The notes below the pieces were generated by a model. The model did not search any database, was not told where the DNA came from, and worked only from the letters and a program-made list of their open reading frames with translations. From positions 37,360 through 101,359 of the forward strand of contig CAZQLY010000003.1 in NCBI GenBank assembly GCA_964594455.1: a stretch of DNA of 64,000 bases, in the 5' to 3' direction. A program made the position numbers and the translations under genes. This DNA is from an uncultured Gammaproteobacteria bacterium. Its GTDB lineage: Bacteria; Patescibacteriota; Patescibacteriia; JAHIZJ01. This document shows, one piece after another, positions 1 to 64,000 of this stretch (position 1 is the first letter of the stretch; every line of letters starts with the position of its first letter).

Positions 1-1
1 C

Positions 2-634
2 CAAGAATTCAGCTTTTTGAGAACTTGGAGGTCGGATAATATTTATCGTTCAGGTTATTTATTAAAGGACTTATTTTGTGAAGTGGCCAGACGAGCTGGT
101 TTTTCTGAAGACTATTTAGCCTATCTTACCTATGATGAGCTTTTAATAATGGCGCGGAGCGGGCGGCCTTCAATTTCCATGAATGAGGTATTGAAAAGGT
201 TGGAATTCTTTGCTTTATGGCATCATCGTGGATATTACCATGTTTTGTCCGGCCGGAACTGGAAAAAACTGTTAGAACCAATTTTTCTTGAAAAGCAAAA
301 AAGGGTTAATCAAATCACAGGCACTCCGGCTCATAAAGGAATCGCCACAGGTAAAGCCAGGCTGATTATGACACCAAACGATTTGGTCAAAATGCGTCGG
401 GGGGAAATTCTAATAACAGTAATGACTTTCCCTCATTTCATTTCAGCTATGGAAAAGGCTAAGGCTTTTGTTACTGATGAGGGGGGAATTCTTTGCCACG
501 CAGCCATTGTCTCACGGGAAATGAAAAAGCCTTGTGTTATTGGCACTAAGAACGCCACTCAGATATTTAAAGATGGTGATTATTTGGAGGTTGACGCTAA
601 TCGGGGTATAGTGAAAAAAATTGAAAAAAAATAA
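2..634 (+). CDS. PEP-utilising-enzyme mobile (phosphohistidine swivel) domain protein, 5'-truncated by the window edge
   Basis: The frame is open from position 2 with no stop before the TTG at 17. The C-terminal ~90 aa follow the swivel-domain pattern (GTPAHKGIATGKARLI...GGILCHAAIVSREMKKPCVIGT...GDYLEVDANRGIV) shared with the downstream paralogs. Confidence 0.6.
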   Translation, partial: QEFSFLRTWRSDNIYRSGYLLKDLFCEVARRAGFSEDYLAYLTYDELLIMARSGRPSISMNEVLKRLEFFALWHHRGYYHVLSGRNWKKLLEPIFLEKQKRVNQITGTPAHKGIATGKARLIMTPNDLVKMRRGEILITVMTFPHFISAMEKAKAFVTDEGGILCHAAIVSREMKKPCVIGTKNATQIFKDGDYLEVDANRGIVKKIEKK

Positions 635-637
635 TTT

Positions 638-2005
638 ATGCCGGATCTTCTAAAGAATAAAAAAGCAACCACCCTTCATTCATCTGCGAAGAAAAAATTC
701 ATTACTTTTGGTAGCCGAGAAACATGCTTGATCCGAGATGAACCCTGGTTTACCTGGTTGGCTAGAAACGGCGTTGAGTTCATTGATCTTCCGAATGGCC
801 GTATTTATGATTATTACGTTAGTGAAAAAGATTATCACCAGGCTTTAGAAAAACTAAGGATCAAGATGGCCCGTAATTGGAGCCAGCATTTAATAAAATA
901 TCATAAAAAGAAACGGGCGGTTATTAAAACCGCTTGTGATTTAAGGTTATCTGTAAAGTCTGGTAACAGGTCCGGAATATTAGACAGGCACAATAAATAC
1001 TTCCAGGCGGCTTATGATTTTAATGAATACATGTGGGGTGCTTGGGCGGTTATTTATCGAGTTGAGCCTGATGTGATGCAAGAAATACCCGAGGAAATTG
1101 GATTAATTGCCAAGCTAGATCAGCCAATCAATTTTATGAAAATGCAGCGTGATGTATTTTGTTTGCCGGCTAATAAATGGCTCCAGGAATATCAGTGGTT
1201 GAAGATGTATAATCCGTACGATCCGGTTTATACGAAAAAAGATTATTTAAAATTTAGAAAAACCTTAAAACGATCTGAGCTGAAAAAGCAATTTAAGGAA
1301 TTGGCAAAAACCAAGACGGATTTTGATAAGCTGATAAGACAAATCAAAAACCGCAGCTTGAAGCAGAAGATGCTGATGATTCACGTTTACGCCTGGCTAA
1401 AAACAGATCGGATTGATGTTTGGCGTAAGTCAATATTTGAATTAAGAGACTTTTATCAATATTTGGCGCAAGAGCTGCCTGGAGCCTCTTTGCGTGATGC
1501 CTGTAATTTGAGCTGCCAGGAAATTCGTGAGTTACTAAACAAAAAAAGGGCTGTATCAGCCAAAGAATTGAAAAAAAGGAGTAAAAATAGTGCGCTGTAT
1601 TATGCTCAAGGCAATAGGTTGAGTATTTTGTATAGTAATGAGAAAATTAGAAAGATAACTAAACAGCTGACTACTCAGGCGTATTCGGAAAACATTACCG
1701 GGGTTTGTGCCAGCCCGGGTTGGGCGGTTGGAAAAGTAAGCATTATTTCTCATTCATCTGATTTACGTAAAGTAAAAAATGGAGATGTGTTTGTCGCCAA
1801 ATATACTTTCCCGACCTATCTGCCAGCTATGGCCAAATGTTCAGCTATTGTTACGGATGACGGTGGGATGACTTCGCACGCTGCCATAGTTGCGCGCGAG
1901 TTAAAAATACCCTGTGTTGTTGGAACCAAGAATGCCACACGGCTGTTAAAGGATAAGGATAGAGTTGAGGTTAAGGCGACAAAAGGTCTAGTGAAAAAGA
2001 GATAA
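638..2005 (+). CDS. PEP-utiliser swivel-domain protein paralog with a divergent N-terminal region
   Basis: 455-aa ORF. The C-terminus reads GGMTSHAAIVARELKIPCVVGTKNATRLLKDKDRVEVKATKGLV, a phosphohistidine-domain signature with the catalytic His retained. The N-terminal ~330 aa are not recognisable by eye. Confidence 0.6.
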   Translation: MPDLLKNKKATTLHSSAKKKFITFGSRETCLIRDEPWFTWLARNGVEFIDLPNGRIYDYYVSEKDYHQALEKLRIKMARNWSQHLIKYHKKKRAVIKTACDLRLSVKSGNRSGILDRHNKYFQAAYDFNEYMWGAWAVIYRVEPDVMQEIPEEIGLIAKLDQPINFMKMQRDVFCLPANKWLQEYQWLKMYNPYDPVYTKKDYLKFRKTLKRSELKKQFKELAKTKTDFDKLIRQIKNRSLKQKMLMIHVYAWLKTDRIDVWRKSIFELRDFYQYLAQELPGASLRDACNLSCQEIRELLNKKRAVSAKELKKRSKNSALYYAQGNRLSILYSNEKIRKITKQLTTQAYSENITGVCASPGWAVGKVSIISHSSDLRKVKNGDVFVAKYTFPTYLPAMAKCSAIVTDDGGMTSHAAIVARELKIPCVVGTKNATRLLKDKDRVEVKATKGLVKKR

Positions 2006-2073
2006 GAACAGTCAGCGGGCCTTCCAGGCTCGCTTTTAGGTAGTTTTTGCATAATTTATGCTATAATTAGCCT

Positions 2074-3606
2074 ATGTCTGGATTAAAGATAATACCAAAA
2101 AGCGACCGACTGCAATGGGGTTCGATGCCGGCTGTGCCATACTTTATTATGCTGGTGGCTTGGGCAGTCATCGGTCGGGCACAAAAGAGATTTAAAAGCA
2201 GCTGGCCGCACGGGCAGGAGCTTTTTTACGATAAGGAATTTGGCGTTTGGTTTAGCTATATGTCCGAAGTTGAGAAGAGCGGTATGAAAGCGGCTAAAAA
2301 GTTTTATCATCATCCTAAACGATTGCGATTGCTAAAAAAAGAATATGCAGCCTGCTTAAAGGTTATCCAGGAAGCGCGTAAATTTGTTCATCAATATTCT
2401 TTACGCAAATTTTCCTATGACGAATTGTTGGATTTGTACCGAACTTTTGTGGATGTGTATGAAAGACTTTGGACAGTAACGATTCAGTCAGAGATTACCG
2501 GTTATGGATTGAATGGATTTTTTACTAGAGAAATCCCAAAACATTTCCCACCCGACCAAGTAGCTGAGGTTTTGTCAATTCTATCAACCAGCGATGACCT
2601 TTCTTTTTATCAAAAAGAGGAGATAGATTTTTATTCTATATTAAAATCACTTAAGCCTAGTAGTTCTGTTTTAAAGAACGATAAAAATTTCCGCAATTGG
2701 CTCAAGAAAAAACATCCTCAGGTTAATTACAAGTTGCAGCAACACGCCAAAGAATACAGCTGGTTGATGAACAACTATAAACGCGGCCAGCCTTTGCCAG
2801 AATCATATTTTTACTCCAGAGCCAGACATGTGTTATCTGAAAACAAGCATTTGGACGAAGAGATTCGTGCTATAAAGAAACAATTTAGGCTGTCATTGAA
2901 CAAAAAGCGTGCCTTGATAAAAAAAGTCCAAGCCGGACTTTTGAAATTTTATGCCCAAAAGGTGATAGGCGATGCTATCGCCTGGCAGGATGACCGCAAG
3001 GGCTGGCAGATGCGAGCTCAAGAAGTGATTTATCGTTTTCTTCAGGAGTTTTCTCGCCGCAAAAAGGTCAGTTTAGATAAATGGTATTATCTTACGCCAA
3101 AAGAAACCTGGGCAGTGCTGGTGGGAGCGCTTCGATTTCCGCATCGAGACGTCAAAGCCAGGCAAAAAAGAATGTTAGTCGTTGTAGATTATAATGATTA
3201 CAGAATTTTTACCGGCCGGGTGGCAGAAAAGTTTTATCGCATTTATCGAACTAACTATAAGAGCGACAAGGACCGTGAAGTAAAAGGAATAGTGGGCTCA
3301 CGCGGCCAGCCGGGCATTTTACGGGCCAAGGTTCAAATATTGCACAGCCCGTCTCAAGTAAAAACTTTCAAAAAAGGTAGGGTGTTGGTGGCCGAATTAA
3401 CCAGCCCGGATTATATTGGTGCGATTCGAAAAGCCAGTGCCATTGTTACAGACCACGGCGGCCTAACTTCACACGCTGCCGTGGTAGCGCGGGAGTTCAA
3501 TATCCCCTGCATAGTTGGTACGAAAAATGCCACTCAGGCTTTTTCCAGCGGCGATTTAATAGAAATTGATTCAAATACTGGTGTTGTTAGAAGGGTTAAA
3601 AAATGA
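2074..3606 (+). CDS. PEP-utiliser swivel-domain protein paralog
   Basis: 510-aa ORF. The C-terminus reads GGLTSHAAVVAREFNIPCIVGTKNATQAFSSGDLIEIDSNTGVV. The stop overlaps the next start (ATGA at 3603). Confidence 0.6.
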   Translation: MSGLKIIPKSDRLQWGSMPAVPYFIMLVAWAVIGRAQKRFKSSWPHGQELFYDKEFGVWFSYMSEVEKSGMKAAKKFYHHPKRLRLLKKEYAACLKVIQEARKFVHQYSLRKFSYDELLDLYRTFVDVYERLWTVTIQSEITGYGLNGFFTREIPKHFPPDQVAEVLSILSTSDDLSFYQKEEIDFYSILKSLKPSSSVLKNDKNFRNWLKKKHPQVNYKLQQHAKEYSWLMNNYKRGQPLPESYFYSRARHVLSENKHLDEEIRAIKKQFRLSLNKKRALIKKVQAGLLKFYAQKVIGDAIAWQDDRKGWQMRAQEVIYRFLQEFSRRKKVSLDKWYYLTPKETWAVLVGALRFPHRDVKARQKRMLVVVDYNDYRIFTGRVAEKFYRIYRTNYKSDKDREVKGIVGSRGQPGILRAKVQILHSPSQVKTFKKGRVLVAELTSPDYIGAIRKASAIVTDHGGLTSHAAVVAREFNIPCIVGTKNATQAFSSGDLIEIDSNTGVVRRVKK

Positions 3607-4682
3607 AAAAAGCAAAGCAACGCCATCCTTATCATATGTTCACCAGAGATTTTTCTCTTTTTACTTCCGAGCTTTGGTATTGGCTGGTGACAGAATCAAT
3701 GCGGGCTGATATCGGCTTTAGTTTAAGTGATCAGATAGTAAATTATGACGGCCGGTCAGCTCAATGCTTTAGATTAAAGGAAGATATGGATGATTTTAAA
3801 AAGCTGGTTATTAATCTCCCAGACTATCATCGGCTTTTCAGCGAAGAAAGTCACCTCGAGTTCCGCTCGATCCTAAAAGAAATAAAAAGGCTGATTGCAA
3901 TCAAGCCCAGAGAGCCTTTTACTTTTAACCCAATTCAAAAGGTAATTCAGCATTGGGAAAAAATATGGGCTATGTTTGTTATTGCTTTTAATTTACCGTC
4001 TGGCTGGGCTGAAGATATCAAGAAGAAAAAAGGTGCCCGAGCGAAAAGAATAATCAATGATTATTATCAGGATCGTGTTTCATCTGAAGGCGCATTTGAA
4101 TTAATGGATGCAACAATTCGAGAATATATCGAACAGTTGTTTAAAAAACACCACATTCCAACCAGGTATTCGCATCTGATAGGTTTTACTGAATTCATGG
4201 ATTTAATGGAATTAGGCATTAAGCCTCCATTAAGCGTTTTGCAGGCCAGGAGTAAGGGTTATGTAACTATTAAAGGCAAGATATATACTGGGAAAGACTT
4301 TGCTGAGCTTTTGAAAAAACATGGCTATATTTATTCCAGAAAAGATGTAAATAAAAACATCAAAGCGTTTGAGGGATTAGCAGCTTACTCATCGGGTATT
4401 GTCAGAGGCAGGGTTAGCCTAGTTTTCAATATTCAGGACATGAAGAAGTTTATAAAAGGAAAAATCATGGTCTCACCGGAAACTTCACCGGTTTTTCTAC
4501 CCGCCATGAAAAAAGCCAAAGCAATAATTACAGATGAAGGTGGTATCACATCCCATGCTTCAATAGCCTCGAGAGAATTCAAAATACCCTGTATTGTCGG
4601 CACTAAGATTGCCACAAAAGCACTAAAGAACGACCAGCAAATAGAAATAGACACTAAAAACGGAATAATCAAAATTATATGA
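3603..4682 (+). CDS. PEP-utiliser swivel-domain protein paralog
   Basis: 359-aa ORF. The C-terminus reads GGITSHASIASREFKIPCIVGTKIATKALKNDQQIEIDTKNGII. It is translationally coupled to both neighbours (overlapping stop and start). Confidence 0.6.
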   Translation: MKKAKQRHPYHMFTRDFSLFTSELWYWLVTESMRADIGFSLSDQIVNYDGRSAQCFRLKEDMDDFKKLVINLPDYHRLFSEESHLEFRSILKEIKRLIAIKPREPFTFNPIQKVIQHWEKIWAMFVIAFNLPSGWAEDIKKKKGARAKRIINDYYQDRVSSEGAFELMDATIREYIEQLFKKHHIPTRYSHLIGFTEFMDLMELGIKPPLSVLQARSKGYVTIKGKIYTGKDFAELLKKHGYIYSRKDVNKNIKAFEGLAAYSSGIVRGRVSLVFNIQDMKKFIKGKIMVSPETSPVFLPAMKKAKAIITDEGGITSHASIASREFKIPCIVGTKIATKALKNDQQIEIDTKNGIIKII

Positions 4683-6109
4683 AATGGACATTTATTGGAA
4701 CCAGAAGAGTAGCAGTACAAGTGGCCGAAGCCTGGTGTTATGGCTGGGGGCAGGCTATGAAAAAAGTTTACGGTGTTTATATTAATTCAACTTTGATATA
4801 CCGTGATGAGAAAAAAACTGATATTTTTGCTGATGCCAAAGATTATAAAAGGTTTTATTCCGGATTGCTAACATTGTTGCAAGATGAAAGATTTGTAAAA
4901 GACTTCCATCCCCAAGCCCAAAAGAGGTTAGAAGAACTTTATTCAGAAATGAAGAAAATTTTAGCAGTTGATTTAAAGAAATTAACCGACAAGCAGTTAC
5001 TAAAGTTGTTTGAGAAAGAAATATTGCCCAGACAAACTCAGTTCTACGTTCGGATGTGGACAGTGTATCAAATCGGTGAACCAATGACTGAAACGATGTC
5101 TAATATTTTGAGAAAAAAATTGAATGACGGAGCACGCGTCACAGAGTTATTGGTTAAATTAGCTGAACCTTTAAGTTTTAACGACGCTATCAGTAATCGT
5201 TATGAGCTTTTGAAGTTAGCAGTTGATGCCAATAAACTTAAACCAGCCGAGTTGGATATGAAATTAAAGCTTCATGCTAAGAAGTTCCAGCATATCCCAG
5301 TATATGATATTGATCATGATCCTTATACTTACGATCATTTCAAACAAGAGTTGAAGGAAATAAAAGACGCGGCCAAGGAACTGAAAAAACTGGAATCAGA
5401 AATAGATCGCAGAAAAAAAGAACACAAAAAGATAATCAGTGAATTAAAGCCCGATCGAAAGTTCTTGGCTCTCATTAACTTTATCAAAGAGAACTCTTTT
5501 CTTCGTGATTACCGTGATTCAATTAGGCAGAAGCTTAACCTGGAATTAAAAAAGTACTATGAGGAATTGGCTGATCGGATGAAGATTACATTAGAAGAAG
5601 TAATAACGTTAGTAAACAGTGAAATAATTGAGTATTTTGGTCAAAACAAAAGATTCCCCCAGGAAGAATTAAATCGCCGCAAGAAATCGTTTTTTCTGAT
5701 AGTGCGAGGAGAAAAAATAAAAATATTGTCTGGAAACGAAGCCTTAAAAAAAGCCGAGCTGGAATTGGGATTAAACAAAGCTTCCAGCAACCAATTGCTC
5801 AGAGGAGTGATAGGCTCAAAAGGTAAGGCAAAAGGTGTAGTCAAAATAGTATACACCAACCGTGATTTAGATAAGGTAAAAGAGGGAGAAATTTTAGTGT
5901 CTAGTATGACTCGACAAGATTTTGTTCCAGCAATGCGCCGAGCTGGGGCTATAGTAACTGACGAGGGCGGAGTAACGTGCCATGCAGCCATTGTTGCCCG
6001 GGAATTAGAAACCCCTTGCGTTATCGGTACCAAAATCGCAACCAAAGTCTTAAAAGATGGCGATCAAGTGGAAGTAGATGCGAATAAAGGAATTGTTAAA
6101 AAGATCTAA
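4679..6109 (+). CDS. PEP-utiliser swivel-domain protein paralog
   Basis: 476-aa ORF. The C-terminus reads GGVTCHAAIVARELETPCVIGTKIATKVLKDGDQVEVDANKGIV. Confidence 0.6.
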   Translation: MKWTFIGTRRVAVQVAEAWCYGWGQAMKKVYGVYINSTLIYRDEKKTDIFADAKDYKRFYSGLLTLLQDERFVKDFHPQAQKRLEELYSEMKKILAVDLKKLTDKQLLKLFEKEILPRQTQFYVRMWTVYQIGEPMTETMSNILRKKLNDGARVTELLVKLAEPLSFNDAISNRYELLKLAVDANKLKPAELDMKLKLHAKKFQHIPVYDIDHDPYTYDHFKQELKEIKDAAKELKKLESEIDRRKKEHKKIISELKPDRKFLALINFIKENSFLRDYRDSIRQKLNLELKKYYEELADRMKITLEEVITLVNSEIIEYFGQNKRFPQEELNRRKKSFFLIVRGEKIKILSGNEALKKAELELGLNKASSNQLLRGVIGSKGKAKGVVKIVYTNRDLDKVKEGEILVSSMTRQDFVPAMRRAGAIVTDEGGVTCHAAIVARELETPCVIGTKIATKVLKDGDQVEVDANKGIVKKI

Positions 6110-6245
6110 ATAATAAATAAATGTTAAAAACCCCAAAACAATTAAACGACAGAACAAAACCTTATACGTTTGGGATTTAGCTGGTACACTTTTTAATGAA
6201 AAATGGAATAATAAGCTCACGGGTTTTGATAGTTTTGATGAATGG

Positions 6246-6791
6246 GTGGAAAACAAACTTGGGAAGAAAATATCTGAAATGTCAGATTATGAATACGAAC
6301 GTGGTTACGAAACACCTTATAAGAAAGGCGCAATGTTTAATTTAAAAACTGTAGATGGATTTAGAGAAGTGCTTGATAAGACGCATAATAACGAGGCTTT
6401 TTCTAGCGGTAATCCAGAACAGCTTCTATGTCGGGCTAAGTACTTAAATCCGAAAATTGGCTTCAATCTGCTTAAATATTTCCTAGCCATAAACTCACCT
6501 TTTGACTATGGAACAAGCAATAAGAAAACAGCAGAAGTATATAAAAAATATCTGTTAAAAAAATACAAACAGGGATATCGGACTATTATTTATACAGAAG
6601 ATAAAGCTAAATACATTAGCTCGTTTAAAAAAGCCGCTGCCAATGTTAAAATCAAACACCCAAATTTTAATTATCACATTTATCATATATTAAGAAACAA
6701 AAAAGGCATTAAAAGAAAAAATGGCTATTTTGAAATTGGTAATTTGTGGGATTTACTAAAAAACGAAAAGAAGTTGAATAATATCATATGA
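6246..6791 (+). CDS. hypothetical protein; the annotated GTG start is doubtful and there may be an upstream extension through a frameshift (HAD-like DLAGTL motif upstream)
   Basis: 181-aa ORF. The same frame stays open and coding-like back to about 6117 (..KTLYVWDLAGTLFNEKWNN..) but has no start codon there. An ATG at 6121 lies in the +1 frame (MLKTPKQLNDRTKPYTFGI*), and the two frames meet at a GGG run at 6170-6172. Confidence 0.4.
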   Translation: MENKLGKKISEMSDYEYERGYETPYKKGAMFNLKTVDGFREVLDKTHNNEAFSSGNPEQLLCRAKYLNPKIGFNLLKYFLAINSPFDYGTSNKKTAEVYKKYLLKKYKQGYRTIIYTEDKAKYISSFKKAAANVKIKHPNFNYHIYHILRNKKGIKRKNGYFEIGNLWDLLKNEKKLNNII

Positions 6792-7543
6792 ATAATTTAG
6801 CAATTAAAAAACAAAAAACTGTTAAATTTGGATTAGCCGAGTGGTTTCTGACAGGTGGTATGCTTTTTGCCGTTTTGGTATCTTATTTAATATTCAGCGT
6901 ACCAACAATTTCCGATTTTATCGAAATAGTATGGGATAAGGTTGTGGAATATAGTTATGATTTAGGGTATCTGGGGGCATTCTTTATGTCTTGGTTAGGC
7001 AATTCCACGATTGTAATCCCTTTTCCTTATACGGCGTTGGTATTTTTATTCGGAGCTAGCGGCTTAAACCCAATGGCTCTAGGAATACTGGCAGGTGTAG
7101 GCGCAACGTTGGGCGAGTCGATTTCCTATATTGTTGGGTTCTTGGGTTATAAAGTTACTAAGGACAAATATAGGAAAAACATGAGCGCCTTGAGGAAATT
7201 AATAGACACCAGACCAAAGTTTGCCATATTTTTCTTTTTTCTAATCGGCGCCACCCCAATTCCCGATGATGTATTCATAATTCCGTTGGGATTGATTCGC
7301 TATAATGTTTTCAGGGCGATTATTCCATTTGCTATAGGTAAAATAGTTTTGACTTCAATAATCGCCTACATGGGATATTTTGCTGGTGATGCCACTACTA
7401 TCGGATTTCTAGAGGACCAAAGGGAATGGGTCAACGTCATGTCGCTGGTTGGAGTTATTATAGTAATTTACGCAATATTGAAGATTAATTGGGAAAAGTT
7501 AAGCGAGCGATTAATAAAAGATACGGGTTCACAACAATCATGA
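6788..7543 (+). CDS. DedA/SNARE-associated (TVP38/TMEM64) family membrane protein
   Basis: 251-aa multi-TM protein with the characteristic ..GATPIPDDVFIIPLGLIRY.. region. Its start overlaps the upstream stop. Confidence 0.5.
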   Translation: MNNLAIKKQKTVKFGLAEWFLTGGMLFAVLVSYLIFSVPTISDFIEIVWDKVVEYSYDLGYLGAFFMSWLGNSTIVIPFPYTALVFLFGASGLNPMALGILAGVGATLGESISYIVGFLGYKVTKDKYRKNMSALRKLIDTRPKFAIFFFFLIGATPIPDDVFIIPLGLIRYNVFRAIIPFAIGKIVLTSIIAYMGYFAGDATTIGFLEDQREWVNVMSLVGVIIVIYAILKINWEKLSERLIKDTGSQQS

Positions 7544-8127
7544 CGATCTACCAGGGGTTAAAAATAATTGACCAAGCAAAATTACCCCATCCCGAATGGC
7601 AGTTCGTTAGGACTTCAAAAGATATTAAAAATTTAAATAAGGTCAAAGACTATTGCGGTTGGACGATCAGAACAGCCAAGGTGGATGGAGCGCCTTGGCA
7701 GAACCTATACGTGAATTGGTTGCCCAAGAAAAAGGTTTCAGTCAAAGTAGATGAGCTTCAGGCTCAACATCCGGGCCGGGCCATGTTTGTAATTTACCCT
7801 TCCTGGGAATGGAAGAAAGGTGGCACTATTTTGGTAGAAAAGGAGCGAGTTGTCATAAAGGCCACCCGAGGTGAAATCGTGAATTTAATGCGCTACGGCA
7901 AAATAAGTGCCAGCTACGTTTTTCAAAAAGGGAAATTGGTTGAGGTAAACGGTGATAAGAATTTTTTATCTGTTTCAGAGATAAAAAAAGTTATTCAAGC
8001 CCAAGAACGTATTAAGAAAAAAAACGTGATTTTGGAATGGGGCATTACGACTCAGAATAAATTCATATTTTACCGCATAGAAGACTTAAAAGAAGCAGCT
8101 AAGTTATTAATTGAGAAATATTCATGA
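7540..8127 (+). CDS. hypothetical protein, possibly a minimal ATP-grasp-like partner of the downstream swivel-domain gene
   Basis: The probable start is the ATG at 7540, which overlaps the upstream stop (ATGA). Its own stop overlaps the next start at 8124. A weak resemblance of GGTILVEKERVVIKATRGEIVNLMRYGKISASYVF to an ATP-grasp lid is by eye only. Confidence 0.35.
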   Translation: MTIYQGLKIIDQAKLPHPEWQFVRTSKDIKNLNKVKDYCGWTIRTAKVDGAPWQNLYVNWLPKKKVSVKVDELQAQHPGRAMFVIYPSWEWKKGGTILVEKERVVIKATRGEIVNLMRYGKISASYVFQKGKLVEVNGDKNFLSVSEIKKVIQAQERIKKKNVILEWGITTQNKFIFYRIEDLKEAAKLLIEKYS

Positions 8128-9596
8128 TAGTAAAATTTCGAAGCATTAACTGGGTCTACGAATGGGAGAGGTCGATTAATTTTTACCACGGTCATTTGAT
8201 AGCCCGTTTGTGGAACCAGCATAGTCTAGAGCGCTGGCCGACAAATTTTTATTGGCCCAAGAGAAGACAATACTTGTTGTTAAATAAAAGGGATACTGGT
8301 TTTGCCTACGTTGATATAAAAGAGGTGAATCGACTTTCGGATAATTATTTGGACAAAATTACAAAGAAAGATATTGCCGGACGATATGTGAAACAGGCAG
8401 ACACTCTAGTTCGAAGCGTCATCCGATTTGTCTCCCAGCACAAAAAAGCTGATCTGAAAAAGATGGATCGAAAAGATTTTCTTAAGTTATTTGGTGATTA
8501 TTTCTATTACTATTTTTCATTGACTGGCCTGGTAGGGGAAATCCGAACTGTCAACTGGACCGGCATTGAAGTCCTTAAGAGTAAAATTAAAAGAAGTTTT
8601 AATAATGACAGACAGCTTCAGAAAGCAGTGAATATTCTGACGGCTACACCGCGCGAAAGCTTTTTAAACAAATCGGAAAAAGATTTTGTAAAAACACTAG
8701 AAAAAATAAAGAACAATCCTAACCAAAGCCAGAAACTGACAACCGACTATTGGATGAAATATCGGTGGTTTCCTTGTGGCTTTAAAGATGAAGCTCCATT
8801 AACATATCTAGAAACCAAGAAGAAAATAACTAAAGGTTTAAGAGAATATAAGCAGTTGTGCAAAAAAATTAAGCAGGATGAAAAGTTCAGGGCTAATTTG
8901 AAAAAGCAAAGAACCGCGTTATTAAAAAAGATCAAGCCGGATCTGGGAACTAAAAGAATAATTGATTTTTTATCCCAGTCCACTTACTATAAGGATTTTA
9001 CCCGCTTTATGATTAATCGTTGGGGTCACTATGAAATGATCCCAGTTATGAAAGAAGCTGCTAAGCGTCTCGGCATATCATATAAACAGTTGGGTTATTT
9101 AAGTTTTGAAGAAATAGCCGATGGCCTTAGGGGCGAAGCTGTTCCCAGAACTGAAATAAGAAAAAGGCAGCTAGCTTGGGCTTGCGTGGTCATAAACGAT
9201 AGATTTAGGGTGTTGTCTGGTAGTCAGGCCGTTAAGTTAATCGGGACTTTTGATAAAGCAACGACAAGGATAAAAGAATTAAGCGGCGCTACAGCAAATC
9301 CAGGTAAAGCATCAGGCGAAGTGGTAATTGTCAGGAATCTGAGGGATGCCCGTAAAGCAAAAACGCAGGGCAAGATTTTTGTTACCACTATGACTACGCC
9401 CGAGCTAATGCCCTATCTGAGGAATGTCAAAGCTATAATTACAGACGAGGGTGGAATTACTTGCCACGCTGCTATTGTTTCAAGAGAGTTGGGTATTCCA
9501 TGCGTGATTGGGACTGCGCAAGGAACTAGAGTTCTAAAGAATGGTGATCGAGTAGAGGTTAATGCAACGGATGGTGTTGTGAAAAAAATTAAATAA
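8124..9596 (+). CDS. PEP-utiliser swivel-domain protein paralog
   Basis: 490-aa ORF. The C-terminus reads GGITCHAAIVSRELGIPCVIGTAQGTRVLKNGDRVEVNATDGVV. Confidence 0.6.
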   Translation: MIVKFRSINWVYEWERSINFYHGHLIARLWNQHSLERWPTNFYWPKRRQYLLLNKRDTGFAYVDIKEVNRLSDNYLDKITKKDIAGRYVKQADTLVRSVIRFVSQHKKADLKKMDRKDFLKLFGDYFYYYFSLTGLVGEIRTVNWTGIEVLKSKIKRSFNNDRQLQKAVNILTATPRESFLNKSEKDFVKTLEKIKNNPNQSQKLTTDYWMKYRWFPCGFKDEAPLTYLETKKKITKGLREYKQLCKKIKQDEKFRANLKKQRTALLKKIKPDLGTKRIIDFLSQSTYYKDFTRFMINRWGHYEMIPVMKEAAKRLGISYKQLGYLSFEEIADGLRGEAVPRTEIRKRQLAWACVVINDRFRVLSGSQAVKLIGTFDKATTRIKELSGATANPGKASGEVVIVRNLRDARKAKTQGKIFVTTMTTPELMPYLRNVKAIITDEGGITCHAAIVSRELGIPCVIGTAQGTRVLKNGDRVEVNATDGVVKKIK

Positions 9597-9696
9597 AGCA
9601 CCTCGTTTGTGGCATCCCGAACTTGTTTAAGGATCTCGCAGAGAACTAGATTTTTCATTGAGATACTGAAATAAATTAACCATGACAGTTTGTTGT

Positions 9697-9737
9697 AAAA
9701 AAAGAGCCGGCGGTTCCACTAATGGAACACGCCGGCT
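9697..9737 (-). terminator. rho-independent terminator for the minus-strand gene ending at 9769
   Basis: A 13-bp GC-rich hairpin (AGCCGGCGGTTCC-ACTAAT-GGAACaCGCCGGCT) is followed on the minus strand by a T-run (complement of AAAAAAAG at 9697-9704). Confidence 0.6.
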
Positions 9738-9768
9738 TTGGGGTGGCGGGAGCGACCGCTTGGACAGG

Positions 9769-10383
9769 CTAGCCTTCGGGGTAGCCCTGGAAGACGACCT
9801 GCGACTCGAGCAGCCGAGTCTCAAACGTCTCAGTGTCAACTTCGACGACGTACTCGACAATCCCGGCCAAGCCGAGACGGTGAGTGATGCTGGGATCCAG
9901 CACAGCCGTCTCGCTGCAGGGCGAATGGCTACTGACCAGGACATCGAGTCCGGTCTCGTCGTACTGGGAAGCCAGGATGCAGACCCACTTGAAAAGGCAC
10001 TCGCGGAAGCGAGCGGACATCTGCCGCGTCGGCGGATGGACAGCGAACCAGAGACCCATGGTCTCAGGAGTGCCGGCGGCCACGATAGCCTGGATGCGCT
10101 TGAGAGCTTCAATCATCGGAGCGTCCGGATTCTCAGCGTAGAGATAGCCGAACCCCGGATCCTTCCTGGTCGTGAGGCTCTTGAGGCCCAGGGCCTGCAG
10201 AGCAGTGCGGTTGGTCTGGAATGCCCGGTACATGTCCGAACAAAGACCGAGTACGAACTCAATACCAGCGAAATAGCGGCGTGAGGATTCAGCGACTTGC
10301 TTCTCGCCCCTGGGCGTCAACTCGTCACCATCCTTCTCGCCATGCCGCTGCACCTTGAAACGAACAACCATTTTCTTCCCCAT
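9769..10383 (-). CDS. histidine phosphatase superfamily (phosphoglycerate mutase-like) protein
   Basis: The N-terminus VVRFKVQRHGEKDGDELTPRGEKQ carries the RHG catalytic motif. The gene sits in a GC-rich island. Confidence 0.5.
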   Translation of the reverse strand: MGKKMVVRFKVQRHGEKDGDELTPRGEKQVAESSRRYFAGIEFVLGLCSDMYRAFQTNRTALQALGLKSLTTRKDPGFGYLYAENPDAPMIEALKRIQAIVAAGTPETMGLWFAVHPPTRQMSARFRECLFKWVCILASQYDETGLDVLVSSHSPCSETAVLDPSITHRLGLAGIVEYVVEVDTETFETRLLESQVVFQGYPEG

Positions 10384-10464
10384 CAGAAATCCCCTCCTGT
10401 TTCGGTCCTAGGTTATAGCCCAAGGGCGGTTAACTTCTCCCTTGTTTTCTCAAAAGAACCGTGT

Positions 10465-10493
10465 ATATTAGCACAGTTTTGGGGCGTTGTCAA
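10465..10493 (-). promoter_or_regulatory. sigma70-type promoter (TTGACA-N17-TAATAT) on the minus strand
   Basis: The minus strand reads TTGACAacgccccaaaactgtgcTAATAT, which is a perfect -35, a 17-nt spacer and a near-consensus -10. It lies upstream of the histidine-phosphatase gene. Confidence 0.55.
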
Positions 10494-10504
10494 GGGGTAA
10501 ATAA

Positions 10505-10535
10505 AAAGACGAGATTGGCTTATCTCGTCAAAAAT
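10505..10535 (-). terminator. rho-independent terminator for the gene 10540..11052
   Basis: A perfect 8-bp stem GACGAGAT-TGGCTT-ATCTCGTC is followed on the minus strand by TTTTTATTT. Confidence 0.55.
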
Positions 10536-10539
10536 GGGC

Positions 10540-11052
10540 TTATGAATCCGGTTTTTCTTCGCCCCAACTGCGCGACCCGGAGCCACCGATTAGGCCGATA
10601 TACCAGGTATCGCTGTTGAAACCCAACTGGAGATCAGCTTCGGGTAGCGGGATTCGGGGCAGGAAACTGGGTAGGGTGTTGTTTAGCACCCGGAAAAGGC
10701 TGTACTGTATCCCGAAATCCAGTTCCGTACCAGACTCGTTCATGAATCTGAGACCCAGCCCTCCAAATACACTGAGCGACTTCATGACTGGTACGTAGCC
10801 GTAGCCACCGATCAGACCCTCGGTTTCGTCTGCCCAGGATCCAACCGAGACAAAAGGCCCGATCTGAGCCCGTGAAACGTTGAGTAAGTAGTGCAGCTGA
10901 CCCATAAGCAGCATGGCATCACTACCCTCTTCGTTCTCGGTAATTCCGACGTAGGCCCTGGCACCAAAGTTCTCCGGCGCCTTGGACCAAACCGAAGACG
11001 GAACAGCCAGCCAGATTGCTAGCACCACACCAATAACAAGCATCCTTTTCAT
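10540..11052 (-). CDS. secreted beta-rich protein resembling an outer-membrane beta-barrel (OMP_b-brl/OmpW-like) domain
   Basis: A signal peptide (MKRMLVIGVVLAIWLAVPSSVWS) is followed by alternating hydrophobic and Gly/Tyr-rich beta-strand-like segments. The gene is GC-rich relative to its flanks. Confidence 0.35.
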   Translation of the reverse strand: MKRMLVIGVVLAIWLAVPSSVWSKAPENFGARAYVGITENEEGSDAMLLMGQLHYLLNVSRAQIGPFVSVGSWADETEGLIGGYGYVPVMKSLSVFGGLGLRFMNESGTELDFGIQYSLFRVLNNTLPSFLPRIPLPEADLQLGFNSDTWYIGLIGGSGSRSWGEEKPDS

Positions 11053-11144
11053 AGCCTGGAAACCTCCCTGCGGATGTGAATGGTTAAAGAACAGCTGATA
11101 ATCGTATCATATGATATCTTAAAGCGCAAAAGACTATTAGATTG

Positions 11145-11174
11145 TTGTAAAACCAGGCCTCAATATGATATAAT
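11145..11174 (+). promoter_or_regulatory. promoter with an extended -10 (TGaTATAAT) upstream of secD
   Basis: TTGTAA at 11145-11150, an 18-nt spacer and TG-n-TATAAT at 11166-11174. The start codon lies only ~9 nt downstream and there is no Shine-Dalgarno sequence, so the mRNA may be leaderless or nearly so. Confidence 0.4.
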
Positions 11175-11182
11175 GCCTTGGT

Positions 11183-12850
11183 ATGACCCCACGTAAAAAG
11201 GTTTGGATAACGTTTATTTTTATAGTGATTCTGGCTGGATTAGCCGGGATTGTTGACTATCCCAAAGGACCGGACATAAAGATTAATGATTATTCCAAAG
11301 AATTAAAGGTTCATTTGGGGCTTGATTTGCAGGGTGGGTCCCATTTGGTTTATGAGGCTGATGTCTCAAATATTCCTGAAGCTGACCGTTCTTCATCGTT
11401 GGATGGAGTACGTGATGTAATCGAAAGGCGGGTCAATGCTTTTGGAGTATCGGAACCAGTGGTTCAAACAAACAAAGTAGGAGATAGCTGGCGGGTAATA
11501 GTGGAGTTGGCCGGCGTTTTTGATATAAACGAAGCAATCAAGCAAATTGGTGAGACGCCGCTTTTGGAATTCCGAGAGCAGGCCGAACCTGAGCCTTATA
11601 CCGAAGAGCAATTAGCTGCCATTCGTGCTTTGAACGAAGAAGCCAAGAATAAAGCTCAAGGAATACTTGAGCAAGCATTGCAGCCTGATGCTGATTTTGC
11701 CGCCTTAGCCCAGGAGAATTCAGAAGATACCGGTAGCGCCGAAAACGGCGGTGACTTAGACTTCTTTCCCCGAGGAGTAATGATAACAGAATTTGAAAAT
11801 GTCGTGTTTGATGAGATGCAAGTGGGCGAAGTATATCCGGAATTAGTCCAGACAGATTTTGGATATCATATTATTAAAAAAACAGACGAACGTGAAACAG
11901 GCGAAGGTGATGGCAAGTTGTTGGAAGCCCGGGCGAGCCACATATTAATCCGAACTCAGTCTGAAGAACCTACGGCCTCCACGCAGTTTGTGAATACTGA
12001 TTTGTCAGGCAAGCAGTTAACGCGAGCCGATGTCCAATTTGATCCCAATACTGGAGCTCCAGAAGTAACCCTGAAATTTGATGATGAGGGCAAGAATTTG
12101 TTTGCTGAAATTACCAAGAAAAATGTTGGAAAAATAGTAGCCATTTATCTTGACGGTACGCCTATCAGTCAGCCGGTGGTTCAGGATGAAATAACGTCTG
12201 GTGAAGCAGTTATTTCAGGATCCTTTACCTTGGAAGAGGCTAAAACCCTTGCCCAGCGTTTGAACTCCGGTGCCCTACCAGTACCCATTACCTTAATAAA
12301 CCAGCAGAATGTCGGTGCATCATTGGGTAAAGTTTCCGTAGAGAAGAGTTTATTTGCGGGCTTAATCGGGTTATTCTTTGTGGCTATATTTATGATCGTT
12401 TATTATCGTTTGCCTGGTATTTTGTCGGTTGTTGCCTTGGCAATGTATGCCTTGGTAGTATTAGCAATTTTCAAAATTTGGCCGATTACTTTAACCCTGG
12501 CGGGCGTGGCAGGATTTATCTTGTCAGTGGGAATGGCAGTTGATGCTAACGTCCTTATTTTTGAAAGGATCAAAGAGGAATTAGCCCTGGGCAAGCCTCT
12601 GGGCAGCGCTATTGAAGAAGGGTTTAAACGGGCTTGGCTTTCGATTCGCGATTCCAATGTTTCCAGTTTGATAACTTGCTTTATTCTGATGTGGTTCGGT
12701 AGCAGCTTGATCAAGGGCTTTGCTGTTACTTTAGGCCTCGGTATTATCGTCAGTATGTTTTCAGCAATTACTATAACCCGAACTTTCCTGAGGCTGATAG
12801 CCAGTGAATGGCTAGCTAAGCATTTAGGCTGGATGGGAGTAAAAAGATAA
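11183..12850 (+). CDS. secD: protein translocase subunit SecD with an embedded PpiC-type (parvulin) peptidyl-prolyl isomerase domain
   Basis: The N-terminal TM helix plus LDLQGGSHLVYEAD, and the C-terminal 6-TM region, are SecD-like. Residues ~150-240 (..ALAQENSEDTGSAENGGDLDFFPRGVMITEFENVVFDEMQVGEVYPELVQTDFGYHIIKK..) match the parvulin rotamase signature. Confidence 0.75.
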   Translation: MTPRKKVWITFIFIVILAGLAGIVDYPKGPDIKINDYSKELKVHLGLDLQGGSHLVYEADVSNIPEADRSSSLDGVRDVIERRVNAFGVSEPVVQTNKVGDSWRVIVELAGVFDINEAIKQIGETPLLEFREQAEPEPYTEEQLAAIRALNEEAKNKAQGILEQALQPDADFAALAQENSEDTGSAENGGDLDFFPRGVMITEFENVVFDEMQVGEVYPELVQTDFGYHIIKKTDERETGEGDGKLLEARASHILIRTQSEEPTASTQFVNTDLSGKQLTRADVQFDPNTGAPEVTLKFDDEGKNLFAEITKKNVGKIVAIYLDGTPISQPVVQDEITSGEAVISGSFTLEEAKTLAQRLNSGALPVPITLINQQNVGASLGKVSVEKSLFAGLIGLFFVAIFMIVYYRLPGILSVVALAMYALVVLAIFKIWPITLTLAGVAGFILSVGMAVDANVLIFERIKEELALGKPLGSAIEEGFKRAWLSIRDSNVSSLITCFILMWFGSSLIKGFAVTLGLGIIVSMFSAITITRTFLRLIASEWLAKHLGWMGVKR

Positions 12851-13743
12851 TGTATAGAATAATCCAAAGAAGAAATATCTGGTTTATCCTGTCGGCCCTG
12901 GTCGTCATCCCGAGCATTGTGTTTATTATTATGGGTGGATTGAAGTTAAATATTGATTTTACTGGTGGCACTCTTTGGAAAATTAAATTTACCGAGGAAC
13001 GTCCTGTCATCCAAGATTTAGAAGGGGAATTAGAACAATACGATCTGGGAGATTTGACGGTTCAGACAACAAACGACATGGGTATGGTGATTAGGTTGAA
13101 ACCTATTGATAACGAATTAAGGCAAAATATTCTCAGCGGTCTGGATGAAACTTATTCAGGCGTTGAAGAGGAAAGCTTTGAGTCAATCGGGCCAACTATT
13201 GGCGAAGAGCTTAAACGTAAGGCCCTGGTGGCGATTATCCTAGTTTTAATTTTCATCATCTTATATATCACTTGGGCATTTAGAAAGATATCAAAATCTT
13301 CAGCTATTCCCAGCTGGATGATGGGGCTCTCAGCTATTATTGCTTTAGCCCATGATATAATCATCGTTGTAGGAGTTTTCGCTTTCCTGGGTTTTACCCA
13401 GGATGTTGAAATCGGCGCGCTGTTTGTAACCGCCTTACTGACAATTTTAGGGTTTTCCGTACATGACACAATCGTTGTGTTTGATAGAGTAAGAGAAAAT
13501 ATTATCCAAGGCTCAGATAACGATTTTGAACAAACCATAAATCGTAGTGTCAATCAGACAATTATTCGATCGCTCAATACTTCGCTTACTACGCTGTTCG
13601 TATTGTTGGCGTTGTATCTGTTTGGTGGCGAGTCAATCAAGATGTTTGTTTTGGCGATGATATTTGGTATTATCACAGGAACATATTCATCGATATTTGT
13701 AGCCAGTCCGTTATTAGTCGTTTGGCGTAAATTGAAACAATAG
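12850..13743 (+). CDS. secF: protein translocase subunit SecF
   Basis: The start overlaps the secD stop. A 297-aa protein with the SecF TM pattern (..FTGGTLWKIKF.. then a 6-TM domain). Confidence 0.75.
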   Translation: MYRIIQRRNIWFILSALVVIPSIVFIIMGGLKLNIDFTGGTLWKIKFTEERPVIQDLEGELEQYDLGDLTVQTTNDMGMVIRLKPIDNELRQNILSGLDETYSGVEEESFESIGPTIGEELKRKALVAIILVLIFIILYITWAFRKISKSSAIPSWMMGLSAIIALAHDIIIVVGVFAFLGFTQDVEIGALFVTALLTILGFSVHDTIVVFDRVRENIIQGSDNDFEQTINRSVNQTIIRSLNTSLTTLFVLLALYLFGGESIKMFVLAMIFGIITGTYSSIFVASPLLVVWRKLKQ

Positions 13744-13795
13744 TAGGCGATTGAAAATTTGCCAAATGGGCTGTTTTTTTATTTAATAAAAAGGC

Positions 13796-13824
13796 TTGAC
13801 ACAAGCAGTTAGATATGCTATACT
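13796..13824 (+). promoter_or_regulatory. sigma70-type promoter (TTGACA-N17-TATACT)
   Basis: TTGACAcaagcagttagatatgcTATACT, upstream of the gene at 13872. Confidence 0.5.
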
Positions 13825-13871
13825 AAAGGCATACAATGGATTAGAATTGACGAGAGCTCGAATATATAGTA

Positions 13872-15071
13872 ATGTATTCGGTTCGGACGATTTCGGACGT
13901 TTTTATTAATTTAATGGATGAATCGATGGAGGAATCAATCCTCGACAAGGTAATTTCCAGTAAACAAAGCCAAGAACTTCGGGATTTTAATCCCCCCGAG
14001 GTTGTTGGATCTTTGCTAAAACAGCTGACAGATAAAGAGGAAGACATTTTGCGCCGACGCTACGGCCTAGATGGTAAATCTAAGCAAACCTTAGAGGAAA
14101 TAGGTAAGCATTATAATTTGACTCGTGAGCGAATCAGGCAGATAGAGAGCGGAGCTATCAAGCGAATCAAGAAACTCAAGAATTTCACTGAGTTAATTGA
14201 GCCGATTGAATATACGATAAAATCAGTGCTGGATCAAAACGGAGGGGCTTTGTCAAAAGAAAAGTTAATGGAATTACTATTTGAGTTTTCTAATGATACT
14301 CCGGCTAGTCGCCAATCAGTTGCTTTCATTATATCCAAGCTTTTGAATGATCAATTTACTAGCCAGTCGGGCACAGACCAATATCGGTCTGCCTGGATAC
14401 TGCCCTCAACATCGATGGAAAGCATTCAGACTATACTTCAGCACATTATTGATATTATACAAGAAAAGGGTCAGCCGACAACAGAAAAAGAATTAACCCA
14501 GCTCTATAAATCAAAGTATCAATCAGATACTGAGTCGATAGATGAGAGTGCGCTGATGGGCTATATAACTCTTTGCCAGAAGATCAGTCAAAATCCTTTT
14601 GGTGATTATGGTTTGACTGAGTGGGGTACAATAGTGCCGCGGCGAATGAATGACAAGATATATCTAGTGTTGAAAAAAGAAGGTAAGCCCATGCACTTTA
14701 CTAAAATTGCCGAACGGATAAATAAAATTCATTTTGATAACCGCAAAGCCTATCCGCCCACGGTTCACAATGAGCTAATACTTAACGACCGATATGTTTT
14801 AGTCGGCCGAGGAATCTATGCTCTGAAAGAGTGGGGATATAAATCAGGTGTGGTGGCGGATGTGATCATAGAGTTATTGAAAAAAAACGGGCGACCCCTG
14901 AGCCGAGATGAGATTGTAAAGGGCGTTCTGGATCAGAGGATAGTAAAGAAGAACACAATACATTTGGCCTTGACTGATCAAAATATATTTAAGAAGCAAT
15001 CAAACGGTAAATACGCTCTGGTAAATGATGGGCAATCAGATCAGCCCGAGACGGCAAAAACAAACATCTAA
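13872..15071 (+). CDS. sigma-70 region 4 (HTH) domain-containing protein with a ~300-aa C-terminal extension of unknown function
   Basis: Residues ~55-105 (KEEDILRRRYGLDGKSKQTLEEIGKHYNLTRERIRQIESGAIKRIKKL) match sigma70 region 4. No region 2 is present. The start could instead be the ATG at 13914. Confidence 0.5.
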   Translation: MYSVRTISDVFINLMDESMEESILDKVISSKQSQELRDFNPPEVVGSLLKQLTDKEEDILRRRYGLDGKSKQTLEEIGKHYNLTRERIRQIESGAIKRIKKLKNFTELIEPIEYTIKSVLDQNGGALSKEKLMELLFEFSNDTPASRQSVAFIISKLLNDQFTSQSGTDQYRSAWILPSTSMESIQTILQHIIDIIQEKGQPTTEKELTQLYKSKYQSDTESIDESALMGYITLCQKISQNPFGDYGLTEWGTIVPRRMNDKIYLVLKKEGKPMHFTKIAERINKIHFDNRKAYPPTVHNELILNDRYVLVGRGIYALKEWGYKSGVVADVIIELLKKNGRPLSRDEIVKGVLDQRIVKKNTIHLALTDQNIFKKQSNGKYALVNDGQSDQPETAKTNI

Positions 15072-15092
15072 ACAACAAATAAAAATTAGAAC

Positions 15093-16556
15093 ATGCCAAT
15101 TGTTATTGATATAACTGGACTTTCTGTCTCAGGGCCGTTTATGCCATTTATTCAACTTTGGCGTTTTTTTGTAGATGGAGGCTGGATAGTTGTTGTAGCT
15201 TCGTTTTTGCTTATACTTTGGGAGTACCGAATGCTGCGTTTGAAGAAAAGGTATATAGATTCTACTAAATTTATTTTGTTGGCTATTGATGTACCGCGTG
15301 AAGTAGAGCCAAACTTAAAAGCTATTGAGCATATTTATTCTCAGTTTGCGGGAATTTACAGTACCCCCAACTTTATTGAAAAGTATGTTAAAGGACAGGT
15401 ACAGTTATACATTAGCTTAGAGCTTGTTAGTATTGGTGGCTATATTCAATTTATTATACGTACCCCGGAAAAATATCGAGATTTAGTGGAGTCGGCTTTT
15501 TATGCTCAATATCCGGAAGCTGAAATAACAGAGGTCGAAGACTATACTAAAGATATACCGAATAAATTTCCAAATGATAAATACGAACTCCTAGGTTCTG
15601 GAATCTCGTTTAATAAACCAAACCCTTATCCAATAAAAACTTACGTGGCGTTTGAACACAGCCTGTCTCAGCAGTTAGCTGATCCGATGGCTGGACTTTT
15701 GGAGATATTAAGTAAGCTGAAACAGGGTGAGCAAATGTGGATTCAAATGGTTATCAGGCCAAAAGGCAAAGAAGAATGGGTGAACGAAGCCAAACAGATT
15801 GTAAATAAGATTATTGGAGAAAAGAAAGATGCCAAACCGATGTTTGGTGCTGTTGGGGCCATTACTAAAGGCACCTATGAGACAGTCACTGCTTCATTGT
15901 TTGAACCTGCGGCTGAAGAAAAAGCCCAGCCTAACCAGCCAAAAAATTGGATGATGCAGTTAACTCCGGGCGAAAAGGCAACTGTGGAAGCTATCCAGAT
16001 GAAGGTGGCAAAAAAAGCCTACGAAACAAAATTTCGCTATGTTTACGTGGCTGAGAAAGAACTAGTCAACAAAGGATTAGGTATCAATGCTTTTTTTGGG
16101 GCACTCAATCAATTTACAGCCATTGATTTAAACAGCTTCAGGCCTGACAGTCGAACGTTTACTAAAACTAACTATATCTTATTCAAGAAAATGCGCTTTA
16201 GTTTAAAACAGAGACAGTTGATCAAAAACTATAAAGATAGACAACCTGGCAAAGGGATAGTCCTAAACACTGAAGAGTTAGCGAGTGTATTTCATTTCCC
16301 AACCCTGACAGTTAAAGCTCCTCTGGTTAGGAAAATAGATAGTAAGAGAGGAGAACCGCCTACCAGCTTACCTATTGAAGGCGTCGATAATCCAATTAAG
16401 CCCGTAAATAGAGTACCCCAGATTGTTCCCGAGGCTCCGGCTAAACCATCTGTTCCGCCAGCTGGGACCAAACCTGCTTCACGTTCCGCTCAGCCTGAAA
16501 CAAAAGAACCTCCTACTATAAAAAAACAAGCCCCACCCAACTTACCTTTTGAATAA
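15093..16556 (+). CDS. membrane protein (N-terminal TM helices, Pro-rich C-terminal tail), possible partner of the downstream ATPase
   Basis: 487-aa protein with N-terminal hydrophobic helices and a C-terminal ..PEAPAKPSVPPAGTKPASRSAQPETKEPPTIKKQAPP.. tail. Its stop overlaps the next start by 8 nt. Confidence 0.45.
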   Translation: MPIVIDITGLSVSGPFMPFIQLWRFFVDGGWIVVVASFLLILWEYRMLRLKKRYIDSTKFILLAIDVPREVEPNLKAIEHIYSQFAGIYSTPNFIEKYVKGQVQLYISLELVSIGGYIQFIIRTPEKYRDLVESAFYAQYPEAEITEVEDYTKDIPNKFPNDKYELLGSGISFNKPNPYPIKTYVAFEHSLSQQLADPMAGLLEILSKLKQGEQMWIQMVIRPKGKEEWVNEAKQIVNKIIGEKKDAKPMFGAVGAITKGTYETVTASLFEPAAEEKAQPNQPKNWMMQLTPGEKATVEAIQMKVAKKAYETKFRYVYVAEKELVNKGLGINAFFGALNQFTAIDLNSFRPDSRTFTKTNYILFKKMRFSLKQRQLIKNYKDRQPGKGIVLNTEELASVFHFPTLTVKAPLVRKIDSKRGEPPTSLPIEGVDNPIKPVNRVPQIVPEAPAKPSVPPAGTKPASRSAQPETKEPPTIKKQAPPNLPFE

Positions 16557-18201
16557 TATGCCAGACAAAGACAAAAAAGACGACATAACTATATTTGCTG
16601 AAACAAATTTCCGCAATCAGCAAAGACGTTTTGGTATCAAGCTGGATGATCGTCGGAGACACATGTATGTAATTGGTAAAACCGGTATGGGTAAGACAAC
16701 TTTGCTGGAAAATATGATCATTGATGATATCCGCGCCGGACACGGTTTGGCCGTGGTTGATCCTCACGGTGATCTAGTTGAGGAAATAGTTGATTATATT
16801 CCGTCATGGCGTATTAATGACGTAGTGTATTTTAATCCGTCTGACATTGATCACCCGATTGCATTTAACGTGCTAGAAGCGGTAAATCCGATGCACCGCC
16901 ATTTGGTAGCCTCTGGCTTAGTTGGGGTGTTTAAAAAGATATGGGCTGATTCCTGGGGCCCTAGATTGGAATATGTTTTGCGCAATACCGTACTCTCTTT
17001 GCTAGAATATCCAGGTTCTACCCTATTAGGCATTACCCGTCTTTTAGTAGATAATTCTTATAGAAAAAAGGTTGTAGATAAATTAAATGATCCGATTCTA
17101 AAAGCATTTTGGTTGGGTGAATACGCGGCCTATAGCAACCAGTTTAGAACTGAAGCTATTTCACCTATTCAGAATAAAGTAGGGCAGTTTTTGTCCAGTT
17201 CTGTTATTAGAAATATAGTGGGTCAGACAAAGAGCTCAATCGACATGAGAGAGGTCATGGATTCGGGTAAAATATTGTTACTAAATCTATCAAAAGGTCG
17301 AATCGGTGAGGATAATTCAGCGCTCCTAGGGGCCATGATGATCACTAAACTGCAGCTAGCCGCTATGAGTCGGGTGGATATTCCAGAAAATCAGAGAAAA
17401 GACTTCTTTCTTTACGTAGACGAGTTTCAAAATTTTGCGACAGAAAGTTTTGCCAACATTTTATCTGAAGCCAGAAAATATCGCCTTAGCCTGATCGTTG
17501 CTCATCAATATATTGAACAGCTGGATGAGACAGTTCGAGCGGCGGTATTTGGAAACGTTGGCACTATAGCTAGTTTCAGGGTAGGCGCAGCTGACGCTGA
17601 GTTCCTGGAAAAAGAATTTGAGCCAGTCTTTATGCAAAACGATATAGTAAACCTGACAAAGTTTGAAATGTATATGAAGCTTATGATAGATGGGGTGGCT
17701 TCTGAACCGTTTTCCGCTAAAGGTTTGATGCCTCTTACTTCAGGGAAAGCTGAGGGTAACAGAGAGAAAATTATTGACGTATCTCGGGAGAGATATGCTA
17801 CTCCCAGAGAGGTTGTTGAAGACAAAATATCCCGATGGAGCAGCGTAGAGGAGGCAGCCAAAAAAGAAGCTCAGGGCGGCGGCAACAATTTTAATGGTTT
17901 TCAAAGGCGAGATAATAACAATAGAGGAAGATCAAACAATAAAAGAAGAAACGATCGGCGGGGGCCCAAGGTTAATTTACAGTCGGTTCTAACGGATGAA
18001 AAGTCCCAGGTTGTTAAGGAAACGCCTGAAGCACCGGCCGAGATTAGTTTAAAAGAAGCTTTATCACGTGAGCCGGAAGAATTTAGCAGAAAACATCGCA
18101 AACAAAAAAATTTCAATTCACGCAGAGATAATCATAATAATAGATCTGGTAATAACTCATCACGCCACCATATTGATCCGAGCCAAGTGGTTAAGCTATA
18201 A
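16549..18201 (+). CDS. TraD/VirD4-like (type IV coupling protein / DUF87-type) P-loop ATPase with an Arg/Asn-rich basic C-terminal tail
   Basis: Walker A reads GKTGMGKTT, a DPHGD motif follows, Walker B reads FFLYVDEFQNF, and a conserved IVAHQYIEQL follows. No N-terminal TM domain is present. The tail reads GGGNNFNGFQRRDNNNRGRSNNKRRNDRRG... Confidence 0.5.
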   Translation: MNNMPDKDKKDDITIFAETNFRNQQRRFGIKLDDRRRHMYVIGKTGMGKTTLLENMIIDDIRAGHGLAVVDPHGDLVEEIVDYIPSWRINDVVYFNPSDIDHPIAFNVLEAVNPMHRHLVASGLVGVFKKIWADSWGPRLEYVLRNTVLSLLEYPGSTLLGITRLLVDNSYRKKVVDKLNDPILKAFWLGEYAAYSNQFRTEAISPIQNKVGQFLSSSVIRNIVGQTKSSIDMREVMDSGKILLLNLSKGRIGEDNSALLGAMMITKLQLAAMSRVDIPENQRKDFFLYVDEFQNFATESFANILSEARKYRLSLIVAHQYIEQLDETVRAAVFGNVGTIASFRVGAADAEFLEKEFEPVFMQNDIVNLTKFEMYMKLMIDGVASEPFSAKGLMPLTSGKAEGNREKIIDVSRERYATPREVVEDKISRWSSVEEAAKKEAQGGGNNFNGFQRRDNNNRGRSNNKRRNDRRGPKVNLQSVLTDEKSQVVKETPEAPAEISLKEALSREPEEFSRKHRKQKNFNSRRDNHNNRSGNNSSRHHIDPSQVVKL

Positions 18202-18209
18202 ATAGACCC

Positions 18210-18749
18210 ATGCTAAAAAAGTTTATCTGGTGCAGCTGTATTTTTATAAGTGTCGTTTTACCTCGAGCCGTGCAATCAGAAAACGCGGTTGAGGTTTATT
18301 ATTTTTTTGATGATGCTTGTTATGCCTGTCAGAGCATGACTGACGCTATCACCTCTCTGGATTCCAAATATGAAACCTTGTCTGTTCAATCAATAAACGC
18401 TGGGGCCGATGAGAGAAGACAAGTTATCTTTAGTGACTTCATGGAGTTGTATCAAGTATATAATTATTCTGTTCCCACTATTATTGTAGGCAATGATGTT
18501 TATTCTGGGTATAGCACCTCAATTGTTAGCGGCATAGAACAGTCAATACTATATTGTCTTAATAATTCTTGTCCATCGCCTCGTTTATTGCTCAAAGACT
18601 ACTATAATTCCCTGGATCAAGCAGAACAATCAGGCAGTCCTAATTCAATTTTGTTTTGGTCGATATTCTTATTTCTCTGGCCGTTACTGGGGATCGCAGG
18701 AATTGTATATGTATTAAAGAAATATAAGCCCAAGAAAAGGATATTATAA
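18210..18749 (+). CDS. thioredoxin-fold-like CxxC protein with a signal peptide and a C-terminal membrane anchor
   Basis: N-terminal signal sequence, the motif VEVYYFFDDACYACQ (CYAC) and a C-terminal TM helix (ILFWSIFLFLWPLLGIAGIVYVL). Confidence 0.35.
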   Translation: MLKKFIWCSCIFISVVLPRAVQSENAVEVYYFFDDACYACQSMTDAITSLDSKYETLSVQSINAGADERRQVIFSDFMELYQVYNYSVPTIIVGNDVYSGYSTSIVSGIEQSILYCLNNSCPSPRLLLKDYYNSLDQAEQSGSPNSILFWSIFLFLWPLLGIAGIVYVLKKYKPKKRIL

Positions 18750-18909
18750 TTATTACAGATTGGGCAGGATGATATGATATGTTAACAGTCGGATAGGCTG
18801 TTTTTGTTTTGTTAAGTTTTTTAGCGCAACAGATGTTTGGATGTGGCTTACAGTATAAAGAAGCTGGCTAACCGAGTCAGATAGAATTCAGCAAATTATT
18901 TATACTTGT

Positions 18910-18938
18910 TTGACAAATTAGTAACAATCTATTATTAT
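18910..18938 (+). promoter_or_regulatory. sigma70-type promoter (TTGACA-N17-TATTAT) followed by an AAAGGAGA ribosome-binding site
   Basis: TTGACAaattagtaacaatctatTATTAT, with an AAGGAGA Shine-Dalgarno 7 nt before the ATG at 18989. Confidence 0.5.
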
Positions 18939-18988
18939 AAAGGACATTGTGTATTAGATAATTAATCCTTAAAAAGGAGACATCATAA

Positions 18989-19777
18989 ATGTCAGAAAAC
19001 GAACGCGAGACAGAAACGTCTCAGGGGGAAAAGGGATTTTTTGCCAGTCTTTCACCAAAATCAAGCTTTATGGTCGGATTGGTAGGTGGAATAATGTTTT
19101 TATGTACAGTTGGTTTTTTTGTACTGCTAACTGTCTATATCCAAGGGGGAATGGATAATAAAGATAGCGACTCAAAGGTGGCTGGTGTTGACACTACAGC
19201 CAATGCCAATGCAAATACTAATGTTAATAGCGCCGATGCCTATGTTCCGGCCTATGTCGATTTTGATATAACAGACGATGATTATATCCGAGGTAATCCG
19301 GATGCTGAAATAACATTATTGGAATATTCAGATATTGAATGCCCTTACTGCTCTCGTTTCCATGAATCAGCCATGCAGTTACTAGAAGCATACCCAGATG
19401 ATGTCCGCTGGGTCTATCGTCATTTTCCGCTTGATTCACTTCACCCAGAGGCCAGACCAGCTGGGCTGGCTGCTGAATGCGCTGCCGAGCAAAGCGGCAA
19501 TGACGGATTTTGGACATATCTGGATGCCTTGTTTGAAAATCAAGATGATTTAGGCGATGAGCTATTCGAGCAGTTGGCTAGCGAACAAGGCCTAGATGTT
19601 GCAACTTTTACCAGTTGTTATGAAAGCGAGAAATATGCCAGTGCTGTAGAATCGGATTATCAGACCGGGCTACAAGAAGGTATCACCGGAACACCCGGTA
19701 GCTATCTCAATGGCACTGAATTAGGTGGGGCAGTTCCTTACGCCCAACTTGAAGCAGCTGTTGAATCAATACTCTAA
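18989..19777 (+). CDS. DsbA-like thiol:disulfide oxidoreductase (CPYC active site), membrane-anchored
   Basis: N-terminal TM helix. The motif YSDIECPYCSRFHE is followed by ..VRWVYRHFPLDSLHPEA.., typical of the DsbA/thioredoxin fold. Confidence 0.65.
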   Translation: MSENERETETSQGEKGFFASLSPKSSFMVGLVGGIMFLCTVGFFVLLTVYIQGGMDNKDSDSKVAGVDTTANANANTNVNSADAYVPAYVDFDITDDDYIRGNPDAEITLLEYSDIECPYCSRFHESAMQLLEAYPDDVRWVYRHFPLDSLHPEARPAGLAAECAAEQSGNDGFWTYLDALFENQDDLGDELFEQLASEQGLDVATFTSCYESEKYASAVESDYQTGLQEGITGTPGSYLNGTELGGAVPYAQLEAAVESIL

Positions 19778-19841
19778 AGTTAGATAGATAATAAGTTATT
19801 TAAATTACTGGTTTGAGTTGCTTTTGGTTTTGTAATAGCTT

Positions 19842-20639
19842 ATGAGGTCAAAAAATAATCCAGACAGCAAAAGAGAAAAATCATCCTGGTATTTCCATTG
19901 GTGGGGGGTGGCCAGTTTGATTTTGGCTTCGGTAGTGGCCTTATCATTATTATTGTATGGAGCGCAGGTAATATTATTTGGCGGAAAGACTACTTCTGAA
20001 GTCGATGCCTTAGTTAAATCAGGAGCAACCGCAGAAGATATTTTTTTGAGACAACCAAAAGCAGTATCGGCACCAGATAATCCCTGGATGGGCACAGAAG
20101 ATTATACGGTTCAGATTGTAGAATTCGTGGATTATCAGAGTCAGTATAGTCAACAGGTTACTGCAACGGTGCGTGATATAATCTCAGAATTTAGCAACGT
20201 AGTGAAATATACTCATAGGGACTTTCCTGATCAAATTAATCAGGACGGCATCAAATTAGCCGAGCTGGCTCGTTGTGCTGAGGAACAGAATCGTTTCTGG
20301 GTTACTCGAGACCGTTTGTTATTATTGCAAGGTAAAAAAAGCGCTGACGATCTGATAGATGAAATAACCAGCAGCGTTGGACTTGATCGTGATGTCCTGC
20401 AAGAATGTTTGGACTCTGATAGATATATAGATGATATTGAGGAAGATTATTTATCCGGCGTAGCCGCTGGTGTGAAAGGCACTCCCACTTTTTTCTTTAA
20501 TGGCTACAAAGCCGAAGGCCTGTTGGAGGCTGAAGACTTCTACAAGATCCTAGATGTATTAATTCCTGGTTATAGAGAATATTATGAGGAACCTGACTCC
20601 TTTGATTCTATACCAGATTTAATTCCAGCCGACGAATAA
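19842..20639 (+). CDS. DsbA-like paralog lacking the CxxC active site (probably a redox-inactive thioredoxin-fold protein)
   Basis: Alignable to the upstream gene (..EFVDYQSQYSQQV...KYTHRDFP.. versus ..EYSDIECPYCSRFH...WVYRHFP..), with CPYC replaced by YQSQ. Confidence 0.5.
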   Translation: MRSKNNPDSKREKSSWYFHWWGVASLILASVVALSLLLYGAQVILFGGKTTSEVDALVKSGATAEDIFLRQPKAVSAPDNPWMGTEDYTVQIVEFVDYQSQYSQQVTATVRDIISEFSNVVKYTHRDFPDQINQDGIKLAELARCAEEQNRFWVTRDRLLLLQGKKSADDLIDEITSSVGLDRDVLQECLDSDRYIDDIEEDYLSGVAAGVKGTPTFFFNGYKAEGLLEAEDFYKILDVLIPGYREYYEEPDSFDSIPDLIPADE

Positions 20640-20753
20640 CACTAAGATTAGCAAAATAGACATATTTTTCAACAGGTTTATACACTGCGATAAGCGGCTT
20701 TTTAACATCTCATCAACTTGTAAGAAAGTATTAACAAGGTAGAGTTAAGTGGT

Positions 20754-20924
20754 ATGAGAGTTAAAGTAAATCATAAAAAAGAGCCGATTAAGGCTCATAT
20801 TTCCTCAGATGCCCGGTACGTTTGCCCGTGGTGTTGGTCGGTTTCCTCAGAGCCTGGAACGTGTAAGTGTGGTTCCGAGCTTCAGAAGGAAAAAGCCCAT
20901 ATCTTGTTTGAATACGAGAATTAA
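20754..20924 (+). CDS. small putative zinc-ribbon protein (56 aa, CxxC...CxC)
   Basis: The ORF MRVKVNHKKEPIKAHISSDARYVCPWCWSVSSEPGTCKCGSELQKEKAHILFEYEN is below the ORF-track size cut-off. It has four Cys residues in a ribbon-like spacing. Confidence 0.25.
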   Translation: MRVKVNHKKEPIKAHISSDARYVCPWCWSVSSEPGTCKCGSELQKEKAHILFEYEN

Positions 20925-21008
20925 CAATTGATATAGTATGATAAAAACGCTACACTGGCGTTTTTTATTTTTGTCTAAACATCTTAAATAAATTATAATA
21001 CATAGGCT

Positions 21009-21785
21009 ATGATTCCTTATTTCGAATTAACTACAATAGAAGTAGGAAGTTGGTCCCTTAATATTTGGGGCTTGCTAGTTTCATCAGGCTTTTTGACAGC
21101 TATAATCATTTCATATCGTGAGGCCAGGCATAACGAGCTCAAGTCGGAGCTTATATTGGATTTAGCAATAGTAATTATTATTTCAGCAATAATAGGTTCT
21201 AGGCTTTTTTATGTTTTTAATGAGTGGGATCAATTCAAAGATCAGCCAATCAATATTTTAAAGATTTGGGAAGGCGGCCTAGCTATCTATGGTGGTATAG
21301 TTGCTTCTGTGTTGGCCGGCTGGGTTTATTTACGCAGGCGTCGGGTGTCTTTTTGGAAATACGCTGACGTGGTGGCATACGCGATGCCTTTAGGATTAGC
21401 TATCGGTCGCATCGGCTGCTTCATGATTCACGACCATCTGGGTAAAACAACCAATTTGCCCTGGGGATTTCAGACCGCTATTGGTAAAGTGAGGCACGAG
21501 ACAGCTATGTATGAAATTTTAGCCATGGTTATTGTTTTTATTATTTTTTCTTTTATTAGAAAAAAAGAATATTTTCGTAATCAGCCAGGAAGGCTAGTGA
21601 TAATGTTTTTTTTAATCTACGGACTATTCCGTTTCTTTTCTGATATGCTACGAGCTACCGACCTACCCGGTTCAGACCCGGTTCTTTGGCTTGGATTCAG
21701 ACCAAGTCAAATATTTTCGTTATTTATAATAGTTGTCTCGATCAGCCTAATCTATTTTTGGAAAAGAAAAAAAGATATAGATTAA
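21009..21785 (+). CDS. lgt: prolipoprotein diacylglyceryl transferase
   Basis: 7-TM protein with the Lgt signature region ..YAMPLGLAIGRIGCFMIHDHLG.. Confidence 0.7.
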   Translation: MIPYFELTTIEVGSWSLNIWGLLVSSGFLTAIIISYREARHNELKSELILDLAIVIIISAIIGSRLFYVFNEWDQFKDQPINILKIWEGGLAIYGGIVASVLAGWVYLRRRRVSFWKYADVVAYAMPLGLAIGRIGCFMIHDHLGKTTNLPWGFQTAIGKVRHETAMYEILAMVIVFIIFSFIRKKEYFRNQPGRLVIMFFLIYGLFRFFSDMLRATDLPGSDPVLWLGFRPSQIFSLFIIVVSISLIYFWKRKKDID

Positions 21786-21839
21786 TGTTACAAAAAAACA
21801 GAAGCCTGAAACCTCTGTTTTTTTGTATACAGGTTTGTA

Positions 21840-22595
21840 TTATTTCTGATTTGGTTTTTTCTTGGCCAGGCCTTCCAGTGCTCGTAATACTTCCAGTGGC
21901 ACAGCGAAGACTACAGTGTTTGATTGATCAGAGGACAAATCATTTATTGATTGTAGAGTGCGGAGATGAAGTGCACCATCTGATTCACCCAACATCTTGG
22001 CAGCTAGGCTCATATTCTTAGCGGCTATTACCTCACCCTCTGCTTTAATAATGACGGCTCGTTTTTCTCTTTCGGCTTCTGCTTGTTTGGCAATAGTGCG
22101 TTTCATTTCCTCAGGCAGTTCTATGTGTTTTAATTCTACCGCTACGACTTTTATTCCCCAGGGATCAGTAGCAATGTCAACGAGCTTACGAATTTTTTTG
22201 GAAACTTCATCGCGCTGGGTTAGAAGTAGGTCAAGCTCGGTTTCACCCACTACATCACGCATAGTAGTCTGGGCTAATTGAGATACAGCATAAACATAAT
22301 TTTCAACTTCAATGATTGCGGTATTAGCTTCTACCACTTTAAAATAAAGCACCGCATTAACCTTGACAGATACGTTGTCTCGGGTAATTGCATCTTGATC
22401 TGGAACATCAATAGCTATAACCCGCATATCCACCTTAGTCATTGTTTGAAATACGGGTATAACTAATCGCCAACCCGGTTTGGCAGTGGAGGTGTATCTC
22501 CCCATAGTAAATTTAACCCCTCGCTGGTATTGGTTTATCTGCCTGATGGAAATTAGTAAAATAACTACAACGATAATAATTGGTGTCCAATACAT
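21840..22595 (-). CDS. SPFH/band-7 (stomatin/HflK/C-like) domain protein
   Basis: N-terminal TM helix followed by an SPFH core (..YQRGVKFTMGRY...VLYFKVVEANTAIIEVENYVYAVSQLAQTTMRDVVGE...) and an EA-rich coiled coil. Confidence 0.65.
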   Translation of the reverse strand: MYWTPIIIVVVILLISIRQINQYQRGVKFTMGRYTSTAKPGWRLVIPVFQTMTKVDMRVIAIDVPDQDAITRDNVSVKVNAVLYFKVVEANTAIIEVENYVYAVSQLAQTTMRDVVGETELDLLLTQRDEVSKKIRKLVDIATDPWGIKVVAVELKHIELPEEMKRTIAKQAEAEREKRAVIIKAEGEVIAAKNMSLAAKMLGESDGALHLRTLQSINDLSSDQSNTVVFAVPLEVLRALEGLAKKKPNQK

Positions 22596-22664
22596 GTTTT
22601 TTGGTGTTATTTATTAACTGGCTTAATTATAGCATTTCTTAAATAGATGAAACAAGAAACATCC

Positions 22665-22693
22665 TTGACAAAACCGTTGAAACATGATATTGT
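22665..22693 (+). promoter_or_regulatory. sigma70-type promoter (TTGACA-N17-TATTGT) with a ~135-nt structured leader
   Basis: TTGACAaaaccgttgaaacatgaTATTGT. The leader contains the palindrome GGGGAATATTTCCCC (22765-22779) and a duplicated TCAGGAGG ahead of the ATG at 22831. Confidence 0.45.
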
Positions 22694-22830
22694 CTCAGGT
22701 CACTCTGGCCAGTTTCTGGTTCAGTGACAGATCTTTGACATTCTTAGATAGATTCGAAACCCAATAGGGGAATATTTCCCCTGAGGCTAGTACAGTTATC
22801 AGGAGGCGAATTGCCTTCAGGAGGTGAAAA

Positions 22831-25044
22831 ATGAAGTTCATGGACAGCGTTTCGTCGATCGCCAATATGCGCGTGTCGGGTTTTGTGATTTTGACGGTGG
22901 TTTTTGGTTTGGCGCTTTCGCTTGCGTTCAAGACCATGAACTGGTTGCTGGTGCTTGTTGTTATGGCAGCGGTGACCTATGTCTTCTATCGGTACCGAGA
23001 GAGATTGCTCTTCCAGGTGACCGATCGGATGTTCAAGTACTACTACCTGGTGGGATTTTTGATCATGACAACCCTGTACATGCTACTTGTGTTCAGGATG
23101 ATCAGAGATCCAATTTCCAGCTGGCTGGCAGTGATCATCTACTTTCTTTCGTGGACGATCCTGCTGGTCTATGCTGGAAAAGCTCAGATTGGTGCTACCT
23201 TCATCAAAGAGCCTGGTGCGATGTTGATTCAACGAGGGGGCATGTTCCTCCGCATCGCCTGGGTGAAGAAGGGGCATCGGATGTTGACTAACCAAGCAGC
23301 TCAACGCTTAAACGCACTGGCGTTCCTTTTCAATCCCACGGTTGAGGATCATAAGAAACGGATCTTCGTGAAGTGGCTGTTGTTTCAACTCGAGGATGCC
23401 CTGGACGAAAAAGCCCACCTTATTCGGGGATGGGATGTGGTGACTACCTTTGGAGGTGATCCATTCGTTTCTGAGTCAGCGCGTGAGCGGACGGCGGAAG
23501 GTTGTATTACTCTGTCAACACCTGAAGATGTGTACAATATGATTCGAAGATCACCTCAAGAAGGTGAGAAAACGATTTCTCACCAACCACCGTACTCACG
23601 TCCTCGGTTCAGCCATATGGCCAAAAGGCCTAGCAGTGAAATAGATGAAATTCTGAGGGCTCTATCGGTCGTTTCGGGCAGTAGCCGGGCAGAGTTTCAA
23701 GTTCACAGCCAGCTGCTGACAAGGGACGAGAAGAGGGAGGGTCGTAAAATACCCAACCAGAATAAGTATGTGTTCAATCCTGAGTTCACAGTTGGCTACC
23801 GTGACCGCTTTGCCCAATATGACATCATGACTGAAACTGAAATCGCCCATGAGTCTGGATTGACGCCCGGAATCATCAAATGGTGCATGGCGGATGTGGC
23901 AGAACAGCAGAAGCCGCGCAAGGGCGTCTTCGGCGGTTTGCGCGTGATCGGATTCCCTTGGGATTCAGTTATGACACATCAGCTGGTAGTTGAAACCTGG
24001 TCTGAGGTAACGGATGTAACCGAGGGGGGCGCCGCTTACAAGGTGGAGAAGGTCCCTCGGGAATTCCAGAGGATTGGCCTGGGCCGTGAACAGATGAAGC
24101 TTTTCGTCAAACGAGCAGAAACTGCTGACGGCTATGCTGTTGATTTCTACGTAGTCATCTTCTTGCATTTGCGCAACGTGTATAAGGCGATGATTGATGT
24201 GGACGACTGGCATCAGTGGCTAGCCAATGTCATTGTTGCCAAGATCCGAGAGCTGACTCGTCGTCTGCCTATCCACGCCGCGATTGATGCCAAGGAGCAC
24301 GTTTCCGAGTGCATCAGACGCGGTGTTCACGGTGAAGAGTACACTCTGGTCCCGGAGCTCATCAGCCCGGTACCTGACGGATCCAGTGAGGACATCCAGA
24401 AAGAAGGGCGTCCGAAGTACCGCATACACGTCGTGCCCATCCGCGATCTCAGGAAACTGGAGCGTATGCTATATGCTGCGGTTGGAGATAACGATGGAGC
24501 TGAGAAGAAGGCCAATACCAAGGACCAAGACAGTATCAAGGATGTTGCTGTCGACGAGACTCTCCTGGAGAGCATTCTGTTCAAGGCCGGAATCGTGGTT
24601 GATGGGATGGGCGTCAAGGACGTTATTCCCTCAGACACCGAGGCTAAGCAGTTCATCGAGGCCTTGCCCAGCGCGATTCAGGAAGCGCAGATTCGCATCA
24701 GGCAGGGAATCGGTGAAGCTGGCAGAATCGAACGGGAAATCGCTGCGCTGGCTAGCAAGGGCGAGAATGTCGCTCAGATCTTCCAGCTGATTGAGACAAC
24801 CAAGAGTGTTCCATCTGGGAGCACGGTTGTTCTTGGTGGCGGAGGCGGATCGATCGACCAAGCCCTGTTGGCCCAGCTGTTGCGAGATCGGAGCAAGCCA
24901 ACCGGCAAAACCGGAGGATCGGGTGAAACCGATGCTCCGGAATCAGTAAGCGCAGATGCAAAAGGCTCCGGCGATATAGCCGGATCAGACCGTGAGAGCG
25001 GGAAACGTCCTGAACGTTCCCGTTCTACACGGAAACGATCTTAG
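22831..25044 (+). CDS. large membrane-anchored hypothetical protein (N-terminal TM helices, ~600-aa soluble region, Gly-rich and basic disordered C-terminus); possibly flotillin/SPFH-like
   Basis: 737-aa ORF in a GC-rich island with strong AGGAGG ribosome-binding sites. The C-terminal ..IRIRQGIGEAGRIEREIAALASKGENVAQIFQLIETTKSVPSGSTVVLGGGGGS.. resembles the end of bacterial flotillins; this is a weak impression only. Confidence 0.4.
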   Translation: MKFMDSVSSIANMRVSGFVILTVVFGLALSLAFKTMNWLLVLVVMAAVTYVFYRYRERLLFQVTDRMFKYYYLVGFLIMTTLYMLLVFRMIRDPISSWLAVIIYFLSWTILLVYAGKAQIGATFIKEPGAMLIQRGGMFLRIAWVKKGHRMLTNQAAQRLNALAFLFNPTVEDHKKRIFVKWLLFQLEDALDEKAHLIRGWDVVTTFGGDPFVSESARERTAEGCITLSTPEDVYNMIRRSPQEGEKTISHQPPYSRPRFSHMAKRPSSEIDEILRALSVVSGSSRAEFQVHSQLLTRDEKREGRKIPNQNKYVFNPEFTVGYRDRFAQYDIMTETEIAHESGLTPGIIKWCMADVAEQQKPRKGVFGGLRVIGFPWDSVMTHQLVVETWSEVTDVTEGGAAYKVEKVPREFQRIGLGREQMKLFVKRAETADGYAVDFYVVIFLHLRNVYKAMIDVDDWHQWLANVIVAKIRELTRRLPIHAAIDAKEHVSECIRRGVHGEEYTLVPELISPVPDGSSEDIQKEGRPKYRIHVVPIRDLRKLERMLYAAVGDNDGAEKKANTKDQDSIKDVAVDETLLESILFKAGIVVDGMGVKDVIPSDTEAKQFIEALPSAIQEAQIRIRQGIGEAGRIEREIAALASKGENVAQIFQLIETTKSVPSGSTVVLGGGGGSIDQALLAQLLRDRSKPTGKTGGSGETDAPESVSADAKGSGDIAGSDRESGKRPERSRSTRKRS

Positions 25045-25068
25045 GACGATCTCGCTCCTGAAGTTTGA

Positions 25069-25107
25069 GGCGGGACCCACGCGGCATTTGTCGTAACGGG
25101 TCCCGCC
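25069..25107 (+). promoter_or_regulatory. intergenic GC-rich hairpin (10-12 bp stem) with no T-run
   Basis: GGCGGGACCC-(19 nt)-GGGTCCCGCC lies between the two island genes and immediately before AAAGGAG-ATG. It may be a processing or attenuation structure. Confidence 0.35.
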
Positions 25108-25130
25108 CTCATCAACCAAAGGAGTGAATC

Positions 25131-26558
25131 ATGTTTGCGATAATCCCGGTTACTATTTTCTTCGCCCTTCTTCTGAATGGTGCGAAGGAGCTCGTCGCCA
25201 TGCGTACGGCCCAGCGGAAAAAGGAGGCTTATCAGTTCTCCTATGCGCGGGTATTCTGGTCGAAATTCTCAGCTTGGGCGCTAATCATCATTGGACTAGT
25301 GCTGTTAGCCAGACTATATCCTGTAGTTTGGCAAAACATCCAGGTACGGCAGCAGCCTTACTGGACTGAGTATGAGCAGATCTACCACAACCCCCCTGAT
25401 CTCACGAACATCTGTCCTTCCGGGCAACTGCCCAGCGATTGGGATGAAGCTCTCAAGGTAATCGAATCCCAGGGCACTTCAGAACAAGTCGCTTGGGGCC
25501 AGGCACTGGATACCAAGAAGGAGATGCTCAAAGCTCTCTATCCACACTTCCACACTGGATGGGCCAGATTCGTCGGCATGGCGATTAAGTTCCTGCCTTT
25601 GATATCATGGTTTGCCACCATCCTCTTGACTTCCTACCTATTCCGAGTGATTGGTAGAGGTAAGAAAGAGGCTATGGGAGGCATTCAGATCATCCTGCTG
25701 GTGTTTGTCTTCTTTGTCCTCTGCGGCAGTCGACTGGCAGATGCTTTGCCGGCCTGGCTGTCGATGTCGTACGGATTCTTGGCTAAGATGTATGGCTTCG
25801 AAACGCCGAAGATGCAGGCTTTCTTCGCCCTCATTGTCGCTATGGTGGCAATGGCGGTGCGGATCGGCTCTGGGTCTAGAGGATTGGCCGTGCTGACGTA
25901 TCTTGCGTTGGTTCTGGCCGGTGTAAACCTTGTAGGTTTCGTAGCTCCTTCCTTCATGGCCAAGAAACGTGGAGATGAGTGGGGTTCAACCTACAACAAT
26001 CCACTGACACTAGCAACTGTACAGGAAGAGAATGTGGTATACCAACCCCTGCGCGTCCAGGGCGCTACTCCGGGAACGCAGGTAAAGTCCTACCTCATCT
26101 CTTTTGACACCAGACAACCTGGGCCGCATCCAACTGGCATCAAGGTCCACCATCTCCAACGAGGCCAGTTCGAACGAGCGACAGAATTGGAGAAGTCATA
26201 CCAGTATCTCCGAACCAGAACGGGGAAGAAGTACTGGGCATCGGCTGCTGGCGACTCGTTAAACGGTCAGTCGCTGATGCCGCACCATTTCCGTCATATG
26301 GAATGGTTCCATACGTTGAGCGCTCCAGCCGGAGCAATCATAGTGCAGATCGGTTCTGGGAACTGGTTTGCTCCGTTTCAGAATGGTGACATGTTTACTG
26401 GCACTGGTGTTGATGGGGAAGTTTGGGTGGACATCAATGACACTCAGCGTCGTCCAGAGAAAGATGGCCTCCAGTACTACGTGGACAACGAAGGCATTGC
26501 CTATCTAAGACTCCGGGTATACGAACCACCCGGAAAAGCTCTTTTGGCCGGGTCATAG
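25131..26558 (+). CDS. polytopic membrane protein with a beta-rich C-terminal soluble domain (hypothetical)
   Basis: 475-aa ORF with about 6-8 TM helices and a ~190-aa C-terminal domain. GC-rich. Probably co-transcribed with the gene at 22831..25044. Confidence 0.4.
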   Translation: MFAIIPVTIFFALLLNGAKELVAMRTAQRKKEAYQFSYARVFWSKFSAWALIIIGLVLLARLYPVVWQNIQVRQQPYWTEYEQIYHNPPDLTNICPSGQLPSDWDEALKVIESQGTSEQVAWGQALDTKKEMLKALYPHFHTGWARFVGMAIKFLPLISWFATILLTSYLFRVIGRGKKEAMGGIQIILLVFVFFVLCGSRLADALPAWLSMSYGFLAKMYGFETPKMQAFFALIVAMVAMAVRIGSGSRGLAVLTYLALVLAGVNLVGFVAPSFMAKKRGDEWGSTYNNPLTLATVQEENVVYQPLRVQGATPGTQVKSYLISFDTRQPGPHPTGIKVHHLQRGQFERATELEKSYQYLRTRTGKKYWASAAGDSLNGQSLMPHHFRHMEWFHTLSAPAGAIIVQIGSGNWFAPFQNGDMFTGTGVDGEVWVDINDTQRRPEKDGLQYYVDNEGIAYLRLRVYEPPGKALLAGS

Positions 26559-26568
26559 TATCCGGTCC

Positions 26569-26606
26569 GGGGGCAGTTTGTGAAAACAGACCGCCCCCTT
26601 TTTTTA
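26569..26606 (+). terminator. rho-independent terminator (GGGGGC...GCCCCC stem followed by T7)
   Basis: cGGGGGCagtttgtgaaaacagaccGCCCCCtttttttattt, placed between convergent genes. Confidence 0.5.
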
Positions 26607-27119
26607 TTTAGATATAGTTGCCAAATAGAATAAAATAGGAATCAAACAAGCTTGAAGCGTCAAACCAATTCTCCAAGGTAGGTTTTTTTGTATTAGCCAA
26701 TGAATTTTGTGATGAAATTGATCGTGTTTTTTAAGCAAGTCGGCTAGTGGTTTTGCCTTGTTTAAGAATTTTAACCAATTATGAAGTACGGCGGCCATAT
26801 TACTAAGCTGATGATGTAGTTCAGAAAGAAAGTCTGGTAAAATAGCCCCAGTGGCGCCCGATATTACAACAATCATTTCTGATGAGGGTGCTATTTTTAG
26901 AAAAAGCAGTGTATAGCAAATAGCTAGAAACAGGTCAACGAATCCAATCACTATTAAGCGCTTGGGTTTATCCCGGAACCAATACCCAATTCCTTCATCT
27001 CCATGCGGGATGTAATCAAGAATGTAGTGAGAAACAAAAGATATCAAAAAAGCCGAGATTGGTTCTCGGGTGACTTGACTTATCAATATTCCGGTTGCGG
27101 CGTGGGCTGTCAGGAACAT
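26604..27119 (-). CDS. membrane-bound metal-dependent hydrolase-like protein (YdjM/DUF457-like)
   Basis: 171 aa. An N-terminal His (MFLTAHAATG..) and the ..HYILDYIPHGDEG.. motif sit within a multi-TM protein. Tandem paralog of the next gene. Confidence 0.35.
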   Translation of the reverse strand: MFLTAHAATGILISQVTREPISAFLISFVSHYILDYIPHGDEGIGYWFRDKPKRLIVIGFVDLFLAICYTLLFLKIAPSSEMIVVISGATGAILPDFLSELHHQLSNMAAVLHNWLKFLNKAKPLADLLKKHDQFHHKIHWLIQKNLPWRIGLTLQACLIPILFYLATISK

Positions 27120-27122
27120 TTA

Positions 27123-27659
27123 TCAAAGAGTAAATTCTGATATTAGAAATACCATAATAATTACAATTTGAATTGAAAACCCAGCTATGGGCGATATCCT
27201 ATAATCAAAAAAATTATCAACGAAGTTATGAAACTTGTCATGCAGGTAGTTATTACCTTTGATAAACGGGTGCAGCAGAATGGTTTTTCTCTGCAGCCAA
27301 TAAAGCGCTCTAAAGATAAGTTTCTGTTGATACTTTTGGTGAACGAATGGAAAAAAATTAGAAATTAGGTCGGGCAAGAGAGAACCAGCTAGTCCTGCTG
27401 AAACCAATGCTATTCTAGGCAAATCAGTCGTGGTATAAAGTACACTAATTAGAATAATAACGCACAAGAAGTCAATCGAGGCTAAAATGCTAGCGCGTTT
27501 TTTCTTTTCCGGATCCCATTCTTGGTAAAGGTTTTCATCACCATGGGGTATGAAGTCCATGATGAAATGGACAAAAATCGAAATAACAAAAACCCACAGA
27601 GGTGATTCTAGTCTCTGGCTAATTAGGACCCCCGCTGCAGCATGGGTGGTAAGAAACAT
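27123..27659 (-). CDS. membrane-bound metal-dependent hydrolase-like protein (YdjM/DUF457-like), paralog
   Basis: 178 aa. MFLTTHAAAG... and ..HFIMDFIPHGDEN.., the same architecture as 26604..27119. Confidence 0.35.
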   Translation of the reverse strand: MFLTTHAAAGVLISQRLESPLWVFVISIFVHFIMDFIPHGDENLYQEWDPEKKKRASILASIDFLCVIILISVLYTTTDLPRIALVSAGLAGSLLPDLISNFFPFVHQKYQQKLIFRALYWLQRKTILLHPFIKGNNYLHDKFHNFVDNFFDYRISPIAGFSIQIVIIMVFLISEFTL

Positions 27660-27686
27660 GTTTTATATATGAAGTCGTTAAATGTC

Positions 27687-27763
27687 TGGTGACAGGGGTG
27701 GGAATCGAACCCACGACCTAGGGCTTATGAGTCCCTCGCTCTAACCAACTGAGCTACCCTGCC
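27687..27763 (-). tRNA. tRNA with CAT anticodon (elongator Met or lysidine-modified Ile2); CCA encoded
   Basis: Minus-strand cloverleaf GGCAGGG-TA-GCTC-AGTTGGTTA-GAGC...CTCATAA...GTGGG-TTCGATT-CCCAC-CCCTGTC-A-CCA. Position 1 pairs G1:C72, so it is not an initiator. Confidence 0.8.
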
Positions 27764-28097
27764 TTACATGGTTTCTTTTACTTTTTATTTTCAGAAAAAG
27801 ATCTTCATCAGGTCGTTTTAACAACCTTTTTCTAGTAAAGGCAATACCAGAAGCAGTTTTTAAATATTTTTCAAAACTCAACGCCGTATGTTTATCTTCG
27901 AAGACACAATAGAACTTAAGATGCCAATTCCGTGAGTTTGAAGTGTATCCGGTTGTAGATGTTGCATGCCTATATAATCGTCCTTGAAGATTTGTCGTAT
28001 ATCCTTTATAAAGTCTTTTTGTAACAGAATTCATCAGAACATATACTGTGTGTTTCATAACACTATACCATACTCCCCGCTGCATTTTTGTGGACAT
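27741..28097 (-). CDS. small GIY-YIG nuclease-domain protein (YhbQ/UPF0213-like)
   Basis: ..HTVYVLMNSVTKRLYKGYTTNLQGRLYRHA...WHLKFYCVFEDKHTALSFEKYLKTASG.. matches the GIY-YIG motifs. The true start is probably an internal Met (28085 or 28058). The 3' end overlaps the tRNA at 27687-27763 by ~23 nt. Confidence 0.5.
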   Translation of the reverse strand: MSTKMQRGVWYSVMKHTVYVLMNSVTKRLYKGYTTNLQGRLYRHATSTTGYTSNSRNWHLKFYCVFEDKHTALSFEKYLKTASGIAFTRKRLLKRPDEDLFLKIKSKRNHVRQGSSVG

Positions 28098-28117
28098 CCT
28101 TCGCTAGCGCGAAGGAT
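28096..28117 (-). promoter_or_regulatory. perfect 9-bp hairpin (ATCCTTCGC-TAGC-GCGAAGGAT) directly abutting the tRNA 3' end
   Basis: It has no T-run. The hairpin includes the GAAGGAT Shine-Dalgarno-like element and the first ATG of the GIY-YIG ORF, and may be a processing or translational-control structure. Confidence 0.4.
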
Positions 28118-28192
28118 GGTTGCGGGGCCCGGACTCGAACCGGGAACCTCAAGGTTATGAGCCTTGCGAGCTACCAATTGCTCCACCCCGCG
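28117..28192 (-). tRNA. initiator tRNA-fMet (CAT), CCA encoded
   Basis: Minus-strand cloverleaf CGCGGGG-TG-GAGC-AATTGGTA-GCTC-G-CAAGG-CTCATAA-CCTTG-AGGTT-CCCGG-TTCGAGT-CCGGG-CCCCGCA-A-CCA. The C1:A72 mismatch is typical of bacterial initiators. Confidence 0.8.
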
Positions 28193-28426
28193 ATGAGAAA
28201 ATACATTTTCACCGTAGTTTTGATAATAACCCATATTTGTATTTTAATCAAGTGTTTGACAGAAAAAGAATAATTGCTAAAATAAGCACGTTGATTTAAC
28301 TATCAGCGGCTCATTTTATTGTCTTGGTTTGAGGACAGCGGAAGTACCGTTGTGGACTAATCAGGCGCTTTCAGCCAATAAGTAATTCCTCAATAGGAAG
28401 AGGCTTATGGGTTGGAGGAGGAAATA

Positions 28427-29293
28427 ATGCCAAAACAGACAGAGGACAAGTGCAAGGACTGTTGGGAAAAAGAATGCTTTCCCAACATCTCATCGTCACG
28501 TAGGCGGTCAATTCTCGGTTTTATCTTAATCTTGTTTTTTGCAGCTGACTTTGCCGGGATTGCGTTCTTCTTACAACCAACACCCATTGCAGCCACGTGC
28601 CTGTATCTGGGCAGTGTTGCTCTGACGGGAGGGGCAATCTGTTGGTTTATCAAGGAAGGAATCGGACGAAGCAAATACTACTTTGTCCAAGGCGATCGTG
28701 AACACCTGCATCGCAAGAAACCGCAGATTATTGATCGTAACGGAAGCATAATAGGAGACGGTGTAATCCATCCCCGGTTATTCAAGGGGTATGTCCTGCA
28801 GTTGTATCATGGCGGCTGGTTTCGGCAGCGTCGTGTGTTGGTAGCGAGTGAAAGCGATAGAGAGTTTTCACTGCTGGCAAGCTGGAGGATCAACTGTTGG
28901 AAGGGTAACCACGATCTTTATCTCACCGACCAGCGTGGAGAAGTGCGGGGACCGTTCTCTCCTAAACATGCTCTAGAGATCGTAGCTAACCACTATTCGT
29001 TTAAATGTCTGGACAGGATTTCTGATCAGCGTTTAGCAGCTCTGCAGATCGCCCTCAGCTTCCTTTGGAAGATGCATGAATTTCTGGGAGAGGGTCGCAA
29101 GGGAACCGGTTGGGGAGATTCCAAGTACGCCCGGTTGATGAGGGATGCAATCGGGATGGTGCGAGAGTCTATCCGTAACCAGCTGCTCAAAACGGAAGGC
29201 GGTAGTGCCGTAGAAGATCTCCAAGCTACTTGGAGCCGTATGACAGCTGAGGAAATCATTCGGCACCTGACTCAGTCCACTCACGCAGCCTAG
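28427..29293 (+). CDS. hypothetical membrane protein (two N-terminal TM helices plus a soluble domain; possibly bPH/DUF304-like)
   Basis: The probable start is the ATG at 28427, preceded by GGAGGAGG. GC-rich. Inserted between the tRNA-fMet and tRNA-Leu genes. Confidence 0.4.
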   Translation: MPKQTEDKCKDCWEKECFPNISSSRRRSILGFILILFFAADFAGIAFFLQPTPIAATCLYLGSVALTGGAICWFIKEGIGRSKYYFVQGDREHLHRKKPQIIDRNGSIIGDGVIHPRLFKGYVLQLYHGGWFRQRRVLVASESDREFSLLASWRINCWKGNHDLYLTDQRGEVRGPFSPKHALEIVANHYSFKCLDRISDQRLAALQIALSFLWKMHEFLGEGRKGTGWGDSKYARLMRDAIGMVRESIRNQLLKTEGGSAVEDLQATWSRMTAEEIIRHLTQSTHAA

Positions 29294-29300
29294 TTCATGC

Positions 29301-29329
29301 GCGGTCGTTAGACAACGACCGCTTTTTTT
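29301..29329 (+). terminator. rho-independent terminator
   Basis: GCGGTCGTT-AGAC-AACGACCGC followed by TTTTTTT. Confidence 0.7.
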
Positions 29330-29330
29330 A

Positions 29331-29360
29331 ATTCAAAAAAGTCATGTTTAAATGACTTTT
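29331..29360 (-). terminator. rho-independent terminator for the tRNA-Leu transcript
   Basis: AAAAGTCAT-GTTTAA-ATGACTTTT, with a T-run on the minus strand. Confidence 0.6.
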
Positions 29361-29365
29361 GAATA

Positions 29366-29454
<89 letters not shown>

Positions 29455-29513
29455 AATTTAGCTATTTCGTATCTATGGTAATTGAAAATAGGGTATTTGT
29501 CAACGAAAAACAT

Positions 29514-29542
29514 TTGTAGTAAATAGTATTTTTTAGTATAAT
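29514..29542 (+). promoter_or_regulatory. sigma70-type promoter (TTGTAG-N17-TATAAT) upstream of parA
   Basis: TTGTAGtaaatagtattttttagTATAAT. Confidence 0.5.
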
Positions 29543-29573
29543 AATGTAAGTATTCTGTTGATATATATATTAG

Positions 29574-30362
29574 ATGTCTCGAATCATTTCAGTTGTAAAT
29601 CAAAAGGGAGGAGTCGGAAAAACGACAACCGCAATAAACCTAGCTGCTTCTTTAGCGGCACTAGGCAAGTTTGTGTTATTGGTGGATATTGATCCCCAGG
29701 CTAATGCCACTAGTGGCATTGGCATCAATCATCGCGAATTAGATAAAGGTATTTACGAAACTCTAGTCTCGCCAGTTTCGCTAAATGAGGTAATCAGGGA
29801 GACTCCACGATACGGATTAAGAATTGCTCCGGCCACCATTTCTTTGGCAGGCGCTACGGTTGAACTGGTCAATATCCCTAAGCGGGAATTTCTACTGTCC
29901 GAAAACCTAAGAGAGGTAATGGAAGACTACGATTATATTATTATTGACAACCCCCCTTCACTAGGTTTGCTAACAATTAACGGATTAGTGGCTGCCCAGG
30001 AAGTATTGATACCTGTTCAATGCGAATACTACTCACTAGAAGGTTTGAGTCAATTATTAAATACTATCAATCTAGTAAAAAAGAATTTAAGGAAAGATCT
30101 AGATGTCTTGGGTGCAGTATTAACAATGTACGACCAGCGTTATAAATTAAGTCAGGCTGTGATGGAGGAATTATACAAATATTTTCCCAATCGTATCTTT
30201 CGCTCAGTTATACCTCGAAACATTAAATTAGCTGAGGCCCCTAGCCATGGTAAGCCGGTCCGGGATTATTCTAAACGTTCCAAGGCTACCAAAGCTTATG
30301 AAAGATTAGGCCGTGAAGTAATAGACACTGAAATACATCCTATTAATACAATAAAACTATGA
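29574..30362 (+). CDS. parA: chromosome partitioning ATPase ParA/Soj
   Basis: MSRIISVVNQKGGVGKTTTAINLAASLA.. carries the deviant Walker A motif. 262 aa. Confidence 0.8.
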   Translation: MSRIISVVNQKGGVGKTTTAINLAASLAALGKFVLLVDIDPQANATSGIGINHRELDKGIYETLVSPVSLNEVIRETPRYGLRIAPATISLAGATVELVNIPKREFLLSENLREVMEDYDYIIIDNPPSLGLLTINGLVAAQEVLIPVQCEYYSLEGLSQLLNTINLVKKNLRKDLDVLGAVLTMYDQRYKLSQAVMEELYKYFPNRIFRSVIPRNIKLAEAPSHGKPVRDYSKRSKATKAYERLGREVIDTEIHPINTIKL

Positions 30363-31216
30363 CCAAATATCAAGGATTGGGTAGAGGGCTTGGATCCCTT
30401 ATACCTAGCCAGGACGAAAATGCCTCAACGGGTATTAAAAGCGGAAACAAGGAAATTATGGAGGTGGCTATTAATTCAATTGAGGCTAATCCGCATCAAC
30501 CGCGTACCAGTATTGAGGAAACAAATTTAGATGATTTAGTGAACTCGATAAGGGTTCACGGAATTATTCAGCCATTATTGGTTAGTCCGACTAAAGATGG
30601 TTATCAATTAATTGCTGGAGAACGGCGCTTCCGTGCAGCAAAAATTTTGGGTTTAAAAACAATACCAGCGATTGTGCGTCGTTCGGATGAGGTTGAGAAG
30701 CTTGAGCTGGCCATTATTGAGAACATGCAGCGTGAGGACCTCAATCCTTTAGAAAGAGCTAACGCCTATCATCGACTGATTGAGGAGTTTAGCTATACTC
30801 AAGATGAAGTAGCCAGAAAATTAGGCCAGAGCCGAAGTCAGGTAGCCAATGGTTTGCGACTTCTCCAATTGCCGGAAGAGGTAAAAAAAGCTATAATAAA
30901 CAACAAGATAACGGAAGGTCACGCTAAGGCTTTGCTAAGCTTATCGACGGGAAAAGAGCAGCTTCAATTTCTAGAAAAGATCATTTCGAATGAGTTAACG
31001 GTTCGTGATGTCGAATCCCAAGTGCGTAAAGTTAAGGTCAAATCACATCAAAGAAAAAAAGGCCAAAATTACGATGTGATAAAAAAGGAGGATCTTCTGA
31101 CCGAAGCTCTACGGACCAAGGTGAAAATAACCAAACGCGGAGGAAAAGGAAAAATAACAATAGAATTTTATTCTGATGAAGAGTTAAATTCATTAATAAA
31201 TAAATTAACAATATAA
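30359..31216 (+). CDS. parB: chromosome partitioning protein ParB/Spo0J
   Basis: ..IIQPLLV...GERRFRAAKILGL.. ParB box plus an HTH region. The start overlaps the parA stop. Confidence 0.8.
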   Translation: MTKYQGLGRGLGSLIPSQDENASTGIKSGNKEIMEVAINSIEANPHQPRTSIEETNLDDLVNSIRVHGIIQPLLVSPTKDGYQLIAGERRFRAAKILGLKTIPAIVRRSDEVEKLELAIIENMQREDLNPLERANAYHRLIEEFSYTQDEVARKLGQSRSQVANGLRLLQLPEEVKKAIINNKITEGHAKALLSLSTGKEQLQFLEKIISNELTVRDVESQVRKVKVKSHQRKKGQNYDVIKKEDLLTEALRTKVKITKRGGKGKITIEFYSDEELNSLINKLTI

Positions 31217-31229
31217 TCAATAAATTCTT

Positions 31230-33584
31230 ATGGAAGTTCTTCAACCACGAAAAAGATTTTCACTCAAATCAATTTTCCGGCCCGATTCTCAATCAGTTCT
31301 TGATATTATAATTCGCTGGTCAATGTTTTTGGCCGTGTTTTTGATACCAATATTTTTCTTGACCTCTACTCAGGACATGTTTGATCTCAATAAGAGTCTC
31401 TTGTTTTGCTTGTTAACCTTGATCGGTGTCTTGGCCTGGCTGGGCAAGATTGTCTTTAAAAAGGGCTTTAATTTTCGTCGAACGGCTCTGGATGTCCCCT
31501 TAGTAATTTTTGGGTTTTTGTATATTATAGTTTCTCTTTTTTCACAGAATTGGCATACTAGCATAGCTGGACAAGCGAGCTACTACCATCACACGTTGGT
31601 AGTAACAATATTTTTTATCCTGTTTTACTTTTTATTGGTAAATAATTTCCGAACCAAAAAAGATGTTCAGGCTCTACTAGGCACTCTTATAATATCTACT
31701 GGTTTTGTTGCCATAGTAAGCTTATTGCAGCTTTTTGGAGCGTATATCTTTTTATCAGAGGCCACTAAGTCTATCGGATTCAACTTGATATTTAATTCAG
31801 TAGTCATATTGGGGTTGTTCCTGGCAATAATGTTGCCCGTGATCTTGAGCTTCTTAGTATTTACAAAAAATCAGATCAGTCGAGCCTTACTTATCATACT
31901 GGGAATAATCGATTTCACAGTATTGTTTATCTTAGACATCAACCTAGTCTGGTATACGGCCATTGGCGGATTATTTGTATTCCTAGTCCTGTTAACAATG
32001 AGATCAAAAGACTTAGAATCCCGTTGGGCGATATTGCCGACTGTTTTACTGGTTCTATCCGCAATATTTATCTTTGTTAATGTTTCTGATCTTACCAACG
32101 TTGTGGTGTCAGAAGATATAGTCCTGGATCACCAAACCACCTGGTCAATAGCTAAATCCACTCTGTCGGATTCACCTCTTTTTGGAACAGGACCAGAGGT
32201 TTTTAGCCAGGCTTTTGCTGAACACCGACCTCTCAGCTTCAACGACACAATCCTCTGGAGTTTGAGTTTCATAAAAGGTTCAAGTGAATTCATGCAAATA
32301 TTGATTACCACAGGGCTGTTAGTGACTGTGGTCTATCTCTATCTGTTTATCCGGTTCTTAATAACATTTATTGCCCAGGCCACCAAAAAAGATGATGATA
32401 AAACTGACTGGCTGCTAAAAGCCGCAATATTCCTGCCCTGGCTAGCCCTGTTTGTGATCAGTTTCTTCTATCCGTTTAGTTTTGTTCTGAGCTTTATGTT
32501 GTGGCTGCTTTTGGCTCTTGGCACAAGCTTAGTTACCAAGGATAAGGGTGAGGTATTAGAAACAAAACCCTCTCCTGCTATAGGATTCAGCAGTTCGATA
32601 GCCTTCTCTCTGTTAGTGGTATTGGGAATTGTATTCCTTTATGGCGCAGGATCAATCTGGTTAGGTGAGTACAACTATGTTAAGGGCAATAAGGCTATGA
32701 TCGATGAGGATGTTGTTACTGCACAGCAAAAATATGATCGAGCAATAGAACTGGATGGCGAAAGACCTCTGTATTATTTTGCATTAGCTCAAAGCTTTAT
32801 CGAGCAAGCTGACTCAATATTACCGCAAAGCAACGACGAGGTTAATCAAATCAGTGATTTGGTTACTTTAGCCCAAGTTGCGGCTTCACAGGGTTTAGCC
32901 GTTGATATAGAAGATCCAATATTATATAGCAGCTTCATAAATGTATACGCGGACGTTCTACAATTTGACCCAAACGTCTACACTGATATATCGGCTGCTT
33001 ATGATAAACTGATCGAATTAGACCCCAACAACCCGTTGAATTATGTGGAAGCGGGGGACAACAATATCTCTATGGGTCAACTGGTATTAAGTAATTTACC
33101 TGAAGATGATGAAGAACAGGCTCAACAGATGACTGATGAGGTCAATAAGCTATTCCAGAGCGCTCAGGACTATTACCAGAAAGGTGCTGAATTAAAAACA
33201 GATTATGTCATAGCAGAGTTAAAACATGATTTGGCCTATGAATTGTTAGGCGACATTGATACCACTATTGATGAATTAAAGAAACTGGCTGAAGCCTATC
33301 CAACCAGCGTTGACGCTCATTACGAACTAGGACGGATATATTACGCTACTGAACAAACCGACTTAGCCAAACAACAGTTTGTGGCAGTACTAAACCTGAA
33401 CCCGGATCATGCTAATGCTGGCTATCAGTTGGGTGAAATTGTCCAGGCCGAGGGTGACAAAGATACGGCAATCACACTATTTACTCGAGTACTAGCCAAC
33501 AACCCAGATGACGAGAATGTACGTCAAAAGTTAGAAGAACTAGGAGTAACTATTGAAGACCAAAGAGAGAAAACTTCTGAATAA
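31230..33584 (+). CDS. large polytopic membrane protein with an O-antigen ligase (Wzy_C)-like core and a C-terminal TPR-repeat domain
   Basis: 784 aa with more than 10 TM helices. The C-terminal ~250 aa contain TPR-like repeats (..AHYELGRIYYATEQTDLAKQQFVAVLNLNPDHANAGYQLGEI..). Confidence 0.45.
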   Translation: MEVLQPRKRFSLKSIFRPDSQSVLDIIIRWSMFLAVFLIPIFFLTSTQDMFDLNKSLLFCLLTLIGVLAWLGKIVFKKGFNFRRTALDVPLVIFGFLYIIVSLFSQNWHTSIAGQASYYHHTLVVTIFFILFYFLLVNNFRTKKDVQALLGTLIISTGFVAIVSLLQLFGAYIFLSEATKSIGFNLIFNSVVILGLFLAIMLPVILSFLVFTKNQISRALLIILGIIDFTVLFILDINLVWYTAIGGLFVFLVLLTMRSKDLESRWAILPTVLLVLSAIFIFVNVSDLTNVVVSEDIVLDHQTTWSIAKSTLSDSPLFGTGPEVFSQAFAEHRPLSFNDTILWSLSFIKGSSEFMQILITTGLLVTVVYLYLFIRFLITFIAQATKKDDDKTDWLLKAAIFLPWLALFVISFFYPFSFVLSFMLWLLLALGTSLVTKDKGEVLETKPSPAIGFSSSIAFSLLVVLGIVFLYGAGSIWLGEYNYVKGNKAMIDEDVVTAQQKYDRAIELDGERPLYYFALAQSFIEQADSILPQSNDEVNQISDLVTLAQVAASQGLAVDIEDPILYSSFINVYADVLQFDPNVYTDISAAYDKLIELDPNNPLNYVEAGDNNISMGQLVLSNLPEDDEEQAQQMTDEVNKLFQSAQDYYQKGAELKTDYVIAELKHDLAYELLGDIDTTIDELKKLAEAYPTSVDAHYELGRIYYATEQTDLAKQQFVAVLNLNPDHANAGYQLGEIVQAEGDKDTAITLFTRVLANNPDDENVRQKLEELGVTIEDQREKTSE

Positions 33585-33649
33585 TCCAACAGAGAATAAA
33601 AAAGAAAAATATCAAAAGGCCGTTCTATCGAGAATGGCTTTTTGAATAT

Positions 33650-35086
33650 TCAGCTTTTAATTGAGGTTCTGATCCGGTAACGGGCGTGATTTGTTTTAAC
33701 AAATTTCAACCAATCACGATTAGGCTTGGTTCTTTTTTTGTCGATAATAATCTCGCACATATCACCACTCTTCAGTGGTGTTTTTAGATTAGCGATTTGA
33801 TTATTGATTCTAGCACTGCCACATCGATCACCCAAGTCAGAATGAATAGAATAGGCGAAATCGACCGGAGTTGAGTCTTCTGGTAGGTCTATGACATCAC
33901 CTCTGGGTGTAAATACAAATATGCGATTTTGAAAAGCATCTATCTTTAATGAATCTAAGTATTTTTTGTTATCCCGTAGGCCTTTCTGCCATTCCAATAA
34001 TTGGTTGATCCATTCTAGTTTTTTAGGAGGAATCTCAGAAAGTTTCCCTTGCTCGGTATAATGCCAGTGGGCAGCGATACCATGTTCGGCTAAGTCATGC
34101 ATCTTAGGGTCTCGTATTTGAAATTCCACGACTTGGCCGTTATCACAGAATACAGTGGTGTGCAGAGATTGATAGCCATTAGGCTTGGGAGTGGCTATGT
34201 AATCTTTTATCCTACCCTTTAAGGGTTTCCAAAGCGTATGAATTGCACCCAGAACGGCATAGCATTCCTGGATATTTTTCACTATGATGCGCAGTGCCAC
34301 AATATCGTGAATCCGATCTATATCATTATCATGTTGGAGCAGTTTTTTGTATAAGCTGTACAAATGTTTAGTCCGTCCATGAATGTCAATTGGAGTGATA
34401 CTCTCACTTTTTAGTTCTTCTTGTACTCTTTTTTTAATATAATTGATGTCGCTCTGTTTCTTGTGATACTGTTCATCAAACAATTGCTTTGTTTTCTGGT
34501 ATTCTTTGGGATAAACGTATTTAAACGACATGTCTTCCAAGCATCCTTTTATCTCGCCAATACCTAAGCGATTAGCGATTGGCGCATATATTTCCAGGGT
34601 TTCCAGGGCAATTCGTTGTTGCTTGTCTTTAGGCAGGGCGTCCAAGGTGTTTAGATTATGCATCCGGTCGGCAAATTTGATCAAAATAACGCGGATATCA
34701 GATGCCATGGCGACAAACATCTTACGCAAGTTTTCAATGTAGCGTTCTAAGCCTCGATATTTCAGGGTCCCCAACTTAGTAACGCCTTCGACCAAAAAAG
34801 CTACCTCTTCGCCAAACTCACGTTTAATTTCGTGTATTGATTCAGCAGTCTCTTCTGGAACATCGTGAAGTAAGCCAGCGATAATAGTGGGCTGGTCTAA
34901 TTTAAGATTAATCAGCGTCAAAGCAGTGGCAGCCGGATGAGTAATGTATGGAGCACCTGATTTGCGTTTTTGTTGGCTGTGGGCTTGATCAGCGTACTCA
35001 TAGGCGCGACGCAATAAGTTCAAGTCTAAATCCAGACCATTTTTCTTGGCGGCGTGTTTTAAATTTTCGTAGGTTACTTTACTCAT
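33650..35086 (-). CDS. RelA/SpoT-family (p)ppGpp synthetase/hydrolase, short form (HD + synthetase + TGS; no ACT domain)
   Basis: An HD motif (..HDVPEET..) is followed by the synthetase region ..ALRIIV...GRIKDYIATPKPNGYQSLHTTV.. and a TGS-like C-terminus ..IFVFTPRGDVIDLPEDSTPVDFAYSIHSDLG... Confidence 0.7.
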   Translation of the reverse strand: MSKVTYENLKHAAKKNGLDLDLNLLRRAYEYADQAHSQQKRKSGAPYITHPAATALTLINLKLDQPTIIAGLLHDVPEETAESIHEIKREFGEEVAFLVEGVTKLGTLKYRGLERYIENLRKMFVAMASDIRVILIKFADRMHNLNTLDALPKDKQQRIALETLEIYAPIANRLGIGEIKGCLEDMSFKYVYPKEYQKTKQLFDEQYHKKQSDINYIKKRVQEELKSESITPIDIHGRTKHLYSLYKKLLQHDNDIDRIHDIVALRIIVKNIQECYAVLGAIHTLWKPLKGRIKDYIATPKPNGYQSLHTTVFCDNGQVVEFQIRDPKMHDLAEHGIAAHWHYTEQGKLSEIPPKKLEWINQLLEWQKGLRDNKKYLDSLKIDAFQNRIFVFTPRGDVIDLPEDSTPVDFAYSIHSDLGDRCGSARINNQIANLKTPLKSGDMCEIIIDKKRTKPNRDWLKFVKTNHARYRIRTSIKS

Positions 35087-35104
35087 ATGTTTTTTTGCAT
35101 ATGT

Positions 35105-35133
35105 AGTATAGCGATTAGGCAGCGTTAAAGCAA
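35105..35133 (-). promoter_or_regulatory. sigma70-type promoter (TTGCTT-N17-TATACT) for the RelA/SpoT-family gene
   Basis: The minus strand reads TTGCTTtaacgctgcctaatcgcTATACT. Confidence 0.4.
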
Positions 35134-35134
35134 A

Positions 35135-35160
35135 TAAAAAAACACCTCACAGGTGTTCTT
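35135..35160 (-). terminator. rho-independent terminator for topA
   Basis: ACACCT-CAC-AGGTGT hairpin, with a T-run on the minus strand. Confidence 0.55.
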
Positions 35161-35169
35161 TTGTACAGG

Positions 35170-37395
35170 CTATTTGATCTGATCGGCTGGTTTGCTGTAT
35201 TTACACTCTTTATTGCTGCAGTTGATAACTTTTTTTCCATACACCAACAGACTATCACACTCTGGGCATTTTTCACCGGTTGGTTTTGACCAGATAGCAT
35301 GTTGACATTTAGGGTATTGATTGCAGGCGTAAAAGGTCCGGCCTTTGCGACTGCGTTTTTCAATAATTTCTCCTTTGCCACACTGAGGGCATTTAACACC
35401 GGTGCTTTTTTCTATTTTTTTTATAAACTTGCAATCAGGATACCCACTACAGCCAAAAAACGGTCCAAAACGGCCCACCTTTCTCTGAAGTGGTTTGCCA
35501 CACTCAGGACATTTTTCATCTATTACCTCAGATTCTTCTGGTTCTCCGTCTCCATTGATCTGTTTGGTATTTTTGCAATCAGGATACCCACTACAGGCCA
35601 GGAATTTCCCAAACCGGCCCATCTTGATTACCATGGGTTTGTTGCATTTTTCACAAACTTCATCAGTTTTTTGTTCAGTCAACTCTTTCTTGGAAACCTC
35701 CTCTTCTTTCTTGCTCAGGTTTTCTTTAAACGGTGTGTAAAAGTCTTTTATTATCGGTACCCATTCTTTTTTACCTTCAGCTATTCGGTCCAGATTCTCC
35801 TCCATGTCCGCCGTGAATTTGTAATCAACTATTCTAGAAAAATGTTTTACCAGCACATCATTAACCAAGAAGCCCATCTCTGTTGGTTTTAAGCGGCGGT
35901 CTTCTTTTTCAATATATTTTCTGTACAAAAGAGTTGAAATGGTCGGAGCGTAAGTAGAAGGTCGCCCAATACCAAATTCTTCTAGAGCTTTAACCAGGCC
36001 GGCTTCTGAGAAACGGGCGGGTGGTTCAGTAAACTTCTGCTGAGGTTTGATTTCAATCAAATTCAGATCTTCATCTTTGGCCACTTCAGGCAGGATGCTA
36101 TCTTTTTGCTTGACTGGATAAACTTTGTAAAAACCGTCAAATTTTAAAACACTGCCTGTGGCTCTGAAAATATAATTATTATCACTGGTGATATCGATGG
36201 TTGTCTGTCCTAAAACTGCTTCGGGCATTTGACTGGATACAGCCCGGCGCCAGATCAGATCGTATATTTTGAAAATCCTGGCATCCAAATATTGTTTGAT
36301 TTCATTGGGCGCGCGCATCACATTGGTCGGGCGAATAGCCTCATGAGCTTCTTGAGCCAATCTTTGTTTCTTTTTGAAACGTCGAGGTGAGCTCAGCGTG
36401 TATTGATCTCCGAAAGTTTCTGCAATGTATTGCTTGGCTTCACCTAGAAACTTATCGGACAAATTAACAGAATCAGTTCTCATGTAAGTAATCAGACCGA
36501 CTGACCCCTCTTTTCCTATAGAGATACCTTCATATAGTTGTTGAGCCAGGTACATGGTCTGACGTGAAGAAAAACCGTATTTTCTATTTGCATCCTGCTG
36601 TAGAGTAGAGGTGGTGAATGGAGCAAAAGGGGAACGCTTTAATTCTTTGCTGCTCAAATCACCAACTTTATATTTAGCGTCCTCTAACTCTTTCAATATT
36701 TTTTTAGCTTCAGCCTCTTTAGTAATGGAAAACTTATCCATTCTTTTATCAGCTTTTTTGTAGAGACGAGCAGTTAAAACCGGCTTTGATTTATCTGTTT
36801 TTTCAAAATCAGCTTCGATCAGCCAATACTCTTTCGGCTTAAAAGCTTCAATCTCTCTTTCTCTTTCTACGATTACCCTCAGAGCGGCTGATTGAACCCT
36901 CCCAGCCGATAAGCCTTTAACTACCTTTTTCCATAAGAATGGAGACAGCTCATAACCAACTAAGCGATCCAAAACCCGGCGAGCCTGCTGGGCGTTAACT
37001 AGGTTGATATCGATTTTTCTGGGTTCAGCTACGGCCTTTTTGATGGCTGTTTCAGTTATTTCGTCAAACGTTATCCGGTTTACCTTATCTTCTGACGCAT
37101 CCAAAATATGCGCTAAATGCCAAGAAATAGCTTCACCTTCCCGATCTTCATCTGTAGCGAAATATATTGTATCAACGCCTTTAGCGTCTTTTTTGAGCTG
37201 GTTAACCGTCTTGCGGCTCTTAGTGGGAATAACGTATTGCGGTTCAAAGTTCTTCTCTATATCAATACCCATCTTGCTTTTAGGAAGATCGCGAATATGG
37301 CCGTTGGACGACTTAATGACAAAATCCTTCCCGAGGAATCGAGAAATGGTTTTTGCTTTGGTTGGTGACTCGACAATTACCAGTTTTTTCGCCAT
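35170..37395 (-). CDS. topA: DNA topoisomerase I with multiple C-terminal zinc-ribbon repeats
   Basis: MAKKLVIVESPTKAKTISRFLGKDFVIKSSNGHIRDLP.. Toprim N-terminus, and several C4 zinc ribbons (CxxC...CxxC) at the C-terminus. Confidence 0.85.
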   Translation of the reverse strand: MAKKLVIVESPTKAKTISRFLGKDFVIKSSNGHIRDLPKSKMGIDIEKNFEPQYVIPTKSRKTVNQLKKDAKGVDTIYFATDEDREGEAISWHLAHILDASEDKVNRITFDEITETAIKKAVAEPRKIDINLVNAQQARRVLDRLVGYELSPFLWKKVVKGLSAGRVQSAALRVIVEREREIEAFKPKEYWLIEADFEKTDKSKPVLTARLYKKADKRMDKFSITKEAEAKKILKELEDAKYKVGDLSSKELKRSPFAPFTTSTLQQDANRKYGFSSRQTMYLAQQLYEGISIGKEGSVGLITYMRTDSVNLSDKFLGEAKQYIAETFGDQYTLSSPRRFKKKQRLAQEAHEAIRPTNVMRAPNEIKQYLDARIFKIYDLIWRRAVSSQMPEAVLGQTTIDITSDNNYIFRATGSVLKFDGFYKVYPVKQKDSILPEVAKDEDLNLIEIKPQQKFTEPPARFSEAGLVKALEEFGIGRPSTYAPTISTLLYRKYIEKEDRRLKPTEMGFLVNDVLVKHFSRIVDYKFTADMEENLDRIAEGKKEWVPIIKDFYTPFKENLSKKEEEVSKKELTEQKTDEVCEKCNKPMVIKMGRFGKFLACSGYPDCKNTKQINGDGEPEESEVIDEKCPECGKPLQRKVGRFGPFFGCSGYPDCKFIKKIEKSTGVKCPQCGKGEIIEKRSRKGRTFYACNQYPKCQHAIWSKPTGEKCPECDSLLVYGKKVINCSNKECKYSKPADQIK

Positions 37396-37400
37396 GTTTT

Positions 37401-38264
37401 TTAAAAATTCAGGGTGTAGGTTAGTGATTCTATCTGTTGAATTTTTCCTGACAGTTCCATGACTGACAGGGTAGAATTAATTACACTAATATCCAGTTTA
37501 CACTTCTGAATAATTTGGTCAACAGTATGCGGTCCAGAGTGCAGAATATCAATGATTATTCTTTCTTCTTTTGTGTCGGGAACAATCTTCTTCTGACTAT
37601 AATCCGTTTTGGATTCTAGGTCAAATAATTCTAGCACATCATCAACGTTGGTTACTATTTTTGCCCCTTGTTTGATCAGGCTGTTTGTACCTATTGAGTT
37701 GACTCGGTTAACATCTCCTGGGATGGCCAGAACTTCGCGATTTTGCTCCAGGGCAAAATAGGCAGTGATCAGAGCTCCGGATTTGCTGGGCGCCTCAATC
37801 ACTAAAGTACCCAAGCTCAAGCCAGATATTATCCTATTTCTAGCTGGGAAATGTTGGCGTAAAGGTGGTGTTCCGGGTTTGTATTCTGAGATTAATGCCC
37901 CACCCGAGTCAATAATATTTTCCGCCAATTTACGATGTCTGGCTGGATAAATCAGGTCTAATCCTGCACCCAAGACAGCCCAGGTACATCCTCCGACATC
38001 CAGAGCGGCCTGATGGGCAATACTATCAATCCCATAAGCTAATCCTGAAACAATAACTACATTTCTACTGGCAACTGATTTAGCCAGGTCAGTAGTTATT
38101 TTGATGCCGTAGGGAGTCGGTTTCCTGGTTCCAACTATTGCTAATAAGTAACGTCCGCGCTTATTTAAGCTTCCCTTGTAGTATAGATTTTTTGGAGGAT
38201 GGTAAATTTCTTTAAGCAAAGAAGGGTAACCTGGTTGATCGAGTGCAATAGATTTTATTGACAT
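37401..38264 (-). CDS. dprA: DNA processing protein DprA (Smf)
   Basis: ..LAIVGTRKPTPYG...VIVSGLAYGIDSIAHQAAL...RNRIISGLS.. 6 nt upstream of topA on the same strand. Confidence 0.8.
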   Translation of the reverse strand: MSIKSIALDQPGYPSLLKEIYHPPKNLYYKGSLNKRGRYLLAIVGTRKPTPYGIKITTDLAKSVASRNVVIVSGLAYGIDSIAHQAALDVGGCTWAVLGAGLDLIYPARHRKLAENIIDSGGALISEYKPGTPPLRQHFPARNRIISGLSLGTLVIEAPSKSGALITAYFALEQNREVLAIPGDVNRVNSIGTNSLIKQGAKIVTNVDDVLELFDLESKTDYSQKKIVPDTKEERIIIDILHSGPHTVDQIIQKCKLDISVINSTLSVMELSGKIQQIESLTYTLNF

Positions 38265-38328
38265 AAAAGCTTAATTGGTTATTAATATAAGAAGAAGTCT
38301 TCGGCAAGTCGTAATTAAGGAGGGGCGC

Positions 38329-38493
38329 ATGTCGGTTCGCGAAAAGGTTCTGATACCCGCGTTTGCGCTGCTGTTGGTTTTTGCCCTTTTTGGCTCAATT
38401 GCTATGCAATTGTTGGTAGCAATACCAGCCAATATTTACATCGGTCTTTGGAGGCTTAGCCTCCGGCTGTCACCCAGCCAGGTTGCCAAATAA
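38329..38493 (+). CDS. small hydrophobic peptide (54 aa) with a strong ribosome-binding site
   Basis: TAAGGAGGGGCGC-ATG. MSVREKVLIPAFALLLVFALFGSIAMQLLVAIPANIYIGLWRL.. Followed by a terminator. Confidence 0.4.
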   Translation: MSVREKVLIPAFALLLVFALFGSIAMQLLVAIPANIYIGLWRLSLRLSPSQVAK

Positions 38494-38505
38494 GGCAACA
38501 CAAAA

Positions 38506-38530
38506 ACGCAGGACTCCCTGCGTTCTTTTT
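38506..38530 (+). terminator. rho-independent terminator
   Basis: ACGCAGG-ACTC-CCTGCG followed by TTCTTTTT. Confidence 0.6.
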
Positions 38531-38569
38531 ATTATAGAATAGATTAATAAATATGACAAATTGAAGATA

Positions 38570-38598
38570 TTGACACAGAGTTTAAATATGTGTAATAT
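38570..38598 (+). promoter_or_regulatory. sigma70 consensus promoter (TTGACA-N17-TAATAT)
   Basis: TTGACAcagagtttaaatatgtgTAATAT, the same hexamers as the promoter at 10465-10493. Confidence 0.6.
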
Positions 38599-38603
38599 CA
38601 CTT

Positions 38604-38622
38604 GAACCAGAGTGGCTGGTTC
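38604..38622 (+). promoter_or_regulatory. perfect 7-bp hairpin (GAACCAG-AGTGG-CTGGTTC) at about +1 to +20 of the transcript
   Basis: It lies immediately downstream of the -10 element and could be an operator or a 5' leader structure. Confidence 0.35.
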
Positions 38623-38695
38623 TGGGCACACGGTAGTACCCAGCCTTGATTGGCAAGAAGCGATTGCATCTAATTCACAGCAGGAGGATAGCCAA

Positions 38696-38992
38696 ATGAG
38701 GCTCCGCAGATCGGAGAGACAGCAGCCCTATGACCGCTACGGGATGGCGGTCGAAGCAGTACGCAGGCTTGTCGCCGCTATTGTGGACGATCCAAAACAG
38801 TTTCCCGTGACTGATCGTCGGGAGGGCGACGACGTCTTCATCCAAATACGTAAAGGACCCGAGGCTCGCGGAGGTCAAATCATTGGCAAGCACGGTCGCA
38901 ACATCGACGCTATTCGTACGTTGGCCAAGGCTATGTTCACCAGCTTGCAGTTGCGCGTCTTCATCGAGCTAGTCGATTTTGACACGCCGTAA
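38696..38992 (+). CDS. KH-domain RNA-binding protein (KhpA/YlqC-like)
   Basis: The ATG at 38696 is preceded by CAGGAGGAtagccaa. ..VRRLVAAIVDDPKQFPVTDRREGDDVFIQIRKGPEARGGQIIGKHGRNIDAIRTLAKAM.. carries the GxxG KH motif. Confidence 0.6.
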   Translation: MRLRRSERQQPYDRYGMAVEAVRRLVAAIVDDPKQFPVTDRREGDDVFIQIRKGPEARGGQIIGKHGRNIDAIRTLAKAMFTSLQLRVFIELVDFDTP

Positions 38993-39141
38993 CATCTCCC
39001 AGCTCATTTCCACCTCTTTTGCTCTTTTGGCTTCTGTCGCAACATCCTGATCTACTCAGGATGTTTTTTCTTGCAAATATTTATAATATGGAATAGGATG
39101 TAAGGCTGAGCAGTTCTTTGGCAAGGGAAGGAGGAGGGGAT

Positions 39142-39636
39142 ATGCAGCGGATCGTAATGACGGTGTGTTATCTGATTTGCTATGGGCGTATCCTCTTGGG
39201 TCTCAAGAAGGTGCGCTTAGGTGAGGGCCTCTACAACGGATTCGGCGGTCGTCAGGAGCCTGGTGAGCCTATCGATGTTACGGCCGAACGGGAGTACTTT
39301 GACGAATCAGGACTCCGGCTCATCGGTTTGAGACGTCTGGGGGTGATGCTGATCACCAGACAGTGGTCTTTCAGTGAGGAAGTCGAACTCCACATCTACC
39401 GGGCTGATGGGTATGAAGGGACGTTGAGGGAGTCAGACGAAATGCGTCCCAAATGGTTCTCTCTGGAAAAGATACCCTATTCGCAGATGTGGGCGAGCGA
39501 CTGGCATTTTCTGCCGATTGTTCTGGAAGACAGGCATTTCATGGGCAAGGTCCATTTGCACGACTTCCATACTATCATTAGCATCGAGCTGGCGGTTGAT
39601 GAGCCAGCATCAGATCAGACAAGCCCTGAGGAGTAA
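39142..39636 (+). CDS. NUDIX hydrolase
   Basis: The Nudix box reads GGRQEPGEPIDVTAEREYFDESGL. The start at 39142 is preceded by GGAAGGAGGAGGGG. Confidence 0.6.
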   Translation: MQRIVMTVCYLICYGRILLGLKKVRLGEGLYNGFGGRQEPGEPIDVTAEREYFDESGLRLIGLRRLGVMLITRQWSFSEEVELHIYRADGYEGTLRESDEMRPKWFSLEKIPYSQMWASDWHFLPIVLEDRHFMGKVHLHDFHTIISIELAVDEPASDQTSPEE

Positions 39637-39741
39637 TCCGAGGGCTTTTTTAATAAAAAATTTACAGACTAGTGCTGATATGCTAATCTGTGTTTTGTTG
39701 GCGCATAAACTTGTTCGTTTCTAAAATAAGGGAGGTGAACC

Positions 39742-40227
39742 ATGATGACAGAAGTAATCGAGCTGACCAGACAAGAGATGGACGTTCTTGGGAGAATGAA
39801 TAGACTGCTTATTAGGCGGCGAATCGCTGGGGCAGTTGTAGGAGGAGTGGTATTCATTGCGCTGATTCTGGCTTGTCTTTCGGCAAATCTTTTTGATGGT
39901 GCTTGTAAGTACAGTGACTTGATCATGTTTACCTTGATCGTCCTTTGTATCCTCCTGTCTATGACTATTTACTTCACTGTCAAAAAGATTAGAGGAAGAG
40001 GACGGCTGAACCAGAAAATCAAAACCCTGTCTGAGGACCCAGATTTTGTCGAAGCTCTACGAAGAGCTGACAGGATAATCCAGGCAAACAACCAGCTCTT
40101 GGCTTTCAGTGGCTTATTCACATTTGACCACGCGGGTGCAAGACTGACTGACCAACCCAGGGGGTGGTTAATTGATGTTGTAATCAAGCGGGTTCAGTTG
40201 ATCCAAAAACAAGTCCGTGGGGTGTAG
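39742..40227 (+). CDS. hypothetical membrane protein (2 TM helices)
   Basis: 161 aa. AAGGGAGGTG ribosome-binding site. TM helices ..IAGAVVGGVVFIALILACL.. and ..LIMFTLIVLCILLSMTIYF.. Confidence 0.4.
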   Translation: MMTEVIELTRQEMDVLGRMNRLLIRRRIAGAVVGGVVFIALILACLSANLFDGACKYSDLIMFTLIVLCILLSMTIYFTVKKIRGRGRLNQKIKTLSEDPDFVEALRRADRIIQANNQLLAFSGLFTFDHAGARLTDQPRGWLIDVVIKRVQLIQKQVRGV

Positions 40228-40246
40228 TAAAATACTACGGGCTTTT

Positions 40247-43200
40247 TTATTTCTGAAAAAGCTTAACTACTTTTTCGATTTCAATCATCCACTTTTTGGA
40301 TAAGTTTTCGAAATCAATCTTTATCTGATTTTCACCCAGCACCCAATTAGCATTTAGATCCAGCAATTTTTTAATTTGATCAGGCGTATATTGTTCTAAG
40401 AATTTTATCACCAGGCGGGGCTTTACTATACCGCCCTCAGTAACATGAATCGTGTCAATACTTTCGATCGAAGTTTTTTGAGCTGATAGCCGGAGCTGGA
40501 GTAAGCGATAGAGGTTTTTTATGTTAGTGGGACAGGCGCCATACTGTTTTTCTATAGCTTGATAACGATCACGCAACTCTTCGTTATCAGTGGCGTCTGA
40601 CAGATCACGATACACTTTTAGCCGTTGATTTTCTAATCCAATGTAATCGTGCGGTATGGTTATTGGCAGAGGCAGATCGATCGAAATATCCCTGATTTGG
40701 ACCGCTGCTTTTCCAGTCTTTATTTCTTCAACTGCCTGGCTGAGTAGCTTGGAGTAAAGGCTTAATCCGATAGCATTGACCCGGCCGTGCTGTTCCCGGC
40801 CCAGGATATTGCCCACACCGCGAATTTCCAAATCCCGTAAAGCCAGTTGGAATCCGGACCCAAGTTCTCTGGCTTCGAGTATGGCCTGTAATCTTTTCTT
40901 GGCTTCGCCGGTTAGTTTTTTCTGAGGATATAGGAAATAGGCATAAGCCTGTCTGTCGCCTCGACCGATTCGGCCTCGGAGCTGATAAAGCTGTGCTAGC
41001 CCGAAACGAGTAGCATCTTCGACAATTAGCGTATTAACATTTGGGAGATCAAGGCCGTTTTCAATAATAGTAGTTGAAACCAACACATTGATTTTCTGAT
41101 TGTCAAAATTTGACATAGTCTTAGCCAGTTGGTCCTCGGGCAACTGCCCATGAATGATTCCTATTTTACCTTTGGGTATAAGTTTTTTGAGCTGGTTAGC
41201 CTTGGTGTTTATTGTTTCAACTCGGTTGTAAAGAAAATATACTTGTCCGCCCCGTGATAATTCCAATTCAATCGCCTGCTTCATCAAAGTATCGCTGTGC
41301 GGCTTAATGATTGTTTCTATTGGCTGACGACCCTCGGGGGCAGTTCTAATTACAGTCATGTCGCGTAGTGAAGACAGGGAAAAGTTTAATGTTCGGGGGA
41401 TTGGTGTAGCAGTCAGAGTAAGCACGTGGGCATTTACCCTTAGCGATTTCAATTTTTCTTTATGTTGGACACCGAAGCGCTGCTCCTCGTCGATTATTAT
41501 CAAGCCCAATTTTTTAAACTTAACGTCAGGCGAGAGTAAGCGATGAGTGCCGATAATAATGTCTGTTTCACCGGTTTTTAATTTTGCCACGCTTTCGCTC
41601 TGCTGGCTGCGAGTTTTAAACCGGCTCAGCGAATCTATTGTGACTGGGAATTTTTTCAAACGGTTGGCAAAGGTATCATAATGCTGCTGGGCCAATATGG
41701 TGGTGGGCGCCAAAATCGCCACTTGTTTTTTGTTGGCCACTGTTTTTAATGCCGCCCTAATTGCTACTTCGGTTTTGCCAAACCCGACATCGCCGCAGAT
41801 CAATCGATCCATCGGTTCATCCCCCTCCAAGTCGTTTTCAACTTCACGAATGGCCTTGACCTGATCAGGTGTCTCCTCATAAGCAAAACTTTTGGCTAGC
41901 TCACGCTCCATTGGTGTGATCGATTTAAAGGGTTCGATTTTGGCAGTTTCACGTTTAGCGTATAACTTTACTAGCCCTTCTGCCATCTTTCTGGCTTCGG
42001 CTTTTATTTTTTTGGTAATCCGGCGCCAGGTGGTGTTTGATAAACGATGAACTTTGGGAGCGACTGAGCCAATGTATTTATCTATCTTATAGGCTACTTC
42101 CACTGGAACGGATAGTTTATCACCTTCAGCATATTCTAACTTTAAATACTCTTTTTCAATTCCGTCGACGGTGTTGTGGGCTAAGCCGCGGAAGCGTCCG
42201 ATCCCATGATCGACATGAACGACCAGATCGCCCGGCTTCAATTCTGCGATGAAGCTGAGGTCGAGACGCTTCTTTTTCTGAGGGGGTAATTTTTCTCGAC
42301 GGCCGAATATTTCAAGTTCTGTTAGAAAGACAGTTTTATGTTTTGGCCAATGAAAGCCCTCTGGTTTACTGAGCTGACTCCCGTTAGCCAGAAATTTTAT
42401 TGGTAATGGTGAACCGGGGGAGTTATTTGACCAGAGATCCGTTATTTCTTGTTTGAGATAATCGGGGCTATAAAGCGAGTAGCCTTTTGTGTGCCAACTC
42501 TTCAAATCTTTGATTAACTTGCCGAAGTTTTTATGGTACAGCGGAGCGCTGGTTATTTCAAAGACGTTATTGGCGTCGGGATGGGGCAGGGGGTGAAATA
42601 CGATTTGGGGGCGTTTCTTAATTATCTGAGCGATATTTTCCCAATGATGAGAGACGTTTGGTATTTCATCAGGATCAGAATAGATGAATGCTCCGCCATT
42701 GCTTTTTAATTCTCTTAGATATTCCAACCAGCGGCCAGAGGACTCTAAGTGGCTGAGCTGGTTAGGAATAATTGTAAATTCTGACAACTTTTGTGTTTTT
42801 TTGCCGGACGATTGGCGGTAACTCGATATGCTTTCCAGCTGAGATTGTCCAAACTCAAATCTGATCGGATCTGGTGTATTAGCTGGAAACACATCTACAA
42901 TATTTCCTCGGCGAGAAAAAACACCCACTGCGTCAGCTGAAGTGTTAAAATCATATCCTAGTGAAACCAATTGTTGTGACAACTCGGCTGGAGTTAATTT
43001 TAGGTCAGGTTTGGTATAAAAGCTATGTTCTCGATATTGGTCCGGTGCTACAAATGAAAGATCCAGTTGATCAAAAGGTAATAATATCAAACAAGGCTTA
43101 TTTTCCAGGATGCTCCATAATATTACAGCTAGTTGATCTTCGTTTGGTACATATATGGGATAATCATGGTTTTTACTGTTCCAAAGTGAGAACAATGAAG

Positions 43201-43369
43201 CAATTCTCTCAGCCTCTCCTTGGTTTTCGACAAACCAAAAAGTGACCTCATTTCTAATATTCGGGGAGGAAATGTTTGATAACAAATAAGTTTTGGCAAC
43301 ATCTGAAGGCGCGCCGGAGATGCCATAGGCACCCAGCGTGTTGGGCTTCAGCTCAATAGGTGATTTCAT
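40247..43369 (-). CDS. mfd: transcription-repair coupling factor Mfd
   Basis: 1040 aa. CarD/TRCF-RID region ..LKPGDLVVHVDHGIGRF.., superfamily-2 helicase motifs (GDVGFGKTEVA, DEEQRFGV) and a C-terminal TRCF domain. Confidence 0.85.
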   Translation of the reverse strand: MKSPIELKPNTLGAYGISGAPSDVAKTYLLSNISSPNIRNEVTFWFVENQGEAERIASLFSLWNSKNHDYPIYVPNEDQLAVILWSILENKPCLILLPFDQLDLSFVAPDQYREHSFYTKPDLKLTPAELSQQLVSLGYDFNTSADAVGVFSRRGNIVDVFPANTPDPIRFEFGQSQLESISSYRQSSGKKTQKLSEFTIIPNQLSHLESSGRWLEYLRELKSNGGAFIYSDPDEIPNVSHHWENIAQIIKKRPQIVFHPLPHPDANNVFEITSAPLYHKNFGKLIKDLKSWHTKGYSLYSPDYLKQEITDLWSNNSPGSPLPIKFLANGSQLSKPEGFHWPKHKTVFLTELEIFGRREKLPPQKKKRLDLSFIAELKPGDLVVHVDHGIGRFRGLAHNTVDGIEKEYLKLEYAEGDKLSVPVEVAYKIDKYIGSVAPKVHRLSNTTWRRITKKIKAEARKMAEGLVKLYAKRETAKIEPFKSITPMERELAKSFAYEETPDQVKAIREVENDLEGDEPMDRLICGDVGFGKTEVAIRAALKTVANKKQVAILAPTTILAQQHYDTFANRLKKFPVTIDSLSRFKTRSQQSESVAKLKTGETDIIIGTHRLLSPDVKFKKLGLIIIDEEQRFGVQHKEKLKSLRVNAHVLTLTATPIPRTLNFSLSSLRDMTVIRTAPEGRQPIETIIKPHSDTLMKQAIELELSRGGQVYFLYNRVETINTKANQLKKLIPKGKIGIIHGQLPEDQLAKTMSNFDNQKINVLVSTTIIENGLDLPNVNTLIVEDATRFGLAQLYQLRGRIGRGDRQAYAYFLYPQKKLTGEAKKRLQAILEARELGSGFQLALRDLEIRGVGNILGREQHGRVNAIGLSLYSKLLSQAVEEIKTGKAAVQIRDISIDLPLPITIPHDYIGLENQRLKVYRDLSDATDNEELRDRYQAIEKQYGACPTNIKNLYRLLQLRLSAQKTSIESIDTIHVTEGGIVKPRLVIKFLEQYTPDQIKKLLDLNANWVLGENQIKIDFENLSKKWMIEIEKVVKLFQK

Positions 43370-43456
43370 TGTTCTGTATTAAGTATATCATTGATGCGAA
43401 AAGATATCAAGATTTTGCTAAAAATAGCCATATTCTGAAGTAAAATTGGCTAACCA

Positions 43457-43484
43457 TTGACAAATTAATCCTTTGTGCTAAGAT
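43457..43484 (+). promoter_or_regulatory. sigma70-type promoter (TTGACA-N16-TAAGAT)
   Basis: TTGACAaattaatcctttgtgcTAAGAT. It faces the small-ORF and tRNA region downstream. Confidence 0.35.
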
Positions 43485-43605
43485 GCAACATCGATTATTT
43501 GGGGATACCCTGGTATTCGAGATATCATGGCCTTTGGATTACTACCAACGAGCGGTGAACGATGTAGCAACCCCTCCTAGCTACAACAAGTAGCCTCAAG
43601 ATAAG

Positions 43606-43887
43606 GTGAATTCGTTTATCGAGTACATCCTTGCGCTTGTTGGTAGTGACCTGGGGGTCATTTTTGTTTTGTGGATAAGGCTCTTTACAGAACTAATTAT
43701 TTTCGATATAGTCTCGTTTGTGACTTTGGCAGAGGCAATACCCATTTTCATTAATGGGGCCTGTGAGCTTCCGATGAATTTGGGTCTCTGCCTCAAAGTT
43801 GGTTGCGTTCTTTTTTCATATAGATGTTCGCTTGGATACTTCTCCCCACAACGCCGAACTAAGGAGAAGATAAATGGGACAGTATGA
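43606..43887 (+). CDS. possible small hydrophobic protein (93 aa); coding status uncertain
   Basis: The GTG-initiated ORF is hydrophobic (..ILALVGSDLGVIFVLWIRLFTELIIFDIVSFVTLAEAIPIF..) and no clear Shine-Dalgarno sequence was seen. A 119-aa antisense ORF overlaps it. Confidence 0.2.
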   Translation: MNSFIEYILALVGSDLGVIFVLWIRLFTELIIFDIVSFVTLAEAIPIFINGACELPMNLGLCLKVGCVLFSYRCSLGYFSPQRRTKEKINGTV

Positions 43888-44001
43888 TGAAGACGATGCT
43901 GAGTTCCTGAATTGGGATCCCAGCGCTGTCTCAGAGGAAGCGAAACCCCTGGCACGTTCTACGTTGCCGAAGCCCCCGAATCTAAACCATTTGTCAAAAT
44001 A

Positions 44002-44166
44002 GGAGACCGGGTCGTTTTTGGTTAGCAGGTTGGCGTGATCGATTGTATGAAGTCTATGAACGCGGTCGAGTCAAACTGCTCGGGCGTGGTGACCGAACAG
44101 CTGGTCGAGGACAGTGATGTTGTGGAACAGGGCCAAGTGCTTTTCCGTCTGCAACCCGATGTTTGA
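44002..44166 (+). pseudogene. remnant of a biotinyl/lipoyl-attachment (BCCP-like) domain interrupted by an in-frame stop
   Basis: GDRVVFG*QVGVIDCMKSMNAVESNCSGVVTEQLVEDSDVVEQGQVLFRLQPDV matches the ..EAMKMMN..G.V..I.V..G..V..GQ.L..I pattern. It is only ~55 codons with a TAG after codon 7 and has no upstream carboxylase. GC-rich. Confidence 0.3.
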
Positions 44167-44167
44167 T

Positions 44168-44352
44168 GCGGCTGTAGCTCAGTCAGGTTAGAGCCCTTGG
44201 TACAAGTCCAGCCAGAAACAGTGGCCTGTTTGTCCTTGCAAGAGAGTGGGCTGCTACCTAACCCGGATTATGGATTAGGGCAGGTAAGGCATTAACTTGC
44301 CTGTTGGCTGGGTACGACAAGGAGATCGAGGGTTCAAATCCCTTCGGCCGCA
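44168..44352 (+). tRNA. tRNA-like gene interrupted by a ~104-nt structured insertion (candidate intron-containing tRNA or disrupted tRNA); anticodon unresolved
   Basis: The 5' part reads GCGGCTG-TA-GCTC-AGTCAGGTTA-GAGC-C-CTTGG.. and the 3' part reads ..GAGGG-TTCAAAT-CCCTT-CGGCCGC-A. The acceptor stems pair 7/7 (one G-U). The insertion at 44208-44311 begins CCAGCC and ends GGCTGG. Confidence 0.4.
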
Positions 44353-44361
44353 CATGGTTTA

Positions 44362-44434
44362 GGCTGGATAGAACAGGTGGTAGCTCGCTGGGCTCATAAC
44401 CCAGAGGTCATGGGTTCGAATCCCGTTCCCGCCA
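44362..44434 (+). tRNA. tRNA with CAT anticodon (third CAT tRNA); CCA not encoded; one acceptor and one D-stem mismatch
   Basis: GGCTGGA-TA-GAAC-AGGTGGTA-GCTC-G-CTGGG-CTCATAA-CCCAG-AGGTC-ATGGG-TTCGAAT-CCCGT-TCCCGCC-A. Mismatches at 4:69 (T:C) and 12:23 (A:C) mean it could be a functional Met/Ile2 tRNA or a decaying copy. Confidence 0.5.
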
Positions 44435-44598
44435 CAACCTTTCCTGCGCGGTTACCCCCACGCAGGGCCAAGGGCGGTGAACAGTTTCATTGGAAACTAG
44501 TTCTCCGCCCTCTTTTTATGCCTTGACAAAAAAATGTTTTTTTGTATAAAGTTACTTGTTGTATAAACGGTTGTTGTCCTAGCAAAAGGAGGTGTGGC

Positions 44599-45252
44599 GT
44601 GTCAGCTAGAAGATTGGTAAAAGGCAGGCTTCTCTTTGTTCCTCCTCGGGAGCAGGTCAGATTGCTCCGCCAGTGGAACAGCGAGTATGATCTGAGTATT
44701 CCGGAAGAATGGTTTGCTAGCCTGGGTAAACCTCCCCGGCACCCCGACCGCCCACTCTGTACGGTAGTTCTGGATGTGGGCTTGAGGACCATGTGGGAGA
44801 CCTTGATTAGGGCTTGGCAGATCGCTGCGGCTCAGCAAGACTATGCCTGGCGGGACTCGGACCTGATTCGGATGTGTACGGTGCGCATGGGTCCCAAGAT
44901 AAATCACCTGCCGGGTTTGCGCTGGCGAATCGTCAACTTAGGTGCCAATTGGTTTCCTGACGATTCCGGAAACTATTATGCTCCGAACAGTCTCCAATGC
45001 CCGCAAGATGGTCCAGACGCTGCGTTACTATGGGCAGCAGCCTATTTCCCGAAGTGGATCCAGCGCATGGACGGAAGGGAAGTTCCCTTTGTCTGGATAC
45101 CTGGATATCGCGTACAGGAAACCGGTGATGATTCGTCATGGTGTTACATCCCACGACTCTATTTCTATCAGGCCGATGACGGTATCTGCTTGGATGCTGA
45201 TCATCAAGAGAATAGTGGTCCCAAGTGGGCGGTGCCGGAGCTCATTGACTAA
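44599..45252 (+). CDS. hypothetical protein (GC-rich, Trp-rich)
   Basis: The probable start is the GTG at 44599, preceded by AAAGGAGGTG. A weak hairpin plus T-run at ~45278-45310 follows. Confidence 0.4.
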   Translation: MSARRLVKGRLLFVPPREQVRLLRQWNSEYDLSIPEEWFASLGKPPRHPDRPLCTVVLDVGLRTMWETLIRAWQIAAAQQDYAWRDSDLIRMCTVRMGPKINHLPGLRWRIVNLGANWFPDDSGNYYAPNSLQCPQDGPDAALLWAAAYFPKWIQRMDGREVPFVWIPGYRVQETGDDSSWCYIPRLYFYQADDGICLDADHQENSGPKWAVPELID

Positions 45253-45317
45253 GCGGTTTTTTCGCTCAGTACCAAAAGGACCGACTCTGAATGTTCGGCC
45301 CTTTTTTATTTGTAGTG

Positions 45318-45902
45318 TTAGTTGTATTGATTCATTGATTCAGCCAGGCTTTTTTTGATAGCCAGCAGTATTGCTTCTACTGTTTCGTCGACGATTCCTT
45401 TTAATATCTTTTTTTGATCAGGTGAGAAACCCCGGAGTACAAACCTGGCAGTGGTTTGTTTGTGATAACGAGCTTTGGCTGATTCTTCCTCTGATGGCTT
45501 TATTCCGACGCGAAAACGTGGGAACTTCTGAGTTCCTAAGCATTTGATCACTGAAGTAGCGCCTTTGTGCCCGGCTGCAGATCCGTAAGGTTTGATTTTT
45601 ATGTAGCCAAATTCTATATCAACATCGTCGTATACCAACCAAATATTCTCAGGCTTTATTTGGTAAAATTGAGCTATATTATTTATAGGAAAACCCGACA
45701 GGTTCATATAGGTGGTTGGCTTGGCCAGAATTATATCGGTGCGACCGACTCTAGTTTTAACAATCTCGGCTTTGAGTTTAGTTTTATTGCCAAATTTTAC
45801 TTTTAACTCTTTAGCCAAAGCATCAAGTACCATAAAACCAATGTTATGACGAGTGGTAGCGTATTTTTTCCCTGGATTACCTAGTCCGGCGATCAATATC
45901 AT
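45318..45902 (-). CDS. pth: peptidyl-tRNA hydrolase
   Basis: MILIAGLGNPGKKYATTRHNIGFMVLDAL.. canonical Pth N-terminus. Confidence 0.8.
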   Translation of the reverse strand: MILIAGLGNPGKKYATTRHNIGFMVLDALAKELKVKFGNKTKLKAEIVKTRVGRTDIILAKPTTYMNLSGFPINNIAQFYQIKPENIWLVYDDVDIEFGYIKIKPYGSAAGHKGATSVIKCLGTQKFPRFRVGIKPSEEESAKARYHKQTTARFVLRGFSPDQKKILKGIVDETVEAILLAIKKSLAESMNQYN

Positions 45903-47260
45903 ATTTTACCGCGATACTTTTTAAAATAAATATATATGGGTGTTCCGGTGAAGCCGTAAACTGACCGGAGCTTCTTCTCAACAAAGCGCAAATAGGCAGT
46001 GGGTAAGTCTCCTGGAACGTTAGCGCTGATCTGAAATGAAGGAGGCTCGACACCGAATTGTTTGATTGACAATGATATTTTTTTGTTTTTTTGGGCCGTG
46101 GTTAGAGGCGGTTTTTTCTGATTGACTAGAGATTTAATGATTTCAGTTAATTCCTCAGGGGCTATATCTTTTTTCCTCTGCTTTTGGACTTCTATGGCTT
46201 TTGGAAAAATATATTTTGTACCCATTCCTGTCAGGGCTGAGACTGCCAATACAGGAGCCCAATCAAGGAAGGGTAATGAGCGTAGAATATTTTTCTTGAT
46301 TAGTTTAGTTTTTTCTTGCGTCTCTTGGCTTAACAGGTCTGACTTATTTGCCAGAATAATTAGACCCTTGTTATTTCGAATGATTAGCTGTGCCAAGCGT
46401 TTGTCCTGAGCGGTAATGGGCTGACTGATATCAAGAACTAGTAGGGAAACATCGCATTTTTTTATAGTCTCGATGGTTTTGGATTCGCTTTCTTTTTCCA
46501 GAGTTTTAGTTTTGCGAAAGGCCTTCCTTATTTTACCACGTTTACGCAGACCAGCTGTATCAATCAGGCAAACCTTTTCACCGTTTATTGTAATTGCAAC
46601 GTCATGAGATTCTCGGGTGGTGTAGGGAATAGGGGTGACAATTGAACGCTCTTCGCCTACTAAGGCGTTCATGAGGGATGATTTTCCAACGTTAGGTTTA
46701 CCAATTAAAGAGATTGAAAGCGAGGGTTTATCTATTTCATTATCAGTGGTGCTTTTCTGAAAGATATGTTCAAACACTTCATCCAATAAATCGCCTGTAC
46801 CTCGGCCGTTTTTTGCCGACACTATTTGAAGTTTATCAAAACCGAATTTATGATAATCGGTGCTGATAAATTCTTCATGCTTTTGATTGTCGATTTTGTT
46901 TACTACAAGTAAAGTTGGTAATCCAGTCTGGCGGACAAACTTCAGCGCCTCTCGATCCGGAGCAGTTGGCTCGACCTGGCCATCAACTACTAAAAGAAGT
47001 AGATCAGCTATTTGACTGGCTCGTTTGATGTGATCGACTATGCGTTGCTCTATTTCACTTTGCTGATCGATATCTAATCCTCCGGTATCTATGAGTTTGA
47101 TTTCTGATCCGCGCCAATCAATAAAAGCCTCATTCCTATCACGGGTAGTACCGGGCAAGCTTGAGGTGATGGCTTTTGATTCTTCTACTAAGCGGTTAAA
47201 CAACGTCGATTTGCCGACATTAGTCCGTCCGATGATGGCCACCGTTTTCATGCCTGACAT
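45899..47260 (-). CDS. der: ribosome-associated GTPase Der (EngA), double GTP-binding domains
   Basis: Two G domains (GRTNVGKSTLFNRL ... DTGG ... NKID and GKPNVGKSSLMNAL ... DTAG ... NKSD) plus a C-terminal KH-like domain. Confidence 0.85.
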   Translation of the reverse strand: MSGMKTVAIIGRTNVGKSTLFNRLVEESKAITSSLPGTTRDRNEAFIDWRGSEIKLIDTGGLDIDQQSEIEQRIVDHIKRASQIADLLLLVVDGQVEPTAPDREALKFVRQTGLPTLLVVNKIDNQKHEEFISTDYHKFGFDKLQIVSAKNGRGTGDLLDEVFEHIFQKSTTDNEIDKPSLSISLIGKPNVGKSSLMNALVGEERSIVTPIPYTTRESHDVAITINGEKVCLIDTAGLRKRGKIRKAFRKTKTLEKESESKTIETIKKCDVSLLVLDISQPITAQDKRLAQLIIRNNKGLIILANKSDLLSQETQEKTKLIKKNILRSLPFLDWAPVLAVSALTGMGTKYIFPKAIEVQKQRKKDIAPEELTEIIKSLVNQKKPPLTTAQKNKKISLSIKQFGVEPPSFQISANVPGDLPTAYLRFVEKKLRSVYGFTGTPIYIYFKKYRGKI

Positions 47261-47276
47261 GGAATTGAGGTGCGGT

Positions 47277-48842
47277 TTAATAATTTAAATTAGTATTGGC
47301 TGAGTACCCGAAAACCTGGGATTCTAGGATATCAGAGCCCAAGACAATTAAGATATCAATATCTTCTGTTTCAGTTGTTGGAACGTTTGTGAGATTGCCG
47401 ATTGAGTTTTCTATGGGAATTTCTGGATTAGTTTGCCCGATTACGTCGGCAGTTGAGTCAGACAAGAATATCGGAGCATTGGCTGAAACCTCCGCAGCCA
47501 ATTCTTTTTTTAGCAGCTGAAGCGTTTCTGGATTATTACCCAATGACAGGTCATAAATTATGGTGGTTGTTTCCGTGTTACTGGCAGCGTTACCGACTTC
47601 CACAACATTATATCCTATATCTTTCAGTAAGTTGGCTGTCGTGTCGGCTAAGCCATTAGTGGCGGTGCCGTTTTGTATTTCTATTTTGGCTGATTCTTTG
47701 GAAATTGCGGTGTAATTAAAAATATTTTTGGCTAAAGCCTGTATTTCTGAATAATCACCAGCAACTGGTTGGAGGACATAAGCGCCATCGGCTGTATAAT
47801 CTGAGTAAAGCAATCCGTTGGGGCTGGTATCCAGTACTCGGCTAACAATTTTTGAAGTATCTATATCTTGGAGCAAGTCGGCCAATCGAACAACTTCCCA
47901 GATTTCCATATCAGTCTTTAAATGACTTCCTAAAGCCTCAGAAATATCAACCACTTTTTTGGGATTTATCAAAGTACCAAAAGAAAGAATCTCCTTTTTT
48001 GCTTGAGAGAGTACTTGTTGCTGTCGCCGGGAACGAGCAAAGTCTGATCCTTCACCATTGGTGCCATGGCGTGAGCGTACATATTTGAGAGCTGTTTCAC
48101 CATCCATTGTTTGGATACCAGCCTTAAATGAAACGGTTTGGTATCCATAATTGTTATCAGGATATTGATAGTCTGTAAATGATCGCTCTACGTCGATTTC
48201 GACACCGTTTACCAAGTCAATTACCTCAGTAAAACCGGAGAAATCAATTGAAGCATAATAATGAATATCTTGATCTATTACGTCTTCGATAATACTAGCT
48301 AGAAATCTTTCCCCGCCTTTATCTGGGTTTTCGAAATAACCAAAGGCATTTGCGTTATTGATCTTTCTCCAGCCGTAGCCCGGTATTTCAACTAAAAAGT
48401 CGCGAGGAATAGACAACATGGCCACTTCGTGAGATGAGGGCTTAAGACTGGCTATGATAATAGTATCAGCCAAATATGATCCTTCGTGGCCTGGACCGCC
48501 CATACCGACCAGTAGTATATTTACCCGATCCATATCTTCACCGTCGATGGTTTTATCACTGCTAGTAACCAAGTGTTTTAATTGGTCAAAAAAACCAGTT
48601 TCTTGGCGGCTAAAAACACCATCACTGGAAAAGATAACTTTGTAAGAGAAAGAGAAGCCCAATATTAAAAGAAAAACCAAAACATACATACTGACCTTGA
48701 GTAGGGTCATTGGCCAGCGTTTTTTAGCCGGAGCTGATTTAACAGGGTCCTGAGGATCCTGTTTATCGGCTTGGATAGTTTGTAGATCTATTTTTTTTCG
48801 ACTCATCGTGTGAATTATAAAATATTTATCCGAAACCGTCAA
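47277..48842 (-). CDS. LytR-CpsA-Psr (LCP) family cell-envelope phosphotransferase with a C-terminal extension
   Basis: N-terminal TM helix, then ..VNILLVGMGGPGHEGSYLADTIIIASLKPSSHEVAMLSIPRDFLVEIPG...GETALKYVRSRH.. LCP core. Confidence 0.7.
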   Translation of the reverse strand: MTVSDKYFIIHTMSRKKIDLQTIQADKQDPQDPVKSAPAKKRWPMTLLKVSMYVLVFLLILGFSFSYKVIFSSDGVFSRQETGFFDQLKHLVTSSDKTIDGEDMDRVNILLVGMGGPGHEGSYLADTIIIASLKPSSHEVAMLSIPRDFLVEIPGYGWRKINNANAFGYFENPDKGGERFLASIIEDVIDQDIHYYASIDFSGFTEVIDLVNGVEIDVERSFTDYQYPDNNYGYQTVSFKAGIQTMDGETALKYVRSRHGTNGEGSDFARSRRQQQVLSQAKKEILSFGTLINPKKVVDISEALGSHLKTDMEIWEVVRLADLLQDIDTSKIVSRVLDTSPNGLLYSDYTADGAYVLQPVAGDYSEIQALAKNIFNYTAISKESAKIEIQNGTATNGLADTTANLLKDIGYNVVEVGNAASNTETTTIIYDLSLGNNPETLQLLKKELAAEVSANAPIFLSDSTADVIGQTNPEIPIENSIGNLTNVPTTETEDIDILIVLGSDILESQVFGYSANTNLNY

Positions 48843-48860
48843 AAGTTTCTAATTTATCAT

Positions 48861-48889
48861 TGACAAAAGGCAAAAAGTGCGATATACTG
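48861..48889 (+). promoter_or_regulatory. perfect sigma70 consensus promoter (TTGACA-N17-TATACT) on the plus strand in a divergent intergenic region
   Basis: TTGACAaaaggcaaaaagtgcgaTATACT. Only ~40 nt separate its predicted transcription start (~48896) from the hairpin and T-run at 48929-48954. Confidence 0.4.
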
Positions 48890-48928
48890 AAAGTAGAAAA
48901 TAAAACTACAACTGAATAAGAACAAAAA

Positions 48929-48954
48929 AACCCTGTCCATTTAGCAGGGTTTTT
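48929..48954. terminator. bidirectional rho-independent terminator (ACCCTG-tccatttag-CAGGGT with A-run and T-run flanks)
   Basis: AAAAAAACCCTGTCCATTTAGCAGGGTTTTTG. It serves the minus-strand gene 48969..49916 and/or a short plus-strand transcript. Confidence 0.5.
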
Positions 48955-48968
48955 GTAATATGGTGTTT

Positions 48969-49916
48969 TTATAGTTTTGGAGTTCGGCTCATACCAGAAC
49001 GTATTTCTTTGAAAGAAGTTTGGTTTACATTTGTCATAATTAATCCGATTATCAATGGCACCAAGAAACCAGCCGTACGGGACACCAAAACGACAATAGC
49101 AGCTACCTCGTTGGAAATTCCCAGCAGGGAATAAAGGAATAGCATTGATAAATCTTGGGCGCCGATTCCTAAGGGTAAGAACGAAACTATTGCTGCTAGA
49201 GTGCCGATCGCTTCGACTCCCAATACAGCCAGAGGCGAGACGGAAAATCCTAATGAGTGTAACACGGACCAAGAGAGAAGTGACTGAGCGAACCAGGTTA
49301 GTGCCGAGTAAATAATTATAGAAATTATGTGTCGGCGGTTACCGCTAAATTTAAGATTAGCTATTTTTTCATAAAGTTTCTCAAACCTCTTGGGAATAAA
49401 CCTTCTTAGCCAGTGCAGATTTCTGAGTACAAATAGTAAGACCAGCATTACAACCAAGAGCGCTAAGAAAGCCCAGATCAAGTTGGAACCTTCCATGAAT
49501 TGAATAACGAAGAATATCGAGGCCAAACTTAAAAACAAAAAATCAAATACCCGCTCAAAGATTGTCAGGGTGGTCCCAGTCAGACCAGGCACTTTTTTTT
49601 GCCAGAGTAAATAAATTTTGCTGGCTTCACCCAATCTCCCTGGCGTCATCATAGCAATGGCAATGCCCACCATCTGGATGAAGGTAACATCTTTAAAAGA
49701 CAACCTGTAGCCGTAGTATTTTAGAACAGCGCCGAACCGAATGATCTTGAAATAAATACTGAACATAAAAAAGATAAATCCCAGCGTCAACCAGAGTTTG
49801 TTTGACTGGACAAAAAGATCGCCGATCTGGGCGTAATCCAGTCCAGATAAAAAGTAAATTAAAAACGCCACTATAGCGACGTTGATGATGATAAATATTA
49901 TCTTTGCTTTTTTCAT
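48969..49916 (-). CDS. flippase-like / lysylphosphatidylglycerol-synthase TM-region family membrane protein (UPF0104-like)
   Basis: 315-aa 8-TM protein. ..MVGIAIAMMTPGRLGEASKIYLL.. is typical of this family. Confidence 0.45.
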   Translation of the reverse strand: MKKAKIIFIIINVAIVAFLIYFLSGLDYAQIGDLFVQSNKLWLTLGFIFFMFSIYFKIIRFGAVLKYYGYRLSFKDVTFIQMVGIAIAMMTPGRLGEASKIYLLWQKKVPGLTGTTLTIFERVFDFLFLSLASIFFVIQFMEGSNLIWAFLALLVVMLVLLFVLRNLHWLRRFIPKRFEKLYEKIANLKFSGNRRHIISIIIYSALTWFAQSLLSWSVLHSLGFSVSPLAVLGVEAIGTLAAIVSFLPLGIGAQDLSMLFLYSLLGISNEVAAIVVLVSRTAGFLVPLIIGLIMTNVNQTSFKEIRSGMSRTPKL

Positions 49917-50034
49917 TTGTATTTTATTAATAAGGTAAATACGGCCTAAATATAGCAGATTTTTGAAAAAGTATCCAGTTTGCCGCTGGCTGGTTATTAA
50001 GATACAATGAAAGAGTGTTACTTAAGAAATATTA

Positions 50035-51837
50035 GTGCATCTACTTTCTAAAAAAAGTTTATTCGTATTCAGCCTGAGCTTCTTGGTGGTTTTTATTATC
50101 GTGTTGCCTCTTTTACATAGCGGCTTCCCCTGGAATCATGACAAAGAGCTTTATATGGTCTGGTTATCTGAGTTTGATGTTGGTATTAAAGATGGACAAT
50201 TCTTGCCACGCTGGGTTCCGGATGTCTGGGTAGGATACGGCAGCCCACTTTTTAATTTTAACCAGCCTCTGTTTTATTATATTGCTGAACTATTCCATTT
50301 AATAGGAATTTCATTGCTGGCGTCGGTTAAACTAACACTGATCATTATCACTGCTCTGGGTTTCTGGTTTATGTATTTATTGGCCAGACAGTTTTTTGAA
50401 AGCCGAGGCGCGCTGATTTCTGCAGTAATATATTCGCTTTCGTCATACCATTTGGGACTGATATACAGTCGGGGAGCTCTGTCAGAATATTTAGCTATGT
50501 GTCTTCTGCCGCTTTTGTTTTTTCTCTTCTACCGCCTCAGACGAATTAGTTCCTTAAAATATTTCTTTTGGTGTGCTCTGGTGGTGGCTCTATTATTATT
50601 ATCACACAACATATCTACTATATTGTATTTACCACTGTTGACTGTTTTTATATTGATTTTTGGGAAACGAAAGTTTTCTTCCTACCTTTTATCTCTTGGT
50701 TCAATAGTAGTTGGGTTTTTATTATCGGCTTGGTTTTGGCTGCCGGCTTTTGCCGAGAGGCAGTATTTAAAGATAGACAACCTTTATTCCGGTCCCTACG
50801 ATTACCACAACAATTTTACCAGCTTAGGCAACCTCTTTTACAGCAACTTCATGGACAATACCGCGGTTTTCTACCAAGTAAGTTTTGTAGCTAGCTTGAT
50901 AATAGTTATCACAGTGGTTGCTTTATTCGTGCATTGGCAAAAAGATGTTCAGAAAAGCCGGATGGTCTTGTTCTTCTTAGTTATATCTTTGCTCAGCGTG
51001 TTCATGACCAACGCGGCATCGCTAATAATCTGGGAAAACGTACCCCTGATGGAATATTTGCAGTTTCCTTGGCGTTGGCTGAGTGTTGTTAACTTTGGCC
51101 TAGCTATTTGTGCCGGGGTGGTAGCCTGGCCGTTTATGCAAAGAGCTTTTGCCTGGATTTATAAAAAAATTAATTCTAAAGCCGAATATCGCTATCCCGT
51201 AGTTACTCCCGTGATTATCATTTTACTTTTGTTTTTCTTCTCACCCAGTCTGGGTCCATCAGGCGGATATTTGCCACAAAAGACAGACGAGCAATACACC
51301 CCACATCAACAAATTGTGGACCAACTGCATGAATCTACTACCTTAAATACGTTTGTATACAAAACCGCGATTTTTCCCCGAGATAACGATTTGGATAAAC
51401 TTGAAGAACGAGCCAACAACACGGTCCGGGATTTGTATGATCATATGCTAAACAACCAAGAATTTTTCTATCAGTCAGTCGAATTATTATCCGGACAGGC
51501 GATGATTACAGAAACGAATTCAACATCAGTCAGAGAAGAATACGAAATAGATTCCGTGGGAGAGTCAAAAATTATGATCAATACTTTTTGGTTTCCAGGT
51601 TGGCAAGCTGAGCTCGATGGTCAAGCAACGTCTATTAGCGTCAATGAAGATTATGGTCTGATGGAGTTCACCATACCGGCTGGTGTTCATAGTTTAGTCA
51701 TTGAATTTAAAAACACTACAATTAGAACTATAGCCAATATAGTTTCGTCCGTTGCCCTGGTTATATATGTTTTATTCGGTCTGTATCTGATTATTAAAAG
51801 GAAAACTCATAGTCCTGATGAAAAAATACTGGCCTAA
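50035..51837 (+). CDS. large polytopic membrane protein, putative GT-C-fold glycosyltransferase (YfhO/PMT-like)
   Basis: 600 aa. The conserved N-terminal region LPLLHSGFPWNHDKELYMVWLSEFDVGIKDGQFLPRWVPDVWVGYGSPLFNF is followed by more than 10 TM helices and a C-terminal soluble domain. Confidence 0.45.
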   Translation: MHLLSKKSLFVFSLSFLVVFIIVLPLLHSGFPWNHDKELYMVWLSEFDVGIKDGQFLPRWVPDVWVGYGSPLFNFNQPLFYYIAELFHLIGISLLASVKLTLIIITALGFWFMYLLARQFFESRGALISAVIYSLSSYHLGLIYSRGALSEYLAMCLLPLLFFLFYRLRRISSLKYFFWCALVVALLLLSHNISTILYLPLLTVFILIFGKRKFSSYLLSLGSIVVGFLLSAWFWLPAFAERQYLKIDNLYSGPYDYHNNFTSLGNLFYSNFMDNTAVFYQVSFVASLIIVITVVALFVHWQKDVQKSRMVLFFLVISLLSVFMTNAASLIIWENVPLMEYLQFPWRWLSVVNFGLAICAGVVAWPFMQRAFAWIYKKINSKAEYRYPVVTPVIIILLLFFFSPSLGPSGGYLPQKTDEQYTPHQQIVDQLHESTTLNTFVYKTAIFPRDNDLDKLEERANNTVRDLYDHMLNNQEFFYQSVELLSGQAMITETNSTSVREEYEIDSVGESKIMINTFWFPGWQAELDGQATSISVNEDYGLMEFTIPAGVHSLVIEFKNTTIRTIANIVSSVALVIYVLFGLYLIIKRKTHSPDEKILA

Positions 51838-53578
51838 AATAATAATTCTGTTGGTGGGAGCGGCAATTTTATTAATTGCTGTATTCCCTTTGTTCAATAA
51901 AGGCTTTCCGTCAAACCATGACCGCAACCTTTATATGAACTGGCTGTATGAGTTTGACCAGAATATACGCTCAGGTAATTTAATACCCCACTGGGCACCC
52001 AATGTCTGGAATGGTTATGGTTCGCCGATTTTTAACTTTGTGCAGCCTGGATTCTATTATGTTGCCGAAATATTCCATTTATTAGGCGCTAGTTTAATTA
52101 TCTCGGTCAAAATTGCGATTATTATTGCAGTTGTACTGGCTTTTGTCTTTATGTATCTCTGGAGCAGGGAAGTGTGGCAGAATTCCTGGCTAGCTCTGGG
52201 TTGTGCCACTTTATACGTTTGGTCTCCCTATCATCTAGGCAATATGTATCTTCGCGGGTCTTTTGCTGAGCTTCTAGCTATGGCTTGGTGGCCTCTTATC
52301 CTTTTTGGCATTGTTCGTTTTGTCAGAAAGAATCAACTTAAATATTTTTATATCATAGCGCTAGGAACAGCAGCGTTGTTCTTATCTCATAACTTGTTGA
52401 CGGCGATATTTCTACCAGTAGCCTTCGTTTATCTTTTAATTCTTAGTTGGAAGAAATGGCATCAGTTATTATCAGCCGTCGGGGCATTTGTATTGGGTGC
52501 TGGATTGTCAGCCTGGTTTTGGTTGCCGGCTTTGGTCGAAAAGAAATATTTAAATACTGAGCTACTGTTTTCTGGCAACAAAAATTATGCCAACAACTTT
52601 TTAAATCTAAAACAATTAATTTACACCGAGTGGAAAGATCACATTTATCTGATCGGCTTCACCGGATTGTTGGTTTGTATTATTACGATATATTTTTTAG
52701 TTGAAAAAAGAAAAGCTCTGCGCATATCAAACAAGCAGCTTTGGTTTTGGTTATCAGTTACTATAGCTTCCATCTTTATGACCAGCTGGTCGTCCAAGTT
52801 TATCTGGGATGCAATAGAGCCCTTACAGTTTTTTCAATTTCCCTGGAGGTGGTTGTCATTAGTAAGTTTGTCTTTTGGCATCATGGGTGGGATTGTGATC
52901 ATGTACAAAAGAGATGTTCAGGCTTGGACTAAGCCTTACGTGTTATCTTTCTTATTGATCATAGTAACTCTATTCGTAAATTATACCTACGCTACGCCTT
53001 CAGGTTATTTGGAAGAACGCAGTGATGAAGATTATCGTTCTTTTAGAGAGAGGGAAATAGAAATCAAGAATGCTATCGAATCCGGCGAAACAAATATTAA
53101 AGTTTATTTCTTTTCTGAGATGCCGGAATTCTTTTCCAAAAAAACATCGCTGGCTAGTCTGGAAAAAATGTTGGAAGACCAAATCAACGATTACACCACG
53201 AGACTCAAAGATGACATAAACAGTAAAATTTCTTTTCCTGATAAGCTAGTGATCACCGAAGGGGAAACAGAAATTATCAATCAGTCTATTGAGATAGATG
53301 ATTATCAATTTGAATTACTGGTTTTACGAGATTCAAAAGTGCAGATTAATACTTTGTGGTTTCCAGGCTGGAAAGTGTATTTAGATAGTAAACCAATTGA
53401 ACCAGATATCAGCAGTGATCTTGGTTTGATGGCTTTTGATATAGCAGAGGGGGAGCACAATTTGCAAATTAGCTATAAAAGTAGTCCAGTAAGAAAAGTC
53501 GGGTATGCAATAAGCTGGATTTCCATTTTACTATTACCTGGCGTGGCATTGTTAGCCAAAAAAAAGAAAGCTAAGTAA
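51818..53578 (+). CDS. paralog of 50035..51837 (putative GT-C-fold glycosyltransferase)
   Basis: 586 aa. FPLFNKGFPSNHDRNLYMNWLYEFDQNIRSGNLIPHWAPNVWNGYGSPIFNF.. Its start overlaps the upstream gene's 3' end. Confidence 0.45.
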   Translation: MKKYWPKIIILLVGAAILLIAVFPLFNKGFPSNHDRNLYMNWLYEFDQNIRSGNLIPHWAPNVWNGYGSPIFNFVQPGFYYVAEIFHLLGASLIISVKIAIIIAVVLAFVFMYLWSREVWQNSWLALGCATLYVWSPYHLGNMYLRGSFAELLAMAWWPLILFGIVRFVRKNQLKYFYIIALGTAALFLSHNLLTAIFLPVAFVYLLILSWKKWHQLLSAVGAFVLGAGLSAWFWLPALVEKKYLNTELLFSGNKNYANNFLNLKQLIYTEWKDHIYLIGFTGLLVCIITIYFLVEKRKALRISNKQLWFWLSVTIASIFMTSWSSKFIWDAIEPLQFFQFPWRWLSLVSLSFGIMGGIVIMYKRDVQAWTKPYVLSFLLIIVTLFVNYTYATPSGYLEERSDEDYRSFREREIEIKNAIESGETNIKVYFFSEMPEFFSKKTSLASLEKMLEDQINDYTTRLKDDINSKISFPDKLVITEGETEIINQSIEIDDYQFELLVLRDSKVQINTLWFPGWKVYLDSKPIEPDISSDLGLMAFDIAEGEHNLQISYKSSPVRKVGYAISWISILLLPGVALLAKKKKAK

Positions 53579-53602
53579 ATATTTTACTACTATGAATAAA
53601 TA

Positions 53603-53631
53603 TTGACAATTAGTAAAAAATGCGCTATACT
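53603..53631 (+). promoter_or_regulatory. sigma70 consensus promoter (TTGACA-N17-TATACT) with a ~160-nt A-rich leader
   Basis: TTGACAattagtaaaaaatgcgcTATACT. The leader is CA/A-rich (caacaaaaaaacaccaaaaaaacaaaaag...). Confidence 0.5.
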
Positions 53632-53721
53632 TAAGGATGTAAGGCTCATTTTCCAACAAAAAAACACCAAAAAAACAAAAAGTAAAGAAAAACCAAAAAA
53701 ACCACTGGATCAGATTATAGT

Positions 53722-53753
53722 AAAACACTTTACTTTTTGAAAAGTGTTTTTTT
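53722..53753 (+). promoter_or_regulatory. terminator-like hairpin plus T-run inside the leader (possible attenuator)
   Basis: AAAACACTTT-acttttt-GAAAAGTGTTTT followed by TTTTTAT, ~40 nt before the ATG at 53795. Confidence 0.4.
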
Positions 53754-53794
53754 ATGAGAAATTGACCCTGAAAAACAAAAATCAAAATTTAAAA

Positions 53795-54373
53795 ATGAAA
53801 AGTAATATCCGGTTTTTAAAAGAGGAAATATTTGCGGTTATTGTACTATTTTTTGCCCTATTCATGGTTTACAGTTCAATGGAAGTTTCTCGAGCCGCAA
53901 ATACGGATAACTCAGAACTATATCAAAATATAGTTACTGGATCATTGGACATCGCAGCTGAGAATACGAATATTTCATTTAACAATGCTAACTCAGGTCA
54001 AGCCGCCAACTCTCTGATGAACATGAATAACGTTCAAGTTACAGACTATCGGGGAACTGGTGCTGGCTGGTCAGCCACTGGTGCCGATATTGAAAACCTC
54101 GTTGACGTTGATGATTCCAACGTGCAGATTACTTTGAACAACAGTTTGAGGTGGTCGCCCGGTGACGTGACCAATTTAAATGGAGCTGATATCACCGGAG
54201 TAACGGCGGGAACGGATGATGTATATTTAAACGCCACCCGAAATTTGATGACAGCTACGGCTTCAAACGGCTTAGGAGCCTATCAGATCGACAACACAGT
54301 TTTGAACTTTCAAGTCGAAGTCACTGATCAGGCTGGCAACTACGCCGCTACCTTAGAACTCACTGTCAGTTAA
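53795..54373 (+). CDS. small secreted protein (signal peptide; beta-rich, Asn/Thr-rich), member of a tandem paralog pair
   Basis: The start is chosen by alignment to the paralog (MKSNIRFLKEE..). ..YRGTGAGWSATGADIEN...NATRNLMTATASNGLGAYQIDNTVLNFQVEVTDQAGNYAATLELTVS. Confidence 0.5.
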   Translation: MKSNIRFLKEEIFAVIVLFFALFMVYSSMEVSRAANTDNSELYQNIVTGSLDIAAENTNISFNNANSGQAANSLMNMNNVQVTDYRGTGAGWSATGADIENLVDVDDSNVQITLNNSLRWSPGDVTNLNGADITGVTAGTDDVYLNATRNLMTATASNGLGAYQIDNTVLNFQVEVTDQAGNYAATLELTVS

Positions 54374-54384
54374 TAAATATAAAA

Positions 54385-54963
54385 ATGAAATCAAACATCA
54401 AAACAATCAAGCAGAAAATATTCAGCACGGTGATTTTATTTTTTGCGCTGGCCATGGTATTCGGACAGATGGAAGTATCACAGGCAGCTAACACTGACAA
54501 CTCTGAGCTTTATCAGAACTTAGTAGCTGGCAGTTTGGACATCTCTGCCGAAAACGCTACAATCGCTTTTAACAATGCTAACGCCGGTCAAGCTTCAGAC
54601 TCTCTGATGAACGTGAATAATGTTCAGGTTACTGACTATCGTGGTTCCGGTGCCGGTTGGTCAGCCACCGGGGCCGACATTGAAAATTTCGTTGACGTTG
54701 ATGATGCCAATGTTCAGATTACTTTAAACAGTAGTTTACTTTGGTCACCCGGCGACATAACAAACTTAAACGGTTCTGATGTCACTGGCGTTTCTGCGGG
54801 CACTGATGATCAGTATCTAAATGCAACTCGGAATTTAATGACTGCCACGGCTGATAATGGAATGGGCGCTTATCAGATTGATAACACAGTACTGAACTTC
54901 GAAGTTGAAGTCACAGACGCAGCTGGCAACTACGCTGCTACTCTGGAATTGACAGTAAGTTAA
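54385..54963 (+). CDS. small secreted protein, paralog of 53795..54373
   Basis: 192 aa. The signal peptide is cleaved near SQA-ANT. The C-terminus ..NATRNLMTATADNGMGAYQIDNTVLNFEVEVTDAAGNYAATLELTVS is nearly identical to the paralog at the protein level but diverged at the DNA level. Confidence 0.5.
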   Translation: MKSNIKTIKQKIFSTVILFFALAMVFGQMEVSQAANTDNSELYQNLVAGSLDISAENATIAFNNANAGQASDSLMNVNNVQVTDYRGSGAGWSATGADIENFVDVDDANVQITLNSSLLWSPGDITNLNGSDVTGVSAGTDDQYLNATRNLMTATADNGMGAYQIDNTVLNFEVEVTDAAGNYAATLELTVS

Positions 54964-54988
54964 AAAAACCAAAAGCTATATAAAACTG

Positions 54989-55016
54989 TCCCGGTCGCCC
55001 CGGGATGGTTTTTTTA
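54989..55016 (+). terminator. rho-independent terminator
   Basis: TCCCGG-TCGCC-CCGGGA followed by TGGTTTTTTT. Confidence 0.6.
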
Positions 55017-55043
55017 TCGTTTAAAATCTGTTATAATGTAGTT

Positions 55044-56573
55044 ATGAACACAGAAAAAATAAAAACGTTTTTTAGTAGAAAAAACATTTTACTTATTACA
55101 CTGGTATTGATCATATTCTTTTTGGGAATGCGTTTACCGCTGGATCCTGATTTAGGCTGGCATCTGCGCTCCGGTCAGTATATTTGGGAACATAAGGGCT
55201 TAGCTGAAACCGATCCCTTTTCACACACTTTCCCTGAGTATCCCTGGATTGCGCACGAGTGGTTGGCTGATTTAATTATGTACGGTCTAAATAGTATTGG
55301 ACCGGATTGGGGTATTGTTGCCCTGTCTGTATTTTATGCAGGCATTGCTGCCGCTGGCTTTCTTTTGGCTGGCAAAAGCTTCTCAGCAAGAAAAGAGTAT
55401 CAATACTTAGCTGCTATGTTGGCTTTATTAGTGAGTGTGCCGATTGTCGGCATTCGCCCCCAGGTTATCAGTATGCTGGGTTTGGGTATCACCTTCTTTA
55501 TATTATATAGATTTAGAAATAACGGGCAGTCAAAAGCAATATATTTTTTGCCTCTGGTTTTTGCCCTCTGGGTAAATCTCCACGGTGGTTTTTCTTTTGG
55601 TCTGTTTGCCATCGGCCTATTCTTTTTAGTCGAGCTTTTACGCCTGGCAGTAAAATGGCTCTATCTTAAGATTAGAAAGAAGGAGCTGGCATCTCGAGTA
55701 CTTAAAAAAGCCAGCTTTATTAAGTTGATGATTGTGGGATTAGCCAGTGGTGCGGCTACTCTGATTAATCCTTATGGCTTCAGGCTATACGAAGAAATAT
55801 ACGGCACTTTTGTTAATACTACTGGTTCAGCTTTCATCAAACAAAATATTGCCGAGTGGAATCCAGTCCAGTTCGGGCATCAGATGAGCATCCAATTGAT
55901 GGTATACCTTTCCTTGATAGTACTGTTGCTGCTTTTTTCTTTCAAAAAGATAGATTTCACTCATTTAACAATTTCGGTTGTATTCTTCATCATCGGTATA
56001 TCTAGTTGGCGTCATATGCCTTTATTAATGTTAGCCATTACCCCATTTTGGGTTTCGATTGCCCAGAATTTAACTGGTGATACTTTGGCTAGAATATTAA
56101 GGAAAAAATTCGTACTGCTCCTCTTTGTTATAGCTTTGGTTTTAATAGTCCGCCAGCAAATATCTGGGTTAGTTATTTATGGCTTAGATCCGGCAAAGGC
56201 AGCTGAAAAATCCCAGGCTCCATATCAGGCCATCCAATGGCTGAAGGAGCATCCGCCCAAGGGCAATGTTTTGAATGAATATAATTATGGCGGGTACCAA
56301 ATATGGCATTATCCTGAAAAAAAGGTGTTTATCGATGGCCGCATGGCAATCTGGGAGTATCAGGGTAAAAATGTATATCAGGATTGGATTAAAATCGGCA
56401 AGGTGGAAGAAGGGTATCTGGATTTGATCGATAAATACGACGTGGATTGGGTTTTAGTCAGAAAACGCTTAGCAATTGCGGTTTATCTAGCCAATAATGA
56501 AAATTGGGACCAGATCTATGAAGATGATCTATTTACGGTGATAGTCAGGAAAGGGTCACAGGATGAGAGTTGA
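55044..56573 (+). CDS. polytopic membrane protein, putative GT-C-fold glycosyltransferase (distinct family from the 50-53.6 kb pair)
   Basis: Start taken at MNTEKIKTFF. ..DPDLGWHLRSGQYIWEHKGLAETDPFSHTFPEYPWIAHEWLADLIMYG.. is followed by more than 10 TM helices. Confidence 0.45.
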   Translation: MNTEKIKTFFSRKNILLITLVLIIFFLGMRLPLDPDLGWHLRSGQYIWEHKGLAETDPFSHTFPEYPWIAHEWLADLIMYGLNSIGPDWGIVALSVFYAGIAAAGFLLAGKSFSARKEYQYLAAMLALLVSVPIVGIRPQVISMLGLGITFFILYRFRNNGQSKAIYFLPLVFALWVNLHGGFSFGLFAIGLFFLVELLRLAVKWLYLKIRKKELASRVLKKASFIKLMIVGLASGAATLINPYGFRLYEEIYGTFVNTTGSAFIKQNIAEWNPVQFGHQMSIQLMVYLSLIVLLLLFSFKKIDFTHLTISVVFFIIGISSWRHMPLLMLAITPFWVSIAQNLTGDTLARILRKKFVLLLFVIALVLIVRQQISGLVIYGLDPAKAAEKSQAPYQAIQWLKEHPPKGNVLNEYNYGGYQIWHYPEKKVFIDGRMAIWEYQGKNVYQDWIKIGKVEEGYLDLIDKYDVDWVLVRKRLAIAVYLANNENWDQIYEDDLFTVIVRKGSQDES

Positions 56574-57297
56574 TGAATACCAAACAATGTATGATATGGA
56601 ATCAAAGTACTGGTGGCACAAGGGTCGACAGTATATAATCGGTTATTTGTTGAAAAAACACTTGCCGAAAAGTGATAAAAGTGTTGAGATATTAGACTTA
56701 GGGTGTGGTACAGGCATTAATTTTGATATTCTGCAGAATTTTGGTAAAGTAAAGGGAGTTGATATATCCTCTGAGGCGTTGAATTTCTGTAAAAAGAGAG
56801 GAATAACAGATGTATATAAGGGCGATATCCTTAATCTCAAATTACCCAAAAGTTCTTTTGATGCCGTGACGGCCTTCGATATATTAGAGCATATTAATGA
56901 TGATGAGCGGGCTTTGAAGAATATATATAATGTATTGAAGCCCGGCGGAATAGCTTTTGTACTTTCTCCGGCCTATCAATTCCTCTGGTCAGAGCATGAT
57001 GAGGCCCTGCACCACAAAAGGCGGTACATGCTTTCAGAAATGCATCGTAAGATGACCCGAGCCGGATTTAAAATGAGAAAAAGGAGTTACTGCATCACCT
57101 TCCTCTCGGCACCAATATTTGTTTATCGGCTTTTGGCCAGCTTTCGTTCTAGTAAAAAACCTTCGACTTCTTATGTCATGCTTCCTGGTTGGTTAAATAG
57201 CATCTTTGCGCAACTGTTAAGATTAGAGGGCAAGCTACTTCAGGGCATGAATTTTCCATTTGGTATTTCAATTTTATGTATAGCCGAAAAAAAATGA
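56563..57297 (+). CDS. class I SAM-dependent methyltransferase
   Basis: ..VEILDLGCGTGINFDIL.. (motif I) and ..VLKPGGIAFVLSP.. (motif post-II). Overlaps the upstream gene by 11 nt. Confidence 0.6.
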   Translation: MRVDEYQTMYDMESKYWWHKGRQYIIGYLLKKHLPKSDKSVEILDLGCGTGINFDILQNFGKVKGVDISSEALNFCKKRGITDVYKGDILNLKLPKSSFDAVTAFDILEHINDDERALKNIYNVLKPGGIAFVLSPAYQFLWSEHDEALHHKRRYMLSEMHRKMTRAGFKMRKRSYCITFLSAPIFVYRLLASFRSSKKPSTSYVMLPGWLNSIFAQLLRLEGKLLQGMNFPFGISILCIAEKK

Positions 57298-59012
57298 AGC
57301 AAAAAATATTATTCACTACAGTTTTCTTTACTATCGCTTTGGCTAGTCTGTTTTTTATAAACCACGTGGAAGCGATCGCAGTTGGTTTGCGTGGAATCAG
57401 CCCAGCCAACCCTACTGCTAGCACGGGGCCGGGAGCTTCTTGGTTTATTTATGAATTAGAACCAGGTGAAACTATTGAAGACGCTGCATTGATAACAAAT
57501 CAGTCAGACGAGGATTATAACGTTGAAATTTATGCTGTTGATGCTGAGACGACTACTGATGGCGCCTTTGCTCCACTTAAGAAAAATTATGAACATACCG
57601 ACGTTGGCTCTTGGGTAACTCTTAGCACAGACAAAGTTGTTATTCCGGCCAAGAGCGAAGTCGAGGTACCGTTTACAGTTACAGTTCCGGAAACTGATGT
57701 TGACGTGGGTGAGCATTTTGGCGCTATAGTGATTCAGGAAATCAAGGAAAATGAAACCCAGGGAACGGGCACGGGCGTAGAAATTGTTACTCGAGTCGGT
57801 GTGCGCATGTATGTGACGATACCAGGTGAAATCAGGCGAGGTCTCGATATTGAAGAATTTCGCTATGGACTGATTAGCCGTTTGGTATATCAAAAAGAAA
57901 TCATCCCCTTGGACAGATTCCTTGATTTTTTAGGCTTAAAGCCTTCGGTCAGATTTTTCATGAAATTCCATAATACCGGAAATGTTAGGGTTGAACCATA
58001 TATTACTTTAAAGATAAAGAACCTTTTCGGACGGACCATATATGAGTCAGAGGAGCAGTATGGAGGCATAGTAATGCCGGGTCGGACAAATGAAGTGCCG
58101 CTTAATTGGACGGACCCGCCCTTTATTGGAAAATTCAATGTTGAAGCTACTGTGCGATTTGAAGGCGGAGAGACTCAAACCGTCACAACCACTGTTTGGA
58201 TTATTCCATATCCGTTGATAATATTACTGGCCTTAATCATTGTCTTGATAATAATCGGTCGGCTGTTATTTCACCTGATTGTAGCCAAAGAAAAAGATAA
58301 GATGAAAGTCCATATTGTTCAAGAGGGCGAAACAGTAGAAAAAATTGCTGAAATATACAGTGTTAATTGGAAGTATTTGGTCAGGATCAATAAGCTGAAA
58401 CCGCCCTATCAATTGAAGGTCGGGCAAGAATTATTGATTCCGAAGCAAAATATCTGGATCTCGTTTATCAAGTCATTCTTTAGCAACAAGAAGAACATTA
58501 TAATTCTGGCTATAGTGCTATTAGTGATTGGTGGAGCAATCGGATATTACTATTGGGACAAACACAGAGAGGAAATAAGATTGATGGAAGAAGCGGCTGA
58601 AGCAGACAAGCAAAGACAACAGGATTTAGAAGTTGTTTTAGGCGAAAGGACAGCCACTGATCAGCAGCGCAAGGATGATTTAAAAACAATTCAAGAAGCC
58701 TTAGCCAGGTACTATGAGGCTGAAGAAAGATATCCAATAGCTAATGAGGAAAGAAGTAAAACCACAGATGAAACTAGTATTTTCACTGAATTAGTAGAAA
58801 AAGGACATTTGTCTAAAGTCCCGCTGGACCCCAAACACCCTAACTACTATTATGGATACTTTTCTGATGCCGAGGGTACTGAATACGAACTGACCTGTGT
58901 TTTGGAAAACAAAACGGACGATGAAGGAATCAGAATAGATGATTTCGTATTTTATCGTTTGAGATCGTTAGGTCACTCGGCTGAGGATGAAGATCAGCAA
59001 GAAGCACAATAA
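57276..59012 (+). CDS. cell-surface protein with an N-terminal secreted domain, a TM helix, a LysM domain, a second TM helix and a C-terminal domain
   Basis: Signal peptide. The LysM domain reads KVHIVQEGETVEKIAEIYSVNWKYLVRINKLKPPYQLKVGQELLIPK. Two hydrophobic segments flank it. The true start may be the ATG at 57294. Confidence 0.5.
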   Translation: MYSRKKMKQKILFTTVFFTIALASLFFINHVEAIAVGLRGISPANPTASTGPGASWFIYELEPGETIEDAALITNQSDEDYNVEIYAVDAETTTDGAFAPLKKNYEHTDVGSWVTLSTDKVVIPAKSEVEVPFTVTVPETDVDVGEHFGAIVIQEIKENETQGTGTGVEIVTRVGVRMYVTIPGEIRRGLDIEEFRYGLISRLVYQKEIIPLDRFLDFLGLKPSVRFFMKFHNTGNVRVEPYITLKIKNLFGRTIYESEEQYGGIVMPGRTNEVPLNWTDPPFIGKFNVEATVRFEGGETQTVTTTVWIIPYPLIILLALIIVLIIIGRLLFHLIVAKEKDKMKVHIVQEGETVEKIAEIYSVNWKYLVRINKLKPPYQLKVGQELLIPKQNIWISFIKSFFSNKKNIIILAIVLLVIGGAIGYYYWDKHREEIRLMEEAAEADKQRQQDLEVVLGERTATDQQRKDDLKTIQEALARYYEAEERYPIANEERSKTTDETSIFTELVEKGHLSKVPLDPKHPNYYYGYFSDAEGTEYELTCVLENKTDDEGIRIDDFVFYRLRSLGHSAEDEDQQEAQ

Positions 59013-62000
59013 TAGCAAAAGAATGACCAGGAGGATAAAAACAAAATTCGGAAAATTCTTAGTTTTCCTGTTATTGCTTTTGGTAGTGCCCATGAATAGT
59101 TCAGCGGCATTTTTTGATCTGCTGAAAAAGAATTCAGATATGCTGGCTCGGTCGGATGAAATAAATATTGATTCTGTTTTTCAGTCGGAAGACCAAGCGC
59201 AAGCAGCGGATTATAAACAGCCTGTGACAGGAATTGATGACCAATCAGATGAAATTATTTCAGATGACCCGGGAGAGGAATTTAAAAATCCATTAGACAC
59301 CGAGCTTGATGAGATCGTTAGTGAAACATGCGAGATAGATCGAGCTGAAGGCGGTAAGAAGATAATGCGGTGTTCAAGAAGCAAGAGATTTGCCTGGCTT
59401 GACGGTAGGTGGCAGGACTTTGATCAGCTGATGTCTGAAAATTACGTAGATGGCCAGATGAATTTTTCTTTTCGAGACAAAAGTTTTTCTTTAGCCCCTT
59501 TTATAGTAAAAGACAGACAAAAAATAAATATTAAAAGCATGGGCTCCGCTACCGCAGATCAGATTGATTACCAGACAGAGTTTGACGTCCAGCGAAGGTA
59601 CACCAAGTGGACCAATACTTTCCAGGGCGACAGCTCTATCGGCAGAGCTGGTTATACTATAGAGACGAACTTGCCAGTCAGATTCATTGAAGAAAAGAAC
59701 GAAGGCGCGATAACCCACTTAAGCGCCGTGGTTGATGAATATATTGAAATCAGTTTTGATGATTTGTTAGCCAGCGGATATTCACTTGAACGGACAGACA
59801 ATACAATTTATATCAATGGTATAAGCGGTGGCAAGGTTGAGCTTGATCCGGAACTTTTCTTTTATTCCACGTCCGCCGTTGATGGTGATATATCATATTG
59901 TGACGGCACCCCACTGGTATATAATGTTGGTACTGATGGCACTAGTTCAACTATAGGTCAGACGAAAGCAGTCGTATGCCAGGGAGGCTCTTCAGTAGAT
60001 TATCAATCTTATCTTAGCTTTGATACATCAGGATTGGACGATGATGTTACGATCAGTACGGCCAATCTTTATGTCTATGCCAGCGGATATTCAAAGCACA
60101 AGGACGAAAGCAGCGTTTATGGGGTGGATTATTATATCGGTACTGATCAAATAGGATCAGCACTTACTTCTGCTGATTGGACGTTCGGGTCAATGAATGG
60201 TTCGACCTATGACTGGGCCGAAACTACAGGCTGGAAGAACAAGTCGATTTCATCTCCTGACAGCCATATTTCCAAAACCGGTGATACTGATTTTAACCTG
60301 CGGCCGAACTGGACAGTTGGATCAAATCATTACAAATACGCTTATATGAGGCAGACTGAGTATTCCGGAGTAACCTCTGATCCGTATTTAGAGGTGGTCT
60401 GGGGCGAATATTGGGGGAATGAATTCTTAGTAGAGTCTACAAGTGCTATAGGAAACATGGATGCATCTAATGAAAAAACTGGAATTAAATTCACCGCCCA
60501 ATCTGGAGGTACAGTAAACGATTTTGTGCTTAATGTCTATCAAGCCTCAAGCTCGCCCACCTATCGCTGGGGCATACAATCAGACAATTCAGGAAGTCCT
60601 TCGGGTACTTGGCTGCAGGGGTCTTCAACCAGTTCATATGTCGATTCAACCGGCTCTGCTGGTTGGAATACTATTACCTTTGCCTCTACCGGACGGCCGA
60701 CATTAACCGCTGGCACTGTTTACCACATAGTTGTTCAATATGCTTCCGGTACTATAGGAGCCAGTAATTACATCTCTATAAGGAGGAGTGATCCCAGAAA
60801 TCAAATGTTGCCTTATCGCGGAGCTATTGATACTGCCAGTAATACAGAATTTTATGGCGGGATGGGCTGGACAGCCCAAAACTACCAGCCGATATATATG
60901 ATTGATTACTTTGACGCAGCTTATGCTGATGAGGGTAACCCGTATTACGGGAGTACTAATGCTACCGTATACAAGAGCGGATCAAACTATTATTCCCGGG
61001 GTGAGAAGTTTACCGTATATGAAAACAGCAAAGAAGTTGATTCTGTGGGAATGTATGTGATGAAATCGGGCTCATGTACTCCTTCTGGTGATTTACTTTA
61101 TAAAATAAAAAACAGCAGTGACACTACTCTTGACAGTGGAACGTTGGTGACCGCTGGAAGCGCCAGTACCAGTTGGACCTGGGAAGATGCCAGCTTAGGC
61201 AGTAATGTGGACTTGGACGCTGGTGAAGTATATAAGATATACGTATATACTGAAGCCAGTACAGCATGCTATTACCGTTTGAGCAATTATTATTCCAATA
61301 CCTCATCTCAGTGGTACGCCATCGGATATAACAGCACTGATTCAAGATATGGATATTGTTATAATACTACCTCCAACTGTGATTCTGATTCTAACTGGGC
61401 TTATTATAATTACTATGACACTCCATTTAGATTTAATGTTGTTAAAATATTTTCTGCTCGATCACAAAACTGGCGCATGTACGGGGATGAAGATGATGCT
61501 ACCCCGGGAGATGATTACGCGGCAGAAAATACCAGCCCGCCGGACAATATAGGCAAAAAAGAACCGGTTAAGTTACGTCTTACTATTGCGGACGTAGGCG
61601 ATTTAGATGAAGATAATATCAAATTCGGTTTAAAATATTCTACTAGTTCAACTTTTTCCGATGGAGGTTATGCTTTGGGAACCACCGCTTGTTTAGCTGA
61701 TGCTTGGTGTTATTTTGACGGTGATAATGTGTCTGATGATGATTCGATCGCTTCGCGCGTTTTGAGCGATTCCAGCACTTCCGGCCGTCATAATGAATCA
61801 TTTATCGCTTCATCCACTTTTGATTTTACGGCCAGCGATGAAGTGGAGTTTGAATTTACTTTTTGGGGCAATAATCCGTCCGCCAACACTGCATATTATT
61901 TCGCTGCTTATGACAATGTTAGTGATCAGCTAGTGCCAATTAATCCCTCCGGGGATTATAGTTATCCCTCTTTAACCACTTCGTCGTCTTTTGTTTTGAG

Positions 62001-63477
62001 CGTAGGCGCGCCTAACAGCAAGGAATGTGATGATTATACGATAGGTGGCACCGGATCAAACACCTGTCAGCTCCAGGAGTCAAGCGATGAAGAAATCCAG
62101 ATGTGGGACGATCGGGGCACCGGAGTGGGCTGGTCGGTGACCGCTGTTCTGGAACATTTAAAAGCCGTAACCAACGGCACGCCCTATTCAGATGAAGGAG
62201 CTATAACCATGCCTAAAATACAAAATCAAAAAGTGGCGCGAACAACAGATAATATATTATTTATGACATATAATGATGGTACGAAAGTGCAATTTCAAAA
62301 AAGTTCTGATGGAGGCGCTACCTGGACTGAGGCTATAACCGGTTCTCCCGATACTGTGGGTGATGGTACCAGCGATGTGGGATTATTCATGGATTCCAGT
62401 GAGAATATTCACATTTGTTACGAAGATGATGATGATATTGATTATCGTTTACTGACAAAATCAGGTACCCAATGGACTATAGGTTCAGCCACTGAAGTAG
62501 TCGGTAGTTCAGGCACTAGGAATTATTTTGATTGCTCAATCGCGGTAGAATCAGATGGTGATATTAACGTAGCGGTGGCGGGTGAAATTTTTCTAACTAA
62601 TACACCTGTTATAGATGTTTATAGAGATACCGGTGGAGGCTTCTCTTCTTCCTATGGAGAGCAGACCTCCGTGGATTCACCTACTGTTACTGTTTGGAAC
62701 AGTGATCAAGTAATGCATCTCTGGGTGACGACCACATTTGCCTATAGCATCTATAACGGGTCTAGTTGGTCTGCTCCGGCTAGTATTGATACAGCGACAC
62801 CCTCGAATGAATATTCGGTTATCACTGACGAGGATGATGTTTTGCATCTTGTTTATGAGGATTCAGGTATTCATTATCGCTATAATGATGGTAGCTGGAG
62901 CGGAGAGACTACATTAACCAGCGATAGCAGTGATGGTTATCCCACTATTTCGTCAGATGGAACTAGTTTGTACGTATTCTTTCATGATGATGTTAGCTCG
63001 GATGCTTACCTGTCTTATCTTGAATATGATGGCTCAAGTTGGGATTCGACTCCGGTTCAATTAGATGATGTATTAAATTCTCCTAAGCCGTATACTCCGC
63101 CTCAGATTGCTCGAAATCAATTCTGGGTTGTATATGAATATTTCAATGGTGAAGGTTATGATTCTGAGAGTTGGTATACGCACGATATGATCAGGGCGGA
63201 AGATGTTAATTGGAGTACTGGTACAATCAACGCGCTCTACGGAGCAGAAATAGGAAGTTGTCCTTCGGCTGGTGTTTGTGCCGGAACTTCAGGAGCTATG
63301 GATCCTGAAGTTAGTGTTACAGTAGCAGACGCCGATGCCTGTACAGGCAGTGGATGTCCGGCTGATCCCACATTTGGGATGGGAAAGTACTATGTTGAGC
63401 CGACAATGACTTTAAGTGATTTAAACTTTCGCCGAGTCGGTGAATATCAGGGGACGTTAGAGATAACAATTTCTTGA
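58987..63477 (+). CDS. giant secreted/surface protein (1496 aa) containing BNR/Asp-box repeats (sialidase-like beta-propeller region)
   Basis: Signal peptide (..FLVFLLLLLVVPMNSSAAF). A canonical Asp-box SSDGGATW sits near residue 1090 and the C-terminal region is Ser/Thr/Asp/Tyr-rich. Overlaps the upstream gene by 26 nt. Confidence 0.5.
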   Translation: MKISKKHNNSKRMTRRIKTKFGKFLVFLLLLLVVPMNSSAAFFDLLKKNSDMLARSDEINIDSVFQSEDQAQAADYKQPVTGIDDQSDEIISDDPGEEFKNPLDTELDEIVSETCEIDRAEGGKKIMRCSRSKRFAWLDGRWQDFDQLMSENYVDGQMNFSFRDKSFSLAPFIVKDRQKINIKSMGSATADQIDYQTEFDVQRRYTKWTNTFQGDSSIGRAGYTIETNLPVRFIEEKNEGAITHLSAVVDEYIEISFDDLLASGYSLERTDNTIYINGISGGKVELDPELFFYSTSAVDGDISYCDGTPLVYNVGTDGTSSTIGQTKAVVCQGGSSVDYQSYLSFDTSGLDDDVTISTANLYVYASGYSKHKDESSVYGVDYYIGTDQIGSALTSADWTFGSMNGSTYDWAETTGWKNKSISSPDSHISKTGDTDFNLRPNWTVGSNHYKYAYMRQTEYSGVTSDPYLEVVWGEYWGNEFLVESTSAIGNMDASNEKTGIKFTAQSGGTVNDFVLNVYQASSSPTYRWGIQSDNSGSPSGTWLQGSSTSSYVDSTGSAGWNTITFASTGRPTLTAGTVYHIVVQYASGTIGASNYISIRRSDPRNQMLPYRGAIDTASNTEFYGGMGWTAQNYQPIYMIDYFDAAYADEGNPYYGSTNATVYKSGSNYYSRGEKFTVYENSKEVDSVGMYVMKSGSCTPSGDLLYKIKNSSDTTLDSGTLVTAGSASTSWTWEDASLGSNVDLDAGEVYKIYVYTEASTACYYRLSNYYSNTSSQWYAIGYNSTDSRYGYCYNTTSNCDSDSNWAYYNYYDTPFRFNVVKIFSARSQNWRMYGDEDDATPGDDYAAENTSPPDNIGKKEPVKLRLTIADVGDLDEDNIKFGLKYSTSSTFSDGGYALGTTACLADAWCYFDGDNVSDDDSIASRVLSDSSTSGRHNESFIASSTFDFTASDEVEFEFTFWGNNPSANTAYYFAAYDNVSDQLVPINPSGDYSYPSLTTSSSFVLSVGAPNSKECDDYTIGGTGSNTCQLQESSDEEIQMWDDRGTGVGWSVTAVLEHLKAVTNGTPYSDEGAITMPKIQNQKVARTTDNILFMTYNDGTKVQFQKSSDGGATWTEAITGSPDTVGDGTSDVGLFMDSSENIHICYEDDDDIDYRLLTKSGTQWTIGSATEVVGSSGTRNYFDCSIAVESDGDINVAVAGEIFLTNTPVIDVYRDTGGGFSSSYGEQTSVDSPTVTVWNSDQVMHLWVTTTFAYSIYNGSSWSAPASIDTATPSNEYSVITDEDDVLHLVYEDSGIHYRYNDGSWSGETTLTSDSSDGYPTISSDGTSLYVFFHDDVSSDAYLSYLEYDGSSWDSTPVQLDDVLNSPKPYTPPQIARNQFWVVYEYFNGEGYDSESWYTHDMIRAEDVNWSTGTINALYGAEIGSCPSAGVCAGTSGAMDPEVSVTVADADACTGSGCPADPTFGMGKYYVEPTMTLSDLNFRRVGEYQGTLEITIS

Positions 63478-63625
63478 TTTCTAAATAAAAACGGCCAGAA
63501 CAGGTTTGCTTTTTTATTTTTATTCTGGTATAATTGAGCTACTTTTTGCGTTTTTTGTTTTAATATTAGCTTTTTTCTTCATCAATACGAGTATTTGTAT
63601 ATAGCAACCCACTTCCGCCGCCAGC

Positions 63626-63890
63626 GGGCGGCTAGCTCAGCTGGTTACCTGCCTGCCGGTAGGCGGGGAGCGCTATCCTCATACCTGCCTGCGCGGAGCC
63701 TCACATTAATTATATTATATGGAGCAAAGATGCTTCGGCAAAGGCAGGCCTATCCGCCGCGCTCGTGTAGCTCAGCTGGTTAGAGCGCTATCCTCACACG
63801 ATAGAGGTCCCTGGTTCGAGTCCAGGCACGAGCACCATCGCTCCGACGGGCGGGCGATAGAGGTCACAAGTTCGAATCTTGTGTCGCCCA
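63626..63890 (+). tRNA. split tRNA-like gene (CAT anticodon) carrying a 20-nt hairpin insertion in the D-loop and a ~171-nt insertion at the canonical 37/38 position that contains a complete tRNA-Val gene
   Basis: With the insertions removed the sequence folds as GGGCGGC-TA-GCTC-AGCTGGTTA-GAGC-G-CTATC-CTCATAC-GATAG-AGGTC-ACAAG-TTCGAAT-CTTGT-GTCGCCC-A with perfect stems (one G-U). The inserts are 63648-63667 and 63684-63854, and both start CCTGCC and end GGCGGG. Confidence 0.5.
63761..63837 (+). tRNA. tRNA-Val (CAC), CCA encoded; nested inside the insertion of the split tRNA
   Basis: GCTCGTG-TA-GCTC-AGCTGGTTA-GAGC-G-CTATC-CTCACAC-GATAG-AGGTC-CCTGG-TTCGAGT-CCAGG-CACGAGC-A-CCA. Confidence 0.85.
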
Positions 63891-64000
63891 CTGGCTGCAG
63901 AAGTGGATAGTAATTAACCTTAGATTAATATCTTAAGTAATAAAAAATAATCATGACATTCTTAGACAAAATAAATAAACCCAGACCGGGTTTAAACGTC

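Follow-up and report, generated by a model that had tools for sequence, protein, structure and literature searches.

Tandem genes for putative carrier subunits of split Rph-type dikinases and a linked mini ATP-grasp gene in a patescibacterial genome

The known two-component small-molecule dikinases are HpeHI, CreHI and the phenylphosphate synthase PpsAB, whose HpeH, CreH and PpsA subunits are ~45% identical pairwise (Dexter et al., 2025; PMC12167813). As its architecture is described, HpeH joins a substrate-binding domain to a swivel domain with the phosphorylatable His and carries no ATP-grasp (PMC12167813). In Rph, for which the structures 5hv1 and 5fbs are available, the ATP-grasp (residues 1–314) is fused to the rest of the protein, and distant clades of this enzyme have probably switched substrate (Stogios et al., 2016; PMC4844700). 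The prodigiosin-type ligases PigC, RedH and HapC share the Rph-like three-domain superfamily, as single polypeptides of ~880 aa in which the ATP-grasp is fused to the rest, and are encoded in pigment biosynthesis clusters. PEP synthase and PPDK have a fused PPDK_N domain (PF01326), a central swivel and, at the C-terminus, a PEP/pyruvate TIM barrel (PF02896).

A tandem array of six genes, designated A to F, was analyzed in a window of 64 kb, which is the whole stretch of DNA under study. We consider it probable (roughly 0.6) that the products of these genes are the H/A-type subunits, which bind the substrate and carry the phosphohistidine, of split small-molecule dikinases of the Rph superfamily, charged by a mini ATP-grasp protein encoded among them. 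The six proteins are like HpeH in their described architecture. Unlike the HpeHI, CreHI and PpsAB systems, with one H-type gene each, the locus contains six or more; its ATP-grasp protein measures 195 aa and has no PF01326 match, whereas theirs measure ~330–340 aa; its swivels keep the PEP-synthase-type motif GGxT[SC]HAA, including the Thr; and the hosts are Patescibacteria and DPANN archaea with genomes of ~1 Mb.

All six open reading frames are on the plus strand and intact, gene A (2–634) being cut at its 5′ end by the start of the window. It is followed by B (638–2005, 455 aa), C (2074–3606, 510 aa), the short form D (3603–4682, 359 aa), E (4679–6109, 476 aa) and F (8124–9596, 490 aa). The description of these genes as consecutive, made in an earlier note on this DNA, is right for their presence and strand, but E and F are separated by three other genes (6117/6246–6791, 6788–7543 and 7540–8127). 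The ATGA start/stop overlaps described there for several copies were confirmed at 3603 (C/D) and 4679 (D/E), and further overlaps were found at 6788, 7540 and 8124. A search for DNA repeats in positions 1–9700 returned only short chance matches, with no trace of recent duplication or gene conversion. Promoter and terminator sites predicted in positions 1–11200 were no more numerous than in shuffled sequence, and the scan is therefore uninformative on operon structure. A search with D led to a Logan contig of 3.5 kb (L023), which repeats D and its flanks exactly and contributes no sequence further upstream.

The C-terminal module of the six proteins was assigned by Pfam, as expected from its sequence, to the PEP-utiliser phosphohistidine swivel domain. 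PF00391 matched every copy with E-values from about 3e-23 to 2.8e-26 and scores of 81.6–91.3 bits (cut-off 23.1), and the module has the fold of solved swivel domains. The swivels lie at ~314–622 in A (E 8.4e-24), ~1694–1999 in B, ~3292–3600 in C (E 2.8e-26), ~4374–4679 in D (E 3e-23), ~5798–6106 in E (E 4e-25) and ~9279–9593 in F. The catalytic His of the GGxx[SC]HA loop, already reported as present in each copy, was located in all six, at codons 497–499, 1877–1879, 3472–3474, 4554–4556, 5981–5983 and 9465–9467 (A to F, respectively). In F this residue is His448, which is invariant across a family alignment of 88 sequences.

In sequence, the nearest swivels are those of PEP synthases (8a8e, E 1.4e-24 for F and 2.8e-54 for the family profile), and the chemistry is presumably also that of PEP synthase and PPDK, a dikinase reaction from ATP to AMP and Pi through a phospho-His. 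In contrast to these enzymes, the six proteins have the swivel at the C-terminus, no TIM barrel and no fused PPDK_N. The NCBIfam PEP-synthase models reached only 106–137 bits against a cut-off of 598. The PRK08296-type NCBIfam models (~570–630 positions, named "hypothetical protein"), which we take to be related to PpsA, matched mainly the swivel region, which suggests that the six proteins form a subfamily other than that of HpeH, CreH and PpsA. The PigC model NF052631 matched F (241–487) and B (303–453), extending past the swivel.

The N-terminal regions had been judged impossible to align by eye, and the copies were taken to share the C-terminal module only. This does not hold for A, B, C, E and F. 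After removal of the last 105 aa, collinear BLASTP matches remained between E and F (2.5e-11), B and E (4e-8), C and F (3e-7), and C and E (8e-5). Moreover, an N-terminal family profile built with the window sequences excluded scored 296 bits for F, 204 for E, 193 for C, 68 for B and 61.5 for the partial A, with shuffled sequences giving at most 7.8 bits. The same profile aligned to residues 453–866 of Rph-Lm (E 5e-37). The predicted models are confident (pLDDT ~94); in F, residues 1 to ~385 form a helical domain like the rifampin-binding domain, the model is helical over residues 65–350, and Rph is its sole full-length structural match, at 14% identity to Rph-Lm. The N-terminal regions, D excepted, are therefore homologous to each other and to the rifampin-binding (substrate) domain of Rph, and in B, C and E a helical substrate domain likewise precedes the swivel. 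The fold used for substrate binding in the Rph superfamily is thus found here in proteins that, unlike Rph, begin directly at this domain. Since distant clades have probably changed substrate (Stogios et al., 2016), nothing supports rifampin as the substrate of these proteins.

It had also been suggested that these regions might be extremely divergent ATP-grasp domains. Nothing was found in favor of this idea, which the helical model of F and its match to Rph refute for F and homology refutes for A, B, C and E; its probability is now close to nil. The companion observation, that no ATP-grasp or PEP-binding TIM barrel is present in the six proteins, agrees with the lack of any PPDK_N (PF01326) or PEP-utilizers_C (PF02896) match in them or in the other scanned ORFs of the window (~180 aa or more), and the model of F shows no ATP-grasp lobe. 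The more general idea, that substrate modules of different kinds are attached to a common swivel His domain, was upheld.

The catalytic pair of Rph is partly conserved. The Rph residues Arg666-Glu667…Lys670, whose role is taken from PMC4844700, align with the family columns [K/Q/H/R]-[D/E]-x-R-[K/R] (block 9). Of the 88 sequences, 77 have the acidic residue and 46 have K or R at the Arg position. The corresponding motifs are K-D-F-T-R in F, R-D-Y-R-D in E, Q-D-D-R-K in C and K-T-D-R-I in B, the last with a register possibly off by one.

Paralog D is the exception. Its 254-aa N-terminal region scored 7.2 bits against the family profile, which is not significant and makes D the sole copy of the six without a match; it is gapped over the block 9 columns, with no catalytic block. 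It gave no Pfam match, and it is not clearly related to the short forms of other arrays. In 5.8 billion proteins, only two homologues of this region were found; the D orthologues are 88% and 52% identical.

The genes might instead be decaying fragments of PEP synthase or Rph, that is, truncated pps-like pseudogenes that have lost the ATP-grasp. The matches to NCBIfam PEP synthase and Rph models, all partial and far under the curated cut-offs, would be in line with decay, but this explanation is very improbable given the intact ORFs, the confident models and the selection acting on the genes. As the paralogs are at most 36–57% identical and their synonymous sites are saturated, orthologues were used to estimate dN/dS. 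The A–D orthologues in a close relative (L026) are 80–86% identical (C, 80%), and dN/dS of the B–D orthologues was 0.07–0.09 (C, 0.071; D, 0.080), ratios that are approximate because orthologue dS was 0.85–1.7. The values were low in both domains, as expected under purifying selection. Syntenic orthologues of C, D, E and F were found in other, distant genomes at 41–55% identity, among them a C orthologue in L024/L025 (51%) and an E orthologue at 3658–5124 of L019 (43%). Among the homologues inspected out of more than 5,000 matches, well over a hundred from Patescibacteria and DPANN archaea also had the same architecture without ATP-grasp. The truncated-gene explanation was thus rejected, and the low orthologue dN/dS indicates that each copy represents an old subfamily that has been conserved. 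The paralog swivels are 36–57% identical, versus 20–29% in the detectable N-terminal alignments. The copies had been called hyper-divergent, but the orthologue identities and dN/dS values show that they are not so in the sense of fast evolution.

Neither is the arrangement peculiar to the window. Arrays of 3–11 copies recur in Patescibacteria, and one array, with eight H-type units on its contig, was seen in a Woesearchaeota genome, where the 13 kb covered contained no recognisable ATP-grasp. Even close relatives show turnover in the content of their arrays. Literature searches turned up no paper tying PF00391 or PEP-utiliser arrays to the Candidate Phyla Radiation or DPANN.

Part of the gap between E and F is filled by a separate plus-strand gene overlooked in the earlier note. 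This gene (7540–8127) encodes the mini ATP-grasp protein of 195 aa, proposed here as the I/B component that binds ATP, and is ATGA-coupled to both the preceding membrane-protein gene and F. It is the only ATP-grasp candidate within the 64-kb window. Eight further loci from related Patescibacteria (L001, L006, L007, L008, L010, L015, L016 and L019) have it within or beside arrays of 1–11 H-type genes, in varying positions. The protein lacks the substrate-binding N-domain of ATP-grasp ligases and, judging from the target lengths (280–390 aa), it probably needs a partner. It gave no Pfam match to PPDK_N, and the hhalign alignment of its family with three canonical stand-alone PPDK_N proteins fell short of significance (E 0.16). 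That alignment did include the segment of the mini ATP-grasp and PPDK_N earlier matched by eye.

A different charger is conceivable, though rather unlikely: a canonical stand-alone PPDK_N (~315–330 aa, HpeI/PpsB-like) encoded outside the window, the mini ATP-grasp having another job, for instance as a small ligase or kinase module. Canonical stand-alone PPDK_N genes do lie at the array edge, 1.5–10 kb off, in L019 (12096–13079), L022 (19146–20087, PF01326), L010 and L007. The PEP synthases, nearest in swivel sequence, have canonical PPDK_N as their natural partner, and the mini ATP-grasp also stands alone in housekeeping contexts at seven loci, with no H-type gene in the locus sequence (up to 10 kb each side). 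However, no PPDK_N was found in the window, where BLASTP with canonical PPDK_N from related loci also gave no match among ORFs of at least 70 aa. The start/stop coupling of the mini ATP-grasp gene to F, its linkage to arrays in the eight other loci, which is tighter than that of the canonical gene, and its probable dependence on a partner also speak against this explanation.

With the mini ATP-grasp as charger, the proposed split dikinase would work as follows. The stand-alone ATP-grasp protein would bind MgATP, and the swivel His of an H-type subunit would receive the β-phosphate, with AMP and Pi leaving. The swivel would then swing back to the helical domain of the same subunit, the homologue of the rifampin-binding domain in Rph, where the conserved basic-acidic pair aligned with Arg666-Glu667 would position the phospho-His for transfer of the phosphate to a hydroxyl of the bound substrate. 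A single ATP-grasp charger would serve several carriers differing in substrate domain, which would account for the similar swivels and the diverged N-terminal domains. The mini ATP-grasp probably charges all six H-type proteins of the locus. The analysis itself established the domain identities, the folds, the conserved His, the partial conservation of the catalytic pair, the genomic linkage and the purifying selection; catalysis, the one-to-many partnership and small-molecule acceptors are what we infer. Several observations speak against this reading: the missing sequence-level match of the mini ATP-grasp to PPDK_N, its seven loci in housekeeping contexts, the canonical PPDK_N genes at the edge of four arrays, the far greater number of H-type proteins (more than 5,000 matches, versus 111 mini ATP-grasp clusters), the Woesearchaeota array with no recognisable ATP-grasp in the 13 kb covered, and the unassigned N-terminal region of D.

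The remaining genes of the locus are candidate accessory functions. The plus-strand frame 6117–6791, open from 6117 with a first canonical start (GTG) at 6246, encodes a product with the motif VWDLAGTLF that is possibly HAD-like (weak HAD_SAK_1 match, E 0.032; none at 0.01). A homologue 55% identical, which lies directly after the F orthologue in L022, covers the stretch upstream of 6246. The next plus-strand gene (6788–7543), with an ATGA overlap on either side, encodes a VTT/DedA-family membrane protein (PF09335, E 7.2e-9, 36.6 bits against a cut-off of 33.9), and a homologue 60% identical closes the H-type array in L024. On the minus strand, convergent with F, the gene 9769–10383 encodes a histidine-phosphatase-superfamily protein with an RHG motif (PF00300, E 5.3e-5, 23.4 bits against a cut-off of 21.7), and in L024 and L001 homologues ~40% identical lie next to the arrays. 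A single histidine-phosphatase family comprising every RHG-motif protein near an array was considered and rejected: clear relatedness was limited to the copies of the window, L001 and L024, and Pfam supports the window copy alone. The annotated neighbours included no identified gene for a carboxylase or for any other part of aromatic catabolism.

The repeated presence of HAD and RHG-motif proteins inside or next to arrays would fit an explanation without any ATP-grasp, in which H-type proteins shuttle phosphate between phosphorylated small molecules and unphosphorylated ones or take it from another donor (PEP through an Enzyme-I-like protein) and the HAD-like and histidine-phosphatase-like neighbours reset the system. 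HpeH alone moves phosphate from 4-phosphoacetophenone to acetovanillone (PMC12167813), and many arrays, such as L020 and L024, have no nearby ATP-grasp. By contrast, net phosphorylation in all characterised relatives requires an ATP-grasp component (PMC12167813), PEP-utilizers_C is absent from the scanned ORFs of the window, and the linkage of the mini ATP-grasp to arrays would stay unexplained. We regard this explanation as improbable.

Matches described as "rph-like" have been counted in genomes of the Candidate Phyla Radiation (PMC8651080), and resistome surveys call for caution, as Rph and PEP-synthase models cover only part of proteins that, like these, have no ATP-grasp. If the split-dikinase reading is true, the recently defined two-component dikinase subfamily extends well past aromatic catabolism, and no ATP-grasp partner smaller than the 195-aa protein has been seen for enzymes of this kind.

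Many biosynthetic pathways are missing from the ~1-Mb genomes of Patescibacteria and DPANN archaea, and some of these genomes devote 1–2% of their length to tandem paralogs of one kinase subunit; the paralogs examined are under purifying selection. One minimal ATP-grasp with many substrate-specific carriers would provide a compact, modular route for phosphorylating many different compounds, and its candidate roles are to salvage metabolites of the host, to confer resistance to the host's antibiotics (rifampin is inactivated by the nearest solved relative) and to handle lipid carriers. More tentatively, Patescibacteria, and perhaps DPANN archaea, may as ultra-small symbionts run a platform in which one minimal 195-aa ATP-grasp loads 3–11 interchangeable swivel carriers, each with its own substrate pocket. 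With its phosphatase-like and DedA-type neighbours, such a platform could be a general means to capture, activate or detoxify host-derived small molecules or lipids.

All six of the plus-strand paralogs, A (2-634, cut at the window start), B (638-2005), C (2074-3606), D (3603-4682, a short form of 359 aa), E (4679-6109) and F (8124-9596), were confirmed to end in the PEP-utiliser mobile (swivel) domain PF00391 claimed in the earlier note, with scores of 81–91 bits (E 8e-24 to 3e-26; cut-off 23.1 bits). The catalytic His was retained in every copy, as claimed, in the GGxx[SC]HA loop, and the last 105 residues were 36–57% identical to one another. The reported ATGA start/stop overlaps were seen at C-D and D-E, with further ones at the genes starting at 6788, 7540 and 8124. 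The absence of an ATP-grasp or TIM barrel also held, as domain searches detected neither PPDK_N (PF01326) nor PEP-utilizers_C (PF02896) in A-F; neither was found in 30 other window ORFs scanned. Without a TIM barrel or a fused PPDK_N, these proteins are therefore not PEP synthases or PPDKs.

The N-terminal regions had been described as unalignable, but collinear BLASTP matches persisted once the last 105 residues were cut off (E-F 2.5e-11, B-E 4e-8, C-F 3e-7, C-E 8e-5). A profile of 83 homologues, containing no window sequences in order to avoid circularity and run with the database size nominally set to one million, scored F at 296 bits, E at 204, C at 193, B at 68 and the partial A at 61. 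Since these values were well above those of shuffled sequences (≤7.8 bits), five of the six paralogs have one N-terminal domain in common. The score of D was not significant (7.2 bits), and its first 254 residues could not be assigned to a domain; orthologues of D were found at 88% and 52% identity.

This shared domain was related to rifampin phosphotransferase (Rph), in which an ATP-grasp (residues 1-314), a rifampin-binding domain (327-754) and a swivel (767-865) follow one another (PMC4844700). In B, C, E and F, matches to NCBIfam Rph-like models continued far N-terminal of the swivel, phmmer aligned residues 179-487 of F to residues 545-864 of the Listeria enzyme (5fbs), and the family profile aligned to its residues 453-866 (E 5e-37). 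The AlphaFold model of F, built on an 88-sequence alignment, was helical over residues 65-350 and then entered the swivel (pLDDT 93.9, pTM 0.90). In Rph, Arg666, Glu667 and Lys670 hold the phospho-His and product phosphate in place, and mutation of Arg666 or Glu667 abolishes rifampin inactivation (PMC4844700). In the alignment these three residues fell on a motif conserved across the family, [K/Q/H/R]-[D/E]-x-R-[K/R], whose acidic residue occurred in 77 of the 88 sequences. Here F had K-D-F-T-R, E had R-D-Y-R-D and C had Q-D-D-R-K; the motif was shifted in B and gapped in D. The Rph alignments, the helical model and the aligned motif together led us to reject, for F and by homology for A, B, C and E, the alternative raised previously of a divergent ATP-grasp at the N-terminus.

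The nearest described systems were the two-component dikinases HpeHI, CreHI and phenylphosphate synthase PpsAB, whose H/A component corresponds to the Rph rifampin-binding and swivel domains and whose I/B component corresponds to the Rph ATP-grasp; both components are needed, and HpeH requires its conserved His (PMC12167813). Like HpeH, the window paralogs qualify as H-type, that is, as probable substrate-binding and swivel His subunits of a split Rph-superfamily dikinase without the ATP-grasp. The array departs from these systems in having at least six H-type genes next to a single ATP-grasp of very small size, in a swivel that resembles those of PEP synthases and keeps the Thr, in the lack of any identified aromatic-catabolism gene nearby, and in its hosts. 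Nothing supported rifampin as the substrate (14% identity to Rph), and other substrates are expected in distant Rph clades (Stogios et al., PMC4844700). Candidate Phyla Radiation genomes contribute to the "rph" hits of one resistome survey (PMC8651080); no earlier description of the arrays or of the small ATP-grasp was found in the literature searched.

The window paralogs had nearer relatives in other genomes than within their own array. Among comparison loci fetched from other genomes (L-numbers), C and D matched neighbouring genes of L024/L025 at 51% and 55% identity, E was 43% identical to L019:3658-5124 and F 41% identical to L022:9989-11500, while the close relative L026 held orthologues of A-D at 80–86% identity. 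Against L026, NG86 dN/dS for B, C and D was 0.07–0.09 overall (N-terminal 0.06–0.11; swivel 0.02–0.14), and for A, where dS was estimable for the swivel alone, 0.03; these values are approximate, with dS at 0.85–1.7. No DNA-level repeat was detected among the window copies. Together, these results show that the copies are old, distinct, conserved subfamilies, and rule out fast-diverging duplicates or pseudogenes. After D, L026 (4612-6370) carries a different H-type paralog, 29% identical to E and not its orthologue, followed by one more H-type gene. Array content thus turns over between close relatives, in what looks like a cassette-like manner.

The gap between E and F holds three genes, all start/stop-coupled. 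The first (6117-6791) is possibly HAD-like, without Pfam support, and a 55% identical homologue directly follows the F orthologue in L022. The reading frame is already open at 6117, with a GTG at 6246 as first canonical start; the conserved N-terminus KTLYVWDLAGTLF, matched by MDEKILYIWDLAGTLF in the L022 homologue, lies upstream of this GTG, and the ATG near 6121 belongs to a different frame that stops after 19 codons. This suggests either an unusual ATT start or a single-nucleotide frameshift within the ACAAAACC run, which would be a sequencing error or a real mutation. The second encodes a VTT/DedA membrane protein (6788-7543), a 60% identical homologue of which ends the L024 array. One HAD-family gene lies inside the L006 array, and others, in L010 and L019, are start/stop-coupled to the homologue of the third gap gene. 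Beyond F, the minus strand encodes a member of the histidine-phosphatase superfamily (9769-10383), homologues of which, about 40% identical, lie beside the L024 and L001 arrays. Proteins with an N-terminal RHG, RHA or THG motif lie beside other arrays (L006:18888-19787(-), L010:15839-16750(-), L010:4231-5115, L019:2754-3668, L007:17374-18435 and L008:10987-11463(-)); they are weakly related to one another, except L006 and L010:15839 (61% identical), and the three tested had no Pfam match at E 0.01. They may be histidine phosphatases, perhaps with phospho-His as their target. The accessory genes suggest a theme of phosphorylation and dephosphorylation, without pointing to a substrate.

The remaining window resembled a Patescibacteria chromosome (SecDF, ParAB, TopA, DprA, Mfd, Der, LytR), and the nearest relatives of the locus genes were all in "Patescibacteria group" assemblies. 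Local G+C rose to 0.49 at 9600-12000 and 0.54 at 24000-26000, against about 0.36–0.42 in the array; the former spans the histidine-phosphatase-like gene and a 170-aa protein with an apparent signal peptide (by eye), and several long overlapping ORFs on both strands there are, in our reading, artefacts of composition. Three tRNA genes (27687-27763, 28117-28192 and 44362-44435) within 64 kb carry a CAT anticodon; they probably represent the initiator, the elongator Met and the tRNA-Ile2 precursor. A TrwB/VirD4-like type IV secretion coupling protein gene (16549-18201) adjoins a 487-aa ORF without Pfam match. A surface-protein cluster (53744-63477) encodes two WxL-domain proteins, a methyltransferase, a 1496-aa protein without Pfam match and one protein that combines LysM and WxL-interacting peptidoglycan-binding domains. 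The best-known WxL systems are those of Firmicutes.

The third gap gene (7540-8127), which overlaps the start of F, encodes a 195-aa protein, here called mini-grasp, with no sequence match in Pfam, NCBIfam or PDB. All 50 top Foldseek matches were ATP-grasp enzymes (E about 1e-6), which confirmed an ATP-grasp fold for the predicted structure; LysX, Ddl and PurK came ahead of HpeI (rank 15) and Rph (ranks 28-33). The family is well conserved, with 40 close homologues at 45–67% identity, those named all annotated as Patescibacteria-group (or unclassified) bacteria, and forms 111 clusters at 50% identity among 1.8 billion proteins, nearly all of 185–210 aa.

When loci were fetched via this family and scanned with local profiles, mini-grasp lay inside or adjoining H-type arrays in eight of them. 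H-type genes were upstream in L001 (Ca. Nomurabacteria CP060223.1; three), L008 (two, plus one swivel-only gene) and L019 (six), downstream in L015 (one, on a short contig), and on both sides in L006 (five upstream, four downstream), L007 (seven and four, 11 genes in 17 kb), L010 (three and three) and L016 (about seven and one). Since its position varies between genomes, the linkage is not one inherited arrangement. In seven other loci, covered for up to 10 kb on either side, mini-grasp stood alone in housekeeping contexts (folA-tmk; ftsZ-nrdR-prfB-cysS; mraZ-rsmH; by eye from N-terminal sequences), mostly as more distant homologues (42–48% identity). Homologues also occurred on contigs labelled uncultured Gammaproteobacteria (L012) and Candidatus Rokubacteria (L013), whose neighbourhoods (nrdR, prfB, cysS; folA, tmk; by eye) match the Patescibacteria loci L017, L014 and L011; both contigs are probably mis-binned.

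In the arrays of loci fetched via H-type homologues, L024 had nine genes, L022 had nine or ten and a Woesearchaeota contig (L020) had eight units, one gene being a fused double. Such doubles (homologues P0004, P0009, P0011, P0012, P0013 and P0021, and L020:1422-4295; 750–960 aa), also seen at 750–860 aa among database homologues, comprise two complete helical and swivel units head-to-tail, each with the catalytic His motif, so tandem duplication also occurs within single polypeptides. The L022 array is interrupted in its middle by three riboflavin-related genes (Flavokinase, Lum_binding, DMRL_synthase; 12163-13554) and has a weak-HD-domain gene (3447-4049) between two H-type genes. IS200-type Y1 transposase-like genes lie in arrays or beside mini-grasp at L001:10631-11197 (clear PF01797 match), L024:9899-10201 (faint) and L007:9419-9982 (by eye from the N-terminal sequence only), and may contribute to array rearrangement.

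We propose that a stand-alone ATP-grasp, in the window most likely mini-grasp, would bind MgATP, and that the H-type swivel His would accept the beta-phosphate. The main rival is charging by a canonical PPDK_N encoded outside the window. As a complication, a canonical stand-alone PPDK_N (313–327 aa where complete, ending in ...DIEWAIEKGNIYIVQSRPITTL) stands at the array edge in L019:12096-13079, L022:19146-20087, L010:19891-20586 and L007:20322-20585; L007, L010 and L019 have mini-grasp in the array as well. No such gene was found in the 64-kb window ORFs scanned, and hhalign of mini-grasp against canonical stand-alone PPDK_N proteins was not significant. Once charged, the swivel would swing back to its own helical domain and hand the phosphate to a bound acceptor. 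Direct evidence covers the folds and motifs, and we infer the chemistry, the partnership of one charger with many carriers and the kind of acceptor. With a shared charger, swivel domains would be expected to stay similar while the substrate domains diverge.

Follow-up and report, generated by a model that had tools for sequence, protein, structure and literature searches.

Two minus-strand genes lying between an array of PEP-utilizer paralogs and secDF make up a GC-rich island, which we call island A and consider fairly probable to be a vertically inherited two-gene accessory module of one Patescibacteria clade, not a recent import. The genes, which code for a putative histidine phosphatase and a predicted secreted beta-barrel, occupy the same locus in every related lineage whose locus could be examined. 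"The window" denotes the whole stretch of DNA that we analysed (64 kb).

Composition of island A

The features of the locus are the following.

17-9596, plus strand: flanking array of six PEP-utilizer (swivel phosphohistidine domain) paralogs, with Pfam PF00391 in all six
17-634, 638-2005, 2074-3606, 3603-4682, 4679-6109 and 8124-9596, plus strand: the individual PEP-utilizer paralogs
6246-6791, plus strand: 181-aa ORF without a Pfam match, within the paralog array
6788-7543, plus strand: VTT/DedA gene, within the paralog array
9687-9700, plus strand: left copy of AGTTTGTTGTAAAA, a direct repeat of 14 nt with one copy on either side of island A
9697-9737, minus strand: phosphatase terminator, an interrupted 14-bp GC-rich hairpin and then seven U
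9769-10383, minus strand: phosphatase CDS, 204 aa, divergent histidine phosphatase (His_Phos_1, branch 1)
10384-10464, minus strand: phosphatase 5′ leader of about 80 nt, with the Shine-Dalgarno sequence AGGAGGGG at 10391-10398
10465-10493, minus strand: sigma-70-type phosphatase promoter from a promoter scan, TTGACA-N17-(TGC)TAATAT, with TG upstream of the −10; the predicted 5′ end of the transcript is about 7 nt downstream of 10465
10508-10529, minus strand: barrel terminator, an 8-bp stem and 6-nt loop and then UUUUUAUUU (dG −11.3, z −5.5)
10540-11052, minus strand: barrel CDS, 170 aa, predicted secreted minimal eight-stranded beta-barrel
11063-11069, minus strand: barrel Shine-Dalgarno AGGGAGG, read from the sequence
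11139-11152, plus strand: right copy of the direct repeat, AGATTGTTGTAAAA, overlapping the −35 of the secD promoter
11145-11174, plus strand: divergent secD promoter TTGTAA-N18-TATAAT, in the spacer 11053-11182 upstream of the barrel gene

An earlier note on this DNA had described a shift to higher GC from about 9640 to about 11060, with two genes on the minus strand, and both observations hold: the GC of 9640-11060 is 0.547 against a window mean of 0.419 (sd 0.041, all 1421-bp sliding windows), and the genes lie at 9769-10383 and 10540-11052. The sliding-window analysis, which the note had proposed as a check, gave a non-uniform composition from which island A stands out. Only 5 of the 1252 sliding windows of 1421 bp reach its GC, three of them being island A itself and two belonging to island B near 23.8 kb. 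At a resolution of 60 bp, GC is 0.27 at the left edge (9640) and 0.30 at the right edge (11080), 0.57-0.67 over most of the phosphatase CDS, 0.50-0.60 over the barrel CDS and 0.42-0.47 in the spacer between the two genes (10360-10539), a profile that restricts the high GC to the gene bodies. The phosphatase gene has a GC of 0.60 and a GC3 of 0.74, and the barrel gene 0.54 and 0.61, while GC3 in about 40 background genes is 0.29-0.47 (mostly 0.34-0.43; flanks 0.35-0.42). Codon positions 1, 2 and 3 each imply a genome of about 55-63% GC, and position 3 does not lag behind; codons ending in G and in C are both enriched, with A3 down to 0.05, and R/(K+R) in the island A proteins is 0.61-0.64 versus 0.37. 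Strand or replication orientation was considered as the cause of the high GC and rejected, as island A lies on the minus strand, unlike islands B-E (plus strand), and cumulative GC skew climbs over nearly the whole window.

The phosphatase gene

Judging from its motifs, the first gene codes for a predicted histidine phosphatase of branch 1, cytoplasmic, in which the RHG catalytic set is intact: R13-H14-G15, LTPRGEKQ, R61 in RAFQT and H152 in SSHSP, the last two residues being assigned by motif position, not structure, and aligning with conserved columns in four of five orthologues. Pfam PF00300 (His_Phos_1) recognises the protein narrowly above the gathering threshold, with 23.4 bits against a cut-off of 21.7 (E 5e-5), in a match confined to the N-terminal half (only residues 15-74 align); an RHG-motif histidine phosphatase had already been read here, and we agree. 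The same model matches the orthologues in lineages L001, L003, L014, L016 and L018 at E < 0.001, four of these five above threshold and L014, with 19.7 bits, under the 21.7-bit cut-off. RHG is kept in four of the five aligned orthologues, and was also read in the L016 and L018 sequences. In the same alignment the L012 copy has QPG in place of RHG and has also lost RAxxT and SHS, and PF00300 does not match this inactivated copy, which suggests that catalysis is dispensable in at least one lineage.

A profile search of PDB structures had its best matches in TIGAR, CobC and PGM (3e9c, E 8e-6; 6nru, 3e-3; 3r7a, 3e-3), whereas the single phosphatase sequence matched no solved structure. The core RHG...LTxxGxxQ...RAxxT is common to the phosphatase and TIGAR/CobC/dPGM, but only the N-terminal 70-80 residues align, and the dPGM equivalog model scores 13.6 bits against a cut-off of 316. 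SixA, a phosphohistidine phosphatase acting on NPr and Ndk (PMC7948535, PMC6282199, PMC12934123), is likewise a small, cytoplasmic member of branch 1 of the RHG superfamily, and our phosphatase adjoins swivel phosphohistidine proteins in every lineage seen. It differs from SixA in its 204 aa with a family-specific C-terminal half (LDP...AGIVxYVVEVD...VVFQGYPE) and in having one dead orthologue, and in NCBIfam at E ≤ 1 the SixA model did not match it, a weak dPGM match being the only one. The comparison with SixA is thus offered as an analogy of mechanism, not of membership.

Folding of 9690-9772 on the minus strand (83 nt), which holds the phosphatase terminator, gave a dG of −31.1 kcal/mol and a z of −4.5, with 0 of 200 shuffles as stable; together with the z of −5.5 for the barrel terminator, this confirms the strong rho-independent terminators that had been claimed for both genes. 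The promoter scan recovered the phosphatase promoter TTGACA-N17-TAATAT and found identical hexamers and spacing at 38570-38598 on the plus strand, again as previously noted. Moreover, a TTGAC(A/T)-N17-TAnnnT promoter precedes the phosphatase gene in seven lineages (the window, L001, L003, L014, L016, L017 and L018), with TAWTAT as its −10 in the four clade lineages. Over the 64-kb window there are 11 occurrences of TTGACA-N16-18-TANNNT against 2.2 expected, some of them before ordinary genes, and the promoter type is native, not peculiar to islands. All phosphatase orthologues have leaders, of 65-195 nt, with short motifs in common; RNAalifold gave no consensus structure over four of them, and the leader in the window folds with a z of −1.5. 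Rfam at E ≤ 1 had no match over 9500-11250, the leader included, and at gathering thresholds found only five tRNAs over the whole window.

The barrel gene

The second protein had been described as a signal-peptide-bearing, OMP-like beta-barrel, and this stands in the form of a predicted eight-stranded fold with a signal-like N-terminus. Residues 1-23, MKRMLVIGVVLAIWLAVPSSVWS followed by KA, resemble a signal peptide: as read from the sequence, the n-region is basic, the h-region is hydrophobic over about 14 residues, and there is a VWS/KA site, cleavage at which would leave a mature protein of 147 residues; all five members of the family begin alike, in keeping with a putative Sec signal peptide. 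The predicted fold is a closed antiparallel barrel of eight strands. Set against the strand map, the sequence gives each strand one hydrophobic face and an opposite face that is enriched in Gly and polar residues and free of Lys. Conservation in the family is highest in the Pro-rich loop P128-G144, where P132, P135, P137, A139 and D140 are invariant. After the last strand, TWYIGLIGG, come 13 residues of Ser/Gly/acidic tail; a C-terminal beta-signal with an aromatic end is absent.

Neither Pfam nor NCBIfam at E ≤ 1, OMP families included, matched the protein, and no sequence relatives of the family profile were found in the PDB. The repeat proteins P0006 and P0008 were considered as relatives and rejected, since only a short IP-x-x-DL-x-LG...YIG matched, a resemblance at the level of a motif. 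Identity to the OmpA and OprF N-domains, PagL, NspA, OmpW and OmpX is only 11-15%, without a Pfam or NCBIfam OMP match. The barrel loops have 2-6 residues save for one conserved loop of 21 residues on the side of the termini, while the loops of classical OMPs are long and variable and lie opposite, and the C-terminus is an acidic tail where eight-stranded OMPs have an aromatic end. The designed transmembrane beta-barrel 6x9z is artificial and has no evolutionary relation to the natural barrel, which adds a helix and the Pro-rich loop (residues 118-138). Unlike the hosts of outer-membrane barrels, the organism carries Gram-positive-type wall genes: the 64-kb window codes for LytR-CpsA-Psr and WxLIP_PGBD+LysM wall proteins, typical of monoderms, and described CPR bacteria are monoderm (PMC8871954). 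An OmpA/PagL-like barrel in a Gram-positive-walled organism bears on the CPR cell envelope and on its interface with the host.

Conservation of the locus

The order secF-secD, barrel, phosphatase, VTT/PEP-utilizers is found in the window and in L001/L002, L014/L015/L005 and L012/L013, while L003 has the phosphatase gene alone, without the barrel gene, at the secDF locus. The module is therefore at the same locus in all four of the other related Patescibacteria lineages that could be examined (L001, L003, L012 and L014; SecD 75-81% identical). Every locus came out the same in two or more assemblies, and over 9050-11987 of the window, both junctions included, the identity of L004 is 100%. Between lineages, identity is 72-81% for SecD and 61-77% for SecF, Sigma and TraG, that is 61-81% for the flanks, against about 27-54% for the phosphatase and about 29-59% for the barrel; the island A proteins diverge two to four times faster than the flanks. 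L012 is outermost in all trees, and the trees therefore fit with vertical descent. The module is absent from the secD locus only at SecD identities of 59% or less: the distant relatives L006 and L007 (SecD 53-59% identical) have tRNA-Lys or secA beside secD.

These results bear on how the earlier note had interpreted its observations. The compositional shift and the two-gene island stand, but the suggestion of horizontally acquired cargo, taken as a recent import, fails on the orthologues at the same locus in four of four related lineages, a finding that the note itself had named as one that would speak against its reading. The chimeric assembly that it had raised is contradicted by independent assemblies reproducing the locus, with 100% identity over both junctions. 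In a search for the taxonomic affinity of the two proteins, also suggested there, all homologues belonged to the same Patescibacteria group or lay in the same neighbourhood on unbinned metagenome contigs.

Island A shares with a classical genomic island its sharp compositional deviation, orphan-like accessory genes and own promoters and terminators. It differs in being GC-richer, not AT-richer, in having no integrase, tRNA or conserved repeats, in its synteny in all relatives examined, and in a deviation that lasts through synonymous saturation. Among the marks by which a genomic island is recognised it thus shows compositional deviation, but neither absence from the same locus in close relatives, nor mobility genes, a tRNA target or flanking repeats, nor a donor lineage. 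GC- or tetranucleotide-based island-callers would label it transferred DNA; with its clade-wide synteny, it shows in a concrete case that a compositional island need not mean recent transfer.

Persistence of the GC excess and its explanation

Identity at four-fold sites in the flanks is 0.24-0.38, where 0.23-0.28 is expected by chance, so that these sites are near saturation between lineages. Nevertheless, phosphatase GC3 (0.64-0.96) exceeds the maximum of the neighbouring genes in eight of eight lineages, with a mean offset of +0.25, and lies 0.10-0.40 above the neighbours across backgrounds whose GC3 ranges from 0.34 to 0.61; among the five close lineages it keeps within 0.64-0.74 against backgrounds of 0.34 to 0.54. 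We therefore conclude that the GC excess is a lasting, gene-specific property of island A, and one that, for the phosphatase, is hard to put down to mutation bias alone. In the barrel gene, GC3 rises and falls with the background (r = 0.88, n = 4), a pattern that also fits slow amelioration after an old transfer. Selection on mRNA structure was tried as the cause and set aside: folding z of the phosphatase gene (−1.9 to −4.9) is suggestive but overlaps that of ordinary genes (+1.7 to −3.5).

The GC-richness is limited to the coding regions and reaches all three codon positions and the amino-acid make-up. As to the cause, we infer that some gene-specific force probably keeps GC high while synonymous sites saturate and backgrounds drift from GC3 0.34 to 0.61; it is this persistence that points to such a force. 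Candidates would be GC-biased gene conversion and selection acting on the sequence of the mRNA or the DNA, and the locus offers a natural test case for either in reduced genomes.

The explanation that comes closest to ours is that the clade ancestor acquired the module long ago from a GC-rich donor (about 55-65% GC) and that amelioration is incomplete, the GC excess being a fading relic; we regard this as possible, if rather unlikely. It would account for the lack of the module beside secD in L006 and L007, for codon positions 1-3 and an amino-acid composition that resemble a genome of 50-63% GC, and for a barrel GC3 that follows the background at a constant offset, and both genomic islands and gene transfer are reportedly frequent among Patescibacteria (PMC12455944). 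An old acquisition by the clade ancestor, of the barrel gene in particular, may have taken place. But with four-fold sites nearly saturated, a rough two-state estimate leaves about 30% of the initial deviation per lineage, which for the phosphatase gene (+0.33 in the window) leads to a starting GC above 100%. Within the clade its GC3 fails to follow the background, lineages at a much greater distance retain a GC3 of 0.78-0.96, again beside PEP-utilizer genes, and position 3 shows no amelioration lag. Moreover, no donor homologues of the island A proteins were found among 5.8 and 1.8 billion sequences, and the promoters are of the native type. A recent transfer into the genome of the window, or a chimera with the DNA of a GC-richer organism, is very improbable. 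The sharp contrast with the flanks would suit it, as would the 14-nt imperfect direct repeat that brackets island A, of which the window has only two copies against 0.11 expected (a post hoc test). Four other lineages, sampled elsewhere, however, carry the same genes at the same place, and an independent assembly is 100% identical over both junctions; no integrase-like ORF lies at island A and no tRNA within 16 kb of it, and neither phage and plasmid collections (tblastn) nor a viral-contig scan yielded relatives. The bracketing repeat is absent from the relatives, which have none of their own, and is therefore probably chance or a promoter/terminator-associated motif; we reject its reading as an insertion scar.

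Two further explanations do without transfer. Very high expression might produce GC-rich codons, by translational selection or by a transcription-linked effect at consensus promoters, and the near-consensus phosphatase promoter, with its extended −10 and its conservation in seven lineages, speaks for this, as does the presence of TTGACN-type promoters at 4 of 8 GC3-rich genes against 4 of 41 others in the window (Fisher p = 0.017, post hoc). We think it quite unlikely all the same. Highly expressed genes usually evolve slowly, while the island A proteins evolve two to four times faster than the flanks; G- and C-ending codons are both raised, with A3 at 0.05, and positions 1 and 2 and Arg/Lys are shifted too, beyond what synonymous selection would do; and GC-richness is missing from ordinary genes that have this type of promoter (13872, 18989, 53744). 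That the GC-rich stretch is non-coding, or that an overlapping antisense gene or structured RNA forces its GC, is scarcely credible, even though long ORFs overlap the phosphatase gene (9682-10284 on the plus strand, 200 aa; 9627-10112 on the minus strand in another frame, 161 aa) and in five lineages its mRNA folds are more stable than those of synonymous shuffles. At the protein level the intact orthologues conserve the catalytic motifs and match Pfam; in seven phosphatase and four barrel orthologues, each of the five alternative frames has as many stop codons as synonymous shuffles do; no alternative frame is open in all orthologues, and the Rfam search over 9500-11250 was empty. We take the two overlapping ORFs to be by-products of GC-rich codons. 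The reading of island A as an inherited module whose GC is held up by a gene-specific force is the one that we follow below.

Proposed roles of the two proteins

The phosphatase gene neighbours a PEP-utilizer (PF00391) or PPDK_N gene in eight of eight lineages, three distant metagenome loci (29-34% identity) included; as the five close lineages share the neighbourhood by descent, this amounts to about four independent observations. Because of this gene neighbourhood, we propose that the flanking PEP-utilizer paralogs are partners of the phosphatase, and that its substrate is most likely their phosphohistidine or product. Transcribed from a conserved near-consensus promoter and ended by a strong terminator, the first gene would thus yield an enzyme that strips the phosphoryl group from the swivel phosphohistidine of the PEP-utilizers, or from their phosphorylated product, and so may reset or limit phosphotransfer, as SixA does with NPr and Ndk. 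The second gene would give a Sec-exported minimal eight-stranded barrel whose conserved Pro-rich loop, on the side that bears both termini in the predicted fold, would be the functional site; its probable place is in a lipid layer, at the cell surface or in the host organism's membrane.

A broader conjecture, unlikely as a whole, is that these Patescibacteria possess self-contained cassettes, each of consensus promoter, leader, GC-rich CDS and strong terminator. An active process, either selection acting on transcript or DNA or GC-biased gene conversion at hot spots of recombination, would keep their GC high while the genome drifts towards AT. Beside secDF, a phosphohistidine-resetting phosphatase would then be paired with a BAM-independent, self-inserting eight-stranded barrel, which a monoderm episymbiont would put into a lipid layer, possibly the outer membrane of its host.

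The link between a histidine phosphatase and the expanded, rifampin-phosphotransferase-like PEP-utilizer paralogs suggests a concrete experiment on an abundant, uncharacterised protein family of Patescibacteria. These paralogs resemble the part of rifampin phosphotransferase and PigC that comprises substrate binding and the swivel His. In the paralog nearest to island A (8124-9596), residues 179-487 align to residues 545-864 of rifampin phosphotransferase, and NCBIfam gave partial RPH/PigC/RedH matches. A 212-aa ORF of no known kind also lies within the paralog array.

Composition and Genes of Island A

The GC-rich island perceived in the earlier note is real: between 9640 and 11060 the GC content is 0.547, against a mean of 0.419 (sd 0.041) over all 1421-bp windows of the 64 kb, and this level is reached by 5 of 1252 windows, three of which are island A itself. 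At 60-bp resolution the rise is limited to two coding regions, with values of 0.27 at 9640, 0.57-0.67 over most of 9700-10360, 0.42-0.47 in the spacer (10360-10539), 0.50-0.60 over 10540-11020 and 0.30 at 11080. The island is filled by two minus-strand ORFs, both genuine genes as had been proposed, whose GC3 exceeds that of some 40 ordinary genes of the window (0.29-0.47, mostly 0.34-0.43). The features are:

9769-10383, minus strand: phosphatase ORF, 204 aa, GC3 0.74, start preceded by AGGAGGGG
10540-11052, minus strand: barrel ORF, 170 aa, GC3 0.61, start preceded by AGGGAGG
10493..10465, minus strand: promoter TTGACA-N17-TAATAT, its -10 preceded by TG, from a promoter scan
38570-38598, plus strand: second promoter with identical hexamers and spacing

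The shift is not confined to silent positions. Using codon-position regressions in the form reportedly given by Lawrence and Ochman in 1997, we found that positions 1, 2 and 3 of the phosphatase gene alike imply a genome of 57-63% GC, and those of the barrel gene one of 49-61%, with no lag at position 3 in either gene. The amino-acid make-up is shifted too, R/(K+R) being 0.61-0.64 in the two proteins vs 0.37.

The consensus promoter shared with island D was recovered, as were the strong terminators of both genes, each a hairpin followed by a U-run (z -4.5 and -5.5). This promoter type is, contrary to the impression left by the earlier note, not peculiar to the islands: the window contains 11 matches to TTGACA-N16-18-TANNNT where 2.2 are expected, some of them in front of ordinary genes and a tRNA. 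In seven lineages a near-consensus extended -10 promoter lies 5′ of the phosphatase gene, and all lineages have a leader of 65-195 nt. These promoter/leader regions are located at 10384-10493 (minus strand) in the window and, in the related loci, at L001 10571-10697, L003 3726-3847, L014 9308-9419, L016 4224-4371 and L018 78-304. The leaders have in common the short motifs TGTTC..TTTGA, right after the -10, and GGNAG.AGTT(T)AA; a consensus fold and an Rfam match were sought for them and neither was found. A 14-nt direct repeat, AGWTTGTTGTAAAA, exactly brackets the island (9687-9700 and 11139-11152) and is found nowhere else in the window. It is absent from the related loci, which have no repeats of their own, and we treat it as chance or as a promoter/terminator-linked motif.

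Conservation of the Locus in Related Lineages

The locus is present in four other lineages, from other samples, in the order sigma-secF-secD, then the divergent barrel and phosphatase genes, then VTT and/or PEP-utilizer genes.

Island A genes at the homologous locus of the four other lineages
L001/L002 (GCA_016294925.1 and GCA_016294955.1): barrel present; phosphatase present
L003 (GCA_028717285.1): barrel absent; phosphatase present
L012/L013 (GCA_030699685.1 and a Logan assembly): barrel present; phosphatase present, 24 nt downstream of the barrel gene
L014/L015/L005 (GCA_018824475.1, a GTDB representative and a Logan assembly): barrel present; phosphatase present in L014, L005 and L015 stopping at the contig edge

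Each locus is 100% identical in at least two assemblies, except L003, a single contig. Window positions 9050-11987, a stretch that spans both island boundaries, are matched at 100% identity by an independent Logan contig. The chimeric assembly that the earlier note had considered is thus rejected, and so is its horizontally acquired cargo in the sense of a recent import, given the orthologues at the same locus in four lineages, the kind of finding that the earlier note had named as refuting it, and a search for mobile elements that returned no integrase-like ORF, no tRNA within 16 kb of the island, and no relatives in phage, plasmid and viral-contig collections. Of the four features that define a horizontally acquired genomic island, island A lacks three. 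In more distant relatives (SecD 53-59% identical) the region upstream of secD has other content, and tblastn found no copy of either gene there. In L003, the one lineage without the barrel gene, an AT-rich ORF lies directly beside the phosphatase gene (4638-5054, 138 aa, GC3 0.31); by eye, its N-terminus looks like an IS200/RAYT-type Y1 transposase.

Persistence of the GC Excess

The five lineages are roughly equidistant. Pairwise protein identity is 72-81% for SecD and 61-77% for SecF, Sigma and TraG, vs 29-59% for the barrel protein and 27-54% for the phosphatase. The island proteins are far more diverged than those of the flanks. L012 is outermost in all trees, a pattern that fits vertical descent at an accelerated rate of evolution. 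Between lineages, synonymous sites are close to saturation: where residues are conserved, four-fold sites have an identity of 0.24-0.38 in the flanks (0.23-0.28 expected from composition) and 0.29-0.39 in the island genes (0.24-0.35 expected). Over the same period flank GC3 drifted apart (0.34, 0.38, 0.43, 0.53 and 0.54), while phosphatase GC3 in the same genomes is 0.66, 0.74, 0.68, 0.66 and 0.64. At three distant metagenome loci (29-34% protein identity) it is 0.80, 0.78 and 0.96, with values of 0.60, 0.47 and 0.61 for the neighbouring genes. In all eight lineages the GC3 of the phosphatase gene is above that of its highest neighbour (mean offset +0.25). The GC3 of the barrel gene (0.61, 0.60, 0.44, 0.70) is always above the background yet tracks it (r 0.88, n=4). 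By a two-state decay estimate from residual four-fold identity, which is our own rough inference and ignores rate heterogeneity, ~30% of the initial deviation is kept per lineage; roughly, this could just account for the GC of the barrel gene but not for that of the phosphatase gene. In our view some gene-specific factor maintains the high GC of the phosphatase gene. That the smallest offset belongs to L012, whose copy has lost its catalytic residues, hints from a single case at a tie between the excess and function.

Several causes were weighed. High expression is suggested by the near-consensus promoter kept before the phosphatase gene and, in the window, by TTGACN-type promoters at 4 of 8 GC3-rich genes vs 4 of 41 others (p 0.017, post hoc), but it fits poorly with fast protein evolution and with shifts at the first two codon positions. 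GC-biased gene conversion is a candidate that would match the pairing of fast evolution with high GC. The evidence from mRNA structure is not decisive: in five lineages (z -3.5, -2.0, -1.9, -4.9, -3.8) the phosphatase mRNA folds into a more stable structure than when its synonymous codons are shuffled, but ordinary genes give z values from +1.7 to -3.5. Strand orientation was rejected because other islands lie on the opposite strand, and a conserved antisense or alternative-frame ORF was excluded by alternative-frame analysis of the orthologues.

The Phosphatase and Its PEP-Utilizer Neighbours

The assignment to the RHG histidine phosphatases was borne out by a Pfam His_Phos_1 match just above threshold (23.4 bits vs 21.7) and by the branch-1 signature R13-H14-G15, LTPRGEKQ, R61 (RAFQT) and H152 (SSHSP), whose residues are kept in most orthologues. 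The family profile matches TIGAR, CobC and phosphoglycerate mutase structures, although only the N-terminal 70-80 residues align, and no specific NCBIfam subfamily model fits. The superfamily is well known, and this protein adds a new and divergent member to it. In L012 (10496-11074) the ORF is intact and RHG, RAxxT and SHS are lost (QPG, LSGAT, APW), so that this orthologue would be either a pseudo-enzyme or a decaying gene. At another related locus, L017, the phosphatase homologue is immediately preceded by a second small GC-rich gene (7423-7920, 165 aa, GC3 0.71), whose product has no Pfam match and has an N-terminus, LITHG, that looks like a degenerate form of the RHG motif.

Next to the phosphatase gene lies a PEP-utilizer (PF00391) or PPDK_N gene in each of the eight lineages, the three distant ones included. 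In the window, an upstream array of six PEP-utilizer paralogs (17-9596), each with a C-terminal swivel phosphohistidine domain, occupies this place, and relatives have two to five in the fetched loci. For the adjacent paralog (8124-9596), the alignment pairs residues 179-487 with positions 545-864 in rifampin phosphotransferase, a region that comprises the substrate-binding and swivel phosphohistidine domains and leaves out the ATP-grasp domain; this paralog also gives partial NCBIfam matches to the RPH, PigC and RedH models. The six paralogs, which have no ATP-grasp domain, resemble this part of rifampin phosphotransferase, PigC and RedH. Proteins of this kind act via a phosphohistidine. SixA, of the same superfamily as our phosphatase, dephosphorylates phosphohistidine on NPr and Ndk (PMC7948535, PMC6282199, PMC12934123). 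Because of these neighbours and this precedent, we tentatively propose that the phosphatase might reset the phosphohistidine of the neighbouring enzymes or hydrolyse their phosphorylated product, a role that the gene neighbourhood (about four independent observations) makes possible, if somewhat short of probable.

The Barrel Protein

The 170-aa protein begins with a typical predicted Sec signal peptide, which suggests that it is exported, and has no family match in Pfam, NCBIfam or a PDB sequence profile search. Its family has only five distinct members among ~15 billion predicted proteins; the gene is confined to a narrower clade than the phosphatase gene, always directly upstream of it. An AlphaFold2 model from a four-sequence alignment (pLDDT 74, pTM 0.67) shows eight long strands in antiparallel order, with turns of 2-6 residues between them, and one 21-residue loop (118-138) bearing a short helix. 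This loop region holds the invariant motif P132..P135.P137.A139-D140...G144, and the conserved Pro-rich loop, on the side of the termini, is likely a functional site. When the sequence is laid out on the modelled strands, one face of each strand is hydrophobic/aromatic and the other is rich in Gly, Ser, Thr, Gln, acidic residues or Arg, with no Lys, a pattern only suggestive of a membrane barrel with polar interior. The model and this pattern support the OMP-like barrel of the earlier note at the level of predicted fold; membership in a known OMP family is unsupported, since there is neither a profile match nor a C-terminal aromatic signal. As modelled, this new orphan family combines a well-known fold with a host in which it would not be expected.

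The window encodes LytR-CpsA-Psr (47277-48842) and WxLIP_PGBD+LysM (57276-59012) wall proteins, cell-wall functions typical of monoderm bacteria. CPR bacteria described so far are monoderm (PMC8871954), and the cultivated Patescibacteria are all episymbionts according to a preprint (bioRxiv 10.1101/2024.11.25.624915). This makes a classical outer-membrane location doubtful. The protein could instead be a surface protein embedded in lipid, could insert into the membrane of the host, or could be a soluble barrel that binds a ligand. Two large repeat proteins from a representative protein library, P0006 and P0008 (639 and 855 aa), carry three copies of VNIPAGDLNLGLANDKFYIGSTGG, which resembles IPLPEADLQLGFNSDTWYIGLIGG, the most conserved stretch of the barrel family; the likeness may be chance or a common short structural motif.

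Other GC-Rich Genes of the Window

At least four further stretches carry the signature of island A (22831-26558, 28412-29293, 38612-39636 and 44542-45252). The earlier note's alternative wording, a compositionally distinct accessory compartment, is a better description than cargo. They hold six genes, most of them stand-alone units with their own promoter and terminator:

22831-25044, plus strand: GC-rich gene
25131-26558, plus strand: GC-rich gene
28412-29293, plus strand: GC-rich gene
38612-38992, plus strand: GC-rich gene
39118-39636, plus strand: GC-rich gene
44542-45252, plus strand: GC-rich gene

Their GC3 is 0.53-0.62 and their R/(K+R) 0.51-0.78. Each of the three codon positions points to a genome of ~50-60% GC (most values 47-60%). 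In Pfam they have weak or small domains only (Band_7/SPFH, KhpA-type KH, NUDIX) or none. The gene content of island A is mostly ordinary; its moderate interest lies in the lineage-persistent, gene-specific GC excess, the link between phosphatase and PEP-utilizer paralogs, and the OMP-like barrel. A short GC-rich ORF (38330-38493), with its own Shine-Dalgarno sequence and a terminator after it, lies immediately 5′ of the island D promoter and encodes a hydrophobic peptide of ~54 aa (MSVREKVLIPAFALLLVF...).

Follow-up and report, generated by a model that had tools for sequence, protein, structure and literature searches.

Two open reading frames were found at positions 15093-16556 and 16558-18201 on the plus strand of the window, the 64-kb stretch of DNA analysed here. 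The first encodes a DUF8128 protein and the second an ATPase that resembles the coupling proteins (T4CPs) of the VirD4/TrwB family. The ATG at 16558 is the start used in the NCBI and Logan gene calls, and an alternative TTG at 16549 gives a protein of 550 aa; ATPase residues are numbered here from the TTG. The initial annotation described the two genes as overlapping. An overlap of 8 nt exists only with the TTG start, whereas the ATG lies 1 nt past the TAA stop codon of the upstream gene (16554-16556). The two genes are tightly coupled under either start codon. The features of the locus are collected in Table 1.

Table 1. Features of the locus, with positions counted from the first nucleotide of the window.
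Feature	Position	Strand	Basis or remark
SecD	11183-12850	+	Pfam precomputed in relatives; upstream synteny partner
SecF	12850-13743	+	Pfam precomputed in relatives; upstream synteny partner
Promoter-like site TTGACA-17-TATACT, TG extension, 11/12	13796..13824	+	consensus scan
Sigma-70 region 4 + HARE-HTH protein, 399 aa	13872..15071	+	Pfam
DUF8128 (PF26449) protein, 487 aa	15093..16556	+	precomputed PF26449, AF2 model, fusion elsewhere
Long N-terminal helix with single TM segment, res 17-57	15141..15263	+	hydropathy, AF2 secondary structure
Alpha/beta domain, VirB4 N-terminal-domain-like fold, res 60-400	15270..16292	+	
Internal EPPTSLP motif, res 421-427	16353..16373	+	alignment of homologues
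Variable Pro-rich disordered spacer, res 428-480	16374..16532	+	alignment occupancy 0.36-0.42; pLDDT <60
C-terminal motif PPNLPFE (consensus PPxNLP[F/I]x)	16533..16553	+	homologue alignment
TM-less VirD4/TrwB-family (T4CP-like) ATPase, 547 aa from ATG	16558..18201	+	profiles, AF2
Walker A GKTGMGKT, res 43-50	16675..16698	+	G43-K49 invariant
All-helical insertion, counterpart of T4CP all-alpha domain, res 114-238	16888..17262	+	AF2 secondary structure
Walker B FFLYVDEF, res 286-293	17404..17427	+	D291, E292 invariant
Basic disordered C-terminal tail, net +12, res 426-550	17824..18198	+	pLDDT <50 for most
Tail island ISLKEAL, predicted short helix, res 499-505	18043..18063	+	108/120 homologues
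Extreme C-terminal motif PSQVVKL (consensus L.PGQV[VI][KRH][FL])	18178..18198	+	97/120 homologues
Thioredoxin-like protein with CxxC, 179 aa	18210..18749	+	weak glutaredoxin/thioredoxin matches; last gene of predicted unit
Terminator-like hairpin then T-run, after four-gene unit	18784..18802	+	consensus scan only

The promoter-like site is putative, a consensus match and one of only two of 11/12 in 10 kb. It precedes a predicted four-gene unit made up of the genes for the sigma-r4/HARE-HTH protein, DUF8128, the ATPase and the thioredoxin-like protein. The 399-aa product of the first of these genes was matched in Pfam by Sigma70_r4 (52 bits, residues 48-101) and HARE-HTH (35 bits), and its PDB matches are limited to sigma region 4. 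Among the neighbours it was also the only protein with a PADLOC match, to MzaA. The sigma-r4/HARE-HTH gene ends 21 nt before the DUF8128 start and is probably co-transcribed with the pair. Among 61 loci from relatives, 36 have this gene directly 5' of DUF8128. SecF is encoded at most 2.2 kb upstream in 32 of the 61 loci, and SecD and SecF are taken as genomic context for the pair and, at most, as a candidate functional link. The block SecD-SecF-(sigma-r4/HARE-HTH)-DUF8128-ATPase is conserved, including on a closed 1.08-Mb chromosome. The genes 3' of the pair vary among relatives, and the thioredoxin-like gene is a lineage-specific neighbour. The GC content of the pair is that of its surroundings, and no integrase, transposase or repeat boundaries were found among the scanned ORFs of the window. 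The initial annotation had reported that relaxase, VirB4 and pilus genes are absent nearby. This holds for the whole window, where almost every ORF of at least 110 aa was scanned against Pfam and no T4SS or relaxase gene was detected. No relaxase or VirB4 (mating-pair-formation) genes were present within 10 kb in the relatives' loci inspected.

The DUF8128 assignment was taken from the precomputed PF26449 annotation of an identical or near-identical protein, the local Pfam copy being without this model. The AF2 model of the protein has a pLDDT of 82.8. Where the initial annotation described TM helices, one strongly hydrophobic segment (about residues 25-47) was found and not several. The core of the TM segment, residues 29-45 (nt 15177-15227), is followed by the positive patch RMLRLKKRY, and by the positive-inside rule the soluble domain is predicted to be cytoplasmic. 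The upstream protein is membrane-bound as proposed, but it is more than TM helices and a tail and carries a module of ~340 aa (DUF8128) that resembles the N-terminal domain of VirB4. In a Foldseek search the top 10 matches were all to TrwK (VirB4), the only strong structural match of DUF8128, with low TM-scores (~0.33) and a large rmsd. The match was assigned to the N-terminal part of VirB4 because no other P-loop ATPase appears among the Foldseek matches. The resemblance is one of structure, and no sequence signal accompanies it in hhalign (0.5% for TrwK, 0.8% for TrsD) or in the Pfam VirB4 families.

The Pro-rich tail noted earlier for this protein is real and ends in the conserved PPxNLP[F/I] motif. 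Nearly every member of a list of 60 homologues has this motif, and a regular expression finds it in 110 of 120; within the window it occurs in the DUF8128 protein only. The internal EPPTSLP motif occurs in 113 of 120 homologues, with P422, P423, L426 and P427 invariant.

The ATPase (AF2 pLDDT 81.1) has a Walker A/B nucleotide-binding domain (NBD) of the FtsK-HerA clade and, as the initial annotation stated, no TM segment; no hydrophobic window appears in its hydropathy profile. All of the motifs named in that annotation are present, including DPHGD (residues 71-75) and IVAHQYIEQL (residues 316-325) in addition to Walker A and Walker B, and their columns are invariant or nearly so in 60 homologues. 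The proposed membership of the VirD4/TrwB coupling-protein family was confirmed by Pfam scores of 47.2 bits for TrwB_AAD_bind (cut-off 20.5; residues 34-328), 24.5 for TraG-D_C (cut-off 22) and 21.3 for T4SS-DNA_transf (cut-off 20.1). The other two profiles suggested for the search remained below their cut-offs, with 21.8 bits for DUF87 (cut-off 23.2) and 13.1 bits for FtsK_SpoIIIE (cut-off 24). The all-alpha domain of T4CPs has its counterpart in the helical insertion within the NBD, which is spanned by the hhalign alignment to TrwB 118-393. This alignment reaches 94.3% (E 1e-7, 265 columns), compared with 2% for TrwK/VirB4, and by sequence the closest solved relatives are TrwB and DotL. No match to the VirB4-type Pfam families AAA_10 and CagE_TrbE_VirB was obtained, and the FtsK gamma domain is absent. 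Matches to the NCBIfam T4CP equivalogs (TraD, CD1115 VirD4-like, TrbC, CedD) were all partial, the best at 47.9 bits with a cut-off of 366.

The last ~120 aa of the ATPase were described earlier as a basic low-complexity tail reminiscent of the RGG type. The basic character was borne out (K+R 28, D+E 16 and N 17 in the last 125 aa), whereas the RGG-type composition is not conserved, with three or more RG/RGG in only 15 of 120 homologues. Tails among these 120 homologues are 41-249 aa long, with a median charge of +8 and a positive net charge in 117. In the alignments, the conserved traits are the positive net charge and two short linear motifs, and the RGG-like composition is lineage-specific. 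An AF2 helix at residues 501-506 (pLDDT about 80) coincides with the ISLKEAL island, which resembles the terminal VS[IL][DE]D[LAF]L[VF] of plasmid-borne fused homologues.

The initial view that the membrane half is encoded as a separate upstream gene was borne out by fused homologues. In tblastn searches both proteins used as queries mapped to the same "DUF87 domain-containing protein", a single polypeptide of ~850 aa that is encoded on some 10 plasmids of Bacillaceae. Examples from Bacillaceae/Paenibacillus plasmids are WP_248290882.1 (Shouchella clausii NZ_CP012476.1) and WP_003349917.1 (B. methanolicus pBM69). In the Shouchella protein of 883 aa, hhalign placed DUF8128 at residues 41-306 (97.6%, E 4e-12) and the ATPase at residues 324-717 (99.9%, E 5e-35). 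Precomputed architectures that combine PF26449 with PF10412/PF01935/PF12696 are found on proteins of 750-1000 aa from Firmicutes and Gracilibacteria/Altimarinota, and one PHROG family, phrog_5156, covers both proteins. These three independent lines, from plasmid proteins, Pfam architectures and PHROG, identify the two genes as likely halves of one split coupling protein. The fused proteins match the pair in module content and order, and their EPPx[DN]LP junction motif is the counterpart of EPPTSLP. The plasmid versions differ in having no TM helix and strongly acidic tails, and in lying in Tcp-like conjugation loci beside Replic_Relax; on three plasmids the context comprises primase, the fusion, Replic_Relax, TcpC, TcpE and AAA_10 (a VirB4-type ATPase). 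The fused plasmid relatives do pass the DUF87 cut-off, with 34 bits. On Gracilibacteria chromosomes the fused gene has a housekeeping context, with SecG three genes upstream in two loci, and the protein keeps the TM helix, has a short tail and lacks the two tail motifs.

DUF8128 is present in at least 576 species-level Patescibacteria genomes. More than 8000 ATPase matches at 60-77% identity were found, with 1527 DUF8128 matches on the same contigs. Clustering at 50% identity gave 3434 clusters. The ATPase gene lies immediately 3' of DUF8128 in 58 of 71 loci, and no ATPase gene follows in the other 13. Viral contigs gave one partial match among 2.9 million. From these comparisons the pair is judged to be fixed in the chromosome under strong purifying selection and not to be a decaying remnant. 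VirD4-like T4CP homologues have been reported in 2,918 of 3,035 Patescibacteria genomes, compared with 2,417 genomes for VirB4, and only 148 of 5,713 T4CP copies are near virB4 (PMC12102498).

Among known systems, the VirD4/TrwB T4CPs (R388 TrwB, Legionella DotL, pGO1 TrsK) share with the ATPase the P-loop NBD with an inserted all-alpha domain and a C-terminal extension, for which partner binding is probable. They differ in that their N-terminal TM domain is part of the same polypeptide, while here a separate protein, DUF8128, supplies the TM helix and carries a VirB4-N-terminal-domain-like module that canonical T4CPs do not have. The genes in the window are also chromosomal and vertically conserved and do not adjoin relaxase or T4SS genes, a linkage seen only for the plasmid-borne fused relatives. 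The order of membrane element, N-terminal domain and ATPase parallels VirB4 (TrwK) and VirB3-VirB4 fusions, VirB3 being the membrane anchor of VirB4 (PMC12102498); in contrast to TrwK, the attached ATPase is VirD4-like. With respect to the TcpA (pCW3), ConQ-type and FtsK-like coupling proteins of Gram-positive MPF_FA systems, the ATPase is nearer to VirD4/TrwB than to FtsK_SpoIIIE. The match to EccE/EccC of type VII secretion is weak and partial, and other T7SS components are absent. The C-terminal tail of F-plasmid TraD binds TraM. Like TraD, the ATPase has a disordered C-terminal extension that ends in a short conserved peptide, a possible dock for a DNA-binding partner; unlike that of TraD, the extension is basic and not acidic and has two motifs, and no TraM homologue is present. 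The sigma-r4/HARE-HTH protein may be speculatively named as a candidate partner of the tail.

Several other explanations of the pair were weighed. The initial annotation raised the possibility of a conjugative-element remnant. The pair would then be the decayed, non-functional residue of a T4SS or integrated conjugative element (ICE), which would fit the missing relaxase, VirB4 and pilus genes and the plasmid location of the nearest non-CPR relatives. However, the ATPase core is highly conserved over thousands of homologues, its catalytic motifs are invariant, the chromosomal synteny extends across hundreds of species, the ORFs are intact and have promoter-like and terminator-like signals, and neither the GC content nor the scanned ORFs mark an inserted element. 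This reading is largely refuted by conservation, synteny and intact ORFs, and deserves practically no credence. Nor is the pair likely to be a split VirB4-type ATPase, with DUF8128 as the N-terminal and the ATPase as the C-terminal domain, although the structural match of DUF8128 and the gene order would suit it and a separate VirB4-N-terminal-like protein, TrsD, is known in MPF_FATA systems (PMC12102498). The profile matches of the ATPase are to T4CP families, its hhalign scores favour TrwB over TrwK, and DUF8128 has no similarity to TrsD. The Bacillaceae plasmids moreover carry their own AAA_10 ATPase, and the fused protein adjoins a relaxase-like gene, the usual position of a T4CP. A defence or repair ATPase of the HerA/DptH/MADS type, unrelated to secretion and acting with a nuclease or modification partner, is suggested by a PADLOC mad8 match (62.7 bits, E 1e-17), weak HerA matches and the DUF87 score slightly under its cut-off. 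The mad8 profile derives from HHpred/PDB homologues and is probably generic for the ATPase clade. The window has no nuclease, Sir2 or NurA partner and none of the MADS/Dnd partner genes (methyltransferase, kinase, nuclease, DndFGH); DUF8128 has no PADLOC match, the context is housekeeping and not a defence island, T4CP-specific Pfam families score over their cut-offs, and fused homologues lie in conjugation loci. A defence or repair ATPase of this type is very hard to credit.

An accessory motor of Sec-dependent export or membrane-protein biogenesis would be in keeping with SecD-SecF directly 5' in many loci and with SecG near the fused gene in the two Gracilibacteria loci. Gene order alone is weak evidence, SecDF adjacency is missing in roughly half of the loci, and the near-consensus promoter-like site that separates secF from the sigma-r4/HARE-HTH gene suggests that the two belong to different transcription units. 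To our knowledge no T4CP works with Sec, and such a role is judged to be very unlikely. A T4SS-independent housekeeping DNA translocase derived from a split T4CP, acting in FtsK-like clearance at division or in uptake of environmental or host DNA, is a more tangible possibility, albeit a doubtful one. It would agree with a pair that is chromosomal, near-universal and vertically inherited, with a location far from T4SS genes, in the present locus as well as in Gracilibacteria, and with the positive charge of the tail. T4CPs are also descendants of dsDNA pumps (PMC12857230), their homologues occur in more genomes than VirB4, and the T4CP has been reported to be non-essential in an organism that requires its T4SS (PMC12102498). 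Against it, DNA binding by the ATPase is putative, the FtsK features are wanting, and the excess of T4CP over VirB4 may stem from MAG incompleteness.

The two genes are best explained, with good though not full confidence, as two halves of one coupling-protein-type ATPase machine (VirD4/TrwB family, FtsK-HerA superfamily). DUF8128 would provide membrane attachment through its one TM helix and its cytoplasmic module of VirB4-N-terminal-domain fold, and the ATPase would be the catalytic part. The fused plasmid protein fills the position of the coupling protein in a Tcp/ICEBs1-like conjugation locus. In the present Patescibacteria lineage the gene has probably been split at the inter-domain junction and fixed in the chromosome. 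DUF8128 could form a membrane-proximal collar on which a ring of the ATPase would dock. ATPases of the coupling-protein family generally form ring-shaped hexamers, and a hexamer in physical complex with DUF8128 would be expected here. With energy from ATP hydrolysis, a macromolecular substrate would be recruited or translocated. DUF8128 may be tethered to the ATPase through its PPxNLP motifs, and a partner or substrate may dock on the basic tail of the ATPase with its two conserved short motifs.

As the role of this split coupling protein, service as substrate receptor for a chromosomal T4SS encoded elsewhere in the lineage is plausible but somewhat short of probable. T4SS-independent DNA handling is a tentative possibility, and the remainder is left unassigned. 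The T4SS-coupled role is weakened by the wider distribution of T4CP homologues than of VirB4. It is weakened as well by the report that the T4CP homologue of S. epibionticum, which may not be an orthologue of the ATPase described here, is non-essential while the T4SS genes are essential (PMC12102498). The pair may also act in episymbiosis or be a "minimal translocation device", as put forward in the initial annotation. A coupling-protein motor made as one polypeptide on Bacillus-group plasmids probably occurs here in split form, highly conserved among the housekeeping genes of many ultra-small Patescibacteria and far from secretion-system genes.

The membrane-protein gene (DUF8128) and the ATPase gene of the window are classified together as a split, domesticated T4CP (VirD4/TrwB-type coupling protein) with a VirB4-like N-terminal subunit. 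A split coupling protein had been proposed in the initial annotation, and both halves do map onto single fused chains. By three independent comparisons (plasmid tblastn, precomputed Pfam architectures and a PHROG family), the two genes are shown to correspond to one putative machine. With tblastn, about 10 Bacillaceae plasmids were found to encode single "DUF87 domain-containing proteins" that contain both queries. In the 883-aa protein of Shouchella clausii, hhalign places DUF8128 at residues 41-306 (97.6%, E 4e-12) and the ATPase at residues 324-717 (99.9%, E 5e-35). A search seeded with this protein returned 750-1000-aa proteins with precomputed PF26449 and T4CP/DUF87 domains from Bacillaceae, Paenibacillus and Gracilibacteria/Altimarinota, the latter on contigs up to 1.2 Mb. 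The family phrog_5156 covers both halves: its profile positions 49-293 match DUF8128, and positions 407-817 match the ATPase. In the fused CPR-type proteins the N-terminal TM helix is retained, and the domain junction contains EPPx[DN]LP. The Shouchella junction reads DPNL-TIPLGEHNY; its counterpart in the window is the DUF8128 end PPNLPFE and the ATPase start DITIFAETNF.

The gene order in three Bacillaceae plasmids is PriCT primase, fused protein, Replic_Relax, TcpC, TcpE and an AAA_10 VirB4-type ATPase. By this order the conjugation locus is Tcp/ICEBs1-like, and its sole coupling-protein candidate is the fused protein, which is encoded beside a relaxase-like gene. A further copy was observed on the Pontibacillus sp. 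megaplasmid NZ_CP062975.1 (locus L088, 7472-11455), where TM helix, DUF8128 and Walker A lie in one frame and the architecture is therefore fused. The remaining ATPase sequence is spread over three frames with ~1 kb of extra sequence; this copy is thus disrupted, as a pseudogene or by insertions. It is annotated as separate hypothetical proteins, with a Tn916-Orf7-like sigma/HTH gene adjoining (L088:11950-12783) and an Mbov_0395-type pilin-like conjugal gene near.

The ATPase already carries the annotation [quoted passage not shown]. It scores above the gathering threshold for three T4CP families in Pfam, TrwB_AAD_bind (47.2 bits), TraG-D_C and T4SS-DNA_transf, and falls just below that of DUF87 and clearly below that of FtsK_SpoIIIE, in agreement with the coupling-protein assignment made initially. 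The matches to named T4CPs in NCBIfam are partial and sub-threshold. By sequence, TrwB and DotL are its only solved relatives, and a profile of 60 sequences aligned to TrwB 118-393 with a probability of 94% versus 2% for TrwK/VirB4 (hhalign). The AF2 model (pLDDT 81) contains a RecA-like core, an all-helical insert at residues 114-238 and a disordered tail; the predicted insert resembles that of T4CPs. A fold search with the ATPase did not tell T4CP, VirB4-CTD, HerA and DptH apart. PADLOC matches to mad8/HerA raised a defence-system ATPase, a reading that was rejected because the mad8 profile derives from HHpred/PDB homologues (MADS preprint) and the other system genes are absent. The closest ATPase outside the CPR (Patescibacteria), at 40% identity, is encoded on a Sulfitobacter plasmid by a lone gene flanked by transposases.

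Homologues of the upstream protein belong to Pfam PF26449 (DUF8128). Its AF2 model (pLDDT 82.8, pTM 0.76) consists of a long helix at residues 17-57 with the TM segment inside, a compact alpha/beta domain at residues 60-400 and a disordered Pro-rich C-terminus. Since no other P-loop ATPase appears among the structural matches, we infer that the VirB4 match is to the VirB4-specific N-terminal region. The predicted DUF8128-VirB4 link is a structural one: no sequence similarity to R388 TrwK or pGO1 TrsD was detected with hhalign, no PDB sequence matched the DUF8128 profile at E ≤ 10, and a lenient Pfam scan of 67 DUF8128 members gave no VirB4-family match. In split DUF8128 proteins the EPPx[DN]LP-type motif occurs twice, once just behind the domain (113/120) and once at the very C-terminus (110/120), with a variable Pro-rich spacer between the two.

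The last 125 aa of the window ATPase are basic (net +12) and rich in N, R and S. Among 120 homologues the tail is 41-249 aa long (median 150) and rich in P, R, S, E and Q, and its charge is positive in 117 (median +8). The RGG-type tail suggested initially does not hold for the family; three or more RG/RGG occur in 15 of the 120, and N/G richness is confined to close relatives. An island, ISLxEAL, is present in 108/120 homologues and is predicted as a short helix at residues 501-506 with locally high pLDDT (AF2); a terminal motif, L.PGQV[VI][KRH][FL], is present in 97/120. Neither motif was found in other proteins of the window as a possible shared targeting signal. Unlike the positive tails of the split ATPases, those of the plasmid-borne fused proteins are strongly acidic (-30 to -49) and end in VS[IL][DE]D[LAF]L[VF], a sequence similar to the ISLxEAL island. 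C-terminal extensions of T4CPs dock relaxosome or adaptor proteins (F TraD-TraM, DotL-IcmSW). By analogy, the two tail motifs are candidate partner-binding sites, and the basic stretch may bind nucleic acid. Five ATPase homologues (P0094, P0095, P0104, P0353 and P0358) carry PF23477, named "CxxC-x17-CxxC domain" in one source, in place of or inside the disordered tail, an arrangement suggesting that the tail is modular and binds partners or nucleic acid.

All ATPase motifs quoted in the initial annotation are present, each in invariant or nearly invariant alignment columns. The tight coupling of the two genes also stands; the 8-nt overlap itself is optional, because the public gene calls start the ATPase at ATG 16558, 1 nt past the upstream TAA. 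Where several TM helices had been read in the upstream protein, one strongly hydrophobic segment was found (about residues 25-47), followed by RMLRLKKRY. The hydropathy plot of the ATPase contains no such segment. The pair is part of a predicted four-gene unit (sigma-r4/HARE-HTH, DUF8128, ATPase and a thioredoxin-like gene) with the signals listed in the table. The first gene encodes a protein with sigma-70 region 4 (RpoD-like, without regions 2 and 3) and HARE-HTH (RNAP-delta-like), and possibly a further winged helix. It is probably co-transcribed with the pair, and its product is a possible DNA-binding partner or regulator. Directly 3' of the ATPase and ahead of Lgt, three successive genes encode thiol-disulfide proteins: a CxxC thioredoxin-like membrane protein of 179 aa and a pair of DsbA/Thioredoxin_4 proteins that have TM segments at the N-terminus.

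Coordinates of the pair, its bracketing signals and other features of the window
Feature	Position	Strand	Size or basis
DUF8128 ORF	15093-16556	+	487 aa
ATPase ORF (alternative starts)	16549/16558-18201	+	550/547 aa
Near-consensus promoter, 5' bracket of four-gene unit	13796-13824		consensus match
Terminator-like hairpin, 3' bracket of four-gene unit	18784-18802		
Sigma-r4/HARE-HTH gene	13872-15071	+	399 aa
Thiol-disulfide genes, followed by Lgt	18210-20639, 21009-21785	+	
PF00391 array	149-9596	+	
PF00391 paralogues	149-634, 638-2005, 2074-3606, 3603-4682, 4679-6109, 8124-9596	+	Pfam
Canonical SPFH gene	21840-22595		251 aa
SPFH/Band-7 gene	22831-25044		737 aa
Tandem membrane-protein genes	26604-27659	-	~175 aa each
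ParA/ParB	29574-31216	+	
DprA	37401-38264	-	
Surface-protein cluster	53795-63477	+	
Tandem WxL-domain genes	53795-54373, 54385-54963		192 aa each

Several other features were recorded in the window. The array near its start contains six consecutive or near-consecutive paralogues, each ending in a PEP-utilising-enzyme mobile domain (PF00391, 82-91 bits) after an N-terminal region of 80-430 aa that matched no Pfam family; the expansion is unusual for a small genome. Local GC rises at ~9600-11100 and ~22800-26000, reaching 0.49 (10-12 kb) and 0.54 (24-26 kb), where the background is about 0.40. The second rise covers the 737-aa SPFH/Band-7 protein, which has a long low-complexity charged C-terminus and whose gene adjoins the canonical SPFH gene on the opposite strand. 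The Gram-positive-type surface-protein cluster includes the two WxL-domain paralogues, a 578-aa WxL-interacting/LysM protein that weakly matches T2SS-G (pseudopilin-like), and a protein of 1496 aa without any Pfam match. The two tandem membrane proteins are paralogous, share MFLT(A/T)HAA... N-termini and have no Pfam match. ParA/ParB lie 11 kb downstream of the pair. DprA, the DNA-processing protein of natural transformation, is encoded 19 kb downstream and adjoins TopA. There is no sign of an origin or terminus switch, as the cumulative GC skew increases monotonically from one end of the window to the other.

More than 8000 ATPase homologues were found in Patescibacteria, with 60-77% identity to the query among the matches listed. 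The 1527 DUF8128 homologues often share contigs with them. DUF8128 is encoded in at least 576 species-level genomes, and the family comprises about 3,400 clusters at 50% identity. Where enough sequence is available, the ATPase is immediately 3' of DUF8128 in 58 of 71 loci and is not adjacent in the other 13. The sigma-70-region-4/HARE-HTH gene is directly 5' of DUF8128 in 36/61 loci, SecF lies within 2.2 kb upstream in 32/61, and the block SecD-SecF-sigma-r4/HARE-HTH-DUF8128-ATPase also occurs in a closed 1.08-Mb chromosome. The terminal NLP motif is present in 9/13 loci without an adjacent ATPase versus 53/67 others. In seven loci (L023, L034, L037, L039, L040, L042 and L048) DUF8128, with its terminal NLPF motif kept, is followed, in place of the ATPase, by a ~400-aa protein whose sequence starts with "GIDARFYGP..GKGLGRYTQE" and then by a ~850-aa protein. 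The fused gene of Gracilibacteria is flanked by RuvX/L9/SecG and PGK/SSB, with no T4SS genes within 10 kb.

The pair had alternatively been read as the remnant of a conjugative element. As noted initially, relaxase, VirB4 and pilus genes are missing nearby: no VirB4, relaxase, VirB6/8 or conjugative pilin was found in the 64 kb by Pfam over nearly all ORFs of at least 110 aa. The same search identified ordinary chromosomal genes (SecDF, ParAB, RelA/SpoT, TopA, DprA, Mfd, Der, Pth and Lgt), and the GC content around the pair is uniform. The pair is essentially absent from viral contigs, with one partial match. A decaying remnant is rejected on the basis of the species range, ATPase identity, conserved synteny, chromosomal context and unit signals.

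A large part of bacterial diversity belongs to the host-dependent Patescibacteria. In the mechanism proposed for the split coupling protein, DUF8128 would sit in the membrane, its VirB4-NTD-like domain facing the cytoplasm; the ATPase would assemble on it, presumably into a hexameric ring like that of TrwB, and ATP hydrolysis would power substrate recruitment or translocation. VirD4-like T4CP homologues occur in 2,918 of 3,035 Patescibacteria genomes (about 96%) and VirB4 in 2,417 (PMC12102498). T4CP genes are rarely encoded near virB4 (only 148/5,713), and in S. epibionticum the T4CP homologue is reported to be non-essential and the T4SS genes essential; the first T4SS with a reported essential role in growth is that of Patescibacteria (PMC12102498). 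These observations leave room for a T4SS-independent role, within the limits set by MAG incompleteness and uncertain orthology. It is rather unlikely that the pair works as a membrane-bound macromolecule motor independent of the T4SS, which Patescibacteria took from a Gram-positive conjugative element and made into core housekeeping machinery. Such a motor could serve to translocate DNA at division or to import nucleic acid from the host or the environment.

Orphan VirD4-like genes are already known in Patescibacteria, without an assigned role (PMC12102498). In the searchable literature no paper contains the term DUF8128, and none was found on this obligate-looking partner or its VirB4-N-terminal-like fold, on the fusion/split relation to Gram-positive plasmid coupling proteins, or on the conserved chromosomal block and short motifs; a T4SS review contains nothing on T4CPs with VirB4-like N-termini (PMC12857230). 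The orphan ATPase thus gains an obligate-looking partner, an origin in a single-chain Gram-positive plasmid coupling protein and an architecture (TM helix, VirB4-N-terminal-like domain, T4CP ATPase and a tail with two short motifs), and DUF8128 obtains its first structural and functional context. Hypotheses that become testable concern complex formation, partners that depend on the motifs, and whether the pair works with or without the T4SS. The pair would represent a T4CP lineage with an N-terminal module common to VirB4. On the rather unlikely motor reading above, the lineage would also be an architectural intermediate between VirB4 and VirD4 and would inform the divergence of the two T4SS ATPases.
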